A stretch of DNA of 47,273 bases, from assembly GCA_964606975.1 (NCBI GenBank), contig CAZSGY010000026.1, positions 1 through 47,273 of the forward strand, written 5' to 3'. Origin of the DNA: an uncultured Gammaproteobacteria bacterium. GTDB taxonomy: Bacteria; Patescibacteriota; Microgenomatia; UBA8517. Position numbers and translations under genes: made by a program. This document shows positions 1-47,273 of this stretch, piece after piece (positions within the stretch are counted from its first letter, which is position 1; each line of letters starts with the position of its first letter). Under the pieces are notes generated by a model. The model saw only the letters and a program-made list of their open reading frames with translations, was not told where the DNA came from and made no database searches.

Positions 1-351
1 CCGCCTGTTCCACAGCCTCAACCGGTTGGGCAACCGACAGCGCCGGTTTCGACGATTGAACAGGTTAATCCAGCCCCGCCGCCCCAAGAGCCACCCAAAA
101 AAAGCTCGCCGACATTAACTATTGCCCTGACTTTGCTACTGCTTGCGATTTTAGCGTTAGGCGCATATGTTTTGCTGTCGGGAAATTTTGGAACCTCAGG
201 TGGCAATCAGGCAAAGACTCCTGGACCCACAATAATTCCGACGACTTTGCCGACCGAAGTTCCTTTTGCCTCACCGTCAGCGACGCCGCTTATCGAGGCT
301 TCTCCTTCCGCTTCCAGTAGTCCGTCTGCTTCTCCAAGCTTCAACAACTAA
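1..351 (+). CDS. Pro/Ser/Thr-rich single-pass membrane protein, C-terminal part (5' end outside the window)
   Basis: Frame 1 is open from base 1 (PPVPQPQPVGQPTAPV...EPPKKSSPTLTIALTLLLLAILALGAYVLLSG...) to TAA at 349-351. The TTG at 133 used by the ORF track lies inside the hydrophobic helix, so the true start is probably upstream of the window. No catalytic domain recognised. Confidence 0.45.
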   Translation, partial: PPVPQPQPVGQPTAPVSTIEQVNPAPPPQEPPKKSSPTLTIALTLLLLAILALGAYVLLSGNFGTSGGNQAKTPGPTIIPTTLPTEVPFASPSATPLIEASPSASSSPSASPSFNN

Positions 352-367
352 CCCAAACATGGTTTTG

Positions 368-2416
368 TTATTCCTTTGGCCAAGAAGAGGTAATTAGAAG
401 TTCAGCTTCGCCGATTTCACTCCAAATCTGTTCCGTTATAAAAGGCATAAAAGGGTGAAGCAGTTTCAGGAAAATTAATAAGCCCTTTTTCATTTGTGCG
501 GCTCCGATTTCACCCTTTTTGGAGTTCTCAATTGCTTCATCACAATACCAATGCCAAAATTCGCTGTACAAAAATTCAACAGCCTGGTTTAACTTGTATT
601 TTTCAAGGTATCGTGTGGTTACTTTAATTATTTCGTGAATATGCTTATCAAAAGATTCGTTTACCTTTGCCTCGGCTGAGAAACTTGACACAAAACGGGC
701 TGCATTCCAGAGTTTATTGCCAAACTTCCTTTGAGCGTTAATATTCTCTTCAGAAAGGGCAACATCGTTTTCGACCAACGCGCCCCAAAGTATCCCCATT
801 CTAAGAGCATCGGCTCCATATTTGTCAGCCATTTCAATGGGGTTAATGACATTGCCCTTTGATTTACTAATTTTTTGCCCCTCTTTATCGCGAACAAGTC
901 CATGAATCAATACCTCTTTAAACGGGGTTTTGCCGGTAACATAAATGCCGAGCATAATCATTCTGATTACCCAGAAGGGGAGAATGTCGTAAGCTGTTTC
1001 CATAACTGAAGTGGAATAAAAATAATCAAAGTCATCGGGTTTTGTTGTCTTAAGAGTTGCAAACGGCCACTGTCCTGAGGAGAACCAGGTGTCGAAGGTG
1101 TCCGTATCCTGAGACAGTTTTGCGTGACCGCAATGTCCGCATTTTTCAGGCGTGACTCCGTCAGTAATTGTCCATTCCAGACATTTATCACATCTATAGG
1201 CAGGAATTCTTATTCCCCAGACGATTTGACGGCTAATATTCCAATCTTTGAGATTCTTGTACCAATTTTTAGCAATTTTCTCGAATTTTTTGGCGGCGAA
1301 CTTGACCTCACCTTTTTTGATAGCTTCTAAAGACTTGGCGACCAAAGGTTTTACCTCCAAAAACCATTGTTTAGAAATCATCGGCTCAATTACTCCATGG
1401 TCGCGGTAGCACGTGCCCACAGAGTGGTGGATCGGCTCCGTTTTAACAAGCTTCCCTGCGTCCATTAAATCTAAGACGACTTGTTCACGGGCCGCCTCAG
1501 CCTTTAACCCAATATACTTTTCGGGAGTTCCGACCATTCTTCCGGAGTCATCAATTACGGAAACTGTAGACAATTTGTGTTTCTGACCAATTTCAAAATC
1601 TGTCGGGTCGTGGGCCGGCGTGATCTTAAGTGCACCCGTGCCCGTAGCTATGTCGACCAAAGAATCTTCAATAATTGGAACCTCGCGGTTAATAAGCGGT
1701 ATTTTTGCGGTTAATCCAACCAAGTTTTTATATCTCACGTCCTTGGGGTTTACTGCTACAGCCACGTCGGCAAAAATTGTTTCTGGCCTGGTCGTGGCTA
1801 TCTTAATGTTGCCGTAATTTAAATAATAAAGTTTGTCATCCCGCTCTACATAATCCACCTCAAGTTGGGAATAGGCGGTGCCACAGCGTGGGCAATAATT
1901 AATAATTTTTTCACCCCTGTAGATTAACCCGTCATCATAGAGTTTTTTAAAAGTTCCATAAACTATTTTGACGATTTCAGGATCAAGCGTAAATTTGAAT
2001 CTTGTCCAGTCGCATGAGGCTCCTAGCTTCTTAAGCTGAGATTCCATAACGCCGGTGTTTTCCTGAACGTAATCCCAAATCATTTTATAAAGAGTGTCAC
2101 GGTCGAAATCAAAACGGGATTGCCCCTTTTCTTTAAGTTTTTTCTCGAAAACATATTGGGTTTCGATACCGGCATGGTCGGATCCCGGGAGCCAGAGAGT
2201 GGAGTCTCCCCTCATTCTGTGATAGCGAATTAAAACATCTTCAATAGCTACAAATCTTGCATGGCCTATATGAAGCGGGTCATTGGCGTTTGGAGGGGGC
2301 ATGATAATAGTGAAAGGTTTTTTACCCTTGCCCGTACTTGGAGTGAAAGCGCCCGATTTCTCCCATTTGTCATAAATATTGCCCTCGTATTTGCTGTGAT
2401 CGTAAATAGTATCCAT
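368..2416 (-). CDS. valS: valyl-tRNA synthetase (short, 682 aa)
   Basis: Class I motifs PLHIGHA (HIGH) and KISKSKGN (KMSKS). ValRS-type blocks PPPNANDPLHIGH and GSDHAGIETQ. Editing-domain blocks TTRPETIFADVAVAVNP and TPAHDPTDFEIG. Confidence 0.93.
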   Translation of the reverse strand: MDTIYDHSKYEGNIYDKWEKSGAFTPSTGKGKKPFTIIMPPPNANDPLHIGHARFVAIEDVLIRYHRMRGDSTLWLPGSDHAGIETQYVFEKKLKEKGQSRFDFDRDTLYKMIWDYVQENTGVMESQLKKLGASCDWTRFKFTLDPEIVKIVYGTFKKLYDDGLIYRGEKIINYCPRCGTAYSQLEVDYVERDDKLYYLNYGNIKIATTRPETIFADVAVAVNPKDVRYKNLVGLTAKIPLINREVPIIEDSLVDIATGTGALKITPAHDPTDFEIGQKHKLSTVSVIDDSGRMVGTPEKYIGLKAEAAREQVVLDLMDAGKLVKTEPIHHSVGTCYRDHGVIEPMISKQWFLEVKPLVAKSLEAIKKGEVKFAAKKFEKIAKNWYKNLKDWNISRQIVWGIRIPAYRCDKCLEWTITDGVTPEKCGHCGHAKLSQDTDTFDTWFSSGQWPFATLKTTKPDDFDYFYSTSVMETAYDILPFWVIRMIMLGIYVTGKTPFKEVLIHGLVRDKEGQKISKSKGNVINPIEMADKYGADALRMGILWGALVENDVALSEENINAQRKFGNKLWNAARFVSSFSAEAKVNESFDKHIHEIIKVTTRYLEKYKLNQAVEFLYSEFWHWYCDEAIENSKKGEIGAAQMKKGLLIFLKLLHPFMPFITEQIWSEIGEAELLITSSWPKE

Positions 2417-2444
2417 AATCAGGTCCTACGCCTGTATTTTAACA

Positions 2445-3485
2445 TCAATCTGTTATTTTTGCGCCCGGGTCTCGGTCAATTGTGGTTATAGAGGTGTACT
2501 CGTTTCTTTGGGCTTTGTAATAGGCAGCAACCCCAATCATGGCTGCATTGTCCCCGTACAGTTTCTTTGATTTTGGAAAACTAATATCTATTGAAAATTT
2601 GCGCGCCAGCTTTCTTAAACGTTTTCTTAGTTCTGTGTTTGCAGAAACTCCGCCGCCAACCAATAAATAATTGTAAGCATCCGGCGGCTGGTTTGATAAA
2701 TGAAAGGACAAAATCCGTTCAACGTGGGCAAAGGCGGTATTCTGAAAAGATGCTGCCAGATCTTCGATTTTGTTTTTAGTCAAAGGTTGCTCCGATTCTA
2801 CGAGTCTCGAAAAGGCAGTTTTAAGACCGGAATATGTAAAAATCATTCGTTTTTCCTGACCGGCGATCGGAACCGGGAGTTTATATTTATCTTTATTTCC
2901 AAATTTAGCCATTTTTTCTAAAATCGCGCCACCGGGGTAACCCAAACCCAGCATTCTGGCTGCTTTGTCCAAAGCCTCACCAAGTGCGTCGTCAGTAGTT
3001 TCTGCTAGGATCTCATACGAACCGATTTTATGAATTTTAATTAAAATCGTATTTCCCCCTGAAATTACAAGTCCCAGACTGGGAAATTTAAGATTCGACA
3101 ATTTTTTTGGAGTTCCCGTGCTTGCCAGCGGGCTTAGTACGTGCCCTTCAATGTGATTAACGCCAATAATGGGTTTGTTGTATTTAGCGGCGAGCTTTTT
3201 GGCCCTATCTATGCCGACACCCAGTGCGATTGAAAGACCTGGCCCCGTGGTGACGGCGATAACATCAACGCCCTTCTCAAGAGATACCCGGGCTTTGTAG
3301 AGTGCCTTTTTGATTACCCAATCAATTCTTTCCTCGTGCATGCGCTTGGCGAGAGACGGCATAACTCCGCCAAACTTAGCATGCCATGTAGCCTGTGACC
3401 ATATTGTATTGGAGAGAATACTGGCCCCATCTGTTACGGCAGCGGCTGTCTCATCACAACTGGTATCTATGGCTAAAATTTTCAT
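2445..3485 (-). CDS. tsaD: tRNA N6-adenosine threonylcarbamoyltransferase TsaD (Kae1/Gcp family)
   Basis: N-terminus MKILAIDTSCDETAAAV, then GVNHIEGHVL, VISGGNT and GDNAAMIG blocks typical of TsaD. I prefer the ATG at 3485 to the GTG at 3509 listed in the ORF track. Confidence 0.9.
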   Translation of the reverse strand: MKILAIDTSCDETAAAVTDGASILSNTIWSQATWHAKFGGVMPSLAKRMHEERIDWVIKKALYKARVSLEKGVDVIAVTTGPGLSIALGVGIDRAKKLAAKYNKPIIGVNHIEGHVLSPLASTGTPKKLSNLKFPSLGLVISGGNTILIKIHKIGSYEILAETTDDALGEALDKAARMLGLGYPGGAILEKMAKFGNKDKYKLPVPIAGQEKRMIFTYSGLKTAFSRLVESEQPLTKNKIEDLAASFQNTAFAHVERILSFHLSNQPPDAYNYLLVGGGVSANTELRKRLRKLARKFSIDISFPKSKKLYGDNAAMIGVAAYYKAQRNEYTSITTIDRDPGAKITD

Positions 3486-3524
3486 AACAACAGGTTTCAA
3501 GGATACCACATTTGATTTAAGGTG

Positions 3525-4058
3525 TTATATTTTCTCTGATATTAACAAGGCGGTAGCTCCTTCCTCAGTTCGATAGTAAAGCCCTATTGTCTTTGCCTCG
3601 AATGGATCTAAAAATTTGCTTCTGTCGTAAATATCTAAAAGTTTGCCAATATCGTGTTTGTTAAACTGGCCCCATTTTGCTCTTTTAATTGTTATATGTG
3701 GCGAAAAAGAATGATTGAAGGCCGGATTTTCGGGTAAGGCTTTTTCTAAAATTTCCCTAATTTTTTCAAGCTCATCTGTCTTTTTTATTTTTAAAACAAA
3801 AATGCCGCCTTTGTCGCCGAGAAAACCCAGTTTCTCAGGAATAATAGGTAAATATCCGTTGTGGCGCGGCAGACTTTCCATGACATTCTTTATTTTTGGA
3901 AGTTCCGGTTCGGTAATCTTTCCCATTAAAAGCAATGTCATGTGATAGAAGCTTTTATTTCCGTTTATACTCTGGACCCATCTGAAAAGAGGGCTTTCAG
4001 TTATGGGAATCGCCATATAGGATTTGCTATAAGTTTCCCCAGGTAATGATTCTTTCAT
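3525..4058 (-). CDS. thpR: 2H phosphoesterase family protein (LigT/ThpR-like RNA 2',3'-cyclic phosphodiesterase)
   Basis: Two H-x-T-x motifs of the 2H fold (HMTLLLMG and PHITIKR) in a ~170-aa protein. Start uncertain: 4058 overlaps the upstream gene by 32 nt, and the ATG at 4016 is the alternative. Confidence 0.7.
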   Translation of the reverse strand: MKESLPGETYSKSYMAIPITESPLFRWVQSINGNKSFYHMTLLLMGKITEPELPKIKNVMESLPRHNGYLPIIPEKLGFLGDKGGIFVLKIKKTDELEKIREILEKALPENPAFNHSFSPHITIKRAKWGQFNKHDIGKLLDIYDRSKFLDPFEAKTIGLYYRTEEGATALLISEKI

Positions 4059-5094
4059 TTATCTGTTTACCAAACTCAATGTTCACCCAAATAACAACGG
4101 CCTCATCATCGATCTCACGGATAACGTTTACTACTTTATCTGCCCATTCTATAGAAACAACCGACCTATTTTCAATAACATCTTTAAAATCCAACTGCAT
4201 AAGTTCGGCCGAAGATTCCAATCTCCAGGTATCAAAATGGTGCAAGTTGTATTTTCCGTTTGCTGTTTTATATTCATTTTCAATCGCAAAAGTCGGAGAA
4301 GTTACAAGTTCTTTGATGCCCATGGCTTTTGCCAGGCCTTTAGTGAATTGGGTTTTGCCCGCACCCATATTTCCCTGAAGAGCAAAAACAATCGATTTTT
4401 TGCCGTAATAAGATTCATACTTTTGCCACAATTCTTTGGCACAATTTTGGGTACCCTCCTCATTGGTTGTTAGAACAGTGTTTTCATCGGAGAATTTGAT
4501 TTGCCCTTGTCTTAAGGTTGTGGGTTCGTCAAATGTTGTATCAATAACAGTAGATGGATCACGGGTGGGAAGAGTGCCGGCATCTACGATCAAATCTATG
4601 AGTTTAATTTGTTTTTGACTTAAATTATCCAAAATATCAGAAATCTTGTAAGGACGTTTTTTATAGCTGACATTTGCCGATGTTGCCGTAATTGGCTTGC
4701 CAAATTTGACAAGTAAATCATGAACCAGCTGGTGGCTAGATATTCTTATTCCCACTTTTCCGTCTTCAGATTCAACTCCTTTGGCCAGTTTGTGTTTTCC
4801 CCTGACAATAATGGTTAATGGACCGGGCAAAAACTCGTCAAACAATTTTTTTGCAGATTTATTTATATTCCCGTATTTTTCAGCCATTTTAATATCTTGA
4901 ACTGCAATGGAATAAGGTTTTCCCAGGGGACGGTTTTTATAAGCCGTGAGTTTTTGGACAGCGGATGCATTGGTGGCATCAACGCCGGCGCCGTAGAGCG
5001 TTTCGGTAGGATAAATAACCAATCCTCCGGATTTTAATACATCAATAATCTCATCCAAAAAATTCCGCTTTTTGTCCGCTTTGATTATCCGCAT
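4027..5094 (-). CDS. tsaC/tsaE: TsaC(YrdC/Sua5-type)::TsaE(YjeE) fusion protein, t6A37 tRNA modification
   Basis: Residues ~10-203 are YrdC-like (LVIYPTETLYGAGVDA, ITATSANVS, STVIDTT). Residues ~215-357 are TsaE-like (P-loop LQGNMGAGKTQFTKG, SPTFAIENEY, HHFDTWRL). ATG at 5094 preferred over the TTG at 5100. Confidence 0.85.
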   Translation of the reverse strand: MRIIKADKKRNFLDEIIDVLKSGGLVIYPTETLYGAGVDATNASAVQKLTAYKNRPLGKPYSIAVQDIKMAEKYGNINKSAKKLFDEFLPGPLTIIVRGKHKLAKGVESEDGKVGIRISSHQLVHDLLVKFGKPITATSANVSYKKRPYKISDILDNLSQKQIKLIDLIVDAGTLPTRDPSTVIDTTFDEPTTLRQGQIKFSDENTVLTTNEEGTQNCAKELWQKYESYYGKKSIVFALQGNMGAGKTQFTKGLAKAMGIKELVTSPTFAIENEYKTANGKYNLHHFDTWRLESSAELMQLDFKDVIENRSVVSIEWADKVVNVIREIDDEAVVIWVNIEFGKQINERIITWGNL

Positions 5095-5099
5095 GAGCA

Positions 5100-5105
5100 A
5101 TTATA
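5100..5105 (-). promoter_or_regulatory. -10 box TATAAT, 5 nt upstream of the tsaC::tsaE ATG
   Basis: The minus strand reads GGTTATAAT-TGCTC-ATG. This is the first gene of the tsaCE-thpR-tsaD-valS string. Confidence 0.45.
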
Positions 5106-5140
5106 ACCAGAAGCGGCATAAGAATCACCAGCATCCTGTG

Positions 5141-6898
5141 TTATTGAACCGGCCCTGTACCCCGAAGATAAACAGCCTGCCAGGGTTTGTAGTTGCTAAT
5201 AAAAGTCTTATTAATTGTTTCCTGGCCGTTTCTGGTAACAACATAATTAAAGGTCACTTTTGATCCCCAAGCTTTGTAATCAATTTGCTTGATTGTGCCG
5301 ACAGGAAGTGTGGGATCGTCCTGATAAAGGTCTTCCGGGGGAGGAACGACGTTACTGACAATCGGCTTAGAGATCGTAGCGATACGACCGTCACTTGTAC
5401 CGTAAATTTCAAACACAAGGGAATAATTTTTTGTATCAGCTTTAGCGACGATAAGAATGTATCCCGGAGTGTCGTTCAGAAATTTTAGATCAGGTGAAGG
5501 GCTGTAGACTGTGGCGTCAAGTCCGGGCGGGGAACCTTGCTCATAATAACTTACTCTGTAGGCATGTGCCTGCCGTTCGGTAATGGGAAATCCTGAGTTG
5601 AGTACTGCCCGGAAGAGAGTTGAAGACACCTGACAAACGCCACCACCGTCTCCGAGAATTGTTTTACCGCCGCTAATGATATAAGCCTGTTGGTAGCCGG
5701 TAAAGGCTGACACGTCGCCAAGGGTGTTATTAAACGAAAATGTTTCGCCCGGTTTGACCAGTGTGCCGTTAATCCTGTTCGTTGCCAGAGCGACATTGTG
5801 AACACGGCTGGGTATTGAGTGGTAGTAAGTTGAAGTGCCTCTACCGAGAAGCTCATTGATGCCCAGGTTGTTTACTTTGTCGGTGGTGACCTCGGGTGAT
5901 GTTTTGACAACAGGAACATCAATTTCGAGGCTTTTATCAGTTGTTTTTTCAAGTTGGTCCAGTTTATCGGTAAGCAAACTTTTAAGTTGATCCGTATTTA
6001 CTTTTATTCCATCTAAAGAGGGGGCAAACTCCGTAACCTTACCGTTTTCAAAAACAAATTTTGGGTTTTGAGGTTCCCGCTCGAAGGAATCCTGGGCTTT
6101 ACCCATGAGTTCGGATAGCTCTTTGTCTTTGTAGCCTCCGTTAGGGTCAAGTAGTTTAAAAATATCCGTATCTGTCAGGTTATGGGTCTGATATTCAAAT
6201 TTTAATGCAATACTTTTGCCTAAATATTTTTCGGCACGCAGCGCAAAATCTGTTGCCTGGGCGTCGTTTAAGGTATTATCAATTTCGTCAACAGGAATCT
6301 GAATTTGAGATAAATCGTTGTTGGATAGAGCATGAATAATAGCGGCGGTTAATTTTTCCTGATTTACTTCTTTTCCAGCAGAGCCTTTATTGACGACAAC
6401 TTTGCCATTGGCCTTGTCAACCGAAGGGTCGACGGCGTCTATAGAAATTTGGCCTGCAAGTATCGAAACAATTTTACTAAGTTTATCGTTGTTAATTGAG
6501 AAAATTAGCTCAAAATTCTTGGGAGAAAAAAGAAGCGCCATACGATTTTTGGAATAATTAAAGACATTTCCGGTTCGGGTAAAGTCGTAAACATTGGATA
6601 TGGAGGCGTCATAATCATAGGCCAGATCCATATCCTTAGTTTTAATTTCAAAAGCTTGATCTTGGTAGTTTAAAACTATTTTTTCGGGTACCGAAACGTT
6701 TTTTTCTAAAATTAGTTTTGCATCCTCCTTTGTCCTTCCTGAAACCGATACTCCGGCAACTGTTGAATTGGGATAAATTTTATTGTTGTAGGACAGGAAA
6801 TAGGAAACATAAAGGGATATTAAAATCAAGAAAAAAATAGCTAAAGCTATTGCCATGCTGTAAATGAGTTTTTTGTTTATACGCAGGATTTTTTTCAT
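5141..6898 (-). CDS. VanW-domain protein with N-terminal membrane anchor
   Basis: TM helix MAIALAIFFLILISLYVSYFL. VanW block GETFSFNNTLGDVSAFTGYQQAYII...GGGVCQVSSTLFRAVLNSGFPITERQAHAYRVSYY. Confidence 0.85.
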   Translation of the reverse strand: MKKILRINKKLIYSMAIALAIFFLILISLYVSYFLSYNNKIYPNSTVAGVSVSGRTKEDAKLILEKNVSVPEKIVLNYQDQAFEIKTKDMDLAYDYDASISNVYDFTRTGNVFNYSKNRMALLFSPKNFELIFSINNDKLSKIVSILAGQISIDAVDPSVDKANGKVVVNKGSAGKEVNQEKLTAAIIHALSNNDLSQIQIPVDEIDNTLNDAQATDFALRAEKYLGKSIALKFEYQTHNLTDTDIFKLLDPNGGYKDKELSELMGKAQDSFEREPQNPKFVFENGKVTEFAPSLDGIKVNTDQLKSLLTDKLDQLEKTTDKSLEIDVPVVKTSPEVTTDKVNNLGINELLGRGTSTYYHSIPSRVHNVALATNRINGTLVKPGETFSFNNTLGDVSAFTGYQQAYIISGGKTILGDGGGVCQVSSTLFRAVLNSGFPITERQAHAYRVSYYEQGSPPGLDATVYSPSPDLKFLNDTPGYILIVAKADTKNYSLVFEIYGTSDGRIATISKPIVSNVVPPPEDLYQDDPTLPVGTIKQIDYKAWGSKVTFNYVVTRNGQETINKTFISNYKPWQAVYLRGTGPVQ

Positions 6899-6968
6899 AA
6901 TTTGTCAAAATGTCTTGCCATATTTTAGCCGTGTGATACCATTTAAATATAGACTAATTAGTATTTAT

Positions 6969-8393
6969 ATGCCACCTTCCAACATTTATTCCAACAATCA
7001 AACTCCGGTTGTACAAAATCCGGTAAACACGCAACCTCCCGCGCAGACGCCAAACGTAATTCCTCAGTCGGTTGCTCCTTCCAGAAAAAAGTTCACCAAG
7101 CCGCTTTTAATTATCGGAATATTATTTTTGGTAGCAGTTTTAGTGATGCTGGCGCTCAAGTTTTTTGGTAACCCGGCGGTTAAAAATTCGGGCGAAATAG
7201 TTTGGTGGGGTCTTTGGGAAAATAAATCTATTGTTGAGCCTCTGATTTCGGAGTATGAAGCTGCACATCCCGGAGTAAAAATCACCTATGTAGAACAATC
7301 AAAAGAAGATTATCGCGAGAGACTGACCAACTCTTTAGATAAGAAAGAGGGCCCGGATATTTTTACTTTTCATAACACTTGGGTGCCGATGTTTAAGTCA
7401 GAACTTGATGCGCTGCCTTCGTCTGTAATGACGGCAGCCGATTACTCAAAGAATTTTTATCCGGTTATAGTGTCAGACATGTCTTACGGAAACTCAATAG
7501 TCGGGATGCCGCTCGGTTACGATTCTTTAACTCTTTTTATAAATGAAGATATTTTTGCCAAAGCCGGCAAGAATCCGCCATCCAATTGGGACGATCTTCG
7601 TGACTTGGCAAAAGAACTGACCATAAAAGACGAGAATGGCACTATCACACAATCAGGAGTGGCTCTTGGCAGAACGGAAAACGTTGATCACTGGCAGGAG
7701 ATACTAGCTCTTTTAATGATTCAAAACGGAGTAGATTTACGCAGTCCCGTGGGCCAGAACGCCGAAGACGCGCTGAAGTTTTTCACTTATTTTTATTCAG
7801 TAGACGGAGTTTGGGATACGACCCTGCCCACATCAACTCAGGCGTTTGCAGCGGGAAAACTGGCAATGTATTTCGCTCCCAGCTGGAGAGTGTTTGACAT
7901 TCAAAGACAAAACCCCGACCTCAAATACAGAACCGTTCCTGTTCCTCAGCTCCCCAAAAGTAGTCCCGACGAAGCAGATATAACTTATGCGACTTATTGG
8001 GCAGCAGGGGTTTGGTCCCAAAGTCCGAGCAAATTAACTGCCTGGGATTTTCTGAAATTTCTAACCTCAAATGAATCTTTACAGAAACTTTACCAGAATG
8101 CATCGGCCATAAGAACTTTTGGCGAAGCTTATCCAAGAACTGATATGGCTTCGTTGCTCACAAACCACCCCGTTCTCGGCTCGATTGTTAATCAGGCTCC
8201 GGGAGCAAGGAGTTGGTATCTGGCAAGCCGCACTTTTGACGGGGAAACCGGAATAAACACTCAACTTTCAAATTATTTCAAGGATGCCGTTAATAGTGTG
8301 GCCGATGGGGATAAAACAGAGACGGAGGCCTTGGATACTGTGGGCAAGGGAGTTATCCAAGTTCTGTCTCAATATGGAATTTCTGTAAGATAA
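6969..8393 (+). CDS. membrane-anchored extracellular solute-binding protein (ABC family-1 SBP-like)
   Basis: SBP-like blocks GPDIFTFHNTWVPMF and KLAMYFAPSWR. P/Q-rich N-terminal tail followed by the TM helix LLIIGILFLVAVLVMLAL. ATG at 6969 chosen because the 6864 start would overlap the divergent VanW gene. Confidence 0.7.
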   Translation: MPPSNIYSNNQTPVVQNPVNTQPPAQTPNVIPQSVAPSRKKFTKPLLIIGILFLVAVLVMLALKFFGNPAVKNSGEIVWWGLWENKSIVEPLISEYEAAHPGVKITYVEQSKEDYRERLTNSLDKKEGPDIFTFHNTWVPMFKSELDALPSSVMTAADYSKNFYPVIVSDMSYGNSIVGMPLGYDSLTLFINEDIFAKAGKNPPSNWDDLRDLAKELTIKDENGTITQSGVALGRTENVDHWQEILALLMIQNGVDLRSPVGQNAEDALKFFTYFYSVDGVWDTTLPTSTQAFAAGKLAMYFAPSWRVFDIQRQNPDLKYRTVPVPQLPKSSPDEADITYATYWAAGVWSQSPSKLTAWDFLKFLTSNESLQKLYQNASAIRTFGEAYPRTDMASLLTNHPVLGSIVNQAPGARSWYLASRTFDGETGINTQLSNYFKDAVNSVADGDKTETEALDTVGKGVIQVLSQYGISVR

Positions 8394-9250
8394 TGCAGGT
8401 TTTGCATGGTTTTTCTTCTACCTCAAGAAATAAGCTGCCGGAAAAAGGGATAACGCCCCCTGAAGTTTTTTCGGTTTATTACCATAATATTTTTGAATAC
8501 CCTCTTACTTTCTCGGAAGTTATAAAATGGCAGCCTAAAAACCCTCCGAAAATCAGGACCAGTATCCAATGTAAAAATGGCTACTATTTTGTTCAAGGCA
8601 GAGAGGGATTAATTTATAAGCGCGAAATTAAAAAAAGACATTCCCAAAAGAAAATTAAGATTGCGGGTCATGCCGCCAAAATAATGTCCATAATCCCTTT
8701 TATAAAAATGGTGGGCATTAGCGGATCGGTAGCTATGAATAATGCCAAAAAAGATAGCGACATAGACCTGATCATTATTACCAAAAAAGGCCGACTTTGG
8801 ACCAGTAGAATCATTGTTTATTTATTACTTAACTTTTTAAGATTGCCGTTAAGGGTTCCTCAAAGTCGGGAGCAGAGAGACAGACTCTGCTTAAACATTT
8901 GGCTGGATGAAGACAATCTTAAATGGAACCCGAAACAGAGAAACTTTTATACGGCTCATGAGATATTGCAGGTAATACCGCTTGTAAACAAGGACAAAAC
9001 TTACGAAAAGTGGCTGAAAGAAAATAGGTGGGTTTTAAACTTTTGGCCAAATGTGGTAGACGTAGACTCAATTAAGTATGATAGTAATGAATATACGAAA
9101 CCGATGAACACAAACCCGATTGAAACGCTTGCCTATAAAGTCCAAGTTAAATATATGAAAGCTAAAATTAGCAGAGAAGTAATTAAACCAGGCAAGGCAA
9201 TTTTCCATCCTCAGAACCTCAGCAAAACAATTGTTGAAAAATACACTTGA
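8393..9250 (+). CDS. Pol-beta-type nucleotidyltransferase-domain protein, function unknown
   Basis: G-S...D-x-D motif GISGSVAMNNAKKDSDIDLIIIT. The start overlaps the upstream stop by 1 nt (TAATG). Confidence 0.5.
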   Translation: MQVLHGFSSTSRNKLPEKGITPPEVFSVYYHNIFEYPLTFSEVIKWQPKNPPKIRTSIQCKNGYYFVQGREGLIYKREIKKRHSQKKIKIAGHAAKIMSIIPFIKMVGISGSVAMNNAKKDSDIDLIIITKKGRLWTSRIIVYLLLNFLRLPLRVPQSREQRDRLCLNIWLDEDNLKWNPKQRNFYTAHEILQVIPLVNKDKTYEKWLKENRWVLNFWPNVVDVDSIKYDSNEYTKPMNTNPIETLAYKVQVKYMKAKISREVIKPGKAIFHPQNLSKTIVEKYT

Positions 9251-9275
9251 CAGCTTACTAACTAATCCCTAAAAT
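9247..9275 (+). promoter_or_regulatory. sigma70-type promoter of groES-groEL
   Basis: TTGACA (9247-9252), 17-nt spacer, TAAAAT (9270-9275). The TGA stop of the upstream gene (9248-9250) lies inside the -35 hexamer. Confidence 0.65.
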
Positions 9276-9300
9276 AGCACTCATTGGGTTCGAATGCTAA
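9274..9300. promoter_or_regulatory. CIRCE operator (HrcA binding site)
   Basis: ATAGCACTC-N9-GAATGCTAA against the consensus TTAGCACTC-N9-GAGTGCTAA, one mismatch per arm. It overlaps the -10 box. Confidence 0.8.
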
Positions 9301-9308
9301 TTTGAAAA

Positions 9309-9602
9309 ATGAGTAAATTAAATTTAAAACCAACACCAGGATATATTTTGATTGAGCCTTTAGACGCTGAAACAAAAACTGCATCGGGCATTTATCTTCC
9401 TGAAGATTCTTCTGAAAAACCTCAAAAAGGAAAAGTTATAATTTTTGGAGAACCGATTTTCGATGACGGTCACCAAATTAAATCCCCGACAAAAGTTGGA
9501 GATATTGTATTTTACAAAAAATGGGGAGGAAACGAAGTTAAGATCGAGGGTAAAGATTACTTATTTGTAAAATTTGAGGATATTTTGGCCATTGAAGGTT
9601 AA
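9309..9602 (+). CDS. groES: co-chaperonin GroES
   Basis: 97 aa with LKPTPGYILIEP...KTASGIYLP...GKVI, directly upstream of groEL. Confidence 0.93.
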   Translation: MSKLNLKPTPGYILIEPLDAETKTASGIYLPEDSSEKPQKGKVIIFGEPIFDDGHQIKSPTKVGDIVFYKKWGGNEVKIEGKDYLFVKFEDILAIEG

Positions 9603-9626
9603 TATATTTACGCCCTAAACAAACTT

Positions 9627-11255
9627 ATGTCAAAACAATTAAAATTTGCAGAAGAAGCCAGAGAGTCTTTATTAAAAGGAATCGACACTGTAGCCAAGGC
9701 AGTAGTGACCACTCTTGGCCCAAAAGGCAGAAATATAGCTATTGATAAAAAATGGGGCGCTCCCAATATAGTTCACGATGGTGTGACTGTCGCCAAGGAA
9801 ATCAGTCTTCCTGATCCATTTGAAAATATGGGTGCCCAGCTTGTTAAGGAAGCGGCCAGCAAAACTAATGATAATGCAGGAGACGGAACAACCACCTCAA
9901 CACTACTCGCTCAAGTTATGACCCAGAAGGGTATGGAGAAAATCAATGCCGGTGCAAACCCCATGATCGTTAAAAAAGGTATTGAAAAAGCGGTTGAGGC
10001 AGCTACTGCCGGTCTAAAGAAAATGGCAAAACCGATCAAGGGTAAAGAGGAAATCGCGCAGGTGGCAACTATTTCTGCGGGGGATGAGGTAATCGGCGCA
10101 AAAATCGCAGAAGCTTTAGACAAAGTCGGACGGGATGGGGTTGTAACGGTCGAAGAAGGAAAAGGTCTGACAATAGATATTGAATATAAAGAGGGAATGG
10201 AATTCGATCGTGGATACGCTTCTGCATATTTTGTCACCAACCCTGACAAAATGGAAGCGGAAATAGAAGAGCCTTATATACTTTTGACGGATAAAAAAGT
10301 GTCCTCTATCCAAGAGATCCTTCCTTTTTTGGAGAAATTTGTAAAAGTTTCCAAAAACCTTGTAATTATTGCTGATGAGATTGAGGCCGAAGCTCTTACA
10401 ACTTTAGTTGTTAACAAATTGAGAGGGGCATTCAATGTTTTAGCAATAAAAGCGCCGGGATTCGGCGACAGAAGAAAAGAGATGCTTGAGGATGTTGCAG
10501 TGCTGACCGGCGGAACACTGATTTCAGCCGATACGGGACGAACATTTGAATCTATTGATATCGCAGATCTCGGCCGCGCCGATAAAGTCTGGGCGGATAA
10601 GGATAATGCCAGGATTATTGGAGGCAAAGGAGAAAAAGAGACAATCAATGCTAGAATCGCTTCGATTAAAAAACAGATAAGTGCTACGGATAGTGAATTT
10701 GATAAAGAAAAATTTGAAGAGCGTCTCGCCAAACTTTCCGGCGGTGTGGCTCAGATAAACGTGGGAGCTGCGACCGAAGTCGAGCTTAACGACAAGAAAG
10801 AACGGGTTAAGGATGCAGTTGGTGCCACAAAAGCGGCCATTGAGGAAGGAATCGTTCCTGGTGGAGAAACTGCTTTTTTGAGAGTCAGTTCAGCAGTCAA
10901 AAATGTAAAAGTTGAAAAAGGCGATGAGCAAATCGGAGTGGACATTGTAAAAGAAGCACTCGAAGAACCCATTAAATGGCTGGCTAAAAATGCAGGGGAA
11001 GACGGAGAAGAAGTTTTGAAGAAAATCTTGGCTAAAAATGAACCTGATTACGGTTTTAATGCTTTAACCGGTGAGTTTGGCTCGATGACTAAGATGGGTG
11101 TTATTGATCCGGTAAAAGTAACCAGAAGTGCACTTCAAAATGCAGCCAGCGTGGCGATGATGGTTCTGACTACGGAGGGGCTGATAACGGATATTCCTGA
11201 AGAGAAAAAAGAGCCCATGGTACCAACCGGAGGTATGGGCGGCATGGACTACTAA
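9627..11255 (+). CDS. groEL: chaperonin GroEL
   Basis: 542 aa with [23 protein letters not shown] and the C-terminal GGMGGMDY tail. Confidence 0.97.
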
Positions 11256-11261
11256 TAAAAT
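11256..11261 (+). promoter_or_regulatory. -10 box TAAAAT, 6 nt upstream of the glycosylase GTG
   Basis: TAAAAT-GATTCT-GTG, immediately after the groEL stop (11253-11255). Confidence 0.35.
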
Positions 11262-11267
11262 GATTCT

Positions 11268-11864
11268 GTGTGGAACAAGGCAGAAAAGTTTTTATCCAAA
11301 GACAAATATATAGCCGTTCTTATTCAAAAATGGGGCAGCTGCACAATTAAAAAAAGCCTGACATCAAAATATTTTGAAGATCTTCTTGAGTCGATAGTAA
11401 ACCAGCAGCTTTCAGGCAGAGCCGCGTCAACTATTTTTGGAAGAGTGAAGGATTTGTGTGACGGGGACATTAATCCGGATATCATTTTAAAGTTGAGCGA
11501 AGAAAAGTTAAGAAAGGCCGGCCTCTCATTTGCAAAAATCAGATACATCAAAGATTTGGCAGGTAGAACCAAAAGCGGGGAGTTGGATTTGAGAAAACTG
11601 GATAGGTTAAATGATGAAGAAGTAATAGAAAAACTTGTCGTGGTAAAAGGGATTGGCCGATGGACGGCCGAGATGTTTCTGATGTTTTCATTAGCCAGAC
11701 CCGATGTTTTTCCTATCGATGATTTGGGGATTAGAAAAGGCTTCGAGAAAGTTACCGGTAAAAAATTTGATAGAGTAAAATCAGCCAGATTCGCTTTAAA
11801 GTCTTGGGCACCTTTTAGAACAGTCGCAAGCTGGTACCTGTGGAGATCGCTGGAAAATAGGTAG
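11268..11864 (+). CDS. HhH-GPD DNA glycosylase (AlkA/3-methyladenine glycosylase II-like)
   Basis: Helix-hairpin-helix VVKGIGRWTAEMFLMF followed by the catalytic-Asp region PDVFPIDDLGIRKG. GTG start. Confidence 0.8.
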   Translation: MWNKAEKFLSKDKYIAVLIQKWGSCTIKKSLTSKYFEDLLESIVNQQLSGRAASTIFGRVKDLCDGDINPDIILKLSEEKLRKAGLSFAKIRYIKDLAGRTKSGELDLRKLDRLNDEEVIEKLVVVKGIGRWTAEMFLMFSLARPDVFPIDDLGIRKGFEKVTGKKFDRVKSARFALKSWAPFRTVASWYLWRSLENR

Positions 11865-11896
11865 GTCGGCTATTTTGTTGTAAATACTAAGGATAT

Positions 11897-12580
11897 TTAC
11901 TTAGACAAAACGGTCAATGGATTTAAAGAAACCCCGTTCTGATGGACTTCAAGATGAAGGTGGACTCCGGAAGCTCTTCCGGTGGCGCCCATCTTACCGA
12001 TTTCTGTATTTGTGTCAACGCTTTGTCCAGTTTTGACATTGATTTTAGACAAATGAGCATAATATGAATCTATGCCACTTTTGTGCTCGAGAATTACAAG
12101 GTTTCCATATCCGGATCTGTCCCAACCGGCATAGGCAACAACGCCAGACATGATTGGTCTAATTGAGGTTCCCAAGCCTCCACCTAAATCTAAACCTTTG
12201 TGGAAAATATAGTAGTCTTGATTAATTTTGATCTTAGCAACCGGGTAGATCATGCTTTTTTCAGTCATAAGATTTGTTTGGGATTCAATGACCACGTTTT
12301 CTGCACCTTGGGCTTGCACATTAGTTGTTTGAGGAATGAAAGCTGCTGAGGTAGAAATAGCAACAAAACTCACAGCAAACACCTTGCCGATGTTTCTGTG
12401 ATCTGCAAGATATCTGGCCAACCTTCCGGCAAAAGTTCCTTTTCTGTATTTCTTTCTGACAACAGAGGGTTTGGGAATAATTGGCTCCTCGGACAAAGCC
12501 AGCAAGGGCTTACGCCTCTTAACCAGCTTTACGTCGAGTTGAAGACGATACTTAGGCAGTTCGATTCTAATTTTTCTCAT
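11897..12580 (-). CDS. M23 family metallopeptidase with membrane anchor
   Basis: HKGLDLGG, GYGNLVILEH, YAHLS and GATGRASGVHLHLEV (M23 HxxxD and HxH metal motifs). An N-terminal basic region precedes the TM helix. Confidence 0.85.
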   Translation of the reverse strand: MRKIRIELPKYRLQLDVKLVKRRKPLLALSEEPIIPKPSVVRKKYRKGTFAGRLARYLADHRNIGKVFAVSFVAISTSAAFIPQTTNVQAQGAENVVIESQTNLMTEKSMIYPVAKIKINQDYYIFHKGLDLGGGLGTSIRPIMSGVVAYAGWDRSGYGNLVILEHKSGIDSYYAHLSKINVKTGQSVDTNTEIGKMGATGRASGVHLHLEVHQNGVSLNPLTVLSK

Positions 12581-12659
12581 ATTGCACCTTTAATCTAGGT
12601 GCCACAGATTGAGCCCGAAGGCTCTATTGGACCATACCAACGGGACAGAAGGCAGGCAC

Positions 12660-12683
12660 AAAAAATCCCGCTTTTGCGCGGGA
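12660..12683 (-). terminator. intrinsic terminator downstream of tRNA-Cys
   Basis: The minus strand reads TCCCGC-GCAAAA-GCGGGA followed by TTTTTT, a 6-bp GC-rich stem plus a U-run. Confidence 0.55.
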
Positions 12684-12748
12684 GATGCGATTGTATACTA
12701 TGAAAAGCCAATAAGTCAAGTTTTGGCAAGGGACCTGAAAGAAACGAG

Positions 12749-12820
12749 AGGCCACGACCAGAATCGAACTGGTGCATAGCTGTTTTGCAGACAGCCGTGT
12801 TTCCTCTTCACCACGTGGCC
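12749..12820 (-). tRNA. tRNA-Cys (anticodon GCA), no encoded CCA
   Basis: Hand-folded cloverleaf. Acceptor GGCCACG/CGTGGCC. Anticodon stem GCTGT/ACAGC with loop CTGCAAA. T arm ACCAG-TTCGATT-CTGGT. Discriminator U, 72 nt in total. Confidence 0.9.
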
Positions 12821-12831
12821 AATTATATGGT

Positions 12832-12840
12832 ATTTTACCA
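12832..12840 (-). promoter_or_regulatory. extended -10 (TGGTAAAAT) candidate promoter for tRNA-Cys
   Basis: The minus strand reads TGGTAAAAT, then 11 nt, then tRNA position 1. This predicts a leader of about 4-5 nt. Confidence 0.4.
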
Positions 12841-12907
12841 TGAGGCATGGCAAATGCCGAATGGCAGCTTTGTCTTACCATGAAGCCGGTTCTGTGCCGA
12901 ATGGTAG
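12835..12907. repeat. two imperfect 33-nt direct repeats, period 40 nt, each an inverted-repeat hairpin
   Basis: TTACCATGAGGCATGGCAAATGCCGAATGGCAG (12835-12867) and TTACCATGAAGCCGGTTCTGTGCCGAATGGTAG (12875-12907), 24/33 identical. The conserved ends are TTACCATGA and TGCCGAATGG. Confidence 0.6.
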
Positions 12908-12922
12908 GTTGAGACTGCCATG

Positions 12923-12931
12923 TGTTACACT
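12923..12931 (+). promoter_or_regulatory. weak extended -10 (TGTTACACT), 8 nt upstream of the ATG at 12940
   Basis: TGT-TACACT-CGATCACA-ATG. Confidence 0.3.
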
Positions 12932-12939
12932 CGATCACA

Positions 12940-13791
12940 ATGAAAGCTTTTAAAGTAATTTTAATAACCACTTTGTGTTTGCTGCTCCTGGGGGCCACTG
13001 GTTTATATTTGGCCGGAAGGCTTAGCCCAAAGCCGGGAGGTGTCAGGATTGAAACCACACCGGAATCATCGGTCTTTATCAATGGTGTTTTGGTAGGTGA
13101 AACTCCCTACAGAGGTTCTTACAAGGCCGGGACAGTTGTCTTAAAATTGGTCCCTAAGGGAACTGTTGAAGAGATGATCCCCTTTGAAACGACACTGACG
13201 CTGGCGTCGGGGATAGAAACCGTCGTTGGTAGAAATTTTGCTGCAACCGAAGACGCCTCATCCGGATATGTAATTACATTTGAGAAGACAAAAAACCAGA
13301 CGGCCAGTTTAATAGTTTTCTCCCAACCAACAAACGCACAAGTATTAGTGGACGGGGTCTCGCGCGGTTTTTCGCCATACGACGTCTCTTCAATTTCGCC
13401 TGCAAACCATGCAATTACGGTAAAATCGCCGGGATATAAAGATTTTTCTATGACAATAAAGACCTTGGTTGGTTACAGACTTAACTTTTATGCCAAACTC
13501 GCTTCGGGCTCTGGGGTACCCGAAAAAAAACAGGAAGAGGGATTAACGACAGTTAAGAAAGTAACGGTCTTAGATACTCCCACAGGATATCTAAGAGTAC
13601 GCTCCCAGCCCGGTTCGGGTGGAGACGAAATCGCCCAGGTCAGGCCGGGGGATAGTTTTCTTTTTTTAGACACAGATATTGCCAGCGGATGGATAGAAAT
13701 TCAGTATGAGGCTTCAAAAGCCGGCTTGCCTGCCGGTATAACAGGCTGGATCTCCGGCGAATATGCAACAATCAGTGCCGAGAAAAAATAA
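12940..13791 (+). CDS. secreted/anchored protein with two PEGA-like domains and a C-terminal SH3b domain
   Basis: Signal/anchor MKAFKVILITTLCLLLLGATGLYLAG. PEGA-like segments GGVRIETTPESSVFINGVLVGETPY and IVFSQPTNAQVLVDGVSRGFSPY. SH3b-like GYLRVRSQPGSGGDEIAQVRPGDSF...GWIEIQY. ATG at 12940 preferred to the GTG at 12922. Confidence 0.6.
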   Translation: MKAFKVILITTLCLLLLGATGLYLAGRLSPKPGGVRIETTPESSVFINGVLVGETPYRGSYKAGTVVLKLVPKGTVEEMIPFETTLTLASGIETVVGRNFAATEDASSGYVITFEKTKNQTASLIVFSQPTNAQVLVDGVSRGFSPYDVSSISPANHAITVKSPGYKDFSMTIKTLVGYRLNFYAKLASGSGVPEKKQEEGLTTVKKVTVLDTPTGYLRVRSQPGSGGDEIAQVRPGDSFLFLDTDIASGWIEIQYEASKAGLPAGITGWISGEYATISAEKK

Positions 13792-13802
13792 TGGTTAGAC
13801 CC

Positions 13803-14780
13803 TCACTGAGTAACCGAAATGCCACTGTACAAAACCCAGTATACTAAGATCACCCAAAGAAAAACCGCCGCGATAAGGGCCTTGTCAGTAAGTAGCAATT
13901 TTTCCGGTGTCTCACTTTTCCCTTGGAAGATTAGTGATTCGTAACGCATAATGCCGAAAATGGTTACGGGGATAGTAAACATCAAAAGTTTTCCAATGGC
14001 GGTAGTATTAGACAACTCGGCCAATATCAGCCAAAACGGAGTAGATGTCCTCGGGCTTTCAAAAAAAGTAAAAAGAGACCAGGACATCCAGGAGGCGTTT
14101 CCAAACATGGTCACATAGGAGTTAAGAAGGTCTTTTTTGTAAAATAGTAAACTTTTTCTTGTCAAAATGTCCGAACTTTGCACTAAATTTAGCTCCGCCC
14201 TTCTTTTGCCCGAAGCTAGAAAAAGAGCTACTGAAACTACACAAAGGAGAAACCAAACTGATAGATGCGCATTAATAACGAAAGCTCCTGCGTATACCCT
14301 TAAAACAAATCCTGTTGCGATTATGATAATGTCCAGAATGGCAACGTTCTTGAGTATAAGGCTATAGAGAATCTGTATTAGCAAATAGGCGATTAATATG
14401 GTCATAAAGATTGAATCCAGATTTCCGAGCAGGGCAACAAAGATGGAGGATATTACTAAAATTAGAACCTCGAATATGGCCAGGCTAATAGGTAAAGAAC
14501 CTGAAGCAATGGGACGGTGCTTTTTGATTGGGTGCAGACGGTCTGAATTGCGATCAAGAATATCATTTATGATATAAGTGGCCGAAGTCATAAAACAAAA
14601 GGAAATAAAAGCCCAAACGGTTTTAGTTAGATAAATTTTATCGAAAAGATAACCGGACAAGAATATGGCAGCAAACAAGGAAACATTTTTGGTCCAATGA
14701 ACTGGTCTGGCGACTTTAATTGCTGCAAAGATTAACGAGATTATTGAACCTTTTTCTTCTTGGGTTTTTGTGTTAACCAT
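13803..14780 (-). CDS. UbiA-family polyprenyl-phosphate transferase (decaprenyl-phosphate phosphoribosyltransferase-like)
   Basis: Polytopic protein with Asp-rich motif NDILDRNSDRLHPIKKHRPIASG. The start overlaps the upstream gene by 40 nt. Confidence 0.75.
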   Translation of the reverse strand: MVNTKTQEEKGSIISLIFAAIKVARPVHWTKNVSLFAAIFLSGYLFDKIYLTKTVWAFISFCFMTSATYIINDILDRNSDRLHPIKKHRPIASGSLPISLAIFEVLILVISSIFVALLGNLDSIFMTILIAYLLIQILYSLILKNVAILDIIIIATGFVLRVYAGAFVINAHLSVWFLLCVVSVALFLASGKRRAELNLVQSSDILTRKSLLFYKKDLLNSYVTMFGNASWMSWSLFTFFESPRTSTPFWLILAELSNTTAIGKLLMFTIPVTIFGIMRYESLIFQGKSETPEKLLLTDKALIAAVFLWVILVYWVLYSGISVTQ

Positions 14781-15820
14781 AAGATTAAGCCACCCAAAAG
14801 CATGGCTACTCCCACCATTGTATAGATCTTATTGGTGGTATTCAAATTAAGCGCCAAAATGCCCAAAATGGCTGTTATGGTCCAATAAAAAATTGCGACT
14901 TGAGTCTTGCTTAATCCGGCATCTAAAAGCCTGTGATGCAAGTGTCCGCGGTCGCCCCAGACGGGGGACTGGTGATTAATTAACCTTCTGATAATTGTGT
15001 AGCCGGTATCGATAAGAGGGATTCCCAAAACAACAATCAATGTGCCGACTTTTGTGGTTGAAAGTATTGAAAGAACCGCCAAAAGGTAACCGGCTAAAGT
15101 GCTGCCTCCATACCCTGGCATAATTTTTTGTGGAAATATATGCCAGGGCAAGAACCCAAAATAGGCCCCGGCCGTTATTGCAGCGAGAATAATTACCGGC
15201 CATTCGGTAATATCTGCAGAAAATTTTAAAGACAAAAAGGCGATGGTTAAGGCCGAGATGACCACCACGCCGCTTAACTGGCCGTCAACTCCTTTTGCAC
15301 CCATATTCACAATATTCATCAGAAAGGCGATCCACAGGATGGCAAGAATGTCTGAAACTATCCAGATGCTGTGCATTTCGCCAAATAAACTAAAATTTAT
15401 CTGAGGCTGGCTAAGATTAATTATTCCACCAAAAGGGTTGGTAATGAAAGCGATGCCTATACCTGCAACTATCGGGGCGGCTGCCGCGAGCAAACCAATG
15501 ATCAATCTCAAATATGGGTTCAAGTTATATTTATCATCCAATACCCCCATGATTACCAGAATGGTGGCTCCGATTAATATACCAACGAGTTGTTTATCTA
15601 TTGGTAAAAAAATTAAGCTGGAGATTAAAAGAGCGATAAAAATGGGAATACCTCCACCTCTCGGTGTAGGATATGTGTGGATAACTTTTGGGTGCTTATT
15701 TTTGGCCGGATCGTCGATAATCCCAATTTTTGCAGCGTACTTTATAACCAGGGGAGTTACCAAAAAGGCCACTCCTGCAGAAACAAGCCAAGGGAGTAAA
15801 AATAAATTTCGAATTTCCAT
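14741..15820 (-). CDS. polyprenyl-phosphate sugar-1-phosphate transferase (MraY/WecA family, WecA/TagO-like)
   Basis: About 10 TM helices with VLDDKYNLNP, NIVNMGAKGVDGQLSG and GDRGHLHHRLLDAGLS. Assignment to WecA/TagO rather than MraY is by motif pattern only. Confidence 0.75.
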   Translation of the reverse strand: MEIRNLFLLPWLVSAGVAFLVTPLVIKYAAKIGIIDDPAKNKHPKVIHTYPTPRGGGIPIFIALLISSLIFLPIDKQLVGILIGATILVIMGVLDDKYNLNPYLRLIIGLLAAAAPIVAGIGIAFITNPFGGIINLSQPQINFSLFGEMHSIWIVSDILAILWIAFLMNIVNMGAKGVDGQLSGVVVISALTIAFLSLKFSADITEWPVIILAAITAGAYFGFLPWHIFPQKIMPGYGGSTLAGYLLAVLSILSTTKVGTLIVVLGIPLIDTGYTIIRRLINHQSPVWGDRGHLHHRLLDAGLSKTQVAIFYWTITAILGILALNLNTTNKIYTMVGVAMLLGGLILWLTQKPKKKKVQ

Positions 15821-15823
15821 ATC

Positions 15824-16159
15824 TTAGAAAAAACCAACCAGTAAAATGATCTTAACGACAGTTATGCTCGCCATTACCGCAATAAGGAAAGAGGCGACAG
15901 CTACTATTTTTTGAATGAATTCGTCTCTTGTGGCCAAATTAATCAACATATTAATGACCGTTATCAATATAGAAATCCCCGGGATGACAAAAATAAACCA
16001 AGTCGAAGCAAGTTGCTCGGCACCCGTGGGTTTACCGTAAAACAGCGGTACAAGAGGGGGAAGGAAGCTCTTGGTAATAAAAATTCCGACGGTTGTGATT
16101 AAAGACAACCCCACGGCAACAAGAAAATAATTTTTAAAAGTCACTTTTTTCCACCACAT
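15824..16159 (-). CDS. small three-helix membrane protein, unknown function
   Basis: 111-aa hydrophobic ORF packed 3 nt from the downstream gene. No motif recognised. Confidence 0.5.
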   Translation of the reverse strand: MWWKKVTFKNYFLVAVGLSLITTVGIFITKSFLPPLVPLFYGKPTGAEQLASTWFIFVIPGISILITVINMLINLATRDEFIQKIVAVASFLIAVMASITVVKIILLVGFF

Positions 16160-16232
16160 GTCTTAATTTTTAGTTAAAAAAGCAGGATACTTAGCCCGGC
16201 ATCGGCTCAAATTATGTCTAATTGTACGATAT

Positions 16233-17741
16233 CTATTTACTTGAGGCAAAATCAACTCTTGAGTAAATGCTCATGTCGTCAATTTGGTTTACTAATAGGT
16301 AATTATTTTTAATTAAAGAATTCAGTTCGGGAAAGGGATACGAATTACTGAGAATTATGAATTTTGGAGGACTGGCAACCATTTTTTCGGCTTCAATTGC
16401 TTTGGTAGAGTAGTCGTTTATATGGTAATCGGCCACATATTTGGTAGGAGGCATGCGTTTTGCCAGAGCATAAATAGCCGCTGAATCAGGACTCCAAATG
16501 AAAACCCGATCGTTTTTGTAACTGGACTGAACCAAAAATTCCGCGATTTTATAATTTCTGGAGGTAGTTTTTGAAAAACTATTGAAGTATTCCTCTTTTG
16601 TAATCCTTCTGGTTATAAGGTTTGTAAAGCGTAGATAGTAGGAAGCGGTTGGATAGACCCAAAACCTAAAATAGACGGGGACAAAGAAAAATAAAGTCAA
16701 AGGAATAACACTCAAAGATTGTTCCAAACTCTTTTCTGTCAAAAGGATCGAAATAAGTATTGAGACAGGGGCAATAACCTGAATCAGGTAGTGTGGATAC
16801 GGGCGCTCCGACAAGGTAATGGCAAAAAGTGCAAACAACACCCACAAAGATAGAAGAATAAACTTTTTGCTTAGTTTTTTCCTAAATATAAACAAAACCG
16901 CAGATCCCAAAAGAACAATAAAACCACGAATAAGTAACGGAGCATTTCTGACTAAGAAGGGTTTTTGTACATCTCCCGGCCTGAAACTGCTTAGATAGCC
17001 GACATTTTGCATAAAAGCGGCTTTAATATACTCCGGCAAAGCCCCCTTGAAGTAATACCAGACAAAAGTTGTTACTATCGGAGTAAGAAAACCAAGTAGT
17101 AGTATCAAGGTGTTTTTTAATATAATTTTCCAGTTTTTAAATCCATCGGTAATTAGCCAGTAAAAAACAATTATTGGGACATCAAAAGCTGCCGGTATTT
17201 TGAAAAGCGCTCCGATTCCGAATAGGATTCCGGACAGATAGATTTTTCCGGCGGAGGGCCTGTTTTTTAATAGAATAAGCAGGGCGCCGATAGTGAAGCC
17301 AATCATAAATAGTTCCGAGTTTATGGTTAATCCTTCAAGCAGGGGTAGTGTGGTCAGAAGCGCGAAAAGCAGTGTGGCAATTTTTTGACCTTTCTCATTT
17401 TTATCCAAAACCAGCCTTGTTAGCTTATAAAATAGGAAAATGGTTACTAAGGTCCAAAATGTCAGAATAACCTTAAACCAAAAAAGACTGCCGCTAACAG
17501 CTGCCAGGATATATAAAAGAGGGGGTTTATTGTCGTGGACATCTTCATAAAGAGTTAGTCCCTGGCGCACTCCTTGCCCCAAGGTCATATAAATCATTTC
17601 ATCGCCATAATAATAAGGTTCAAAGTACGAGGGTACTCTCAATAAAAAGACTAAACTTAAAACCACCAAAAGCCAGGCAGGAATGTCCGGAAGATGCAAG
17701 AAGTCGCTGATCTTGTGAAGTTTCTGCCAGAGTACCTTCAT
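16233..17741 (-). CDS. GT-C fold glycosyltransferase (ArnT/PMT-like, GT39/GT83 type)
   Basis: Polytopic 502-aa protein. The first extracytoplasmic loop YYGDEMIYMTLGQGV...DVHDNKPPLLY resembles the acidic and KPPL loops of ArnT/PMT enzymes. Confidence 0.65.
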   Translation of the reverse strand: MKVLWQKLHKISDFLHLPDIPAWLLVVLSLVFLLRVPSYFEPYYYGDEMIYMTLGQGVRQGLTLYEDVHDNKPPLLYILAAVSGSLFWFKVILTFWTLVTIFLFYKLTRLVLDKNEKGQKIATLLFALLTTLPLLEGLTINSELFMIGFTIGALLILLKNRPSAGKIYLSGILFGIGALFKIPAAFDVPIIVFYWLITDGFKNWKIILKNTLILLLGFLTPIVTTFVWYYFKGALPEYIKAAFMQNVGYLSSFRPGDVQKPFLVRNAPLLIRGFIVLLGSAVLFIFRKKLSKKFILLSLWVLFALFAITLSERPYPHYLIQVIAPVSILISILLTEKSLEQSLSVIPLTLFFFVPVYFRFWVYPTASYYLRFTNLITRRITKEEYFNSFSKTTSRNYKIAEFLVQSSYKNDRVFIWSPDSAAIYALAKRMPPTKYVADYHINDYSTKAIEAEKMVASPPKFIILSNSYPFPELNSLIKNNYLLVNQIDDMSIYSRVDFASSK

Positions 17742-17759
17742 AACATATACAGTTTAAGG

Positions 17760-17765
17760 TATAAT
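17760..17765 (+). promoter_or_regulatory. -10 box TATAAT, 8 nt upstream of the UDP-xylose synthase ATG
   Basis: TATAAT-TTCCCTAT-ATG in the 32-nt divergent intergenic region. Confidence 0.45.
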
Positions 17766-17773
17766 TTCCCTAT

Positions 17774-18727
17774 ATGCAAAATGTTTTGGTTACCGGTGGG
17801 GCAGGTTTCATTGGTAGCCATCTTTGTGACAAGTTGGTCAGTGAAGGGTACAGGGTGAGTTGTTTGGACAACCTTCTTACGGGTTCAAAAAAGAATATAG
17901 AGCACTTAATGGATAACCCCAACTTCAATTTTATAGAGGGAGATATTGTTCAATCGTTAGAAATGATGGGTACTCAGTTGAATTATATTTTTCACCTGGC
18001 ATCTCCGGCATCTCCGATTGATTATCAAAATTACCCGGAAGAAACATTAATGGTCAATTCCATGGGCACTTTAAATGTATTAAAACTTGCAAAAAAAAGT
18101 GGTGCTAAGGTTCTAATTGCCTCCACGTCAGAGGTGTATGGCGACCCCATGGAACATCCTCAAAAAGAAACCTATTTCGGCAACGTAAACACTGTTGGCC
18201 CGAGATCCTGTTATGACGAAAGCAAGAGATTTGCAGAAACAGCAACATATGTTTATCTACGAAAATATGATATAGATGCCAGAATAATTAGGATATTTAA
18301 TACCTATGGCCCCAAGATGCAAAAAGATGACGGCAGGGTGGTTTCCAATTTTATTATGGCAGCCATAACTGGCGGCCCTTTGAGGATCGACGGTGACGGT
18401 AGCCAGACGAGGTCCTTTTGCTATGTTGATGATTTAGTGGATGGAATATTAAAGGCTATGTTTACAGATTGGACTAAAGGGGAAGTGTTCAATTTGGGAA
18501 ATCCCGATGAATTTGCAATTAAAGAACTGGCCGATTTAGTGAAGTCTCTTACCGGAAGCAATTCAGAGGTTTTACATAGCGGTAGTTTTAGAGAAAACGA
18601 TCCGATGAAAAGGCGTCCGGATATAACTAAAGCTAAAACTGTTTTAGGATGGGAGCCAAAAATAAAATTGGAAGAAGGACTCAGAAAGACAATAGAATAT
18701 TATAAACAATTAGAGGCTAGGAATTAA
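17774..18727 (+). CDS. UDP-glucuronate decarboxylase (UDP-xylose synthase), SDR family
   Basis: GGAGFIGSHL Rossmann motif, YDESKRFAE (YxxxK), and RIFNTYGPKM...DGRVVSNFI typical of UXS enzymes. Confidence 0.85.
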   Translation: MQNVLVTGGAGFIGSHLCDKLVSEGYRVSCLDNLLTGSKKNIEHLMDNPNFNFIEGDIVQSLEMMGTQLNYIFHLASPASPIDYQNYPEETLMVNSMGTLNVLKLAKKSGAKVLIASTSEVYGDPMEHPQKETYFGNVNTVGPRSCYDESKRFAETATYVYLRKYDIDARIIRIFNTYGPKMQKDDGRVVSNFIMAAITGGPLRIDGDGSQTRSFCYVDDLVDGILKAMFTDWTKGEVFNLGNPDEFAIKELADLVKSLTGSNSEVLHSGSFRENDPMKRRPDITKAKTVLGWEPKIKLEEGLRKTIEYYKQLEARN

Positions 18728-18742
18728 CGGCCGAGAATTTCC

Positions 18743-20233
18743 TCACACTTTTTCCGTCACTTTGTATTCAATATATTTTCCAAGCATTAGTCTTGTGTGG
18801 GCATCTATTCCGGGGAGGGCGGTGAAGATAAATCCTGCAATCGGCATTAGAATGAATTCAAAAGGAGTAAGAATATGCCTGATAATGGATGTCCCTGCTG
18901 GCCTTTTTGGTTTTTGAATATTATCAATAACGATCATAACAATCAAAAATGCAAGGGCGAGTGTCAAAATCAATGATGAAAGTTTGGGAACGGTGTACCC
19001 CAGCGCTGTTCTACCAAAAGCCGGGTTAAGGAGTGTGGGAATAGTTAACCCGACCGAAATGATGAACCAATTAACAGGCCACAAGAAATGTGACCAAACA
19101 ACCTGAATAACCCTCATTGTTTTATCCCAAAAAGGGATGTCGCGGGTAAGAAAATAACTTTTAATAATCCAGGGGTCGTCACTGACGCCCCATGCCCATC
19201 TTTGAAGTTGTTGGTATTGGTTTTTAATGGTTTTCCAAAAGCCCTCCGATTGGGCTGCGTCAGCAAATAGCGGCAGATATATCGGTTCTACCTCAATTCC
19301 GCCACCGTTTTTATAAAAGGCTTTGAAAAAGATTCCCCAATCTTCAGGTATCTTGTCTGCATCCCAATAACCCACTTTATCCAAGAGCTTGAAAGACAAC
19401 GAATAATTTTGGGTATTAATAAGCTTATCCTTCCTGACAAGCTGGGAAAGATTATTAATAGACATCAGGGTATTGGTTACGCGGGAAATCGCCGGGATTT
19501 CCCAAATATTGTTGTAAAACATAACCGACGGCTGCCAGAACATTTCAAAACGCTTAGGATCGTCAAGGAATTTATATGTCAAACAGGCAAAATGTTTGGG
19601 ATGGAATTTATGGTCTGCGTCGCAGGAGGTAACAGTAAAATAATCGATATTTAGCTTCTTTTTATCAATGTAATTTTTCTTTACCCAAATGGCTGCATAT
19701 TTTTCATTTGAAGCTTTGCCGACAACCTCGCCGGGTTGGAGTAGGTGGTCGGTTCTGATAAATTTCCCGAAGATCTTTGCGTATTTTTTTTCAAGCACAT
19801 TCCACTTTGAATCACGGTCGGCTTTGGGTTCTTTTTCTTCCATTGCCAAAACGGGAATGATTTGTTTTGTTGGCAATTCCTGGGTGGCCAGGGAGTTAAG
19901 TGTTCTTTCGAGAATATGAAGGGGTTCTTTGTAAGTGGGAATAATAACCACGTGTCGGACATTTGTCCAATCGGGAAATCCTTTAACATCTCCCATCCAG
20001 TCATAAATTTTAGCTGCTTGTATGCGGGTGTTGGATACGATTGCGTTAATAGCAATTTGCAGAGATTGTATAAACCAATAAATATTGAAAGCCAAAACAA
20101 AGAAGGCGACTGCGTTGGGAATAACAAAAATTCCCCAGTAAGGGAATAAAATCAAATTCCAGGAAACAAATCCCGGCAAGATTTCCAGAAAGCGCAAAAT
20201 TTGACGATCGTGTTTTTCGATGAATTTTCTCAT
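18743..20233 (-). CDS. membrane-embedded processive GT2 glycosyltransferase (cellulose/chitin/hyaluronan-synthase-like)
   Basis: TM helices at both ends. Catalytic motifs IIPTYKEP, SCDADH (DxD), PEDWG (ED) and QQLQRWAWG (QxxRW). Confidence 0.75.
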   Translation of the reverse strand: MRKFIEKHDRQILRFLEILPGFVSWNLILFPYWGIFVIPNAVAFFVLAFNIYWFIQSLQIAINAIVSNTRIQAAKIYDWMGDVKGFPDWTNVRHVVIIPTYKEPLHILERTLNSLATQELPTKQIIPVLAMEEKEPKADRDSKWNVLEKKYAKIFGKFIRTDHLLQPGEVVGKASNEKYAAIWVKKNYIDKKKLNIDYFTVTSCDADHKFHPKHFACLTYKFLDDPKRFEMFWQPSVMFYNNIWEIPAISRVTNTLMSINNLSQLVRKDKLINTQNYSLSFKLLDKVGYWDADKIPEDWGIFFKAFYKNGGGIEVEPIYLPLFADAAQSEGFWKTIKNQYQQLQRWAWGVSDDPWIIKSYFLTRDIPFWDKTMRVIQVVWSHFLWPVNWFIISVGLTIPTLLNPAFGRTALGYTVPKLSSLILTLALAFLIVMIVIDNIQKPKRPAGTSIIRHILTPFEFILMPIAGFIFTALPGIDAHTRLMLGKYIEYKVTEKV

Positions 20234-21658
20234 TTAACTTAGGCGGGGGAACAGGGAACCTTCCGAAACTATCTTGGAATTTTTGAATTGCTTTTGAATT
20301 TTTCGGGCCGTTTCCGGTAAGAAAGGTGAAAGGTTAAAAGCAATGGTCCCGATGCTCGCTACGGAATTAGACAAAACTTCTCCCAACCGGTCTCCCTCAA
20401 GCTTCCACGGCTCGTTTTCATTGATATATTTATCTGCTTCGCTAATTTTGTTCCAGATAATTTTCAGTGCTTCATCAAACCTGTAATCATTCAATTTGTC
20501 CTCGATACTCTTGTCATACTTATTGTTCTCTGAAATATCACTATTAAATTCAAAACCCGATTTTTCACACAATTTTGCAACCCTAGCAACTAGGTTGCCC
20601 AAACCGTTTGCAAGTTCTCCGTTATAGACTTCCTCAAATTTTTCAAAAGTGAAATCAGAATCCTCGGTAGGATTTATTTTAGCTAAAAGATAATAACGAA
20701 GCGCATCTGTTCCGTATTTCTCGGCAACTTCCACAGGATCTATAGTATTACCAAGACTTTTGCTGATTTTTTGCCCGTTTACAGTAATAAATCCATGAAT
20801 GAAAACCTGTTTTGAAAACGGAAGTCCTGCGGAAGCAAGCATGGCCTGCCAAATGGCGGTTTGCTGTCTTAGGTTGTCTTTTCCGGCCACCTGATATCCC
20901 GGCCAGAAATCTTTGAAATTTTCCTGATCTTCGGGCCAGCCGAGGGTCGATATGTAATTGATAAGTGCGTCAAACCAAACGTACATTACCTGATCCGGGT
21001 CGCCCGGAACCGGGATTCCCCAGGGCATTTTAGACTTGAGTCTTGAGATGGAGAAATCAGAAAGGCCATTTTCTACAAAAGTTCTTATCTCATTAAATTT
21101 ACCAGCCGGAATTACGAAGTCGGGATTTTGATCATAAAAATCCAGAAGTATTTTTTGGTATTTTGAAAACTTGAAAAAATAATTTTCCTCCTCGATTGAT
21201 TGAAGCTCTCTATTGGGGTGAAGGGGACACCTTCCTTCCTTCAGTTCCGAATCGGTTTTTTCGAGTTCACAACCAACACAATACTTGGTTTTATATAGCT
21301 TTTTGTAAATGTCTCCGTTTTTGTCGCAAAGCTTCCAAAATTCCCCTGCCGCATTAACATGGTGTGTATCCGTTGTTCTTATAAAATGGTTATAACTTAA
21401 GTTCAACGCCGTCTTTAAGGCGTCAAATTTTTGGGCATATTCATCAGTGTATGCTTGTGGATTTTTACCCTCATCGATGGCTTTTTGATAGATTTTTTCG
21501 CCATGCTCATCTGTCCCGAAGTTAAAAATTACCTCTTCGCCCAAAAGATCATGGAATCTTGCCAGAGTGTCCGCCTGAATAATTTCCAACGCAAAACCAA
21601 TATGCGGTTCGGCATTAACGTATGGCAGGGTGGTTGTTATGTAATATTTTTTGTCCAT
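20234..21658 (-). CDS. metG: methionyl-tRNA synthetase (short form, no C-terminal tRNA-binding domain)
   Basis: YVNAEPHIGFALE (HIGH-like), KISKSLGN (KMSKS), zinc knuckle CVGCE...CPLH. Its stop abuts the GT2 start (TAAATG). Confidence 0.93.
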   Translation of the reverse strand: MDKKYYITTTLPYVNAEPHIGFALEIIQADTLARFHDLLGEEVIFNFGTDEHGEKIYQKAIDEGKNPQAYTDEYAQKFDALKTALNLSYNHFIRTTDTHHVNAAGEFWKLCDKNGDIYKKLYKTKYCVGCELEKTDSELKEGRCPLHPNRELQSIEEENYFFKFSKYQKILLDFYDQNPDFVIPAGKFNEIRTFVENGLSDFSISRLKSKMPWGIPVPGDPDQVMYVWFDALINYISTLGWPEDQENFKDFWPGYQVAGKDNLRQQTAIWQAMLASAGLPFSKQVFIHGFITVNGQKISKSLGNTIDPVEVAEKYGTDALRYYLLAKINPTEDSDFTFEKFEEVYNGELANGLGNLVARVAKLCEKSGFEFNSDISENNKYDKSIEDKLNDYRFDEALKIIWNKISEADKYINENEPWKLEGDRLGEVLSNSVASIGTIAFNLSPFLPETARKIQKQFKNSKIVSEGSLFPRLS

Positions 21659-21665
21659 TGAAGCT

Positions 21666-21671
21666 ATTTTA
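21666..21671 (-). promoter_or_regulatory. -10 box TAAAAT, 7 nt upstream of the metG ATG
   Basis: The minus strand reads GCGCTAAAAT-AGCTTCA-ATG. Confidence 0.4.
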
Positions 21672-21703
21672 GCGCGTAATTGCTTTTGAAGCCAGTTTAA
21701 GTG

Positions 21704-22033
21704 TTATTTAACCAAGCTTTTAATTTTTTCGGCCCAGACGTTTGCCCATTCTTCAGCCTCAATCTTTTTTATGGCTTTTTTTATTCCCTCTTTTTTAAGC
21801 ATGTTTTTACCAAGCTTTATTTCTTCGGAAGTTGCCAAAAGATTCCTTTTAATGTTTTCCTCATCTCTGCCTTTTTTAAGCCAGTAGGCTATTGAAATTC
21901 TTTTGACGTAAGTTTCAAGTTCTCTTTCGTCAAAAAAATCAATCAAAAACTTTTCCGTCTCAGATTTGCTTTCCAGGTCTTCCAGCATTTGCACAAAGGT
22001 TTTAAGAAGCTGTTTTTTAAGTGATGGGTTCAT
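21704..22033 (-). CDS. small helical protein, weakly TrpR/YerC-YecD-like
   Basis: The pattern EKFLIDFFDERELETYVKRISIAYWLKKG resembles the YerC/TrpR-related family by eye only. ATG at 22033 preferred, since the 22081 start would overlap the upstream gene by 44 nt. Confidence 0.35.
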   Translation of the reverse strand: MNPSLKKQLLKTFVQMLEDLESKSETEKFLIDFFDERELETYVKRISIAYWLKKGRDEENIKRNLLATSEEIKLGKNMLKKEGIKKAIKKIEAEEWANVWAEKIKSLVK

Positions 22034-22037
22034 TGTT

Positions 22038-22415
22038 TTACTTAGTTGAGAAATATAACTCTGTACAGATGCCAATTGCAAGTATCAAGCCCAAGTTAAG
22101 CCAGTTGCCGACCCCGAGATATAAAAGAATCGCAAAAAGAGACAGCGATAAAGAAGAAATTAAGCCTCTTCTAGAATTGGCAAAAAGTAAGGAAAATGTA
22201 AATAAAAGAGTTATAAAAAAGATGATGAAAAAAAGAGGTATTGCGCCAAAAGTTTTTGGATTAACAAAATAAATCAAAAAAGCAAAAAGTATCCAAAAAA
22301 GAATTGTCAAAAATAGAGTTGGTAAAAAATTTTTACGCTTCAGAACCTGTTCCTTTCTTTTATTTTTCCTCATTCGTTTATGAATATTTATCGCTACAGT
22401 GTAGAATTTACTCAT
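22038..22415 (-). CDS. small polytopic membrane protein, unknown function
   Basis: Three hydrophobic helices after a basic N-terminus. Start uncertain among 22499, 22415 and 22373. I prefer 22415 because TATAAT/TAGAAT boxes (22429-22440, minus strand) lie downstream of the 22499 start. Confidence 0.45.
   Translation of the reverse strand: MSKFYTVAINIHKRMRKNKRKEQVLKRKNFLPTLFLTILFWILFAFLIYFVNPKTFGAIPLFFIIFFITLLFTFSLLFANSRRGLISSLSLSLFAILLYLGVGNWLNLGLILAIGICTELYFSTK
22400..22407 (+). promoter_or_regulatory. TGTAGAAT -10 element, 6 nt upstream of the rmuC ATG
   Basis: TGTAGAAT-TTACTC-ATG. Confidence 0.5.
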
Positions 22416-23409
22416 GGACACAATGATCATTCTAATTATAGTCTTGGCAGCCGTTTTTTTTATAGCAATTTTTATTAATAGGAAGTTGACCGATATCAAA
22501 AATTCGCAAAAACCCTCGGAGGAACTTTTAGAGGTAATAAAAATGCTTCAAACCGGCAGCAAGGAAGATCGAAGAGTGTTGGTTTCATCGCTTCAGGAGA
22601 ACACCCGGGCCATGAATGAAAGGCTTGATAACACCGCCCGCGTTATTTCTCAGGTCCAAAGGAACATCGGGGAATTCAGTGAAATTGGAAGAGGAATGAA
22701 AGATTTGCAGGATTTTTTGAGAAGTCCTAAAGTTCGCGGAAACATCGGCGAGCAGGTTTTGAAAGAAATGTTAGGGCAGTTTTTACCCAAAGAGTCTTTC
22801 AATCTGCAATATACATTTAAAAGCGGAGAAAAAGTTGATGCCGCAATTAAAACTGCAGGAGGAATTATCCCTATCGATTCTAAATTCCCGATGGAAAATT
22901 TCAGAAAAATGGCCGAAGCTCCAACCGACAACGATAAGAAAATTTATGAACGCGATTTTGTCAAAGATGTCAAAAACCACATCGATTCTATCGGCAAAAA
23001 ATATATTTTAACAGAAGAAGGAACAATTGATTACGCACTAATGTATATCCCTTCGGAAGGTGTTTATTACGAAGTGGTAAACAATCAAACGCTTTTTGAT
23101 TACTCGCAGAAAAAAAGAGTTCTTCCCGTCTCACCGACGACTTTCTATGCGTACCTTCGTGCGATCCTCATGAGTTTTGAAGGACAAAAAATTGAAAGAA
23201 GGGCAAAAGAAATTTTGACAGCACTAAGAGCGATTCAAAAAGATTATGAAAAGGCAGAAGAAAACCTGGGAGTTTTGCAAAAGCATTTAACCAACGCCTA
23301 CAACATGATGGGTAATGTGTTTACCAGCTTTGGCACCTTAGGCCGGAAAATTTCAGGAGCAGGAAGATTGGGAGGTGGGGTGGAGGAAGAGACAAAAATC
23401 TTGAAATAA
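22414..23409 (+). CDS. rmuC: DNA recombination protein RmuC
   Basis: N-terminal TM helix, a long coiled coil, and the RmuC nuclease-like block VDAAIKTAGGIIPIDSKFPMENF...YALMYIPSEGVYYE. Confidence 0.85.
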   Translation: MDTMIILIIVLAAVFFIAIFINRKLTDIKNSQKPSEELLEVIKMLQTGSKEDRRVLVSSLQENTRAMNERLDNTARVISQVQRNIGEFSEIGRGMKDLQDFLRSPKVRGNIGEQVLKEMLGQFLPKESFNLQYTFKSGEKVDAAIKTAGGIIPIDSKFPMENFRKMAEAPTDNDKKIYERDFVKDVKNHIDSIGKKYILTEEGTIDYALMYIPSEGVYYEVVNNQTLFDYSQKKRVLPVSPTTFYAYLRAILMSFEGQKIERRAKEILTALRAIQKDYEKAEENLGVLQKHLTNAYNMMGNVFTSFGTLGRKISGAGRLGGGVEEETKILK

Positions 23410-23415
23410 TTTTCG

Positions 23416-23424
23416 TGCTACAAT
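23416..23424 (+). promoter_or_regulatory. extended -10 TGCTACAAT, 6 nt upstream of the helicase-nuclease GTG
   Basis: TGCTACAAT-CGGATC-GTG. Confidence 0.45.
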
Positions 23425-23430
23425 CGGATC

Positions 23431-26340
23431 GTGGACAAAACTTCAAATATCAAATTAAACAAAGAACAGACCGATGCTATAAAATTTGGTCGTGGGCCGC
23501 TTCTAATTATTGCCGGAGCAGGAACGGGGAAAACCACAGTTGTTGCAGAAAGAATTAAATATTTAATTTTAGGCAAGCACGCAAAACCCTCTGAAATCCT
23601 GGCCCTCACATTCACTGAAAAAGCAGCCAGGGAGATGGAAGAAAGGGTGGATATCGGACTGCCTTATGGTTACACACAAATGTGGATAATGACCTTCCAT
23701 TCTTTCTGTGACAGGATTTTAAGACAAGAGGCGCTTCATATAGGTTTGGACCCCCGATATAAATTAATGAGTGAGGCCGAAAGCATTCAATTGTTGCGGG
23801 GAAATTTGTTCAAACTGGATCTTAATTATTTCCGTCCTTTAGGGAATCCGAATAAATTTATAAGTGGAATGTTGCAGCATTTTTCAAGACTTCAGGATGA
23901 AGACGTAAACCCAAGCGAATACGTTGCTTGGGTAAATTCCAAATTCCAAATTACGAATTCCGAACAAACTGAGGAACAAAAATTAGAAAATTCTAAATTC
24001 CGAGAGTTAGCGAAAGCTTATAAAGCCTATGACGAACTTAAAGTAAAAGAGGGCTTGATGGATTTTGGGGATCTGATTACTAAAACACTTAAACTCTTCA
24101 GAGACAGGCCGAATTTGCTGGAAGTTTATAGAAAACAATTCAAATACATATTAGTCGATGAATTTCAAGACACCAACTTCGCCCAAAATGAATTGGTCAA
24201 ACTTCTCGCAGGGAAAAGCGGAAATATAACAGTGGTGGGGGACGATGATCAAAGCATCTACAGATTCAGAGGAGCAGCAGTTAGCAATATTATTCAGTTT
24301 AGAAAAACTTATCCAAAAACCAAAGTTGTAATCTTAACCAAAAATTACAGAAGCACCCAAGAGATTCTGGACAGAAGTCATGACCTCATTAGATTTAACG
24401 ATCCGGACAGATTAGAGGTTGTTGAAAAAATCGACAAAAGACTCAAATCGCAGGTTGCCAAGGATGGTGTGGAAATAAAATTTATTCACGCAGATCGTGT
24501 CGAAAATGAAGCAGACATGATTGCTAAAGAAGTCCTTCGGCTAAATACCCAGGACAATTATAAGTGGGGAGATTTTGCCATATTGGTTCGTGCAAACAAT
24601 CATTCTGAGCCGATAGCAAGGGCGCTTTTAAGAAACGGGATTCCTTATCAATTTTTGGGGCCCGGCAGACTTTTTAAACAACCTGAAATAATCGACCTCA
24701 TTTCTTATCTTAAAATCTTAAACAATTTTGAAGATTCGGTAGCTTTCTACAGAATCTTGTCTAATGATTTTTTTGACATAATACCGCGTGATATTGCTGC
24801 TATTGGAAATTATGCAAAAAAGTATAACCTGAGTTTATTTGAAGCTTCCGAAAAAATTGATGATATTTTTGTCGGCCAAGAAACTAAAGAAAAGGTAAAA
24901 AAGCTTTTGGCAATAATTAGAAAACACCTTGGTCTTATAAAGAAAGAAACTGCCGGGCAAATACTATATTATTATTTGGCAGACACGGGTCTTATACAAA
25001 AACTTTTGTCACCGGCTTCTCCCGGGGCCGAAACCAAAGCCAAAAATATTTCCAAGTTTTTTGACAAGCTTAAAACTTATGAAGTTGACAACGAAGACGC
25101 GACCGTTCCTGCTGTGGTCGATTGGTTAGATCTTTCCGTGGAATTGGGCGAAAGTCCCTTAGCTGCAAATGAGGATTGGACGGAAATCAATGCTGTAAAC
25201 ATTTTAACGGTGCATTCGGCAAAAGGATTGGAATTCCCGATTGTTTATTTGGCAAATCTTGTTTCACAAAGATTTCCAACTATCGAAAGAAGAGAGCAAA
25301 TTCCCATACCTGATGAATTAATTAAAGAAGTTTTGCCGGTCGGGGATTACCATCTGGAAGAAGAACGCAGACTTTTTTATGTAGGAATGACTCGGGCAAA
25401 AGAAAGACTTTACTTCACGGCAGCCGATTATTATGGAGAAGGAAAACGGGAGAAAAAACTCTCTCCTTTTATTTTTGAGTCATTGGGAGAAAGGGTAGCC
25501 GGTGCTGAAAAGATTGTGCCCAGAGCAGATCAATTGTCATTTTTGGATTACGGAATTCAAAAAAATACAAAAGAATTACCAAAAGAAGACTTCCATGTTG
25601 ATTATCTTTCGTATTCCCAAATTGAAACTTTTAGAACGTGTCCTTTGCATTACAAACTTAAATATATCTTAAAAGTTCCCACGCCTCCGCAGGCTGCAAC
25701 AAGTTTCGGAACGGCAATACACGCAACGCTCAAAAATTTTTATGAAGAATTAATTGCCGGGACAAAACCCAGCAAAAAGTTAATATACGAATTATTAGAG
25801 AATAACTGGATCGAAGAAGGCTATAAGAGCAAAAAACAGGAGGCACAGTATTTACAAAGAGGCAAAGATTATTTGAACGGATTTTTAAAGAAAGGATTTG
25901 ATCCCAAGAATTTGCCTGTTGCTCTCGAGCAGACTTTTATGGTCCCACTGGGTTCCGATTTAAGAATTGGGGGCAGAATTGATAGAGTAGACGACCTCGG
26001 CGGCGGACAGATTGAAATTATTGATTATAAAACCAGCGAAAAAATTCCGACACAAAAGGAGGCCGATCGCGATTTGCAGCTTTGTTTTTATGCACTCGCT
26101 GCCAGCAAGATTCCAACGGAGCCTTTTGGCAGACAACCTGAAAACATCAAGCTATCTCTGTATTTTTTGAATGAGCAAAAAAAGATTTCTTCTACAAGAA
26201 CTGCAAAACAACTGGAAGAAGCAGTCGGGGAAATTTATAAGATAAGAGAGGGGATGGAAAAGTCAGATTTCAAATGCAGTAATCACATATTTTGTCAGAT
26301 GGGATGTGAATTCTCACTATTTTGCAAATCGGAGGAATAA
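23431..26340 (+). CDS. UvrD/PcrA-type SF1 helicase fused to a C-terminal PD-(D/E)XK (Cas4/AddB-like) nuclease with a Cys cluster
   Basis: Helicase motifs AGAGTGKTT, DEFQDTN, VGDDDQSIYRFRGA, KNYRSTQEIL, TVHSAKGLEFP and YVGMTRAKERLYF. C-terminal FRTCPLHY...GRIDRVDDLGGGQIEIIDYKT...CSNHIFCQMGCEFSLFC. Confidence 0.85.
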   Translation: MDKTSNIKLNKEQTDAIKFGRGPLLIIAGAGTGKTTVVAERIKYLILGKHAKPSEILALTFTEKAAREMEERVDIGLPYGYTQMWIMTFHSFCDRILRQEALHIGLDPRYKLMSEAESIQLLRGNLFKLDLNYFRPLGNPNKFISGMLQHFSRLQDEDVNPSEYVAWVNSKFQITNSEQTEEQKLENSKFRELAKAYKAYDELKVKEGLMDFGDLITKTLKLFRDRPNLLEVYRKQFKYILVDEFQDTNFAQNELVKLLAGKSGNITVVGDDDQSIYRFRGAAVSNIIQFRKTYPKTKVVILTKNYRSTQEILDRSHDLIRFNDPDRLEVVEKIDKRLKSQVAKDGVEIKFIHADRVENEADMIAKEVLRLNTQDNYKWGDFAILVRANNHSEPIARALLRNGIPYQFLGPGRLFKQPEIIDLISYLKILNNFEDSVAFYRILSNDFFDIIPRDIAAIGNYAKKYNLSLFEASEKIDDIFVGQETKEKVKKLLAIIRKHLGLIKKETAGQILYYYLADTGLIQKLLSPASPGAETKAKNISKFFDKLKTYEVDNEDATVPAVVDWLDLSVELGESPLAANEDWTEINAVNILTVHSAKGLEFPIVYLANLVSQRFPTIERREQIPIPDELIKEVLPVGDYHLEEERRLFYVGMTRAKERLYFTAADYYGEGKREKKLSPFIFESLGERVAGAEKIVPRADQLSFLDYGIQKNTKELPKEDFHVDYLSYSQIETFRTCPLHYKLKYILKVPTPPQAATSFGTAIHATLKNFYEELIAGTKPSKKLIYELLENNWIEEGYKSKKQEAQYLQRGKDYLNGFLKKGFDPKNLPVALEQTFMVPLGSDLRIGGRIDRVDDLGGGQIEIIDYKTSEKIPTQKEADRDLQLCFYALAASKIPTEPFGRQPENIKLSLYFLNEQKKISSTRTAKQLEEAVGEIYKIREGMEKSDFKCSNHIFCQMGCEFSLFCKSEE

Positions 26341-26375
26341 TCATTAGTCGTAAGTTATTAAAAAAAACCTTTCTT

Positions 26376-26834
26376 TCAGCCGTTATTTTCCAGTTTTCTT
26401 TTTACACTTGTAAAAAGAGCCCAAGCATCAAATGCGCCAATGCCATGCCTGGCCGCATCCTCCTGATTTGAAGCGATTGCGGGAACACCCACTTGTCGTT
26501 GGTAGCTCCAATCTAAATACGTTGCGAAATTTTTTAGATCTTCATGTGTAGGCAGTAGGCCAGCCTGACTTTGGTGGACAATTTTTCCTGCCTTTTGCAG
26601 GATAGAATTAACATTTTCGGCTTCCAGTACTTCTATGTGCAGGACGCCTCTGTTATTTGATCTCGTTTGCAGTTCATCTGCGAAGGCATTCCCATCTTCT
26701 GTTATTCTTTTGCCAAGATTCTGCCAATTTGGTGAAAGCGGTTTGAGAAGTTTTCCTTTTTGGTCTCTTACCAAAAGGGGTAAAAGTCGTATATTTATTT
26801 CAGATTCCTGTTTTTCGGCAATTTTATCCGCCAT
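26376..26834 (-). CDS. soluble 152-aa protein, unknown function
   Basis: ORF with no TM helix and no motif I recognise. Its only ATG overlaps the FemAB-like gene upstream by 40 nt, which suggests co-transcription. Confidence 0.45.
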   Translation of the reverse strand: MADKIAEKQESEINIRLLPLLVRDQKGKLLKPLSPNWQNLGKRITEDGNAFADELQTRSNNRGVLHIEVLEAENVNSILQKAGKIVHQSQAGLLPTHEDLKNFATYLDWSYQRQVGVPAIASNQEDAARHGIGAFDAWALFTSVKRKLENNG

Positions 26835-27682
26835 ATTTTTTTGAATAATCGATTTTTAGTATAACATCCCGGGTAGATAACTTCGTAGCCTCCGAAAGAA
26901 TGCTTAAAATGGGTAAAACCAAGCCAGCTTCTGTTGGGGAAGCGTGGATCGAAAACGCCTTCAAAATCAAATACCTTATAGCCATTCTTTTTAGCCCATA
27001 GTATTCCTTGCCAGAGAAGGGCATACTGGGCTAGGGAAGTGCGACCCTCCTTATTTGTGAATGCTTGCCAATAATACGTTATATAGTTTGATTTATCGTG
27101 TGAAGAAGTCGTGAAAATCACTCCACCTATAATTCTGCTAACAATATTGTGCGACGCAAGGAAAAGGGAGTGAGATTGTGGAAAACTTTTCTTTAATTTA
27201 ATAAGCTGTTCTGCACTTGGTACATATCGGCGCAACTTAACGGAATTTATCCACTCCTCCCGGAATGTTTTTATTTCTTCGGGGGTTGAGTATTCTGCGG
27301 TTTTTATGCTCCCCCCTTTCTTAATTGCCTGCCTGGCGTCTTTTTTAAAATGCTTTAAGATTTCAGCTTTCGGTTGAGTTAGGTCAATTTGAAGAGTTTT
27401 GGAGGGCAAATATGTGGTTTTGGCCAATTTAAAGCCGGATGACTCCAGGTATCTGGCATCCAAATCGCTTTTAGGCTCGATTATAATTTGATAAACACCG
27501 TATTTTCGGCATAATTTGTTGACCGTGTCCATTCTTATTTCCTCCGGCCTTTGAAGTTTTAGAATAGAGCCTAAGAATGGCATCTTTTTTATGAAGTAGT
27601 TGATTTCAGCGATTCTTTCTACTGTCCAGCCAAGACTTTTGAGGTATTTAGCATAGGATTCGCTTTGTCTGATATCAAACAT
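26795..27682 (-). CDS. FemAB-family aminoacyl-tRNA-dependent peptidoglycan peptide-branch transferase-like protein
   Basis: FemAB-like layout: QSESYAKYLKSLGW, an FKKDARQAIKKGG block, and YYWQAF...AQYALLWQGILWAKKNGYKVFDFEG. ATG at 27682 shares 1 nt with the upstream TGA stop. Confidence 0.7.
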   Translation of the reverse strand: MFDIRQSESYAKYLKSLGWTVERIAEINYFIKKMPFLGSILKLQRPEEIRMDTVNKLCRKYGVYQIIIEPKSDLDARYLESSGFKLAKTTYLPSKTLQIDLTQPKAEILKHFKKDARQAIKKGGSIKTAEYSTPEEIKTFREEWINSVKLRRYVPSAEQLIKLKKSFPQSHSLFLASHNIVSRIIGGVIFTTSSHDKSNYITYYWQAFTNKEGRTSLAQYALLWQGILWAKKNGYKVFDFEGVFDPRFPNRSWLGFTHFKHSFGGYEVIYPGCYTKNRLFKKIWRIKLPKNRNLK

Positions 27683-28659
27683 CAAAATCTATTTTTGGAC
27701 AACCCTGCCTTGGCTAAAGTTTTAAGGATTTTCCAACGAATTTGCTCCGCTACTCTATAGATCCGATAGGCCGGCTTATTTATCACCAAATCCCATGTTC
27801 CCAAAAATTCCACAACTTTAGGGCCGTAACCTTCTTTAAATTTAGTAAATCCCTTTCCTTCTTCCCTCCCCCATAAGTCAAAAGTCTTGAGATTGAGATT
27901 GCGACCGAATTTAATTGCTTCCCACATAATTAAATTATTTGCCATAACCCCCTTATACTTTTCGGTAGATGCTCCGTATGGATAATAAAGAAAATCTTTC
28001 CAGGAAAAAAGTATCCAAGTAGTAATAATTTCCCCGTTATAAGTTGCCGTTAGTAGGTGGGCTATGCCGGCTTCTCTTAAAATTTTCCACATAAGCTTAT
28101 GGTATCTTTCAGAGTGTGCGTAAAAAGCTTGTCTTTGTGTTGTCTCACGGGTTAGGTCTAAGTATTTTTTGAAAGCTTTATCGGAATTATCTTCCTGAAC
28201 TTTTACTCCTTTTCTTTCGGCCAGGCGGATGTTGTAACGGGTCTTGGTGCTAAAACTTTTCAAAAGTTCATCCTCGGATTTGGTTAAATCAATCCAAAAG
28301 GTGGTCGGGGTAAAAAATCTTTTACCGGGTACGGCCCCGTTACGTATTAGGATTTTTTCTAGTTTGGATTTGTTTGTACCTTGTGATCTGGGAATTGGAA
28401 TTTCCCAACCGACGTTTGGTTCTAATTTAATAAAAACAATATTATTGTCTCCCGCAATCTTTTTTAGTCCGGTTAACATTTCCTGGCTGGGAGCCGGACC
28501 TTTTTCAAAGATGGCCAGTTTATAGTTTGTCAGAGGAATTTTGTGAACGGTTAAGATTCCCCATGGGGTTTTCAAAACTTCGTTGCCCCATTCTTTTCTA
28601 AAATTTCCCCAAAAGGTTGTTTGCAGGGGATGTGTTGAAATGGCATCAATTTTATTCAT
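27682..28659 (-). CDS. FemAB-family transferase (FemX-like)
   Basis: PLQTTFWGNFRKEWG, TRYNIRLAERKGV, FLYYPYGAS and ANNLIMWEAIKFGRNLNLKTFDLWG. The start overlaps the pcrA stop by 8 nt. Confidence 0.78.
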   Translation of the reverse strand: MNKIDAISTHPLQTTFWGNFRKEWGNEVLKTPWGILTVHKIPLTNYKLAIFEKGPAPSQEMLTGLKKIAGDNNIVFIKLEPNVGWEIPIPRSQGTNKSKLEKILIRNGAVPGKRFFTPTTFWIDLTKSEDELLKSFSTKTRYNIRLAERKGVKVQEDNSDKAFKKYLDLTRETTQRQAFYAHSERYHKLMWKILREAGIAHLLTATYNGEIITTWILFSWKDFLYYPYGASTEKYKGVMANNLIMWEAIKFGRNLNLKTFDLWGREEGKGFTKFKEGYGPKVVEFLGTWDLVINKPAYRIYRVAEQIRWKILKTLAKAGLSKNRF

Positions 28660-30562
28660 TGTTGTGCCCTAAGTATTTCTCAATGATATCATCAAATGTT
28701 CCTTTGGTGTCATCCACGGCCTCAAATTCGAAGCTGTTTATTGGTTTTAAACTTTCCCCCACTTCTTCAAGCAAGCTTTCGGGGATATCTGTTATAAACC
28801 TACTGGGCGGGTTGCTGATGCGCTCCCCGAAATATAGACGGGAGTTTGCATATAACAGGTAAAGCAAATCTTTTGCTCTGGTGATGCCGACATATGCCAA
28901 GCGTCTTTCCTCTTCCATTTGAGCGTTGTCCATTAAGCTTCGGCTATGGGGAAAAAGACCTTCCTCCATGCCTACAATAAATACAATTGGAAACTCCAGC
29001 CCCTTAGCAGCATGCAAGGTCATTAAAGTTATTGAATCTTTGTGTTGGAGGTTGCCGACGATGTGTTTACTTGAATCCTGGGACGTTTCCACTAAAGTAA
29101 CATTTTCCAAAAATTCATTAACATCTGGGAATTCCGTGGCCACGCTTCTAAGCTCCTTTAAATTTTCAAGACGGGCGATATTTTCCTCGGACTCTTTTTG
29201 GAAAAGAGCAAGATAATCCGTTTTCTGGATAACCACATCAAGGATATCAAGGGTCGTCAGTCCGCCCAGATCCGGATTTTCCACCCTGAAAGTTTCAAGT
29301 TTTTGAAACCTTCTTACTCCGATTTTTTCAATTCTGTTTTTTGAAACGGTATCTTTGGGATTATTCAGGTAGCGTATAAAAGCCAAAACGTCCTTAATTT
29401 CTTTTCGGTCATAAAATTTTACGCCCCCCACAAGAATATATGGAATTCCTGCGTGTAAAAATGCTTCCTCCAAAACGCGGGATTGGGCATTGGTACGGTA
29501 CAGAATTGCAATATCCCGATAACTAAGTTTACCGTTTGAGTCTCGGATCAATGTCTTTGCCTCATTGACTATAAAATCCGCCTCATCAAAACCGTTTCTG
29601 GCCGCATAGATTTTAATTCTCGAACCCTTTTCTTTTTCTGTCCAGAGTTTGAGAATTGGATGGCTTGTATTTTTGGAAATAACTAAATTAGCGGCATCTA
29701 AAATATTTTGTGTCGAACGATAATTTTGTTCCAAATTAACCACTTTAATATCTGGGTAGTCCTGTATTAGGTAATTAATATTTCGATAGTCTGCACCGCG
29801 CCAGGAATATATTGATTGGGAAGCGTCTCCGACGGCAGTGATGTTATTTCCCTGTCCGACTAAAAGTTTTGTTAAAACATATTGAATTTTGTTTGTATCC
29901 TGCCATTCGTCGACGAAAATGTGTGTGAGCCGTGCCCGCCATTTTTCTAAGACATCCGGAACTTCTCTATACAACTGAACAGTTTTGATCAATAAATCGT
30001 CAAAATCCAGAGCACCGATATGTCTAAGTGCTTTCTCATACTCAATGTAAACCTTGGAAGCGATATCCTGCCAGTCACTTCTAACAAAATTGACATATTC
30101 TGCCGGAGAAAGCATTTGGTTTTTGGCTTCGCTTATGCCGTTTAAAATTGAAGCCGGATTATACCGATCTGTAGAAATATTAAGACGCTCCATAATATCT
30201 TTGACCTCTTCTTTTTGATCACTGTCATCATAGATAACAAAATTTTTTGGGACTCCGATTTCTGTACCGTCAATTCTTAAGACCTTTGCGCAAAACGAAT
30301 GAAAAGTGCCGGTTGTCGGAGAGTTGCCGGCAGTAAGAGCCAGGATTCTTTCTTTCATCTCACTGGCTGCCTTGTTAGTGAATGTTAGAAGCAGTGCGTT
30401 CTCGGGTCTGATTAAGTTTTTTTCGATAAAGTAAGCTACGCGATGTGTTAAAACTTTGGTTTTCCCCGACCCTGCTCCCGCCAAAACTAAAAGCGGTCCG
30501 TGGGTGTAGGTAACCGCCTCTTTTTGTTCTTTATTCAAACCGGCTATACTAGTATCTAACAT
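28652..30562 (-). CDS. pcrA: ATP-dependent DNA helicase PcrA/UvrD (636 aa)
   Basis: LNKEQKEAV, AGAGSGKTKVL, DEWQDTN, VGDASQSIYSWRGA, QNYRSTQNIL, TLHAAKGLEFP and YVGITRAKDLLY. Confidence 0.9.
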   Translation of the reverse strand: MLDTSIAGLNKEQKEAVTYTHGPLLVLAGAGSGKTKVLTHRVAYFIEKNLIRPENALLLTFTNKAASEMKERILALTAGNSPTTGTFHSFCAKVLRIDGTEIGVPKNFVIYDDSDQKEEVKDIMERLNISTDRYNPASILNGISEAKNQMLSPAEYVNFVRSDWQDIASKVYIEYEKALRHIGALDFDDLLIKTVQLYREVPDVLEKWRARLTHIFVDEWQDTNKIQYVLTKLLVGQGNNITAVGDASQSIYSWRGADYRNINYLIQDYPDIKVVNLEQNYRSTQNILDAANLVISKNTSHPILKLWTEKEKGSRIKIYAARNGFDEADFIVNEAKTLIRDSNGKLSYRDIAILYRTNAQSRVLEEAFLHAGIPYILVGGVKFYDRKEIKDVLAFIRYLNNPKDTVSKNRIEKIGVRRFQKLETFRVENPDLGGLTTLDILDVVIQKTDYLALFQKESEENIARLENLKELRSVATEFPDVNEFLENVTLVETSQDSSKHIVGNLQHKDSITLMTLHAAKGLEFPIVFIVGMEEGLFPHSRSLMDNAQMEEERRLAYVGITRAKDLLYLLYANSRLYFGERISNPPSRFITDIPESLLEEVGESLKPINSFEFEAVDDTKGTFDDIIEKYLGHNNE

Positions 30563-31655
30563 GCTTGATCATTCTACAGTACTTTCTAACGTACCGAAAA
30601 GAGATGTTTCCGGAAAATCCAAATGGAAAAGAGCCGGTAAGGTTATCCTATTTTCATTCCTGACCTTGTTTTTAATTATTTTTCTGGGAATAGGGGTGTT
30701 TTTTATCAGGTTCCCTATGTTTGCCAAGGCGGCTTATAATTTTGTTGCCTTGCCCAAAAACCCAATTTCTTCCGGCAGCGGATATGTAAACATTTTAGTT
30801 ATGGGTAAGTCCGGGGGAAGTCATGAGGGTTCAGAACTAACAGATTCGATGCTTATTATTTCGCTTCCATTGGAGGGAATGTCTAAAATTACAACGGTTT
30901 CCATTCCCCGCGATATTTGGATTCCTGAACTTAGAGCCAAAATAAATTCAGTTTATTACTGGGGTAAAGAAGGAACACCCTATTTTAAGGTCGAAGAAAC
31001 GGGTGGAGGAATTTCATTTGCTAAAAAAATAACAGGAGGAGTCATCGGACAGCAGATTGATTATGGTGTAGTAGTTGATTTCTCTGCCTTTAAAGATACC
31101 GTGGACGCCATTGGTGGAATTGAAGTAAATGTTGAAAGAGGTTTTATAGACAAGCTCTATCCGATAGAGGGAAAAGAAAATGACATGTGTGAAGGAGATT
31201 CTACCTATGCCTGCCGGTATGAAGAAGTGGTTTTTGATTCAGGTTTGCAGCAGATGGACGGGGAGACTGCTTTGAAATTTGTTCGTTCGCGCCACGCCGA
31301 AGGAGATGAGGGCACTGACATTGCCAGAGAGGCCAGACAACAAAAAGTAATTAAATCGATAGAAAATAAAATTATGTCAAAAGACGTCTTGTTTTCGCCC
31401 GGGAAGATTGCAAACATTTTTGATATTGCTGAAAAATATGTTGAGACCGACATAGACATTCCGACCGCCGGGATATTGGCCAGGTTGACTTATGAAAGCA
31501 GAAATAATGTTTCTCAAAACGTCTTGCCCGAAGACTTGTTGGTGAATCCCAAACCCAGCAAGGATTATGACAACTTGTATGTGTTTATCCCTAAAGCGGG
31601 CAACGGGAAGTGGGAAGAAATTCAGAACTGGTTTAGAGTTGTCAATGGCGACTAA
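30561..31655 (+). CDS. LytR-CpsA-Psr (LCP) family cell-wall glycopolymer ligase
   Basis: N-terminal TM anchor, then YVNILVMGKSGG...LTDSMLIISLP...TVSIPRDIWIP and ALKFVRSRH. Confidence 0.85.
   Translation: MLDHSTVLSNVPKRDVSGKSKWKRAGKVILFSFLTLFLIIFLGIGVFFIRFPMFAKAAYNFVALPKNPISSGSGYVNILVMGKSGGSHEGSELTDSMLIISLPLEGMSKITTVSIPRDIWIPELRAKINSVYYWGKEGTPYFKVEETGGGISFAKKITGGVIGQQIDYGVVVDFSAFKDTVDAIGGIEVNVERGFIDKLYPIEGKENDMCEGDSTYACRYEEVVFDSGLQQMDGETALKFVRSRHAEGDEGTDIAREARQQKVIKSIENKIMSKDVLFSPGKIANIFDIAEKYVETDIDIPTAGILARLTYESRNNVSQNVLPEDLLVNPKPSKDYDNLYVFIPKAGNGKWEEIQNWFRVVNGD
30571..30578 (-). promoter_or_regulatory. TGTAGAAT -10 element, 8 nt upstream of the pcrA ATG (inside the LCP coding sequence)
   Basis: The minus strand reads TGTAGAAT-GATCAAGC-ATG. 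Confidence 0.5.
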
Positions 31656-32809
31656 AAACTCACCCAGCCAAATTTATTAATCCAAAGAACGCCCCACAAA
31701 TTAATCAATATAGACACACTCAAAAGCAGCCAGTGGTGCCAGGCAGGATTTTTTGAACCGAGAGCGTTTACTATTAGCAGAAGCACTAGAGGGTAAAAAT
31801 CAACTGCATATCTATAACCAAATTGGGTAAAACCTGTTCCTCCGTGGATAAAGATAACAAATGCGATTAAAAAAATGGACACCCAAGTAAAAAGATTTAT
31901 CCTCGATTTTAATGGTGCACCAAACGCATAAATAAACGCCGGACTGGTGATAAATATTGAGAGGCCTGCCCAGGACGGCGTGATGTAAGGAAATTCATTT
32001 TTGAGTATTGGGGTAGAAAAAAACATCACTTTAAAATTTGGCCAAATATAAGAAAGGTCAAAAATACCGTTTTTATACCATGGCTCACTGAGCACGCCCG
32101 GAATGAGTCCGTAACCGGTTTCAAAAAAACTACCGAATCTCAGGTAGTTGTACAACGCAAAAAAAACACCGAAAAAAGAAAGACCTAGCAATATTTTCAG
32201 ATAATTTTTGTTTAAATAAAGAATTAGCGGTAAAGCCAGAATTGTTTGGATTCTCGATAAAAACGCAAAACCAAAATATAGAACTACCAAATACCATCTT
32301 TTCTTGTTTAAAGATTCGTAGATCGTTAAAGTTAGAAACAAAAATGCAGAAACTTGTCCGAGATACCAGACGGATCCAGTTGATGCCAAAAACCAAAGAA
32401 TATTTCCGAAAGCTGTCAATAAAAACACCCAAAGAGAGGTTAGTTTGTTTGAAGTTTTTTTGTATGCTATAAGAGCCCAGATAAAAGCTGCCAATGCCCC
32501 CATGATGTGAGCCAGTATCTGTTGCTGAAAATTTTGGTTTAGGATGAGAAGAAAAGGAATTGCGACTATTGCCGGTGCCGGAGGGTAAACAACTGCGAAT
32601 TTGTTCGTTCCGATGGGAATAAGCTCGTTTAACCACGGAGGGTTGTCTGTTAAATAATATTTTCCCTGCAAAAATGCAGTTCCAAGCCTGGTAAAATAGT
32701 CATAAGGGGTTCGTCCGGCCGAAGTCGCTAAATAAATAAAAAATGTTACGACAGTCAGTATTATTAGAAATATATGCCAGGAAGTAAGATTTTTTAGCTT
32801 TTGAAGCAT
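31652..32809 (-). CDS. polytopic membrane protein, GT-C-like putative glycosyltransferase
   Basis: About 10 TM helices. The first loop has RTPYDYFTRLGTAFLQGKYYL...VYPPAPAI. The call rests on architecture and context only. Confidence 0.5.
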   Translation of the reverse strand: MLQKLKNLTSWHIFLIILTVVTFFIYLATSAGRTPYDYFTRLGTAFLQGKYYLTDNPPWLNELIPIGTNKFAVVYPPAPAIVAIPFLLILNQNFQQQILAHIMGALAAFIWALIAYKKTSNKLTSLWVFLLTAFGNILWFLASTGSVWYLGQVSAFLFLTLTIYESLNKKRWYLVVLYFGFAFLSRIQTILALPLILYLNKNYLKILLGLSFFGVFFALYNYLRFGSFFETGYGLIPGVLSEPWYKNGIFDLSYIWPNFKVMFFSTPILKNEFPYITPSWAGLSIFITSPAFIYAFGAPLKSRINLFTWVSIFLIAFVIFIHGGTGFTQFGYRYAVDFYPLVLLLIVNALGSKNPAWHHWLLLSVSILINLWGVLWINKFGWVSF

Positions 32810-34700
32810 GATTAATTATACATTTCTTTTTTTGGGAATTTTATTCGTCACTTTCTTACCGGGATATCTGTTGGTGGAATTATTTTTTGCCGAGGTTAAG
32901 TTTTGGAAAAAAATCCCACTCTATTTGGTTGGCAGCGCAATAATGTCTACATTTTTGGTAGCCGCGCTTGGTTTAATCTTTGGTTTAAGTAGAGGTCTTC
33001 TTCTTGGAGTGGCGGCGGTTTTTTTAATAGCAGCTTTATATGTATTTTTTAAAAAGAAAAAATACAATTCCGATGAGATAAAGAAAAGATTGCCGGAAAT
33101 AATAGTCGGAGTTTTTATCTATGCCATTTATTTTACGGCTCTTTATCCCGCCATCTTCAGTTTTTATAACAATTATTTTGTAATGGGCGGTCCGAACTGG
33201 CAGGACACCGCCATGCACTTATCTATCATTGAGAGTATTGCTCAAGGAAATTTCCCGCCCCAGGCACCGTATTTTTCAGGACAACCTCTAAATTATTATT
33301 ATTTTGCAGATTTGCATGCAGCGATAGCGAACATCTTTTTTGGAGATTTTTTCCCTGAGATTCTGACTCTACTTAATCCTTTCTGGGCGGCAACCTTTTA
33401 TTTTTCAGTTTTTGCACTTACTTATCGATTGACCAAGAAAAAAATATTTTCTGTTATTGCCGGCTTTAGCGCCGTTTTTTACGGCAATTTGGGGTTTGTT
33501 AATTTTTTTAATGCCTTAATAAAGCAAAATAAAAACTATTTTGAATTAGTTGCCGTTAATCCCTTCAATTTTAATTTTGATTACCTGCAAATGGTTCCAA
33601 TGTCTGATTATTTTTTGCAAAACAGACCAATGATGGCAGGTTTGTCTCTGGTTACAGTGGCCATATTATTGCTAATTGATTCAAGCAAAAATCGAAAAAA
33701 TATTATTTTTGCCGGAATAATTGCCGGCTCACTACTTAAATTTCAGATGTTTGGCTTTTTAGTTGTTTGGATGTTTTTTGGGATTTATTTTTTTGTAAAT
33801 CTGATAACCAAAAAAATAACTTTTAAGAAAGTGATTAAAGCCGCGATCCTTTTTGCACCCACAACTTTAATATTGGGATTAATTTCAGTGGCTTCAAAAG
33901 TCGGGACCAGATCAATGTTTCAGGTATTCTTGGACAGTTTTTCCTTTGGCCCATGGCAAGCACACGACGCCGGCTGGTTTATTTGGTTTTTTATCGGCAA
34001 TTTGGGAATAGGTTTTGTTGTTTATATTTTTAGTTTGTTTTTAAAACCTTTGAGAAAAGACACCGCCGCTCTTTGTCTGGCCATTCTTTCCTTGGTTTTA
34101 TTGGCCATTCCGGTTTCTATGAAATTTACGCTTTATGAATTTGACATGCTCAAATTTTATTATTATTTAATCCCCTTAATTTCTGTGTTGCTGGGTTTTT
34201 ATTTTGCCAATTCCAAACACAAATCCGCGGCAGTGTTTCTTTTTATCTTTTTGACAATTACTTCTTCGCTAACCTCCATCAATTTGCTTGCTCATTCGTA
34301 TTTGAATAAAACTCTTGGTTATTCGTACTCAGACTACGAGTCCGGAATTTGGATCCGGGAAAATATCCCTCAAAAATCAGTTTTTGTTACCCTACCCACC
34401 GTGCATTCCGCACCCAGCGATATAGGAGGGAGATTAAGGGTAATTTCCTATATTAATTGGCCGTACTCACACGGATTTAACACGGGTTCTGATAATGTGT
34501 TTTCGAGGGTTTATGACGTAAGAGTTGTATATGAAACTGGCGACACTTCTCAAATCAAGCTAAAATATGGGGCAAAGTTTATATATTTGGGACATGAGGA
34601 AAAGGCTCAATTTCCCAACGCCGATCGTGTTTTTGATAAAGAAACAAACTTAAATAAGGTTTACGATAAAGACGGAATCAAAATTTATGAAATTTTTTAA
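32808..34700 (+). CDS. large polytopic membrane protein, GT-C-like (NYYYF loop motif)
   Basis: 630 aa with more than 12 TM helices. The loop GGPNWQDTAMHLSIIESIAQGNFPPQAPYFSGQPLNYYYFADLH is reminiscent of YYY-motif membrane glycosyltransferase-like families. A soluble C-terminal domain is present. Confidence 0.5.
   Translation: MINYTFLFLGILFVTFLPGYLLVELFFAEVKFWKKIPLYLVGSAIMSTFLVAALGLIFGLSRGLLLGVAAVFLIAALYVFFKKKKYNSDEIKKRLPEIIVGVFIYAIYFTALYPAIFSFYNNYFVMGGPNWQDTAMHLSIIESIAQGNFPPQAPYFSGQPLNYYYFADLHAAIANIFFGDFFPEILTLLNPFWAATFYFSVFALTYRLTKKKIFSVIAGFSAVFYGNLGFVNFFNALIKQNKNYFELVAVNPFNFNFDYLQMVPMSDYFLQNRPMMAGLSLVTVAILLLIDSSKNRKNIIFAGIIAGSLLKFQMFGFLVVWMFFGIYFFVNLITKKITFKKVIKAAILFAPTTLILGLISVASKVGTRSMFQVFLDSFSFGPWQAHDAGWFIWFFIGNLGIGFVVYIFSLFLKPLRKDTAALCLAILSLVLLAIPVSMKFTLYEFDMLKFYYYLIPLISVLLGFYFANSKHKSAAVFLFIFLTITSSLTSINLLAHSYLNKTLGYSYSDYESGIWIRENIPQKSVFVTLPTVHSAPSDIGGRLRVISYINWPYSHGFNTGSDNVFSRVYDVRVVYETGDTSQIKLKYGAKFIYLGHEEKAQFPNADRVFDKETNLNKVYDKDGIKIYEIF
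32815..32822 (-). promoter_or_regulatory. TGTATAAT -10 element, 5 nt upstream of the ATG at 32809 (inside the divergent gene)
   Basis: The minus strand reads TGTATAAT-TAATC-ATG. Confidence 0.5.
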
Positions 34701-37107
34701 GAGATATAAAAACATTTTATATCTGCTTTTGTTTGCGCTGATTTTGAGGATACCACTTTCCTTTTTTGGGACTTTGGAACTAGACCAAAATACATTTATT
34801 GCTTGGAGTTCCGATTTGGCAAAAAACGGTTTTAAAAATTTTTACAATGGATGGAGTGATTATTTGCCCGGATATTTATATTTTTTGTGGGGGTTGGGAA
34901 AGGTGAATTTATTAAATATATTTCCGGAAGTCCTTCTCTATAAAATTCCTGGAATTCTTGCTGATTTGGCAACCGGTTTTTTGATTTATGAAATAATTAA
35001 GAAATACAAAAACGAAAAATGGGGTTTAATTGCAGCCGCAATATATGTCTTCAATCCGGCAATAATTGCCAACTCCACTTTTTGGGGACAGGTTGACTCG
35101 CTGACATCGTTAGCTTCAATTGCTGCCGTTTATTTATTAAGTCGGAACTATGTACTTTCCGCTGCCGTCCTGGCCGCCGGAACATTGATCAAGCCCCAGG
35201 CGGCGTTTATTATGCCCATTATTTTTATACTAATGCTTAAAGAAAAATGGAAGTTCTCAAAGATACTTATTTACCTGACTAGCGGCCTTATAGTCTTTAT
35301 TTTGGGGTTTGTGCCGTTTGCCAAAGGAGACCTAATTCCCTTTGTTTTAGATAGATTGACTCTCTCGGCCAACCAATATCCCTATACTTCAGTAAATGCA
35401 TTTAATTTCTGGGGGCTTTTTGGATTTTGGAGACCTGACAATATTTACCTCCAGTTTGGGGGGTATCTTGTTGTTTTACTAACAACAGTTTTATTTTCCC
35501 TAAAGTATGCCAAAAAGAAGCTTGCCGTTTACTATCTTTTGACTTTTGTTTTTGCTGCCAGCTTTATGTACTTTACACGAATGCATGAAAGACACCTCCT
35601 GCCGCTTTTGGCTCCGTTGGCAATAGTATCTGTCGACAACCCCGCACTTTTGCTCGTGTATTTGGGGTATTCGCTAATTTATTTTGCCAATTTGGTTTAT
35701 TCTTATTTCTGGATCTCAAATAATTTTATTCAGGTTTTTCCGGATTTTTTTATCAAGTTATTAATTTTTTTAAATAACTCATTTTTAATATATATAACTT
35801 ACGTCATATTAAAAGACAAAAAAGTGTCTTGGAAAAGATTTTCGTCAATATTTATCTTATTGGCTAAGAAAATAAAAAGCAGGAAAACCAGGGTTGTTAA
35901 GTTGCCGGATCTAAAATTAAATAAAAATACAATTAAGGCGATTCTTTTTTTGATTTTGGGGTTTGCATTTGTTACTAGGGTTTTTGATTTAAGCAAACCC
36001 GATACCATGTACTTTGATGAGGTTTACCACGCTTTTACCGCCAAGGTGATGATGGGGCCTGAATCTTATAAAGCTTGGGAGTGGTGGAACACTCCTCCTG
36101 AGGGGTATGCGTATGAATGGACACATCCGCCTCTGGCCAAATTGGGAATGGTTTTGGGAATGTCCATTTTCGGTCAAACCTCATTTGGGTATCGGATTCC
36201 CGGAGCCATCTTGGGAGTGGGAGCAGTATTTTTGGTCTATCTTATTGCCAGGCATATTTTTAAGGACGAGGCAATCGGATTAATGGCAGCGGCCGCGTTT
36301 TCTTTAGATGGTCTGGCGCTTGTCATGAGTCGGATTGGAATGAATGACAGTTATATTCTTTTTTTCTCCTTACTTTCTATTTATATGTTTATGAAAGAAA
36401 AAGATTTGTTTTCTGCTACCTCCTTTGGTTTGGCTATTTCTTCAAAATGGTCTGCCGTTTGGGCGATTCCGATCTTTTTTGTTTTGTGGCTAAAGCGAAA
36501 AAACAAATTCAAACCCTCGATTTTTTGGTTTGTGCTTTTACCGCCGGTTATTTACCTCTTGTCGTATTTGCCGATGTTTGCCACGGGGCACACTCTGTCC
36601 ACATGGTGGGGAATGCAACAGCAAATGTGGTGGTATCACACAAGGCTTGAAGCGACACATCCTTACACGTCTCAGTGGTGGACGTGGCCGCTTTTAATCC
36701 GACCGATTTATCTTTATACAAGTAACGAAATAGGAGGTATGGTCAGTAGAATCTATGCAATGGGCAATCCGTTTGTGTTTTGGTTCGGTTTGCTTTCGGT
36801 AATTGCCTCAGCAGCTTATGCGGCAATTGAGAAGAACAAAAGCCTGGGATTGGTGGTTTTTTCCTATTTAATTTTCTTTGCAGCTTGGGCAGCATCTCCG
36901 AGAATTATGTTTTTGTATCACTATTTACCCTCCGTCCCATTTATGGCAATTGCCACCGCTTATGTCTTGCGCCGGAACTCAAAACTTGTACCGCTTTATT
37001 TTGGATTGTGTTTTCTGGCGTTTGTTTATTTTTACCCGCATTTTATCGGATTAAACATCCCCCTTGCCTTGGATAGAAGCTATTATTGGTTGAGTACCTG
37101 GAGATAG
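34687..37107 (+). CDS. fusion of two GT-C modules: N-terminal mannosyltransferase-like module plus C-terminal Pmt-type protein O-mannosyltransferase module
   Basis: Residues 1 to ~390 are polytopic with LDQNTFIAWSSDLAKNGF...YLPGYLY. Residues ~400-806 carry YFDEVYHAFTA, WTHPPLAKLG and C-terminal HPYTSQWWTWPLLIRPIY, typical of bacterial Pmt. Confidence 0.65.
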   Translation: MKFFKRYKNILYLLLFALILRIPLSFFGTLELDQNTFIAWSSDLAKNGFKNFYNGWSDYLPGYLYFLWGLGKVNLLNIFPEVLLYKIPGILADLATGFLIYEIIKKYKNEKWGLIAAAIYVFNPAIIANSTFWGQVDSLTSLASIAAVYLLSRNYVLSAAVLAAGTLIKPQAAFIMPIIFILMLKEKWKFSKILIYLTSGLIVFILGFVPFAKGDLIPFVLDRLTLSANQYPYTSVNAFNFWGLFGFWRPDNIYLQFGGYLVVLLTTVLFSLKYAKKKLAVYYLLTFVFAASFMYFTRMHERHLLPLLAPLAIVSVDNPALLLVYLGYSLIYFANLVYSYFWISNNFIQVFPDFFIKLLIFLNNSFLIYITYVILKDKKVSWKRFSSIFILLAKKIKSRKTRVVKLPDLKLNKNTIKAILFLILGFAFVTRVFDLSKPDTMYFDEVYHAFTAKVMMGPESYKAWEWWNTPPEGYAYEWTHPPLAKLGMVLGMSIFGQTSFGYRIPGAILGVGAVFLVYLIARHIFKDEAIGLMAAAAFSLDGLALVMSRIGMNDSYILFFSLLSIYMFMKEKDLFSATSFGLAISSKWSAVWAIPIFFVLWLKRKNKFKPSIFWFVLLPPVIYLLSYLPMFATGHTLSTWWGMQQQMWWYHTRLEATHPYTSQWWTWPLLIRPIYLYTSNEIGGMVSRIYAMGNPFVFWFGLLSVIASAAYAAIEKNKSLGLVVFSYLIFFAAWAASPRIMFLYHYLPSVPFMAIATAYVLRRNSKLVPLYFGLCFLAFVYFYPHFIGLNIPLALDRSYYWLSTWR

Positions 37108-37109
37108 CC

Positions 37110-37397
37110 TTAGGCGGGTGCCAAATAAAAACCTCCCTTAACGATCACATACACAAGCGCTCCCAAAAAGAGGATCATAATTAGAAAGTAAATAACCGAC
37201 CATTTGCCGGATTTTGGAAAAAATTTGTCAAAAGGGTAATAAGAGAAGATTTCCGGCTTTAATCTTTTTAGGGAGTAAGTTGTTATCCAATAGGCAAAGA
37301 AAAATACTATTAGAAATCCGATCACAAAAATTATATCAACATAATTTGTCCGGATAAAATCTATTCCGGGTGTGATTGAAGAAATAATTTTGTTCAC
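37110..37397 (-). CDS. two-helix membrane protein, unknown; last gene of the PilN/PilO-led operon
   Basis: 95-aa hydrophobic ORF, 6 nt downstream of the preceding gene. Confidence 0.45.
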   Translation of the reverse strand: MNKIISSITPGIDFIRTNYVDIIFVIGFLIVFFFAYWITTYSLKRLKPEIFSYYPFDKFFPKSGKWSVIYFLIMILFLGALVYVIVKGGFYLAPA

Positions 37398-37403
37398 AAG
37401 CTT

Positions 37404-37898
37404 TTAGAGAGCCAAAAGTATTGCGCCTAAGATTATCAAGATGCCAAATCCGGCACCAAAAAGTGTGGGCCAACCGGTCCCGGATTGGGGAAGCGATGCT
37501 TCGGTGGGTGTCGGGGTGGCAGTATTAACACTAACCGATGTCGACGTCGGTGTGGCGGCTGCCTTCGTCGGCGTTGCTGTCGGTGTCGGGGCGATATAAC
37601 CTGTTGGGGTTGGTGTCAGTGTAGTAAGCGGTGTGGCCGTTGCCATAGCAGTGGTAGTTGGGGTTGCGGTCAAAGTCGGAATTGGGGACTCAGTGGGTCC
37701 GGAGATTGTAAAAGTTATCGAACAATTATTTACGGGCGCCACATTTTCTGCTTTGGGAAGACTTTCGGGGACATTAGGAGCAACAGGTTCTTGTCTTAGC
37801 TCATACAACCTAATGGCGGTGAAGATGGCAATTCCCGCCAGGATAACAGTTGTAATTATTATTAAAATTGTTCCGAGTTTGCTAACTGGTTTTTTCAT
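37404..37898 (-). CDS. Thr/Pro-rich surface protein with LPQSG C-terminal sorting-signal-like tail
   Basis: N-terminal signal/anchor, then a ~90-aa T/P/A-rich low-complexity region, ending ...TPTPTEASLPQSG plus a 24-aa hydrophobic tail. Confidence 0.6.
   Translation of the reverse strand: MKKPVSKLGTILIIITTVILAGIAIFTAIRLYELRQEPVAPNVPESLPKAENVAPVNNCSITFTISGPTESPIPTLTATPTTTAMATATPLTTLTPTPTGYIAPTPTATPTKAAATPTSTSVSVNTATPTPTEASLPQSGTGWPTLFGAGFGILIILGAILLAL
37407..37493 (-). other. sorting-signal-like C-terminus (LPQSG at 37479-37493 plus hydrophobic tail)
   Basis: LPQSG-TGWPTLFGAGFGILIILGAILLAL-stop. Confidence 0.5.
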
Positions 37899-37907
37899 AT
37901 TTTTTGA

Positions 37908-38927
37908 TTAAAACCACCCCAACGTGGCGTGGTGAACTTGTCCTGTGACTGAAAAAGTTGTTGTTCCTTCAGGTATGGTATAAGACTGACAATAAATAGT
38001 AGATTCTGGTTTTTGAGTGGTTCCTGGTTTCAGCATTGTGGTATCTGACTGTTGTACTCCGTTGATAATAAATCTGGCCATGTCAAAAGAGCCTGAAGTT
38101 GCAGAACCTGACACACATAAATTAATTACATCTCCGGCCTTTAATGAAGACCTATCAGTTGATGCAAGGGTGTTCCAGTCGGCATCAAAGGTTGTTACAC
38201 TGCTACAGCTGGCGGTCGTTGTGGGGGGCGCAGTTGGGGGCGTAGTTGGGTTGGTCACGGGGGGTGTTGTGCTACTGTCGCATTGTTTGGGACTAAGAGA
38301 ACATTGAACAGCATAGGGTTCTTGTCCGTCACAAATAACGGCGGTGTTAAAACACCACCACTTTCCATATTCATAATTTTTCCAGGTATAGCCGGACGGA
38401 CAAAGGCAATTCCCATCAGGAACAATAATTCCGGGGTTACCTTTTAGGTTATAACAAGCATACTCATTATTTTGTCCACCCTGGAAACAATCTCCTGATA
38501 CAACATTGCCGACGCAGGAGTGGCTTCCTAAATTTTCACATATAGGATAAACAGCCTTTTGTTGGAAAAGTTGTTTTTGCCCGACCGTGTAAGTTGCGAT
38601 AGCAACACCTCCGACCAGTGCAAAAATTCCTAAAATTGTGGCGATTATTTTTCCTGTCCCAAATTTTTTCTTGGGTGTAGAAGTAATGTTGGAAAAATCC
38701 GGGGGTGGTGCGGCCGACCCGGGATTGCCGGCTGGTGTTACTGGAGTAACAGGAGAAGCTGCTTGATTCACCGAGGTGTCCGGGGTCAATGTGTCCTGTG
38801 GAGCGGTTGTAACATTCGAGAAATCAGTGGGTGTGGGAGGCAAATCAGTTTGAGGGGAAAATGGAGCGGATCCAAGATCGTTTGTCTGCGGGGTTTGGCT
38901 TGGGTCGGGCTGATTTTGGTTGGGCAT
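37908..38927 (-). CDS. type II-anchored protein: P-rich tail, TM helix, 10-Cys module, T/P linker, beta-rich C-terminal domain
   Basis: 339 aa with 10 Cys within 88 residues (ICENLGSHSC...SLSPKQC). The start codon shares 1 nt with the upstream stop. Confidence 0.6.
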   Translation of the reverse strand: MPNQNQPDPSQTPQTNDLGSAPFSPQTDLPPTPTDFSNVTTAPQDTLTPDTSVNQAASPVTPVTPAGNPGSAAPPPDFSNITSTPKKKFGTGKIIATILGIFALVGGVAIATYTVGQKQLFQQKAVYPICENLGSHSCVGNVVSGDCFQGGQNNEYACYNLKGNPGIIVPDGNCLCPSGYTWKNYEYGKWWCFNTAVICDGQEPYAVQCSLSPKQCDSSTTPPVTNPTTPPTAPPTTTASCSSVTTFDADWNTLASTDRSSLKAGDVINLCVSGSATSGSFDMARFIINGVQQSDTTMLKPGTTQKPESTIYCQSYTIPEGTTTFSVTGQVHHATLGWF

Positions 38928-40300
38928 TAATTTTTATTAGATATCTTCCAGGTATAGAAACTAAATGAAATTACTACTAATCCCATCATAAACAGCAGAA
39001 TGCTTGGAGTCAAGCTTCCAGATTGCGGCAGGGAAGCTTCGGTTGGTGTAGGTGTTTTTGTGGGTTTTGGTGTAGGTGTTTTTGATATAGCGGGGGCTAT
39101 CGTGGACAGAGGTGTTGCACTTGGTTTTGGCGTGGGTTGGGTTGTGGCAGGTGTGTTTACTGGTGTTCCCGATGGAGTGGCAACAAAAGCCGGCAATTCT
39201 CCTGCTTGAACAACAAAACTTCTGGTCAGAGTTCTTTTAATCCCGGAAACATCTACCCAAGAGATGGTAACAGAATGGGTTCCCGGGGCTAAATTTGTTG
39301 GCGGTGACCAACTCCAGAGACCTGCGGAAGAAACTTTAGACGTTCCTGAAATTTGATTTTCTGAGTTAACGATAATAGTAATTTCTGTTCCCACAGGTCC
39401 CTCACCAAAAAATTCCGGTTTCTGGCTTGAAATTATTTCCCCTTCAGAAACGTTCTCCAGCGTTACACTTTTTGTTTGTGTGATTTTCTCACCGTTTAAG
39501 TTGAATTTTGATTCGATAGTTGCCGATTCAGGCAAGTTTAAGTCCGCGCTTGGGTTTTCTCCATCTAAACTTGGTTCGAGACTCCTAAAATCCTGATCCC
39601 GGCCGATGATTAATGCGGGAATGGGGTTGGCGGATCTGGAAAATATTTTTGCAGTTGCCATCTCGCCCGGGCCATTGGCGGCAGAAACCTCCAAAAGTGT
39701 TTTGTTCGCATCCACCTGTGCATATGCAGCGAGGTCTGTCGTTCTTACAGAACCAATTTGTAAAACAAACGTCCCATTGTCGGATGATAGTGTGGAAACG
39801 GTGTAGCCATTGATTGTTATATAAACTATCGCCCGTTTTACCACCTCGCCGGAAGCAGTAATTACCGAACCGGAAACCGGAATTGTTATCGGACTAATAG
39901 GTAAAAGGGCGCCCGTGGTAAATTGCCAGGGAACTCCATTGTTATCAAAAGTTGTTCCTTCGGAATTAATTTTAAAAAAATATTCCGTATTTGGATTCAG
40001 TCCCGTAAGGGTAATGCTGTGGGTAACAAATTTATCATCATTTTCAGTTTCGTTAATTAAAGTCCCCACATTTTTATTTGTTCCATACGAAACAAATCCC
40101 GTTGTTTGGTCGTCTGTAATCCAAGAAATAGTTGCCGAAGAATCGGTTAGATTGCTTATTCTGACATCTTTTGGGGTAATCGTTGGCCCGGCCCCAATTT
40201 TAAATATTTGATTGTTTTTTAAAAGAAACACCCCGGCAAACACTCCGGCGAAAAGCAAGAGTATTCCTAAAATGGTAGGGATTTTATTTTTTTTGATCAT
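38927..40300 (-). CDS. multidomain surface protein (Fn3-like, CarboxypepD_reg-like, Ig-like) with T/P linker and LPQSG tail
   Basis: Fn3-like SATISWITDDQTTGFVSYG...LTGLNPNTEYFF. Ig-like GLWSWSPPTNLAPGTHSVTISW. C-terminus TPTPTEASLPQSG, then a hydrophobic helix, then KISNKN. Confidence 0.65.
   Translation of the reverse strand: MIKKNKIPTILGILLLFAGVFAGVFLLKNNQIFKIGAGPTITPKDVRISNLTDSSATISWITDDQTTGFVSYGTNKNVGTLINETENDDKFVTHSITLTGLNPNTEYFFKINSEGTTFDNNGVPWQFTTGALLPISPITIPVSGSVITASGEVVKRAIVYITINGYTVSTLSSDNGTFVLQIGSVRTTDLAAYAQVDANKTLLEVSAANGPGEMATAKIFSRSANPIPALIIGRDQDFRSLEPSLDGENPSADLNLPESATIESKFNLNGEKITQTKSVTLENVSEGEIISSQKPEFFGEGPVGTEITIIVNSENQISGTSKVSSAGLWSWSPPTNLAPGTHSVTISWVDVSGIKRTLTRSFVVQAGELPAFVATPSGTPVNTPATTQPTPKPSATPLSTIAPAISKTPTPKPTKTPTPTEASLPQSGSLTPSILLFMMGLVVISFSFYTWKISNKN
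38930..39031 (-). other. sorting-signal-like C-terminus (LPQSG at 39017-39031, hydrophobic helix, basic end)
   Basis: LPQSG-SLTPSILLFMMGLVVISFSFYTWKISNKN-stop. This is the tripartite layout of sortase-type signals. Confidence 0.55.
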
Positions 40301-40620
40301 TGTTCAGGTAAGCCGCTGGGTGACGCCTCAGGTGTGGCTGAAGGTAGAGGTGTCTCCGTTGTTGGCGTTTGTACAGTACTCGTTGGCCCGCTAAAACTCA
40401 TTTGCGGAATTTCCGAATCGGGTATAAAAATTGCAGATTCAATTTTTTGGATCACTTTAGTGTTCAGAGTCGGATTTAAAGGTTTCAATACTTCTTCCGG
40501 GACAGGTGTCGGAGGTTTTACAGAGATGGCTCTATAAATACCCAGACCCACCCAAACCAGGGCAGTCAGGAGCGTCAGAATAAGTATTGTTATTGGTTTT
40601 GGTAAGGATTCCTTTTTCAT
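40297..40620 (-). CDS. small single-pass membrane protein with T/P-rich C-terminus
   Basis: MKKESLPKPITILILTLLTALVWVGLGIY... ATG at 40620 lies 1 nt after the PilO-like stop and is preferred to the 40677 start. It overlaps the next gene by 4 nt. Confidence 0.5.
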   Translation of the reverse strand: MKKESLPKPITILILTLLTALVWVGLGIYRAISVKPPTPVPEEVLKPLNPTLNTKVIQKIESAIFIPDSEIPQMSFSGPTSTVQTPTTETPLPSATPEASPSGLPEQ

Positions 40621-40621
40621 A

Positions 40622-41281
40622 TTATTTGTCGCTTCCCAGATAAGGCACTCTTCCGGATACAACCGCAACGATGACACGACCCGATTCTGTAACCGAGGAA
40701 TTTATGGTAATACTGTCGATTGCAGAAATAGTCCTGAGCTTTTCTAAATCCCTAATAAAATTACTTATGTTGGCATAGCCGCCCCTGATGCTAATAGAAT
40801 ACCCCATTTCATTTGCACCTTCGGGGAGAGGTTTAAGCTCTCCCGAAACTCTAACAGTTTTTGGACTTCCCACAAGAATAACGTCATTGATAACAAGGCC
40901 TATAAGCTCCACCCCGTCTCTGGCAGATAAGCCTTCGATTTGTTTTGTAAACAAATCGGGACTCGGCGCAGAAGAAACAGCTGTGTTAATTTTCTCTAAA
41001 TACATTTGGTTTTGGATCAAAACACCATTGGCTTTTTGTAAATCGCTGACTTTTTGGTTAAGTGCCTCAAGGGTTTTCTTTTCCTCTTTAATTTGTTGGA
41101 CAAGGCTAATAATGGTTATAGCCGTAGGTTTGAGTGCAAACATAGCAAAAATAATTACGGTTACAATTGACAGAACTATTTCCAGGAAGGCGCGCAAATC
41201 AGCCCTTTTTTTATAAAGGGAGGAAATATTCAAAAATAACTCTTTGTATCTGTAGTATGACGATCTCCAGCCTGTTGCCAT
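40622..41281 (-). CDS. pilO: PilO-like type IV pilus/T2SS-type assembly protein
   Basis: Basic N-terminus, one TM helix, a coiled coil (QQIKEEKKTLEALNQKVSDLQKAN), and a C-terminal block YANISNFIRDLEKLRTISAIDSITI. Confidence 0.6.
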   Translation of the reverse strand: MATGWRSSYYRYKELFLNISSLYKKRADLRAFLEIVLSIVTVIIFAMFALKPTAITIISLVQQIKEEKKTLEALNQKVSDLQKANGVLIQNQMYLEKINTAVSSAPSPDLFTKQIEGLSARDGVELIGLVINDVILVGSPKTVRVSGELKPLPEGANEMGYSISIRGGYANISNFIRDLEKLRTISAIDSITINSSVTESGRVIVAVVSGRVPYLGSDK

Positions 41282-41282
41282 C

Positions 41283-41813
41283 TTAGTATTTAATATTAAT
41301 TACAAACTCGATTTCACCTGCATTTTTTTCCGATGAGTTTACTGGTCCAAGTTCGGCACTTTTAAACGAACCATCTTGTAAGCCGGCTACAAATCTGGAT
41401 ATGTCGTAATCTGACAGAGAAGATCCTCTGACTTCTATTGAGTCTTTAAATAACGAAATTCTGGATAATACAACAGTTTCCGGAACCTTGCTGGTCACCT
41501 TTTCTACCAACGAGGACATCTGGTTGCTTTGACCCGTTTTATCAAAAACGTTTAATTTTGTCTGAACACCCCTGAATTGTTTTTCCAGATCTGCCTGGGC
41601 TGAAATTTGAGCACTTTTTACTTTGATGGAGTTATTTAAACTGGAATTTTGTGCATCCAGCCAAAAACGTGACAAAAACGCTGCCATGACTACCATTTCC
41701 GTAACAATAACTATTATGCGGAAAGTGCCGGTTGTCCACTTAAGAATACGACCTGCTGTTGAAGCGTTGAACTCCTCTTGTGGCAAAAGGTTAATAGATT
41801 TATTTTTGGGCAT
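41283..41813 (-). CDS. pilN: PilN-like assembly protein
   Basis: N-terminal PilM-docking-type motif SINLLPQEE, then a TM helix, a coiled coil and a small alpha/beta domain. ATG at 41813 preferred to the TTG at 41837. Confidence 0.68.
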   Translation of the reverse strand: MPKNKSINLLPQEEFNASTAGRILKWTTGTFRIIVIVTEMVVMAAFLSRFWLDAQNSSLNNSIKVKSAQISAQADLEKQFRGVQTKLNVFDKTGQSNQMSSLVEKVTSKVPETVVLSRISLFKDSIEVRGSSLSDYDISRFVAGLQDGSFKSAELGPVNSSEKNAGEIEFVINIKY

Positions 41814-41943
41814 ACATCGCGTTGTTTTAATTTCCAATTATTGCACGCCAATTTTCAATAAAAAATGAGATCTGGCAAATAGGAAATGTGCTCTAATCAA
41901 TATAGCACATGTAAATGCGTGAAAGAAGCTTTGTTAATGAGAA

Positions 41944-42237
41944 TTATTTCCCCTTCGAAGAAACCTTTTTTACTGTCTTAGCGGCGGCCTTTTGGGGAGC
42001 CTTGACCGCAATCAGTTTAGAAAGCTGGGATTTTATTCTGGAAGCCTTATTTTTGTGAATAATCTTCTTTTTTGCGGCGCGGTCGGCAAGAGAGATGGCG
42101 GAAATTACTTTATCATTACTTTTAGATTTTTTAGCCATGCGGATTGAGATTTCCAGTCTTTTGATCAAAAGACTGTTAACTTTGTTTTTATTTTTGGAGC
42201 CCCTTAGTGCCCTTTTTGCTGTTTTGGTTACTGGCAT
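41944..42237 (-). CDS. rpsT: 30S ribosomal protein S20
   Basis: 97-aa basic protein with TKTAKRALRGSKNKNKVN...DRAAKKKIIHKNKASRIKSQL. Confidence 0.9.
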   Translation of the reverse strand: MPVTKTAKRALRGSKNKNKVNSLLIKRLEISIRMAKKSKSNDKVISAISLADRAAKKKIIHKNKASRIKSQLSKLIAVKAPQKAAAKTVKKVSSKGK

Positions 42238-42329
42238 ACCGGTTAATTTGTCAAATTTTAAATTTAAAATTCAAAATTTCTTCGTGGTTGTTAGTATATG
42301 GCAAAGAAGCTAGAATATCAAGAAGAGAC

Positions 42330-44057
42330 ATGGAAAATTTGATCGCCAAAGGTAAGAAAATAATCAACTCTCAACAAAATAGCATTCTTTCAGCGGCCAC
42401 CCTGATTATGATAATGATTGCCACCTCCATGATCTTAGGACTTATCCGACAGAGGGTTTTGGCAAGTTACTTTGATCCAAATTCGCTTTCATTATTTTTT
42501 GCCGCTTTCAGGTTGCCTGATGCAATTTTTCAGGTCTTGGTTTTTGGTACGTTTTCATCTGCCTTTATACCGGTATTTACAAAATCTTTAAAAGAAGGTG
42601 AGGCGAAAGCCTGGCAGCTTGCGGGTAAGATAGTTTCAATAGGTTTAGTGATCTTTATTTTGGCAGTTGCGGTTGCGGCAATTTTTACCCCCCAAATATA
42701 CGCAATCATTGCTCCCGGTTTTGATAAGGAGGAAAATGCCCAAATCGCCTTTTTGGCTAGAATCCTGTTTTTGGCTCAGGGCTTTTTTGTGATCAGTTAT
42801 GTTTTGACCGGAGTTTTGGAATCATTAAGACGTTTTTTGATTCCGGCTTTGGCACCAATTTTTTACAATCTGGGAATAATTTTAGGTACGGTAATTTTAA
42901 CTCCGTATATCGGATTAACAGCACCGGCTGTCGGGGTAGTGATTGGAGCTTTTGCACATTTTGCAATTCAGTACCCGCTAAGCAGAAAACTTGGCTTTAG
43001 ATTTACTTGGGATCTTAGGGCAGATGAGGGAGTTAAAAAAATCGGAAAACTTGCATTGCCCCGTGCAGTCGATTTGGCTTTTGATCAAATAGGTAAAAGT
43101 ACTGAACTTTTTCTTTCCTCGCTGATATCTCAGGCCTCATATACCTACTATACTTTTGCTAATTCTTTGCAGCTTCTTCCGGTGACCCTTTTTGGGACAT
43201 CGCTTGCCAAAGCAGTGCTTCCCATGCTTTCGGATGCAAGTGGCGACAAGGTCAAGTTCAGGAAAATTCTTCTTTCGGCAATATATCAGGCGGTATTTTT
43301 TACCCTCCCCCTGGCTGCCGCTCTGATTGCGCTTAGAATCCCGGTGGTTAGGCTTATTTATGGAACAAAAATATTTAATTGGGAATCTACTGTCCAAACC
43401 GGGACAGTGCTTTCAGTGTTTGCCGTTTCTATAGTATTTCAGACTTTAATGTCTATTCTTGTGCGTTCCTTTTTTGCTTTGCATGACACAAAAACTCCGG
43501 TTAAAGTTTCCTTTATCGGACTTGGTCTTTTGGTGGTTGCCGATTTTGTATTAGTTATCGGCTTCCACATGGATGTTTGGGCATTGGCTGCGTCTTTCGC
43601 TTTCAGCACCTTAGTGGAAGCAGTAATACTAATGATATTAATTAACAAGAGGATTGGGGGAATCGTTAACTTGAAGTTTTTTACCCACACTTTAAAGATT
43701 TTTACTGCCACAATAGTTTCCGGGGGTGCAATGTATTTTATGCTTAAGATTTTCGACAAATCTGTGTGGGTTAAAAGGCTGTCTTTCTTGGGCGGAATAG
43801 ATGCTACCAGCGCTTTTCCTTTTGAGAAATTCGTATTGGACACCCGTTATACCGGAAATCTGATCATTCTCACTCTGGTGACTTTTTTGGTCGGACTTGC
43901 TATTTACATACTTCTGTCTCTTTTGTTTAAGGTTGACGAAGCCAAATACTTTCTTAGTCTTACAAAAGGGATCTTTCTCAAAAGGATTTCGCCCTCCATT
44001 CCGGCTCAGGAAGAGGAGCCTGTTTCTCCTACCACAGAACCCCCAAACAGTACTTGA
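42330..44057 (+). CDS. murJ: lipid II flippase MurJ
   Basis: LGLIRQRVLASYF...FFAAFRLPDAIFQVLVFGTFSSAFIPVF and about 14 TM helices. ATG at 42330 preferred to 42207, which would overlap rpsT. Confidence 0.85.
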   Translation: MENLIAKGKKIINSQQNSILSAATLIMIMIATSMILGLIRQRVLASYFDPNSLSLFFAAFRLPDAIFQVLVFGTFSSAFIPVFTKSLKEGEAKAWQLAGKIVSIGLVIFILAVAVAAIFTPQIYAIIAPGFDKEENAQIAFLARILFLAQGFFVISYVLTGVLESLRRFLIPALAPIFYNLGIILGTVILTPYIGLTAPAVGVVIGAFAHFAIQYPLSRKLGFRFTWDLRADEGVKKIGKLALPRAVDLAFDQIGKSTELFLSSLISQASYTYYTFANSLQLLPVTLFGTSLAKAVLPMLSDASGDKVKFRKILLSAIYQAVFFTLPLAAALIALRIPVVRLIYGTKIFNWESTVQTGTVLSVFAVSIVFQTLMSILVRSFFALHDTKTPVKVSFIGLGLLVVADFVLVIGFHMDVWALAASFAFSTLVEAVILMILINKRIGGIVNLKFFTHTLKIFTATIVSGGAMYFMLKIFDKSVWVKRLSFLGGIDATSAFPFEKFVLDTRYTGNLIILTLVTFLVGLAIYILLSLLFKVDEAKYFLSLTKGIFLKRISPSIPAQEEEPVSPTTEPPNST

Positions 44058-44082
44058 CAACTTTTAGCACTCGATGTACGAT
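44054..44082 (+). promoter_or_regulatory. sigma70-type promoter of hrcA-grpE-dnaK
   Basis: TTGACA (44054-44059), 17-nt spacer, TACGAT (44077-44082). The murJ TGA stop (44055-44057) lies inside the -35 hexamer. Confidence 0.6.
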
Positions 44083-44090
44083 ACTGCTAA
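44064..44090. promoter_or_regulatory. CIRCE operator
   Basis: TTAGCACTC-N9-TACTGCTAA. The left arm is perfect and the right arm matches 7/9. It spans the spacer and the -10 box. Confidence 0.75.
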
Positions 44091-44161
44091 TCCTTCGACT
44101 TCGCTCAGAATAAGTCGAAAAGAAAAAGAATTTTTGATGAAAGAGCGAAGCAGGTTTAACC

Positions 44162-44896
44162 ATGAAAGACGGACTTACATCAAGACAAACACAAATTTTA
44201 AAGACAATTGTCGATGAGTATATTACCACGGCCGAACCTGTTGGTTCTGAAGCTCTGGATAAAAAATACAACCTAGGTGTTTCCCCGGCGACTATTAGAA
44301 ATGAAATGGTTACTTTAACCAAGCTTAATTTTCTAAAACAACCCCACGCATCGGCGGGACGCATTCCCACTCCGGTAGCGATGAAATTTTATATAAATCA
44401 ACTAATGGAAGAAAAACAGATGAGTTTGGTAGACGAAGTCAAGGCAAAAGAAGAAGTTTGGGACTCCAGGGACGACATAGACGAATTAATGGATGAGGCG
44501 ACACACGCATTGGCGTCACGTACCAAATCTCTGTCGGTTGCCGCTTTGAAGGACAAAAAGGATAGATTTTGGCAGGCGGGACATTCTTATATTTTCCAAA
44601 ACCCGGAATTTTCTAATGTTTTGACCTGTCAAAACTTATTTTCTATTTTTGAGGAGTTCGACAAATTGGACAGGCTGTTTTTTGGTTACGAACCGACCTC
44701 TCCTTTAGAAGTTTTATTTGGAGAGGAGCTGGGGATTCCGGAACTTGCCACCACGGGAATTGTCTCGACCCACTTTACCATTAAGGGCAAAAAGGGTGTT
44801 TTAGGTGTTATTGGTCCGGCAAGAGCTGACTATGGAACTGTCATCCCGATATTAAGATACTTCGGCAACTTGGTCGAAGAGGTCGCAAACAAATAA
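44162..44896 (+). CDS. hrcA: heat-inducible repressor HrcA (short, 244 aa)
   Basis: Winged-helix N-terminus LTSRQTQILKTIVDEYITTAEPVGSEAL...VSPATIRNEM...HASAGRIPT. It lies upstream of grpE-dnaK. Confidence 0.85.
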   Translation: MKDGLTSRQTQILKTIVDEYITTAEPVGSEALDKKYNLGVSPATIRNEMVTLTKLNFLKQPHASAGRIPTPVAMKFYINQLMEEKQMSLVDEVKAKEEVWDSRDDIDELMDEATHALASRTKSLSVAALKDKKDRFWQAGHSYIFQNPEFSNVLTCQNLFSIFEEFDKLDRLFFGYEPTSPLEVLFGEELGIPELATTGIVSTHFTIKGKKGVLGVIGPARADYGTVIPILRYFGNLVEEVANK

Positions 44897-44912
44897 ATTA
44901 AAAATATCAAAT

Positions 44913-45380
44913 ATGACAAAGATGAAAAAAACGGAATCGCAGAGAAAAAGTACGGATAAAGTTCATTCCGAACTTGAGACGGTCAAGGCAATGTTGGCCA
45001 GAGCATTGGCTGATTATGATAATTTAAGTAAGAGGGTTGAGAGGGAAAAAGAAACCTTAGCAAAAATAGCATCCCTAAGTGTTTTGGGAAGGTTGCTGCC
45101 TGTTTTGGACAATCTGGAACTTTCTCAGGAACACTTAAAAAATCCCGGGTTGGCAATAAGCATAGTAGAGTTTAGGAAAGTATTAAGCGAAGAGGGGCTT
45201 ACTGAAATCAATCCGAAAGTGGGAGAAAATTTTGATGAAGAGACGATGGAAGTAGTTGAAGTTACGCCGGGAGCGAGAGATAATATTGTCTCGGAGGTTT
45301 TGTTAAGAGGTTGGAAATTTAATGACGGTCAGGTGCTTAGACACGCCAAAGTTAAAGTGTCTAAAATAAAAGATAATTAA
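44913..45380 (+). CDS. grpE: nucleotide exchange factor GrpE (short, 155 aa)
   Basis: Coiled-coil [28 protein letters not shown], and a C-terminal beta domain [17 protein letters not shown]. Confidence 0.85.
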
Positions 45381-45384
45381 AATT

Positions 45385-47273
45385 ATGGGAAAAATAATAG
45401 GTATTGATTTAGGAACAACAAATTCATGTGTGGCAGTGATGGAGGGTGGCCGCCCTAAAGTTATTCCTGCCGTGGATACGGGTAAAAATACTACTCCGTC
45501 AGTTGTTGAACCAGTCAAAAATTTAGTAGGAGATGTGGCCAAGAGACAAATGATTCTTAACTCCAAGAATACGGTTTATTCGGCAAAACGCCTTATGGGA
45601 AGACGCTTCGAGGACAAGGAAGTTAAGCGCACCATTGACATGGTACCTTACAAAATTGCAGAAGGTAAAAACGGAATGGCCGATATTGAGATCGATGGCA
45701 AGAATTACACTCCCCAGGAGATTAGCGCCAGAGTTTTAATGAAACTTAAAAAAGATGCGGAAAAATATCTGGGTGAGAAAGTTGATCAAGCCGTTATTAC
45801 AGTCCCTGCGTATTTTGATGATGCACAGCGACAAGCGACAAAGCAAGCCGGTGAAATTGCCGGATTAAAAGTTGAGCGCATTATCAATGAACCCACAGCC
45901 GCGGCTTTAGCGTACGGATTGGATAAGAAAAATTCCGAAAAGATTGCGGTCTACGATCTTGGAGGAGGAACCTTTGACATTTCCATTTTGGAAATCGGAG
46001 ACGGAGTCATTGAGGTTAAGGCGACAAATGGGGATACGCATTTGGGAGGAGACGATTTTGATGCAGCAATAGTGGATTACATTGTTTCTGAATTTAAGAA
46101 AGAACAGGGAGTAGACCTCAAAGCAGACACCCAAGCTTACCAGAGAGTCCGTGATGCTGCAGAAAAGGCAAAAATTGAACTTTCCGCCGCTTCGGAAGTT
46201 GAGATCAACCAACCATACATCACTCAAAAAGATAGTCAGCCTCTGCATCTGACAATGAAGCTTACCCGGGCAAAAATGGAAAGCTTGGTTGACGAGCTGA
46301 TACAAAAAACCCTTAAGCCCGTAGAACTTTGCTTGAAAGATGCAAAGCTGGATGCACACGATGTAAATGAAGTGGTTATGGTCGGAGGTATGACCAGGAT
46401 GCCCAAGGTGGTCGAAACAGTCAAAAACTTTTTCGGTAAGGATCCGAACCAATCGGTAAATCCCGACGAGGTTGTTGCGGTTGGGGCTGCAATACAGGGC
46501 GGAGTTTTAGGTGGTGAGGTTAAGGATATTCTGCTTTTGGATGTCACTCCGTTGACACTGGCTATAGAAACTTTAGGCGGAGTAGCCACGCCCATGATTC
46601 CCAGAAATACAACCGTTCCTACCAGTAAGACCGAGGTTTTTTCAACTGCGGCAGATAATCAAACTCAGGTCCAAATCGTTGTAACTCAAGGAGAGCGTCC
46701 GATGAGTGCTGATAACAAAACTTTGGGGACATTCATTCTCGATGGGATTCCCCCCGCACCCCGTGGTGTCCCGCAGGTTGAAGTTACATTTGATATGGAT
46801 GCTTCCGGGATTTTAACTGTTACCGCCAAGGATAAGGCAACAAGTAAAACTCAGAATATTAAGATTACCGGTGCAGTCGGACTCTCTGACGACGAAATCA
46901 AACGTATGCAGGAAGAAGCTGAGAAGCACAAAGAGGAAGATGAAAAGAAAGCCGAACTTATCAAAACCAAAAATAATGCAGACGCTATGGTGGCTACTGC
47001 TGAAAAAGCACTTAAAGACGCGGGCGACAAGGTTTCAGCCGATGTGAAGTCTAAGGTTGAAGAAAAGATTTCCAAAGTTAAGGAAATTGCCGGAAAAGAA
47101 GATTCCAGTAAAGAAGACATTGAGACAGCAACAAAAGATCTTTCGGACACATTAAGTCAGATCGGTCAGACTATGTATGGAAACCAAGATGCCCCCCAGG
47201 GAGAACAATCAAAAGAAGGTAATGGAGAAGAGAAAAAAGAAGAGAAGAAGGACGAAAAAGTTGAAGAGGGAGA
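45385..47273 (+). CDS. dnaK: chaperone DnaK (3' end outside the window)
   Basis: ATG at 45385. [42 protein letters not shown]. The frame is open to the window end, so it is absent from the ORF track. Confidence 0.96.

Follow-up and report, generated by a model that had tools for sequence, protein, structure and literature searches.

A PilN/PilO pair followed by two further membrane proteins, here called G3 and G4, is conserved beside murJ and rpsT across Microgenomates, a large grouping of very small uncultured bacteria, down to ~28% PilN identity. This conservation is the new finding here; G3 and G4 may be unrecognised parts of a pilus machine or may mark the re-use of a pilus scaffold. The locus was analysed in a 47,273-nt stretch of DNA (CAZSGY010000026.1; hereafter the window), in which seven tightly packed ORFs (G1 to G7) run on the minus strand from 41813 down to 37110. 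The original prediction had placed seven ORFs here with rpsT upstream, and recomputation returned the same ORFs, coordinates and junctions (+1, +1, -4, -1, +9 and +6 nt from G1 to G7), with a gap of 130 nt between G1 and rpsT on the same strand. The start of G1 was set at 41813 and not at the upstream TTG at 41837, as homologues begin MPKNK. The features of the locus are as follows.

34687..37107, plus strand: PMT-family (GT-C) protein O-mannosyltransferase-like gene (Pfam PMT, PMT_2, PMT_4TMC)
37110..37397, minus strand: G7, 95 aa, two membrane helices
37404..37898, minus strand: G6, 164 aa, Thr/Pro-rich
37407-37493, minus strand: LPQSG tail of G6 (from the translation)
37908..38927, minus strand: G5, 339 aa, Cys-rich
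38279-38540, minus strand: 10-Cys block of G5, with 3 further Cys beyond the block
38547-38645, minus strand: membrane module of G5, G4-like
38927..40300, minus strand: G4, 457 aa, multidomain
38930..39031, minus strand: C-terminal sorting-type signal of G4 (LPQSG, 23 hydrophobic residues, KISNKN)
40184..40282, minus strand: N-terminal membrane module of G4 (IPTILGI..L..G.FAGV.L...Q.F.IGA), strongly conserved
40297..40620, minus strand: G3, 107 aa, single-pass
40622..41281, minus strand: G2, probable PilO by profile, 219 aa
41283..41813, minus strand: G1, PilN by profile and modelled fold, 176 aa
41772..41798, minus strand: SINLLPQEE peptide at the N-terminus of G1 (translation verified)
41944..42237, minus strand: rpsT (ribosomal protein S20, by Pfam), upstream of G1
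42207..44057, plus strand: murJ (lipid II flippase; Pfam MurJ, E 1.9e-74), divergent in the window

The PMT gene is convergent with the operon and abuts G7. Envelope genes crowd the window (PMT, other GT-C proteins, LytR-CpsA-Psr, FemAB and MurJ). The annotated GTG start of murJ is probably too far upstream. Scans for consensus promoters and terminators performed no better than chance; with spacing and conserved order as the sole basis, G1 to G7 would form a single transcript.

The assignment of the first two genes to PilN and PilO, as originally proposed, was supported by profile searches and, for G1, by the modelled fold. G1 scored 26.2 bits against the Pfam PilN family (PF05137, cutoff 22.8), and a PF05137 match was precomputed on every G1 homologue listed. 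Searched against the PDB, the G1 family profile gave M. xanthus PilN (3jc8) as its best match (E 2e-6). The protein consists of a cytoplasmic INLLP peptide, one membrane helix, a long coiled helix and a C-terminal alpha/beta (ferredoxin-like) domain, and in the AF2 model (pLDDT 79) a helix spans residues 19-108 and the alpha/beta domain residues 114-175. Foldseek placed this C-terminal domain with those of EpsL/PulL/XcpY, PilO and PilN (TM 0.5-0.76). In characterised PilM-PilN structures (T. thermophilus, P. aeruginosa), the N-terminal INLLP-type peptide of PilN docks PilM. Residues I7, N8, L9, L10 and P11 of G1 recur unchanged in all 20 Woesebacteria homologues aligned, while I-N-L remains invariant in homologues 27-41% identical to G1. 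By profile and modelled fold G1 is a genuine PilN, and its invariant, predicted PilM-docking peptide argues for a PilM partner. GspL, whose membrane helix and periplasmic domain carry a fused cytoplasmic actin-like domain, was ruled out as an identity for G1: the cytoplasmic part of G1 is only ~20 residues long, and the two have only the periplasmic fold in common.

G2 lies directly downstream of pilN across a 1-nt junction and has the bitopic layout of PilO, in which a single membrane helix (near residue 26) leads into a coiled coil and then an alpha/beta domain at the C-terminus. As a single sequence it scored 19.7 bits against Pfam PilO (PF04350), under the cutoff of 22, and a 38-sequence profile matched M. 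xanthus PilO in the same structure, 3jc8 (E 1.4e-6). The next matches, to P. aeruginosa PilO structures 5uvr (E 0.022) and 2rjz (E 0.05), were weak and non-significant. The G1 and G2 profiles thus best match PilN and PilO, respectively, of one solved machine, and by profile G2 is probably PilO.

The same gene order, with tight or overlapping junctions, was found in 46 related genomes, where each of G1 to G6 is conserved in order in nearly all and G7 in about one third. The distant set comprised 82 further loci; per-gene denominators are smaller, with G3 scored only in loci that had room for it, and G2 was found in 61/61, G3 in 53/53 and G4 in 34/36. The PilN-PilO-G3-G4 core is retained at 28-43% PilN identity and is kept where flanks and downstream genes differ; in one locus (L054) the operon stops after G4 at an rRNA gene. 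Adjacency of rpsT and murJ to pilN is likewise kept across Microgenomates despite orientation flips, and in Pacebacteria-type loci murJ is co-directional and immediately upstream of pilN. Within Woesebacteria the GrpE-HrcA-MurJ and PMT flanks are also syntenic. The downstream ORFs are therefore conserved partners of PilN/PilO and not fillers. Of the seven-gene order first proposed as the unit, the four-gene core stood and G5 to G7 proved lineage-restricted; judged from gene order, the conserved unit is PilN, PilO, G3 and G4 with the murJ/rpsT adjacency.

In the alignment, G3 has a conserved membrane helix in which T19 and W23 never vary, a conserved 'PL.PTLD...IE..F' segment and a disordered Thr/Pro-rich tail, and it had no match in Pfam, NCBIfam or the PDB. 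G4 comprises, in order, an N-terminal membrane helix, an Fn3 domain, a second beta-sandwich, a Big_13/SiiE-like Ig domain, a Thr/Pro linker, LPQSG, a C-terminal membrane helix and a basic tail. It matched the Pfam families fn3, Pur_ac_phosph_N and Big_13; its AF2 model (pLDDT 78) has three beta-sandwiches at residues 44-128, 141-237 and 288-364, and Foldseek returned tandem Fn3 and adhesin extender domains. The predicted fold is that of a generic adhesin stalk and has no feature specific to pili. In the sorting-type signal, all 75 homologues keep P425 and G428. The window copy, with Ser at position 4, scored 15.0 against LPXTG_anchor (TIGR01167, cutoff 15.9); within the G4 family LPXTG_anchor was matched by 4/34 members and EF0750_LPXTG by 11/34. 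The motif decays outside Woesebacteria and is degenerate in 10/34 of the distant homologues.

G3, G4, G5 and G6 have membrane helices of unusually high conservation. In G3 and G4, both single-copy, this conservation is far above the need of a plain signal peptide. The membrane modules of G4 and G5 are homologous (hhalign probability 95.8%, E 7e-9); other module pairs gave E values of 4e-4 to 0.13. A class III signal consists of a short basic leader, Gly at -1 and a hydrophobic helix that in most cases has Glu at +5. Aligned N-termini of G3 to G6 contained neither a Gly/Ala-hydrophobic cleavage motif nor a Glu at +5, and a regular-expression scan for the class III signal was negative, in agreement with the original reading of the downstream proteins; type IV pilins or pseudopilins were ruled out as identities for G3 to G6 by absence of this signal.

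By gene content, G5, G6, G7 and PMT are a narrower addition centred on Woesebacteria. G5 has a type II-like layout, with a Pro-rich cytoplasmic N-terminus of ~85 aa followed by the G4-like membrane module, and a conserved C-terminal domain ending 'FCQSYTIP..TTF.V..QIHH.TLGWF'; it had no match in Pfam or the PDB. The 10-Cys module reported for this protein was found, and Cys counts among its homologues range from 3 to 48. G6 has a conserved N-terminal helix, a Thr/Pro-rich region and a C-terminal LPQSG-TGWPT followed by a hydrophobic stretch to LLAL, with no basic tail. The LPQSG tail said to be common to G4 and G6 is present in both, but as two different, separately conserved signal types, one with a basic tail (G4) and one with none. 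The window copy of G6 lacks a ~9-Cys module that most homologues have, some long homologues contain DUF11 or CARDB domains, and the G5-G6 pair is tandemly duplicated in two loci (L005 and L046). G7, with a conserved 'YYPFD.FFP.SG.WS' loop, was found only in a subset of Woesebacteria (13 homologues by BLASTP of called ORFs). Profile and structure database searches detected no relatives of known function for G3, G5, G6 or G7. PMT occupies the same position in nearly all Woesebacteria loci and occurs in distant loci mainly where G5/G6 occur; it could plausibly glycosylate the Thr/Pro-rich segments.

As had been noted from the sequence, the rest of a pilus machine is missing from this locus. When essentially all ORFs of at least 90 aa in the 47 kb window were searched with Pfam, none proved to be pilM, pilB/T, pilC, pilD, a pilin or a sortase, and a motif scan of the window found no PilB/PilT Walker A box, prepilin G|FTLxE motif or PilT His box. 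No ATPase or prepilin motifs were found within 10 kb of 135 related loci. Neither the window nor the annotated contexts of homologues contained a PilM_2 or FtsA-like gene, and there was no pilus family among the Pfam families seen in at least two flank ORFs of 13 long loci. An adjacent pilM, lacking here, is the usual context of pilN and not a strict mark of the family. Across CPR genomes PilB/T/C/M/N/O/D and pilins are reported to be widespread, and nearly all Microgenomates are reported to have a sortase (PMC6744442). One complete Microgenomates genome encodes pilins and PilD/B/T/C/M at one locus, in a published list without PilN and PilO (PMC7143001).

Our best explanation, to which we give about an even chance, is that G1 and G2 serve as the PilN and PilO alignment proteins of a type IV pilus-type machine and are encoded apart from the rest of it, with G3 and G4 as outer parts. 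The premise of a split locus draws on the literature and on the INLLP motif. PilN and PilO would pair in the membrane via their helices, coiled coils and ferredoxin-like domains, and the INLLP peptide would dock a cytoplasmic PilM encoded elsewhere, giving a link to the PilB/PilC motor and platform. The small single-pass G3 and the three-beta-sandwich stalk G4, which has a conserved helix at either end and an LPXTG-like signal, would be lineage-specific outer parts of this module that, with no outer membrane present, fill the place of diderm PilP/PilQ and may tie the membrane platform to peptidoglycan or a surface layer, G4 being either sortase-linked to the wall or retained as a two-anchor membrane protein. 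In Woesebacteria-like lineages, G5, G6 and G7 would have been added, serving either as extra components of the wall or surface or as cargo; the disulphide-rich and Thr/Pro-rich G5/G6 are probably O-glycosylated by the adjacent PMT.

The original prediction had headlined a separate surface-assembly system and kept an unusual split pilus locus as its fallback. PilN/PilO with conserved partners stood; independence from pili remains a hypothesis. The split locus is at least as likely as the separate system, because the docking peptide is invariant and pilus genes are reported as widespread in CPR. It carries a cost of its own, since Saccharibacteria and other CPR keep pilM, pilN and pilO inside pilus loci (PMC11623550) and a systematic split in Microgenomates therefore needs explaining. 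Persistent murJ adjacency, which survives inversion between lineages (murJ being co-directional with pilN where the locus is of the Pacebacteria type), hints that the context is the cell wall and not the pilus. Along with the envelope-rich window, the lack of any motif for a pilus motor, platform or pilin in the 10 kb around the 135 loci and the lack of a recurrent pilus family in the 13 long flanks, it favours a pilus-independent co-option, in which a PilN/PilO cage, perhaps with a PilM-like partner, positions, exports or anchors G3 to G6 near MurJ and sortase sites. A precedent is H. pylori, an organism without pili whose PilMNO homologues build a flagellar motor cage (PMC10823254). Even so, the invariant peptide is most simply explained by the ordinary PilM of a pilus machine, co-option of a paralogue predicts a second, canonical pilNO pair for which there is no evidence, and the murJ/rpsT adjacency can be accounted for if a stable block of genes was inverted locally; co-option is thus regarded as rather unlikely. 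The stronger claim that PilN/PilO, G3 and G4, joined in Woesebacteria by G5-G7, make up an envelope machine peculiar to CPR and serving no pilus is considered unlikely. If true, a PilN/PilO cage beside MurJ would organise export, O-glycosylation and wall attachment of dedicated surface proteins recognised via a common 'I(P/A)TILG...AGV...Q.F...A' membrane module.

The locus might also be an operon of convenience, in which an ordinary pilus PilN/PilO pair is co-transcribed with unrelated surface proteins (G3 to G7) and the order persists since small genomes rearrange little. The generic stalk architecture of G4, the Cys variation, duplication and DUF11/CARDB inserts of G5/G6, typical of fast-evolving surface proteins, and the synteny of the wider flanks (GrpE-HrcA-MurJ and PMT) within Woesebacteria would fit such an arrangement. 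It is nevertheless unlikely: the four-gene core persists at 28-43% PilN identity amid differing upstream and downstream genes, its junctions are of 1 nt or overlapping, and G3 and G4 are single-copy with membrane helices conserved far beyond signal-peptide need. Very improbable is an analogue of type II secretion in Gram-positive bacteria, in which a pilus-type machine with PilN/PilO pushes folded G4-G6 cargo through peptidoglycan. In Clostridium perfringens, passage of the folded protein BsaC through the wall depends on PilM/N/O, PilB, PilC and PilD together with a pilin (PMC11580942), and G4 to G6 are extracytoplasmic and multidomain or disulphide-rich; against this, they keep membrane helices or sorting-type anchors, which points to retained envelope components and not released cargo, and there is no evidence of a pseudopilin nearby.

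The locus was compared with the PilM-PilN-PilO alignment subcomplex that type IVa pili have in M. xanthus, P. aeruginosa and T. thermophilus, and with the monoderm systems of Clostridium, Streptococcus sanguinis and Saccharibacteria. In common are the adjacency of pilN then pilO and, in G1, INLLP, the membrane helix, the coiled coil, the ferredoxin-like domain and the Pfam PilN match. Unlike type IVa loci, it has no pilM upstream of G1, is adjoined by murJ and rpsT, is accompanied by no ATPase, platform, peptidase or pilin within 10 kb in the 135 loci, and continues after pilO with G3 and the Fn3/Ig stalk G4 instead of pilP/pilQ or minor pilins. With PilP/PilQ of diderm type IVa pili and GspC of type II secretion, G3/G4 share an operon position after pilN/pilO and membrane-tethered beta-sandwich domains, whereas neither the PilP/GspC HR domain nor secretins were matched in sequence or fold and G4 matches Fn3 and BIg adhesin-extender domains; the functional analogy to PilP/PilQ/GspC is a putative one. 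As in the H. pylori flagellar cage (PMC10823254), a peripheral membrane structure serving another machine, PilN/PilO homologues are encoded away from pilus genes; there, however, pilM is in the same operon and pili are absent, whereas the present operon lacks pilM and pili are reported widespread in the phylum. G4 resembles Gram-positive LPXTG substrates in that its Thr/Pro-rich linker is followed by [LIV]Px[ST]G, a hydrophobic stretch and a basic tail, and G6 does so in part (LPx[SA]G and a hydrophobic stretch, no basic tail). G4 differs from them in its Ser at position 4, a model score just under cutoff, a motif degenerate in distant lineages, an N-terminal helix conserved like a permanent anchor and the absence of a sortase gene nearby. 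As in type IV pilus-dependent secretion of C. perfringens (PMC11580942), a monoderm PilM/N/O machine would be tied to export of surface or matrix proteins through the wall; in that organism the cargo has an operon of its own, apart from the pil genes, and is released, whereas here the candidates are co-encoded with pilNO and carry anchors.

The seven genes of the operon (G1 to G7, G1 being the first transcribed) were recovered on the minus strand at 41813-37110 in the ORF listing of the window, and recomputation of their junctions returned the +1, +1, -4, -1, +9 and +6 nt of the original prediction. ORFs, junctions and motifs were confirmed as described there, and the interpretation given there was supported in part. 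The start of G1 was placed at 41813 (MPKNK...), an upstream TTG being ruled out by alignment of homologues; rpsT lies upstream on the same strand, separated by 130 nt. Promoter and terminator consensus scans of the operon gave matches at chance level, so we infer a single transcript for G1-G7 solely from spacing and conserved order. The genes of the operon and the large membrane proteins of its surroundings are as follows.

41283-41813, minus strand: G1
40622-41281, minus strand: G2
40297-40620, minus strand: G3
38927-40300, minus strand: G4
37908-38927, minus strand: G5
37404-37898, minus strand: G6
37110-37397, minus strand: G7
34687-37107, plus strand: PMT-family protein, 806 aa, N-terminal half without assignment
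32808-34700, plus strand: DUF2298 protein, polytopic
31652-32809, minus strand: X385, polytopic, GT-C-like in appearance, without Pfam match
16233-17741, minus strand: 502-aa ORF, polytopic, GT-C-like in appearance, without Pfam match

Pfam analysis of essentially every ORF of at least 90 aa described the window as a CPR-type housekeeping and cell-envelope neighbourhood, containing tRNA synthetases, TsaD/E, GroES/EL, HrcA, GrpE and apparently DnaK, together with VanW, two FemAB proteins, LytR-CpsA-Psr, MurJ and several GT-C/PMT-like glycosyltransferases. The lack of pilus genes reported earlier was borne out, as no pilM, pilB/T, pilC, pilD or pilin was found by Pfam among these ORFs, nor was a sortase; neither a PilB/PilT Walker A box nor a prepilin signal or PilT His box turned up in motif scans of the window. 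The sole Rfam match in the window was a tRNA-Cys. The window has several large polytopic membrane proteins at scattered positions, including a cluster of three at 31.6-37.1 kb. X385 and the 502-aa ORF were each considered as a hidden PilM and rejected as polytopic membrane proteins of GT-C-like appearance. The PMT gene and G7 are convergent with stops 2 nt apart, which leaves no space for a terminator. The mechanically called murJ ORF (GTG at 42207) overlaps the divergent rpsT start by 31 nt (42207-42237); since its homologues are 548-604 aa long, versus 616 aa in the window, the true murJ start probably lies further downstream, which would leave a short divergent promoter region common to murJ and rpsT. 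A minus-strand ORF at 45907-46452 matches Pfam NAD-GH (PF10712), which we take to be a known spurious antisense-of-DnaK family; dnaK is expected from synteny (GrpE then HSP70) on the plus strand at 45400-47273, running past the end of the window, and the ORF is probably a spurious antisense of dnaK and no real gene.

G1 is PilN. It scored 26.2 bits against the curated Pfam PilN threshold of 22.8, and the best solved-structure match of a profile of 20 homologues was Myxococcus xanthus PilN (3jc8, E 2e-6). Its AlphaFold2 model (pLDDT 79) consists of a short N-terminus, a helix at 19-108 and a compact alpha/beta domain; the latter can be superposed on periplasmic domains from EpsL, PulL and XcpY (TM 0.71-0.76), as well as on PilO, PilN and GspM. 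The SINLLPQEE peptide was located at 41772-41798; residues I7-N8-L9-L10-P11 are invariant in the alignment of G1 homologues, and I-N-L is still invariant in relatives just 27-41% identical to G1. This INLLP-type N-terminal peptide is presumably the PilM-docking peptide. As a single sequence G2 reached 19.7 bits, under the Pfam PilO threshold of 22; a profile of 38 sequences from related loci matched M. xanthus PilO (E 1.4e-6), with weak and non-significant matches to P. aeruginosa PilO (5uvr, E 0.022; 2rjz, E 0.05), and by profile G2 is a predicted PilO. A failure of the two genes to match PilN/PilO folds, named in the original prediction as a refutation, was not seen. Comparison of the G1 and G2 profiles by hhalign gave no significant similarity, so that paralogy was not detectable; this does not weaken the identities, because each matches its own family. 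A reading of G1/G2 as FtsL/DivIC-type division proteins, suggested by a weak DivIC match and the murJ neighbour, was rejected on the PilN/PilO-specific profile matches and the ferredoxin-like domain.

The sequence of G4 matched Fn3/Pur_ac_phosph_N, Big_13 and, weakly, a CarboxypepD_reg-like family in Pfam. In an AlphaFold2 model built on a 75-sequence alignment (pLDDT 78), membrane helices at the N-terminus (7-29) and C-terminus (432-456) flank three beta-sandwich domains (44-128, 141-237 and 288-364) and a disordered Thr/Pro linker; fold searches matched it to proteins with Fn3 domains in tandem and to extender domains from giant adhesins (SiiE, ice-binding adhesin); no match was specific to pili. 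The LPQSG tails ascribed to two proteins are present in G4 and G6. That of G4 combines all three elements of an LPXTG signal (LPQSG, a hydrophobic stretch and KISNKN) and scores just below the NCBIfam LPXTG cutoff. All 75 homologues keep the Pro and Gly of this motif, and [LIVAM]Px[TSA]G occurs in 24 of 34 distant homologues, being degenerate in the other 10 with the helix retained. The G6 tail (37407-37493, minus strand) has the form LPx[SA]G-T(D/G/S)WPT with a hydrophobic, Gly-rich stretch that ends in LLLAL, and lacks basic residues; it is conserved in homologues (loci L003-L050) and, unlike the LPXTG-like tail of G4, may be a second sorting-signal class.

For G3, G5, G6 and G7, none of the searches of Pfam, NCBIfam and PDB was informative. 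In alignments G3 is a 107-aa single-pass protein with a conserved helix, a conserved segment (PL.PTLD...IE..F) and a disordered tail. G5 begins with ~85 Pro-rich residues that precede a basic cluster and a membrane helix, an arrangement that makes a cytoplasmic N-terminus probable; a Cys-rich region follows the helix (3 to 48 Cys among homologues), and a conserved domain closes the C-terminus. The 10-Cys block noted previously is present, plus three further Cys. G6 has a conserved N-terminal helix, a Thr/Pro-rich stretch and its distinct tail, and the small G7 protein has two membrane helices. Most G6 homologues are 185-205 aa long with a ~9-Cys module (C.GTCGSN.NC...C..G.CRNPSC...TDC.C), and some, with DUF11 or CARDB inserts, reach 300-435 aa; the G6 of the window (164 aa, 1 Cys) has lost the module and is a reduced variant. 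As stated previously, no class III prepilin signal was found in the N-termini of G3-G6, and for this reason these proteins were rejected as cryptic pilins. Their membrane helices are conserved far beyond signal-peptide needs. G4 residues 7-39 (40184-40282) and G5 residues 95-127 (38547-38645) are homologous N-terminal modules (hhalign probability 95.8%, E 7e-9; other helix pairs, E 4e-4 to 0.13), the G5 copy lying ~90 residues into the protein after the Pro-rich region. This membrane module, I(P/A)TILG..L..G..AGV.L...Q.F...A, is 33 residues long and may be a signal for sorting or assembly that is specific to the lineage. Tandem copies of the G5-G6 pair occur in some Woesebacteria genomes (L005, 13001-16512; L046, 12903-17645), which suggests that the two work as a unit.

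Homologues of G1 numbered 798, the NCBI records coming from Microgenomates, and many are named 'Tfp pilus assembly protein PilN' by JGI. With each species represented by a single genome, a scan gave 46 loci, four of them on complete chromosomes and nearly all from Ca. Woesebacteria, Microgenomates or Patescibacteria MAGs; the order GrpE-HrcA-MurJ / rpsT-G1-G2-G3-G4-G5-G6(-G7) / PMT was found in nearly all 46, down to 31% G1 identity. Many GTDB representative MAGs with the locus (e.g. L010, L012, L013 and L043) are titled 'uncultured Gammaproteobacteria bacterium' or 'Alphaproteobacteria bacterium', which looks like mislabelling of these Woesebacteria-type MAGs. An exhaustive profile search collected 2779 clusters of PilN relatives, and the best 150 of these are all stand-alone proteins of at most ~215 aa, most ~180 aa. 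A distant relative among them, of Pacebacteria type (~30% identical), lies in the order rpsT(-) MurJ(+) PilN PilO G3-like G4-like. On a 1.08 Mb contig of this type (L054) the operon stops after G4, and 5S rRNA, 23S rRNA and tRNA genes directly downstream on the opposite strand (13574-17332, minus strand) bound the four-gene operon. A metagenome scan for distant PilN, seeded with a narrower alignment because the broad one was too diverse for search patterns, added 80 loci. At loci with room, profile HMMs detected G2 in 61/61, G3 in 53/53, G4 in 34/36, and G5 and G6 in 7/27 each. No PilB/PilT Walker box, prepilin signal or PilT His box occurred within 10 kb at 135 loci, and Pfam found no pilM, pilB or pilC among 131 flank ORFs; in their flanks, 13 long loci shared the families LepA, MurJ, Cmk, SmpB, Wzy_C and PBPs. 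PMT is found mainly at loci that have G5/G6. By these locus counts and gene orders, the conserved unit across Microgenomates is PilN-PilO-G3-G4 beside murJ/rpsT, and G5-G7 with PMT form an addition of narrower distribution, with its centre in Woesebacteria. G3 and G4 are kept across distant loci, and so are neither variably associated with the pair nor unconserved fillers; that unrelated surface proteins are simply co-transcribed with PilN/PilO is, on our estimate, unlikely.

In CPR/Patescibacteria, type IV pili are regarded as central to attaching to host cells and feeding on them, and the CPR envelope is unusual, being monoderm and S-layer-covered. PilP and PilQ follow pilN/pilO in diderm operons; to our knowledge neither these nor other outer parts have been identified in CPR. 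PilB/T, PilC, PilM, PilN, PilO, PilD and pilins are reported to be widespread in CPR and sortase to be near-ubiquitous in Microgenomates (PMC6744442); the description of a complete Microgenomates genome places pilins together with PilD, PilB, PilT, PilC and PilM at one locus and does not mention PilN or PilO (PMC7143001). The invariance of the docking peptide speaks for the existence of a PilM that binds G1. The most economical reading, to which we give about an even chance, is that Microgenomates split the type IV pilus machine over two loci. One would hold the cytoplasmic and filament parts, and the second, adjoining cell-wall genes, the part linking membrane to wall, made up of PilN, PilO and the lineage-specific G3/G4. 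G3 and G4 would plausibly brace the platform against peptidoglycan or S-layer, and G4, with conserved helices at both ends, could be transferred to the wall by sortase or remain a two-anchor membrane protein; G5-G7 and PMT would contribute further surface components or cargo, glycosylated and disulphide-bonded. A role resembling Gram-positive type II secretion, with G4-G6 as cargo, has a precedent in C. perfringens (PMC11580942) and appears quite improbable here. A second pilNO pair in these genomes, or a lack of pili, would point instead to re-use of PilN/PilO for a different envelope machine; such a co-opted, pilus-independent role, of which we are doubtful while keeping it as a tentative possibility, has a precedent in the H. 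pylori flagellar PilMNO cage (PMC10823254) and would be the second example after it.

Under the split-machine reading, the PilN-PilO-G3-G4 module offers concrete candidates for the missing outer parts of the CPR pilus machine, in proteins that many Microgenomates genomes carry and whose annotation goes no further than hypothetical, Ig-like or Fn3. The N-terminal membrane module of G4/G5 and the two distinct C-terminal signals are candidate new sorting signals. The components are of a known kind, PilN/PilO alignment proteins; what is new is a widely conserved, so far unannotated gene arrangement with new partner proteins. In Saccharibacteria pilM/N/O lie inside pilus loci (PMC11623550), unlike the Microgenomates operon, in which G3 and G4 hold the operon position of diderm PilP/PilQ.

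Follow-up and report, generated by a model that had tools for sequence, protein, structure and literature searches.

Two types of C-terminal tail sharing an LPQSG stretch in a Woesebacteria gene cluster, probable sortase-type sorting signals of surface proteins

Two proteins of different length, encoded in the same gene cluster, end in the same 13 residues followed by a hydrophobic helix. This arrangement raises the questions of whether the ending is a sorting signal, what kind of enzyme would read it, and why the two proteins agree over so long a stretch. The window considered here is the whole 47,273-nucleotide stretch of DNA that was analysed. Both C-termini are best explained as sortase-type cell-wall sorting signals of surface proteins from Woesebacteria (Microgenomates, CPR) with a Gram-positive-like envelope, a reading to which we assign a probability of about 0.7. 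Judged from the sequences, LPQSG appears to be a lineage variant of LPXTG. The tail of the 457-aa protein (type 1) appears near-canonical, and that of the 164-aa protein (type 2) appears to be a distinct, strongly conserved form without a basic tail. The two proteins and their C-terminal parts are located as follows.

37404..37898, minus strand: 164-aa protein, built from a conserved N-terminal TM segment (…LAGIAIFTAIRLYELRQEPVAPNVPESLPKA), a short stretch with Cys, a linker rich in Thr/Pro/Ala and the type 2 tail
37479..37517, minus strand: TPTPTEASLPQSG in the 164-aa protein, with the LPQSG codons at 37479-37493
37407..37478, minus strand: type 2 C-terminal segment TGWPTLFGAGFGILIILGAILLAL, a Gly-rich helix of 24 residues without a basic tail, with the protein end LLAL
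38927..40300, minus strand: 457-aa surface protein, with an N-terminal hydrophobic signal or anchor, then domains, a Thr/Pro-rich linker and the type 1 signal
39017..39055, minus strand: TPTPTEASLPQSG in the 457-aa protein, with LPQSG at 39017-39031 and a putative sortase cleavage site between Ser and Gly
38930..39016, minus strand: type 1 C-terminal segment SLTPSILLFMMGLVVISFSFYTWKISNKN, made up of a hydrophobic helix and a basic tail

The first-pass annotation of this DNA had placed the LPQSG codons at these positions and had listed nine synonymous codon pairs between the two copies; the placement holds, and exactly these nine pairs differ. All nine differences among the 13 codons lie at third positions. 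The number of identical codons (4/13) is close to the 3.77 expected for independent draws from the window's own codon usage, so that no DNA-level homology is left between the two tails. The chance of a 13/13 match, calculated from the position-specific residue frequencies of both families (116 relatives for type 1 and 49 for type 2), is ~10^-7, and a rougher estimate for the chance inside the close clade is ~10^-5 to 10^-4. A second, independent assembly from this species (contig L030) shows the same identity, which excludes an assembly artefact. Between the window and this second assembly, the TPTPTEASLPQSG stretch of the 457-aa protein has undergone five synonymous and no non-synonymous changes, and that of the 164-aa protein is identical in DNA. 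The probability that the peptide would be kept through five changes in 13 codons is 0.003 if the changes were neutral. The earlier claim that the match is held at the peptide level and does not stem from a recent DNA duplication is supported by the nine synonymous and no replacement differences between the tails, by the five and none between strains, and by the random level of codon identity. The stretch is short for database searching, as an exact match of the 13-mer scores only 14–17 bits (E of at least 300) against a collection of 5.8 billion proteins.

The Pfam domains of the 457-aa protein are fn3/purple-acid-phosphatase-N-like, CarboxypepD_reg-like and Big_13 Ig-like. The protein has 491 homologues, the named ones being Woesebacteria or Microgenomates, and a look-up of the window's own protein found no exact record. 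Straight after LPQSG lies the hydrophobic stretch SLTPSILLFMMGLVVISFSFY, which is conserved in relatives, and the 29 residues that follow the Gly end in ...YTWKISNKN, the basic end that had been pointed out before. A pentapeptide of the form [LVIM]P-x-[TS]-G, then a helix and W[KR], ends 116 of 120 homologues, and every one of these 116 tails has a Lys or Arg within its last 12 residues. The pentapeptide has an invariant Pro and an invariant Gly, both among 30 aligned homologues and in the 116 tails, and the tail consensus is xLTPTLLLSIMGxxVxAFSFxVW[KR]. The pentapeptide reads LPxSG in close relatives and [VIL]PVTG in more distant ones. Since these forms occupy an orthologous site, Ser and Thr are interchangeable there, which sustains the proposal that Ser in place of Thr is a variant of the lineage. 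With the NCBIfam model LPXTG_anchor (TIGR01167) the 457-aa protein scores 15.0 bits, just under the cutoff of 15.9; of 30 relatives, 20 are matched at E ≤ 1 (best E 3.6e-4). At the N-terminus, both the 457-aa and the 164-aa proteins have a basic stretch and then a 20-residue hydrophobic segment; because these segments are unusually conserved, they may be retained as anchors.

The 164-aa protein has no significant Pfam or NCBIfam match. Orthologues of its gene occupy the same cluster position in Woesebacteria loci, and within the close clade the family typically shows PTEA[AS]LPxSG. The type 2 tail has the form LP-x-[SA]-G-T-x-WPT, followed by a Gly-rich helix and the end LLAL. In the 164-aa protein the Gly is followed by 24 hydrophobic residues, none of them basic; among the relatives, the length after the Gly is 24-25 residues in 49/49 tails, and Lys or Arg occurs in 0/49. 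A HMMER search with this tail against 1.84 billion representatives gave 53 matches, each at the extreme C-terminus, and the proteins found in this search were either named Microgenomates/Woesebacteria or unnamed. The passengers are DUF11, fn3, cohesin and Cys-rich modules. The presence of the tail on such differing passengers, and at the C-terminus only, points to a modular sorting or anchoring module. The Leu, Pro and Gly of the pentapeptide are (near-)invariant in the main family and position 4 is loose (S > A > T > V). In some of the cohesin-protein relatives the Pro is lost, giving LLDAG, LLDSG or LIDAG. The cohesin proteins with this tail adjoin dockerin genes, suggesting that the tail provides a cell-surface anchor for a cohesin-dockerin assembly. 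LPXTG_anchor matches neither the 164-aa protein nor any of 47 type 2 family members (0/47), and Pfam Gram_pos_anchor (PF00746) gives weak matches in 6/47 (best E 0.011). Weak matches of type 2 proteins also include LPXTG anchor, sortase-dependent surface proteins and an isopeptide pilin domain. The type 2 tail is a tightly conserved variant that no curated model describes.

These features bear on whether the type 2 tail is a sortase substrate at all. Canonical sortase substrates need a positively charged tail, and the lack of positive charge in the 164-aa tail counts against a canonical substrate. The type 2 helix, which has the strongly conserved pattern GxGxG…GSxLLAL together with WPT, is far more conserved than a disposable signal requires, and this also counts against the sortase reading. 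The tail could instead be a permanent C-terminal membrane anchor, in which LPxSG-TxWPT would form a conserved juxtamembrane hinge packing against the cluster's other bitopic proteins, or it could be the substrate of another intramembrane enzyme, such as a rhomboid-type protease. A sortase would then sort the 457-aa protein only. Such a role agrees with the absence of basic residues from all 49 tails and their fixed length, the strongly conserved helix, the loose position 4, the loss of Pro in cohesin orthologues, the failure of LPXTG_anchor across the family, and the position of the gene, which is always among other single-pass membrane proteins. On the other hand, the near-invariant Leu, Pro and Gly of the main family, a layout and spacing that are the same as in the type 1 signal, passengers that are domains of Firmicutes sortase substrates, and contigs shared by sortase and tail-bearing genes all speak for a sortase. 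In addition, no rhomboid, exosortase or archaeosortase gene was found in the window by Pfam scan or among the genes of related loci as labelled by precomputed Pfam assignments only. A role of the type 2 tail outside sortase sorting is considered rather unlikely. A further reading, possible but doubtful as a whole, takes the type 2 tail as a distinct, uncurated C-terminal sorting domain that would be processed by an unclassified Woesebacteria sortase or by another enzyme. Its product may be other than a simple wall anchor, for instance a membrane-to-wall tether that retains the conserved N-terminal helix or a fibre polymerised by sortase through the conserved Lys in the N-terminal 'VAPNVPxSxPKA' motif. 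As part of this doubtful reading, the canonical signal of the fn3 protein would, in this clade, have been pulled towards the sequence recognised in type 2 tails (VPVTG -> LPxSG -> PTEASLPQSG). If true, such a signal capture would mean that recognition by the enzyme extends upstream of the pentapeptide.

For the preferred reading of both tails as sortase-type signals, the extent of the signal also matters, since the first-pass annotation had included the upstream 'EAS' as an extended conserved part. The orthologues of the 457-aa protein do not bear this out, having PAA, PDS, ETS, PES, AEP and others at this place. The frequencies of E, A and S in type 1 tails are 0.03, 0.18 and 0.26, and the sequence is atypical there. 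In 21 other genomes the two tails agree at 2-8 of the 13 positions, and the within-genome similarity is not above that of permuted pairs for the upstream eight residues (p = 0.77), the pentapeptide (p = 0.18) or all 13 residues (p = 0.56). As a result, a co-evolving extended motif has been rejected as a general rule. The notion of the two tails as one signal has also been given up, as each represents a conserved type of its own and the two coincide over no more than the 13 residues in this species. A metagenome scan for the codons of PTEASLPQSG gave 14 matches, consisting of L045, one unrelated LPQTG protein and chance matches, and yielded no further substrates; this is only a weak negative because the species is barely present in the collection. 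L045 is a type 2 gene of the same species, which also occurs in the Logan runs SRR13007710, SRR12983583 and SRR12983585 and in the JGI contig Ga0074197_1016741. The full 13-residue identity is specific to this species and not a general extended recognition motif.

Most likely the identity arose because the type 1 tail drifted until it matched a typical type 2 sequence, with selection at the peptide level and against a low-complexity Thr/Pro background. Intragenomic gene conversion, in which a short type 2 tract would have been copied into the type 1 gene and then have decayed synonymously, was also considered. It fits the observation that within the clade PTEA[AS]LPxSG characterises type 2 tails and is atypical of type 1, as well as the case of another type 1 protein (P0007), whose PTEAALPVSGTS equals the type 2 tails of loci L001 and L003, including two residues beyond the Gly; the contigs inspected from the genome of P0007 end right after the type 1 gene. 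However, the codon identity (4/13 vs 3.8 for random) shows no DNA trace of such an event, and nine synonymous changes with no replacement would need long and strict purifying selection at positions that are free to vary among orthologues. Relatives at 76% identity already have E-T-S-LPQSG, which suggests a stepwise approach rather than a single event, and no within-genome homogenisation is seen in the 21 genomes. Gene conversion is therefore regarded as unlikely. It is decidedly unlikely that the identity beyond LPQSG is a functionally meaningless coincidence in a low-complexity Thr/Pro linker. In both families, sequences of the TPTPT kind are the most frequent at these positions, the tails show no within-genome covariation in the 21 genomes, and the metagenome scan saw the 10-mer in no further protein family of the lineage. 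Nevertheless, a coincidence has to contend with the chance of ~10^-7 estimated family-wide, with the rough ~10^-5 to 10^-4 in the clade, and with a peptide kept between strains through five synonymous changes (P = 0.003 if neutral).

The partner enzyme was searched for in the window and in related loci. No sortase was found in the window by Pfam scans, which covered the 44 largest ORFs (95 aa or more) not nested in others, or by a phmmer search of all six-frame segments of at least 50 aa that used a Woesebacteria sortase as query, in line with the earlier statement that the window holds no sortase gene. A probe with S. aureus SrtA together with an active-site regular expression gave nothing in all locus ORFs, at low sensitivity. 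In six-frame translations of the window and all loci, the Woesebacteria sortase found matches only in L041 and L039, with none in the window or the cluster flanks. L041 carries a Pfam-Sortase (PF04203) gene ~8.5-9.5 kb from a type 2-tail gene on the same contig. L039 carries a second Pfam-Sortase gene that shares its contig with a type 2-tail gene; this sortase is of a conventional kind, is partial and passes TIGR01076 (44.2 vs 39.35). The L041-type sortase has 1031 homologues, several of them named Woesebacteria, and its His and the Cys of ILYTC are conserved (114/120). The L041-type Woesebacteria sortases fit none of the classes A-F, scoring 13-21 bits vs cutoffs of 39-166 with the class models NCBIfam TIGR01076 and NF033745-8. 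The contig records P0248 and P0069, which were compared to join sortase and cluster, come from different samples. According to Meheust et al. 2019 (PMC6744442), a sortase family occurs nearly throughout the Microgenomates. The concern raised earlier, that the motif might be confined to the two proteins and lack a partner peptidase, does not hold for the relatives: there the motif is found on numerous proteins, and sortases are encoded in Woesebacteria. In many genomes the two tails have different pentapeptides (VPVTG vs LPQSG), so one enzyme may not serve both.

On the sortase reading, the N-terminal hydrophobic segment would bring the proteins into the membrane, and the C-terminal helix would hold the precursor there. 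A sortase, a membrane-bound cysteine transpeptidase encoded elsewhere in the genome, would then cut between the Ser and Gly of LPQSG and join the carboxyl group of the Ser to an amino group in the peptidoglycan cross-bridge or perhaps to a Lys on another subunit. The wall would be spanned by the Thr/Pro-rich linker, maybe O-mannosylated by the adjacent PMT enzyme. The genes around the two proteins are as follows.

26795..28659, minus strand: two FemAB-family genes (peptidoglycan cross-bridge peptidyltransferases; Pfam FemAB)
34687..37107, plus strand: 806-aa PMT-family protein O-mannosyltransferase, convergent with the cluster (Pfam PMT_2, PMT, PMT_4TMC)
37110..37397, minus strand: 95-aa membrane protein with two helices, encoded by the final gene of the minus-strand run
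37908..38927, minus strand: 339-aa bitopic protein between the two sorted proteins, with a Pro-rich N-terminus, a TM helix, a variable region rich in Cys and, at the C-terminus, a conserved beta-rich domain
40297..40677, minus strand: small N-terminally anchored protein with a Thr/Pro-rich tail, a cluster member
40622..41281, minus strand: 219-aa PilO-like bitopic membrane protein (Pfam PilO 19.7 bits, below the cutoff of 22)
41283..41837, minus strand: PilN-domain bitopic membrane protein (Pfam PilN 26.1 bits vs a cutoff of 22.8)
41944-42237, minus strand: rpsT

The PilN gene is the first of the cluster after rpsT, in a synteny that is kept, and the PilO-like gene is present in all loci compared. 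The PilN protein has a probable length of ~176 aa when started at an internal ATG, and the small anchored protein is probably ~107 aa from an internal ATG (MKKESLPKP…). The gene of the 339-aa protein is a member of the conserved cluster; its counterpart in L030 encodes 422 aa, with the central region replaced. In roughly half of the loci, an equivalent of the 95-aa gene comes after the type 2 gene. The PMT gene adjoins the cluster in almost every locus that extends far enough, and its product is a candidate for glycosylating the Thr/Pro-rich linkers. Wall functions of the Gram-positive type in the window are the two FemAB genes, LCP, MurJ, VanW and M23. The FemAB genes give the context of a Gram-positive-type wall with a cross-bridge nucleophile for a sortase.

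Among known systems, the tails resemble LPXTG/sortase signals (S. aureus SrtA; TIGR01167, PF00746) in the invariant Pro/Gly pentapeptide ~25-30 residues from the C-terminus and the hydrophobic helix that follows it. Further likenesses are the basic tail of the 457-aa protein, the Pro/Thr-rich wall-spanning linker before the motif, the N-terminal hydrophobic segment as putative export signal, the adhesin-like Ig/fn3 passengers and the FemAB-type wall of the organism. They differ in having Ser (or Ala) for Thr and, in relatives, Val or Ile for Leu, in the 164-aa tail with its fixed, conserved helix and no basic residues, in curated models scoring at or below threshold, and in a partner sortase family outside classes A-F. 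Natural LPxSG/LPxAG variants of sortase substrates are known from Staphylococcus haemolyticus surface proteins (PMC7137321) and Enterococcus faecium PrpA (PMC4682149). The Thr-to-Ser or Thr-to-Ala change at position 4 is the same, but the Firmicutes variants are sporadic amid LPXTG-dominated genomes, whereas LPx[SA]G is the rule for the whole Microgenomates tail family. ScaE of Ruminococcus flavefaciens is a sortase-anchored cohesin scaffoldin. Relatives likewise bear the type 2 tail on cohesin proteins beside dockerin-bearing genes; the differences are the CPR lineage, the other tail variant, and the absence of a cohesin domain from the window's two proteins.

The first-pass annotation had left it open whether the tripartite layout mimics a sortase or an exosortase signal; the sortase-type (LPXTG-like) part of this proposal stood and the exosortase part did not. 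A tripartite C-terminal signal after a Thr-rich, probably glycosylated linker is shared with PGF-CTERM/archaeosortase A, PEP-CTERM/exosortase and GlyGly-CTERM/rhombosortase, and type 2 proteins give weak matches to models of ArtA-dependent S-layer glycoproteins that come from linker and helix composition. The PEP-, PGF- and GlyGly-CTERM signals end in a basic cluster, which type 2 tails lack, and neither tail has a PEP, PGF or GG signature. The corresponding sorting models gave no match at E ≤ 1 for the two proteins and their 30 and 47 relatives; LPXTG_anchor was the sole NCBIfam C-terminal sorting model matched, and a single T9SS match at E 0.91 was the sole exception among the sorting-domain models. 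Exosortase, rhombosortase and T9SS readings have been rejected, with neither motif nor model match.

A life attached to other cells is assumed for CPR bacteria, whose surface proteins are, to our knowledge, largely uncharacterised. The [LVI]Px[ST]G signal, together with the second variant without a basic tail, offers a way to catalogue wall-anchored surface proteins in Microgenomates. As present anchor models miss the second variant, annotation pipelines under-call sortase substrates in this lineage. The tails also tie a conserved PilN/PilO-like cluster and a neighbouring protein O-mannosyltransferase to Thr/Pro-rich proteins that would be sorted. The divergent sortase, possibly of different specificity, could serve as an orthogonal ligation enzyme. 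Overall, the tails are a variant of the sortase signal and mostly ordinary biology, and the 13-residue identity is a species-level peculiarity that adds no new extended motif.

Both ORFs lie complete on the minus strand of the window (47,273 bp, 40.6% GC), and the shared 13-residue tail described in the first-pass annotation is confirmed. The positions reported for the LPQSG codons match exactly on re-checking, and all nine listed codon differences are third-position and synonymous.

37404-37898, minus strand, complete 164-aa ORF
37479-37517, minus strand, TPTPTEASLPQSG in the 164-aa protein
38927-40300, minus strand, complete 457-aa ORF
39017-39055, minus strand, TPTPTEASLPQSG in the 457-aa protein

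In the 164-aa protein, the Gly is followed by TGWPTLFGAGFGILIILGAILLAL, 24 residues with none basic (the type 2 tail), and the 457-aa protein ends in SLTPSILLFMMGLVVISFSFYTWKISNKN, a helix with a basic end (the type 1 tail). The two 13-mers have 4 of 13 codons in common compared with 3.77 expected for independent draws from the window codon usage, so no relatedness remains at the DNA level. Both tails are also present in L030, a contig of the same species from an independent assembly (96% protein identity), and are therefore not an artefact.

Of 120 homologues listed for the 457-aa protein, 116 have a C-terminal [LVIM]P-x-[TS]-G, after which come xLTPTxLL…, a helix, and W[KR]; the remaining four have GPVTG or SPATG. 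In the type 1 pentapeptide, Pro and Gly never vary, and the most frequent forms among these listed homologues are VPVTG (32), LPQSG (14), IPVTG (12), LPVTG (9), and LPVSG (8). Lys or Arg is present in 116/116 type 1 tails. Homologues above ~58% identity mostly have LPxSG and more distant ones [VIL]PxTG, showing that Ser and Thr alternate at one orthologous site. With the NCBI LPXTG_anchor model, the window protein reaches 15.0 bits (cutoff 15.9), and 20 of the 30 family members are matched, the best at E 3.6e-4. LPxSG and LPxAG have been reported in Firmicutes surface proteins treated as sortase substrates (PMC7137321, PMC4682149). Based on the homologue tails, the model scores, and these precedents, the 457-aa tail is a predicted sortase sorting signal, slightly off-consensus but otherwise canonical, and we class the protein as a new LPXTG-anchored surface protein.

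Orthologues of the 164-aa protein occupy the equivalent place in the cluster and share the C-terminal pattern LP-x-S-G-T-[DGSN]-WPT-xx-G-x-G-x-G-…-GS-x-LLAL. A 38-residue type 2 query against 1.84 billion representative proteins returned 53 matches, all 53 at the extreme C-terminus. The segment after the Gly is 24-25 residues long in 49/49 usable tails, Lys and Arg are absent from all 49, and position 4 is S (28), A (13), T (5), or V (3). This tail behaves as a module: it also closes cohesin-domain proteins and proteins with the N-terminus of the 339-aa protein of the same cluster, and the middle of the cluster type 2 protein can be nothing, DUF11, fn3, or Cys-rich inserts. NCBIfam sorting-domain models matched 0/47 type 2 members, Pfam Gram_pos_anchor matched 6/47 weakly, and a few members match sortase-dependent surface-protein or isopeptide-pilin models. 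Compared with the LPXTG signal, the type 2 tail is similar but lacks two defining features, the basic tail and a passing model score; it is an LPXTG-kind variant that no curated model describes. The sortase explanation is weakest for this tail, which has no basic residues and a very conserved helix, and whose Pro has been lost by some cohesin relatives (LLDAG). With these features it could instead be a permanent anchor or the substrate of a different processing enzyme, which we consider quite unlikely. Exosortase, archaeosortase, and rhombosortase readings were rejected on both motif and model matches.

The origin of the 13-residue identity can be addressed in the 21 other genomes with both genes, where the two tails agree at 2-8 of 13 positions. 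Within-genome pairs show no excess likeness over shuffled pairs (p = 0.56 for all 13 positions, 0.77 for the upstream eight, and 0.18 for the pentapeptide), and many genomes combine a VPVTG type 1 tail with an LPQSG type 2 tail. As the tails of one genome are no more alike than shuffled pairs and often differ, ‘EAS’ is not the conserved extension of the signal that the first-pass annotation had proposed. Its reading of a sortase-type signal, held at the peptide level, stands, and its treatment of the two tails as one signal does not. In this species, the chance of a 13/13 match is ~10^-7 from family-wide residue frequencies, or 10^-5 to 10^-4 on a rough clade-restricted estimate. The shared peptide is typical of the clade's type 2 tails (PTEAALPVSG, PTEVALPQSG, and TPEAALPESG in the related loci L001, L003, L005, and L002). 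The peptide is atypical of type 1, with E, A, and S at frequencies of 0.03, 0.18, and 0.26 at the ‘EAS’ positions. Relatives of type 1 at 76% identity already have E-T-S-LPQSG, and the homologous type 1 protein P0007 carries PTEAALPVSGTS, which is type 2-like and runs two residues beyond the Gly; shifts of the type 1 tail towards the type 2 sequence thus seem to have occurred on at least two occasions. Gene conversion could also have produced the identity, but the near-random codon agreement means that it has left no DNA trace, and we regard it as unlikely. Compared with L030, the type 1 13-mer of the window shows 5 synonymous and 0 replacement changes (39 synonymous changes in 452 codons for the whole 457-aa gene), and the probability that all 5 would be synonymous under neutrality is 0.003. 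Judged from these substitutions, selection acts on the 13-mer peptide. Apart from chance matches, a metagenome scan for PTEASLPQSG codons, in a collection where this species is scarce, yielded just two carriers: the type 2 gene of the same species and an unrelated LPQTG protein.

No sortase was detected in the window, either by Pfam scans of its 44 largest non-nested ORFs (a single one of them shorter than 100 aa) or by six-frame phmmer with a Woesebacteria sortase, and none in the cluster flanks of any relative's locus searched. Among the contigs inspected, none carries both a sortase and the cluster. Candidates were sought on contigs of type 2-tailed cohesin proteins, with three neighbourhoods inspected (L041, L039, and L040). 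Sortases lie on the same contig as the type 2-tailed gene in L041 (~8.5 kb apart) and L039 (~9.4 kb apart), and L040 has none within 10 kb of that gene.

19305-19979 of L041, minus strand, complete PF04203 sortase
20296-20877 of L039, partial PF04203 sortase

The L041-type sortase has 1031 homologues, several of them named Woesebacteria, and the catalytic His and ILYTC Cys motif are kept in 114 of 120 sequences. Its gene adjoins radA, and a further member lies at 3001-3807 in L056/L057. The NCBIfam sortase class models all give it a mere 13-21 bits (cutoffs 39-166); by sequence, it belongs to the sortase superfamily but is divergent and falls in none of classes A-F. The L039 enzyme differs from this type (TIGR01076, 44.2 against a cutoff of 39.35) and is a more conventional sortase. 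A sortase family is reported to be near ubiquitous in Microgenomates (Meheust et al. 2019, PMC6744442). Earlier publications already describe CPR sortases and the general concept that CPR proteins are wall-anchored; what is of use here is, for Microgenomates, a type 2 tail not yet curated, together with its unclassified sortase.

Homologues of the 457-aa protein belong to Woesebacteria, Microgenomates, or Patescibacteria wherever the source names them. Envelope genes of the Gram-positive type are present in the window (two FemAB-family genes, LCP ligase, MurJ, VanW, and M23 peptidase), as are several GT-C glycosyltransferases, one being an 806-aa PMT-family protein O-mannosyltransferase. The gene cluster is divergent from murJ and convergent with the PMT gene.

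34687-37107, plus strand, PMT gene, convergent with the cluster
37110-42237, minus strand, tightly packed cluster run holding both sorted-protein genes
gene 1, minus strand, rpsT
gene 2, minus strand, PilN-domain protein
gene 3, minus strand, PilO-like protein
gene 4, minus strand, small anchored Thr/Pro-rich protein
gene 5, minus strand, 457-aa fn3/CarboxypepD_reg/Big_13 protein
gene 6, 37908-38927, minus strand, 339-aa Cys-rich bitopic protein
gene 7, minus strand, 164-aa protein
gene 8, minus strand, 95-aa membrane protein

The order from rpsT to the type 2-tail gene is conserved in 28/28 Woesebacteria species loci (GTDB genomes) and in further metagenome contigs. Motif anatomy, conservation, and modularity, the sortases of the lineage, and the wall-synthesis context are direct observations. 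In the proposed mechanism, both proteins would enter the membrane through their hydrophobic N-terminal segment, and the C-terminal helix would keep them there. A sortase would then cut LPQSG between Ser and Gly and link the Ser to a FemAB-built cross-bridge of lipid II or the wall. The Thr/Pro linker would span the wall, and the PMT, whose gene is a conserved neighbour, may O-mannosylate it. No pilin, PilM, or pilus ATPase was found near the cluster in the window or L001-L029, and the PilN/PilO-like pair may therefore serve something other than a type IV pilus.

The 339-aa Cys-rich protein has 422 aa in L030 (2139-3407), with conserved ends and a replaced central Cys-rich region, and in a close relative the contigs examined (L033, L034, L037, and L038) break exactly at this gene. 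We read it as a probable surface protein that is hypervariable between strains. At the N-terminus, unrelated surface proteins (the 339-aa protein, P0137, P0157, P0169, P0172, and P0173, and others) share a transmembrane helix with a Gln-rich stretch, ‘Q-x-[LI]-x-[QE]-[KR]-A-[AS]’, after it; this pattern may be a lineage-specific export or cleavage signal.

The cohesin orthologues P0176-P0183 have an otherwise typical type 2 tail with LLDAG, LLDSG, or LIDAG, the pentapeptide Pro being lost. Genes of type 2-tailed cohesin proteins adjoin several dockerin-bearing genes (L039 1-10879; L041 8068-10783), including pectate-lyase-like beta-helix, metallophosphatase, and AttH proteins, which suggests a cell-surface cohesin-dockerin assembly in CPR bacteria.

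Multi-pass glycosyltransferase-like membrane proteins are dense at window positions 13803-20233 and 31652-37107, flanking the surface-protein cluster, and comprise UbiA-family, GT4 MraY-like, DUF2298, and PMT members plus 502-aa and 385-aa proteins without a Pfam match. A 181-aa minus-strand ORF (45907-46452) matches Pfam NAD-GH, a family that corresponds to hsp70/dnaK genes read in antisense. Judging from the hrcA-grpE-dnaK order in syntenic L001, dnaK would start at ~45.4 kb on the plus strand and run off the window end. A 357-aa minus-strand ORF (4027-5100) fuses Sua5/YciO/YrdC (TsaC) and TsaE domains and adjoins tsaD (2445-3509).
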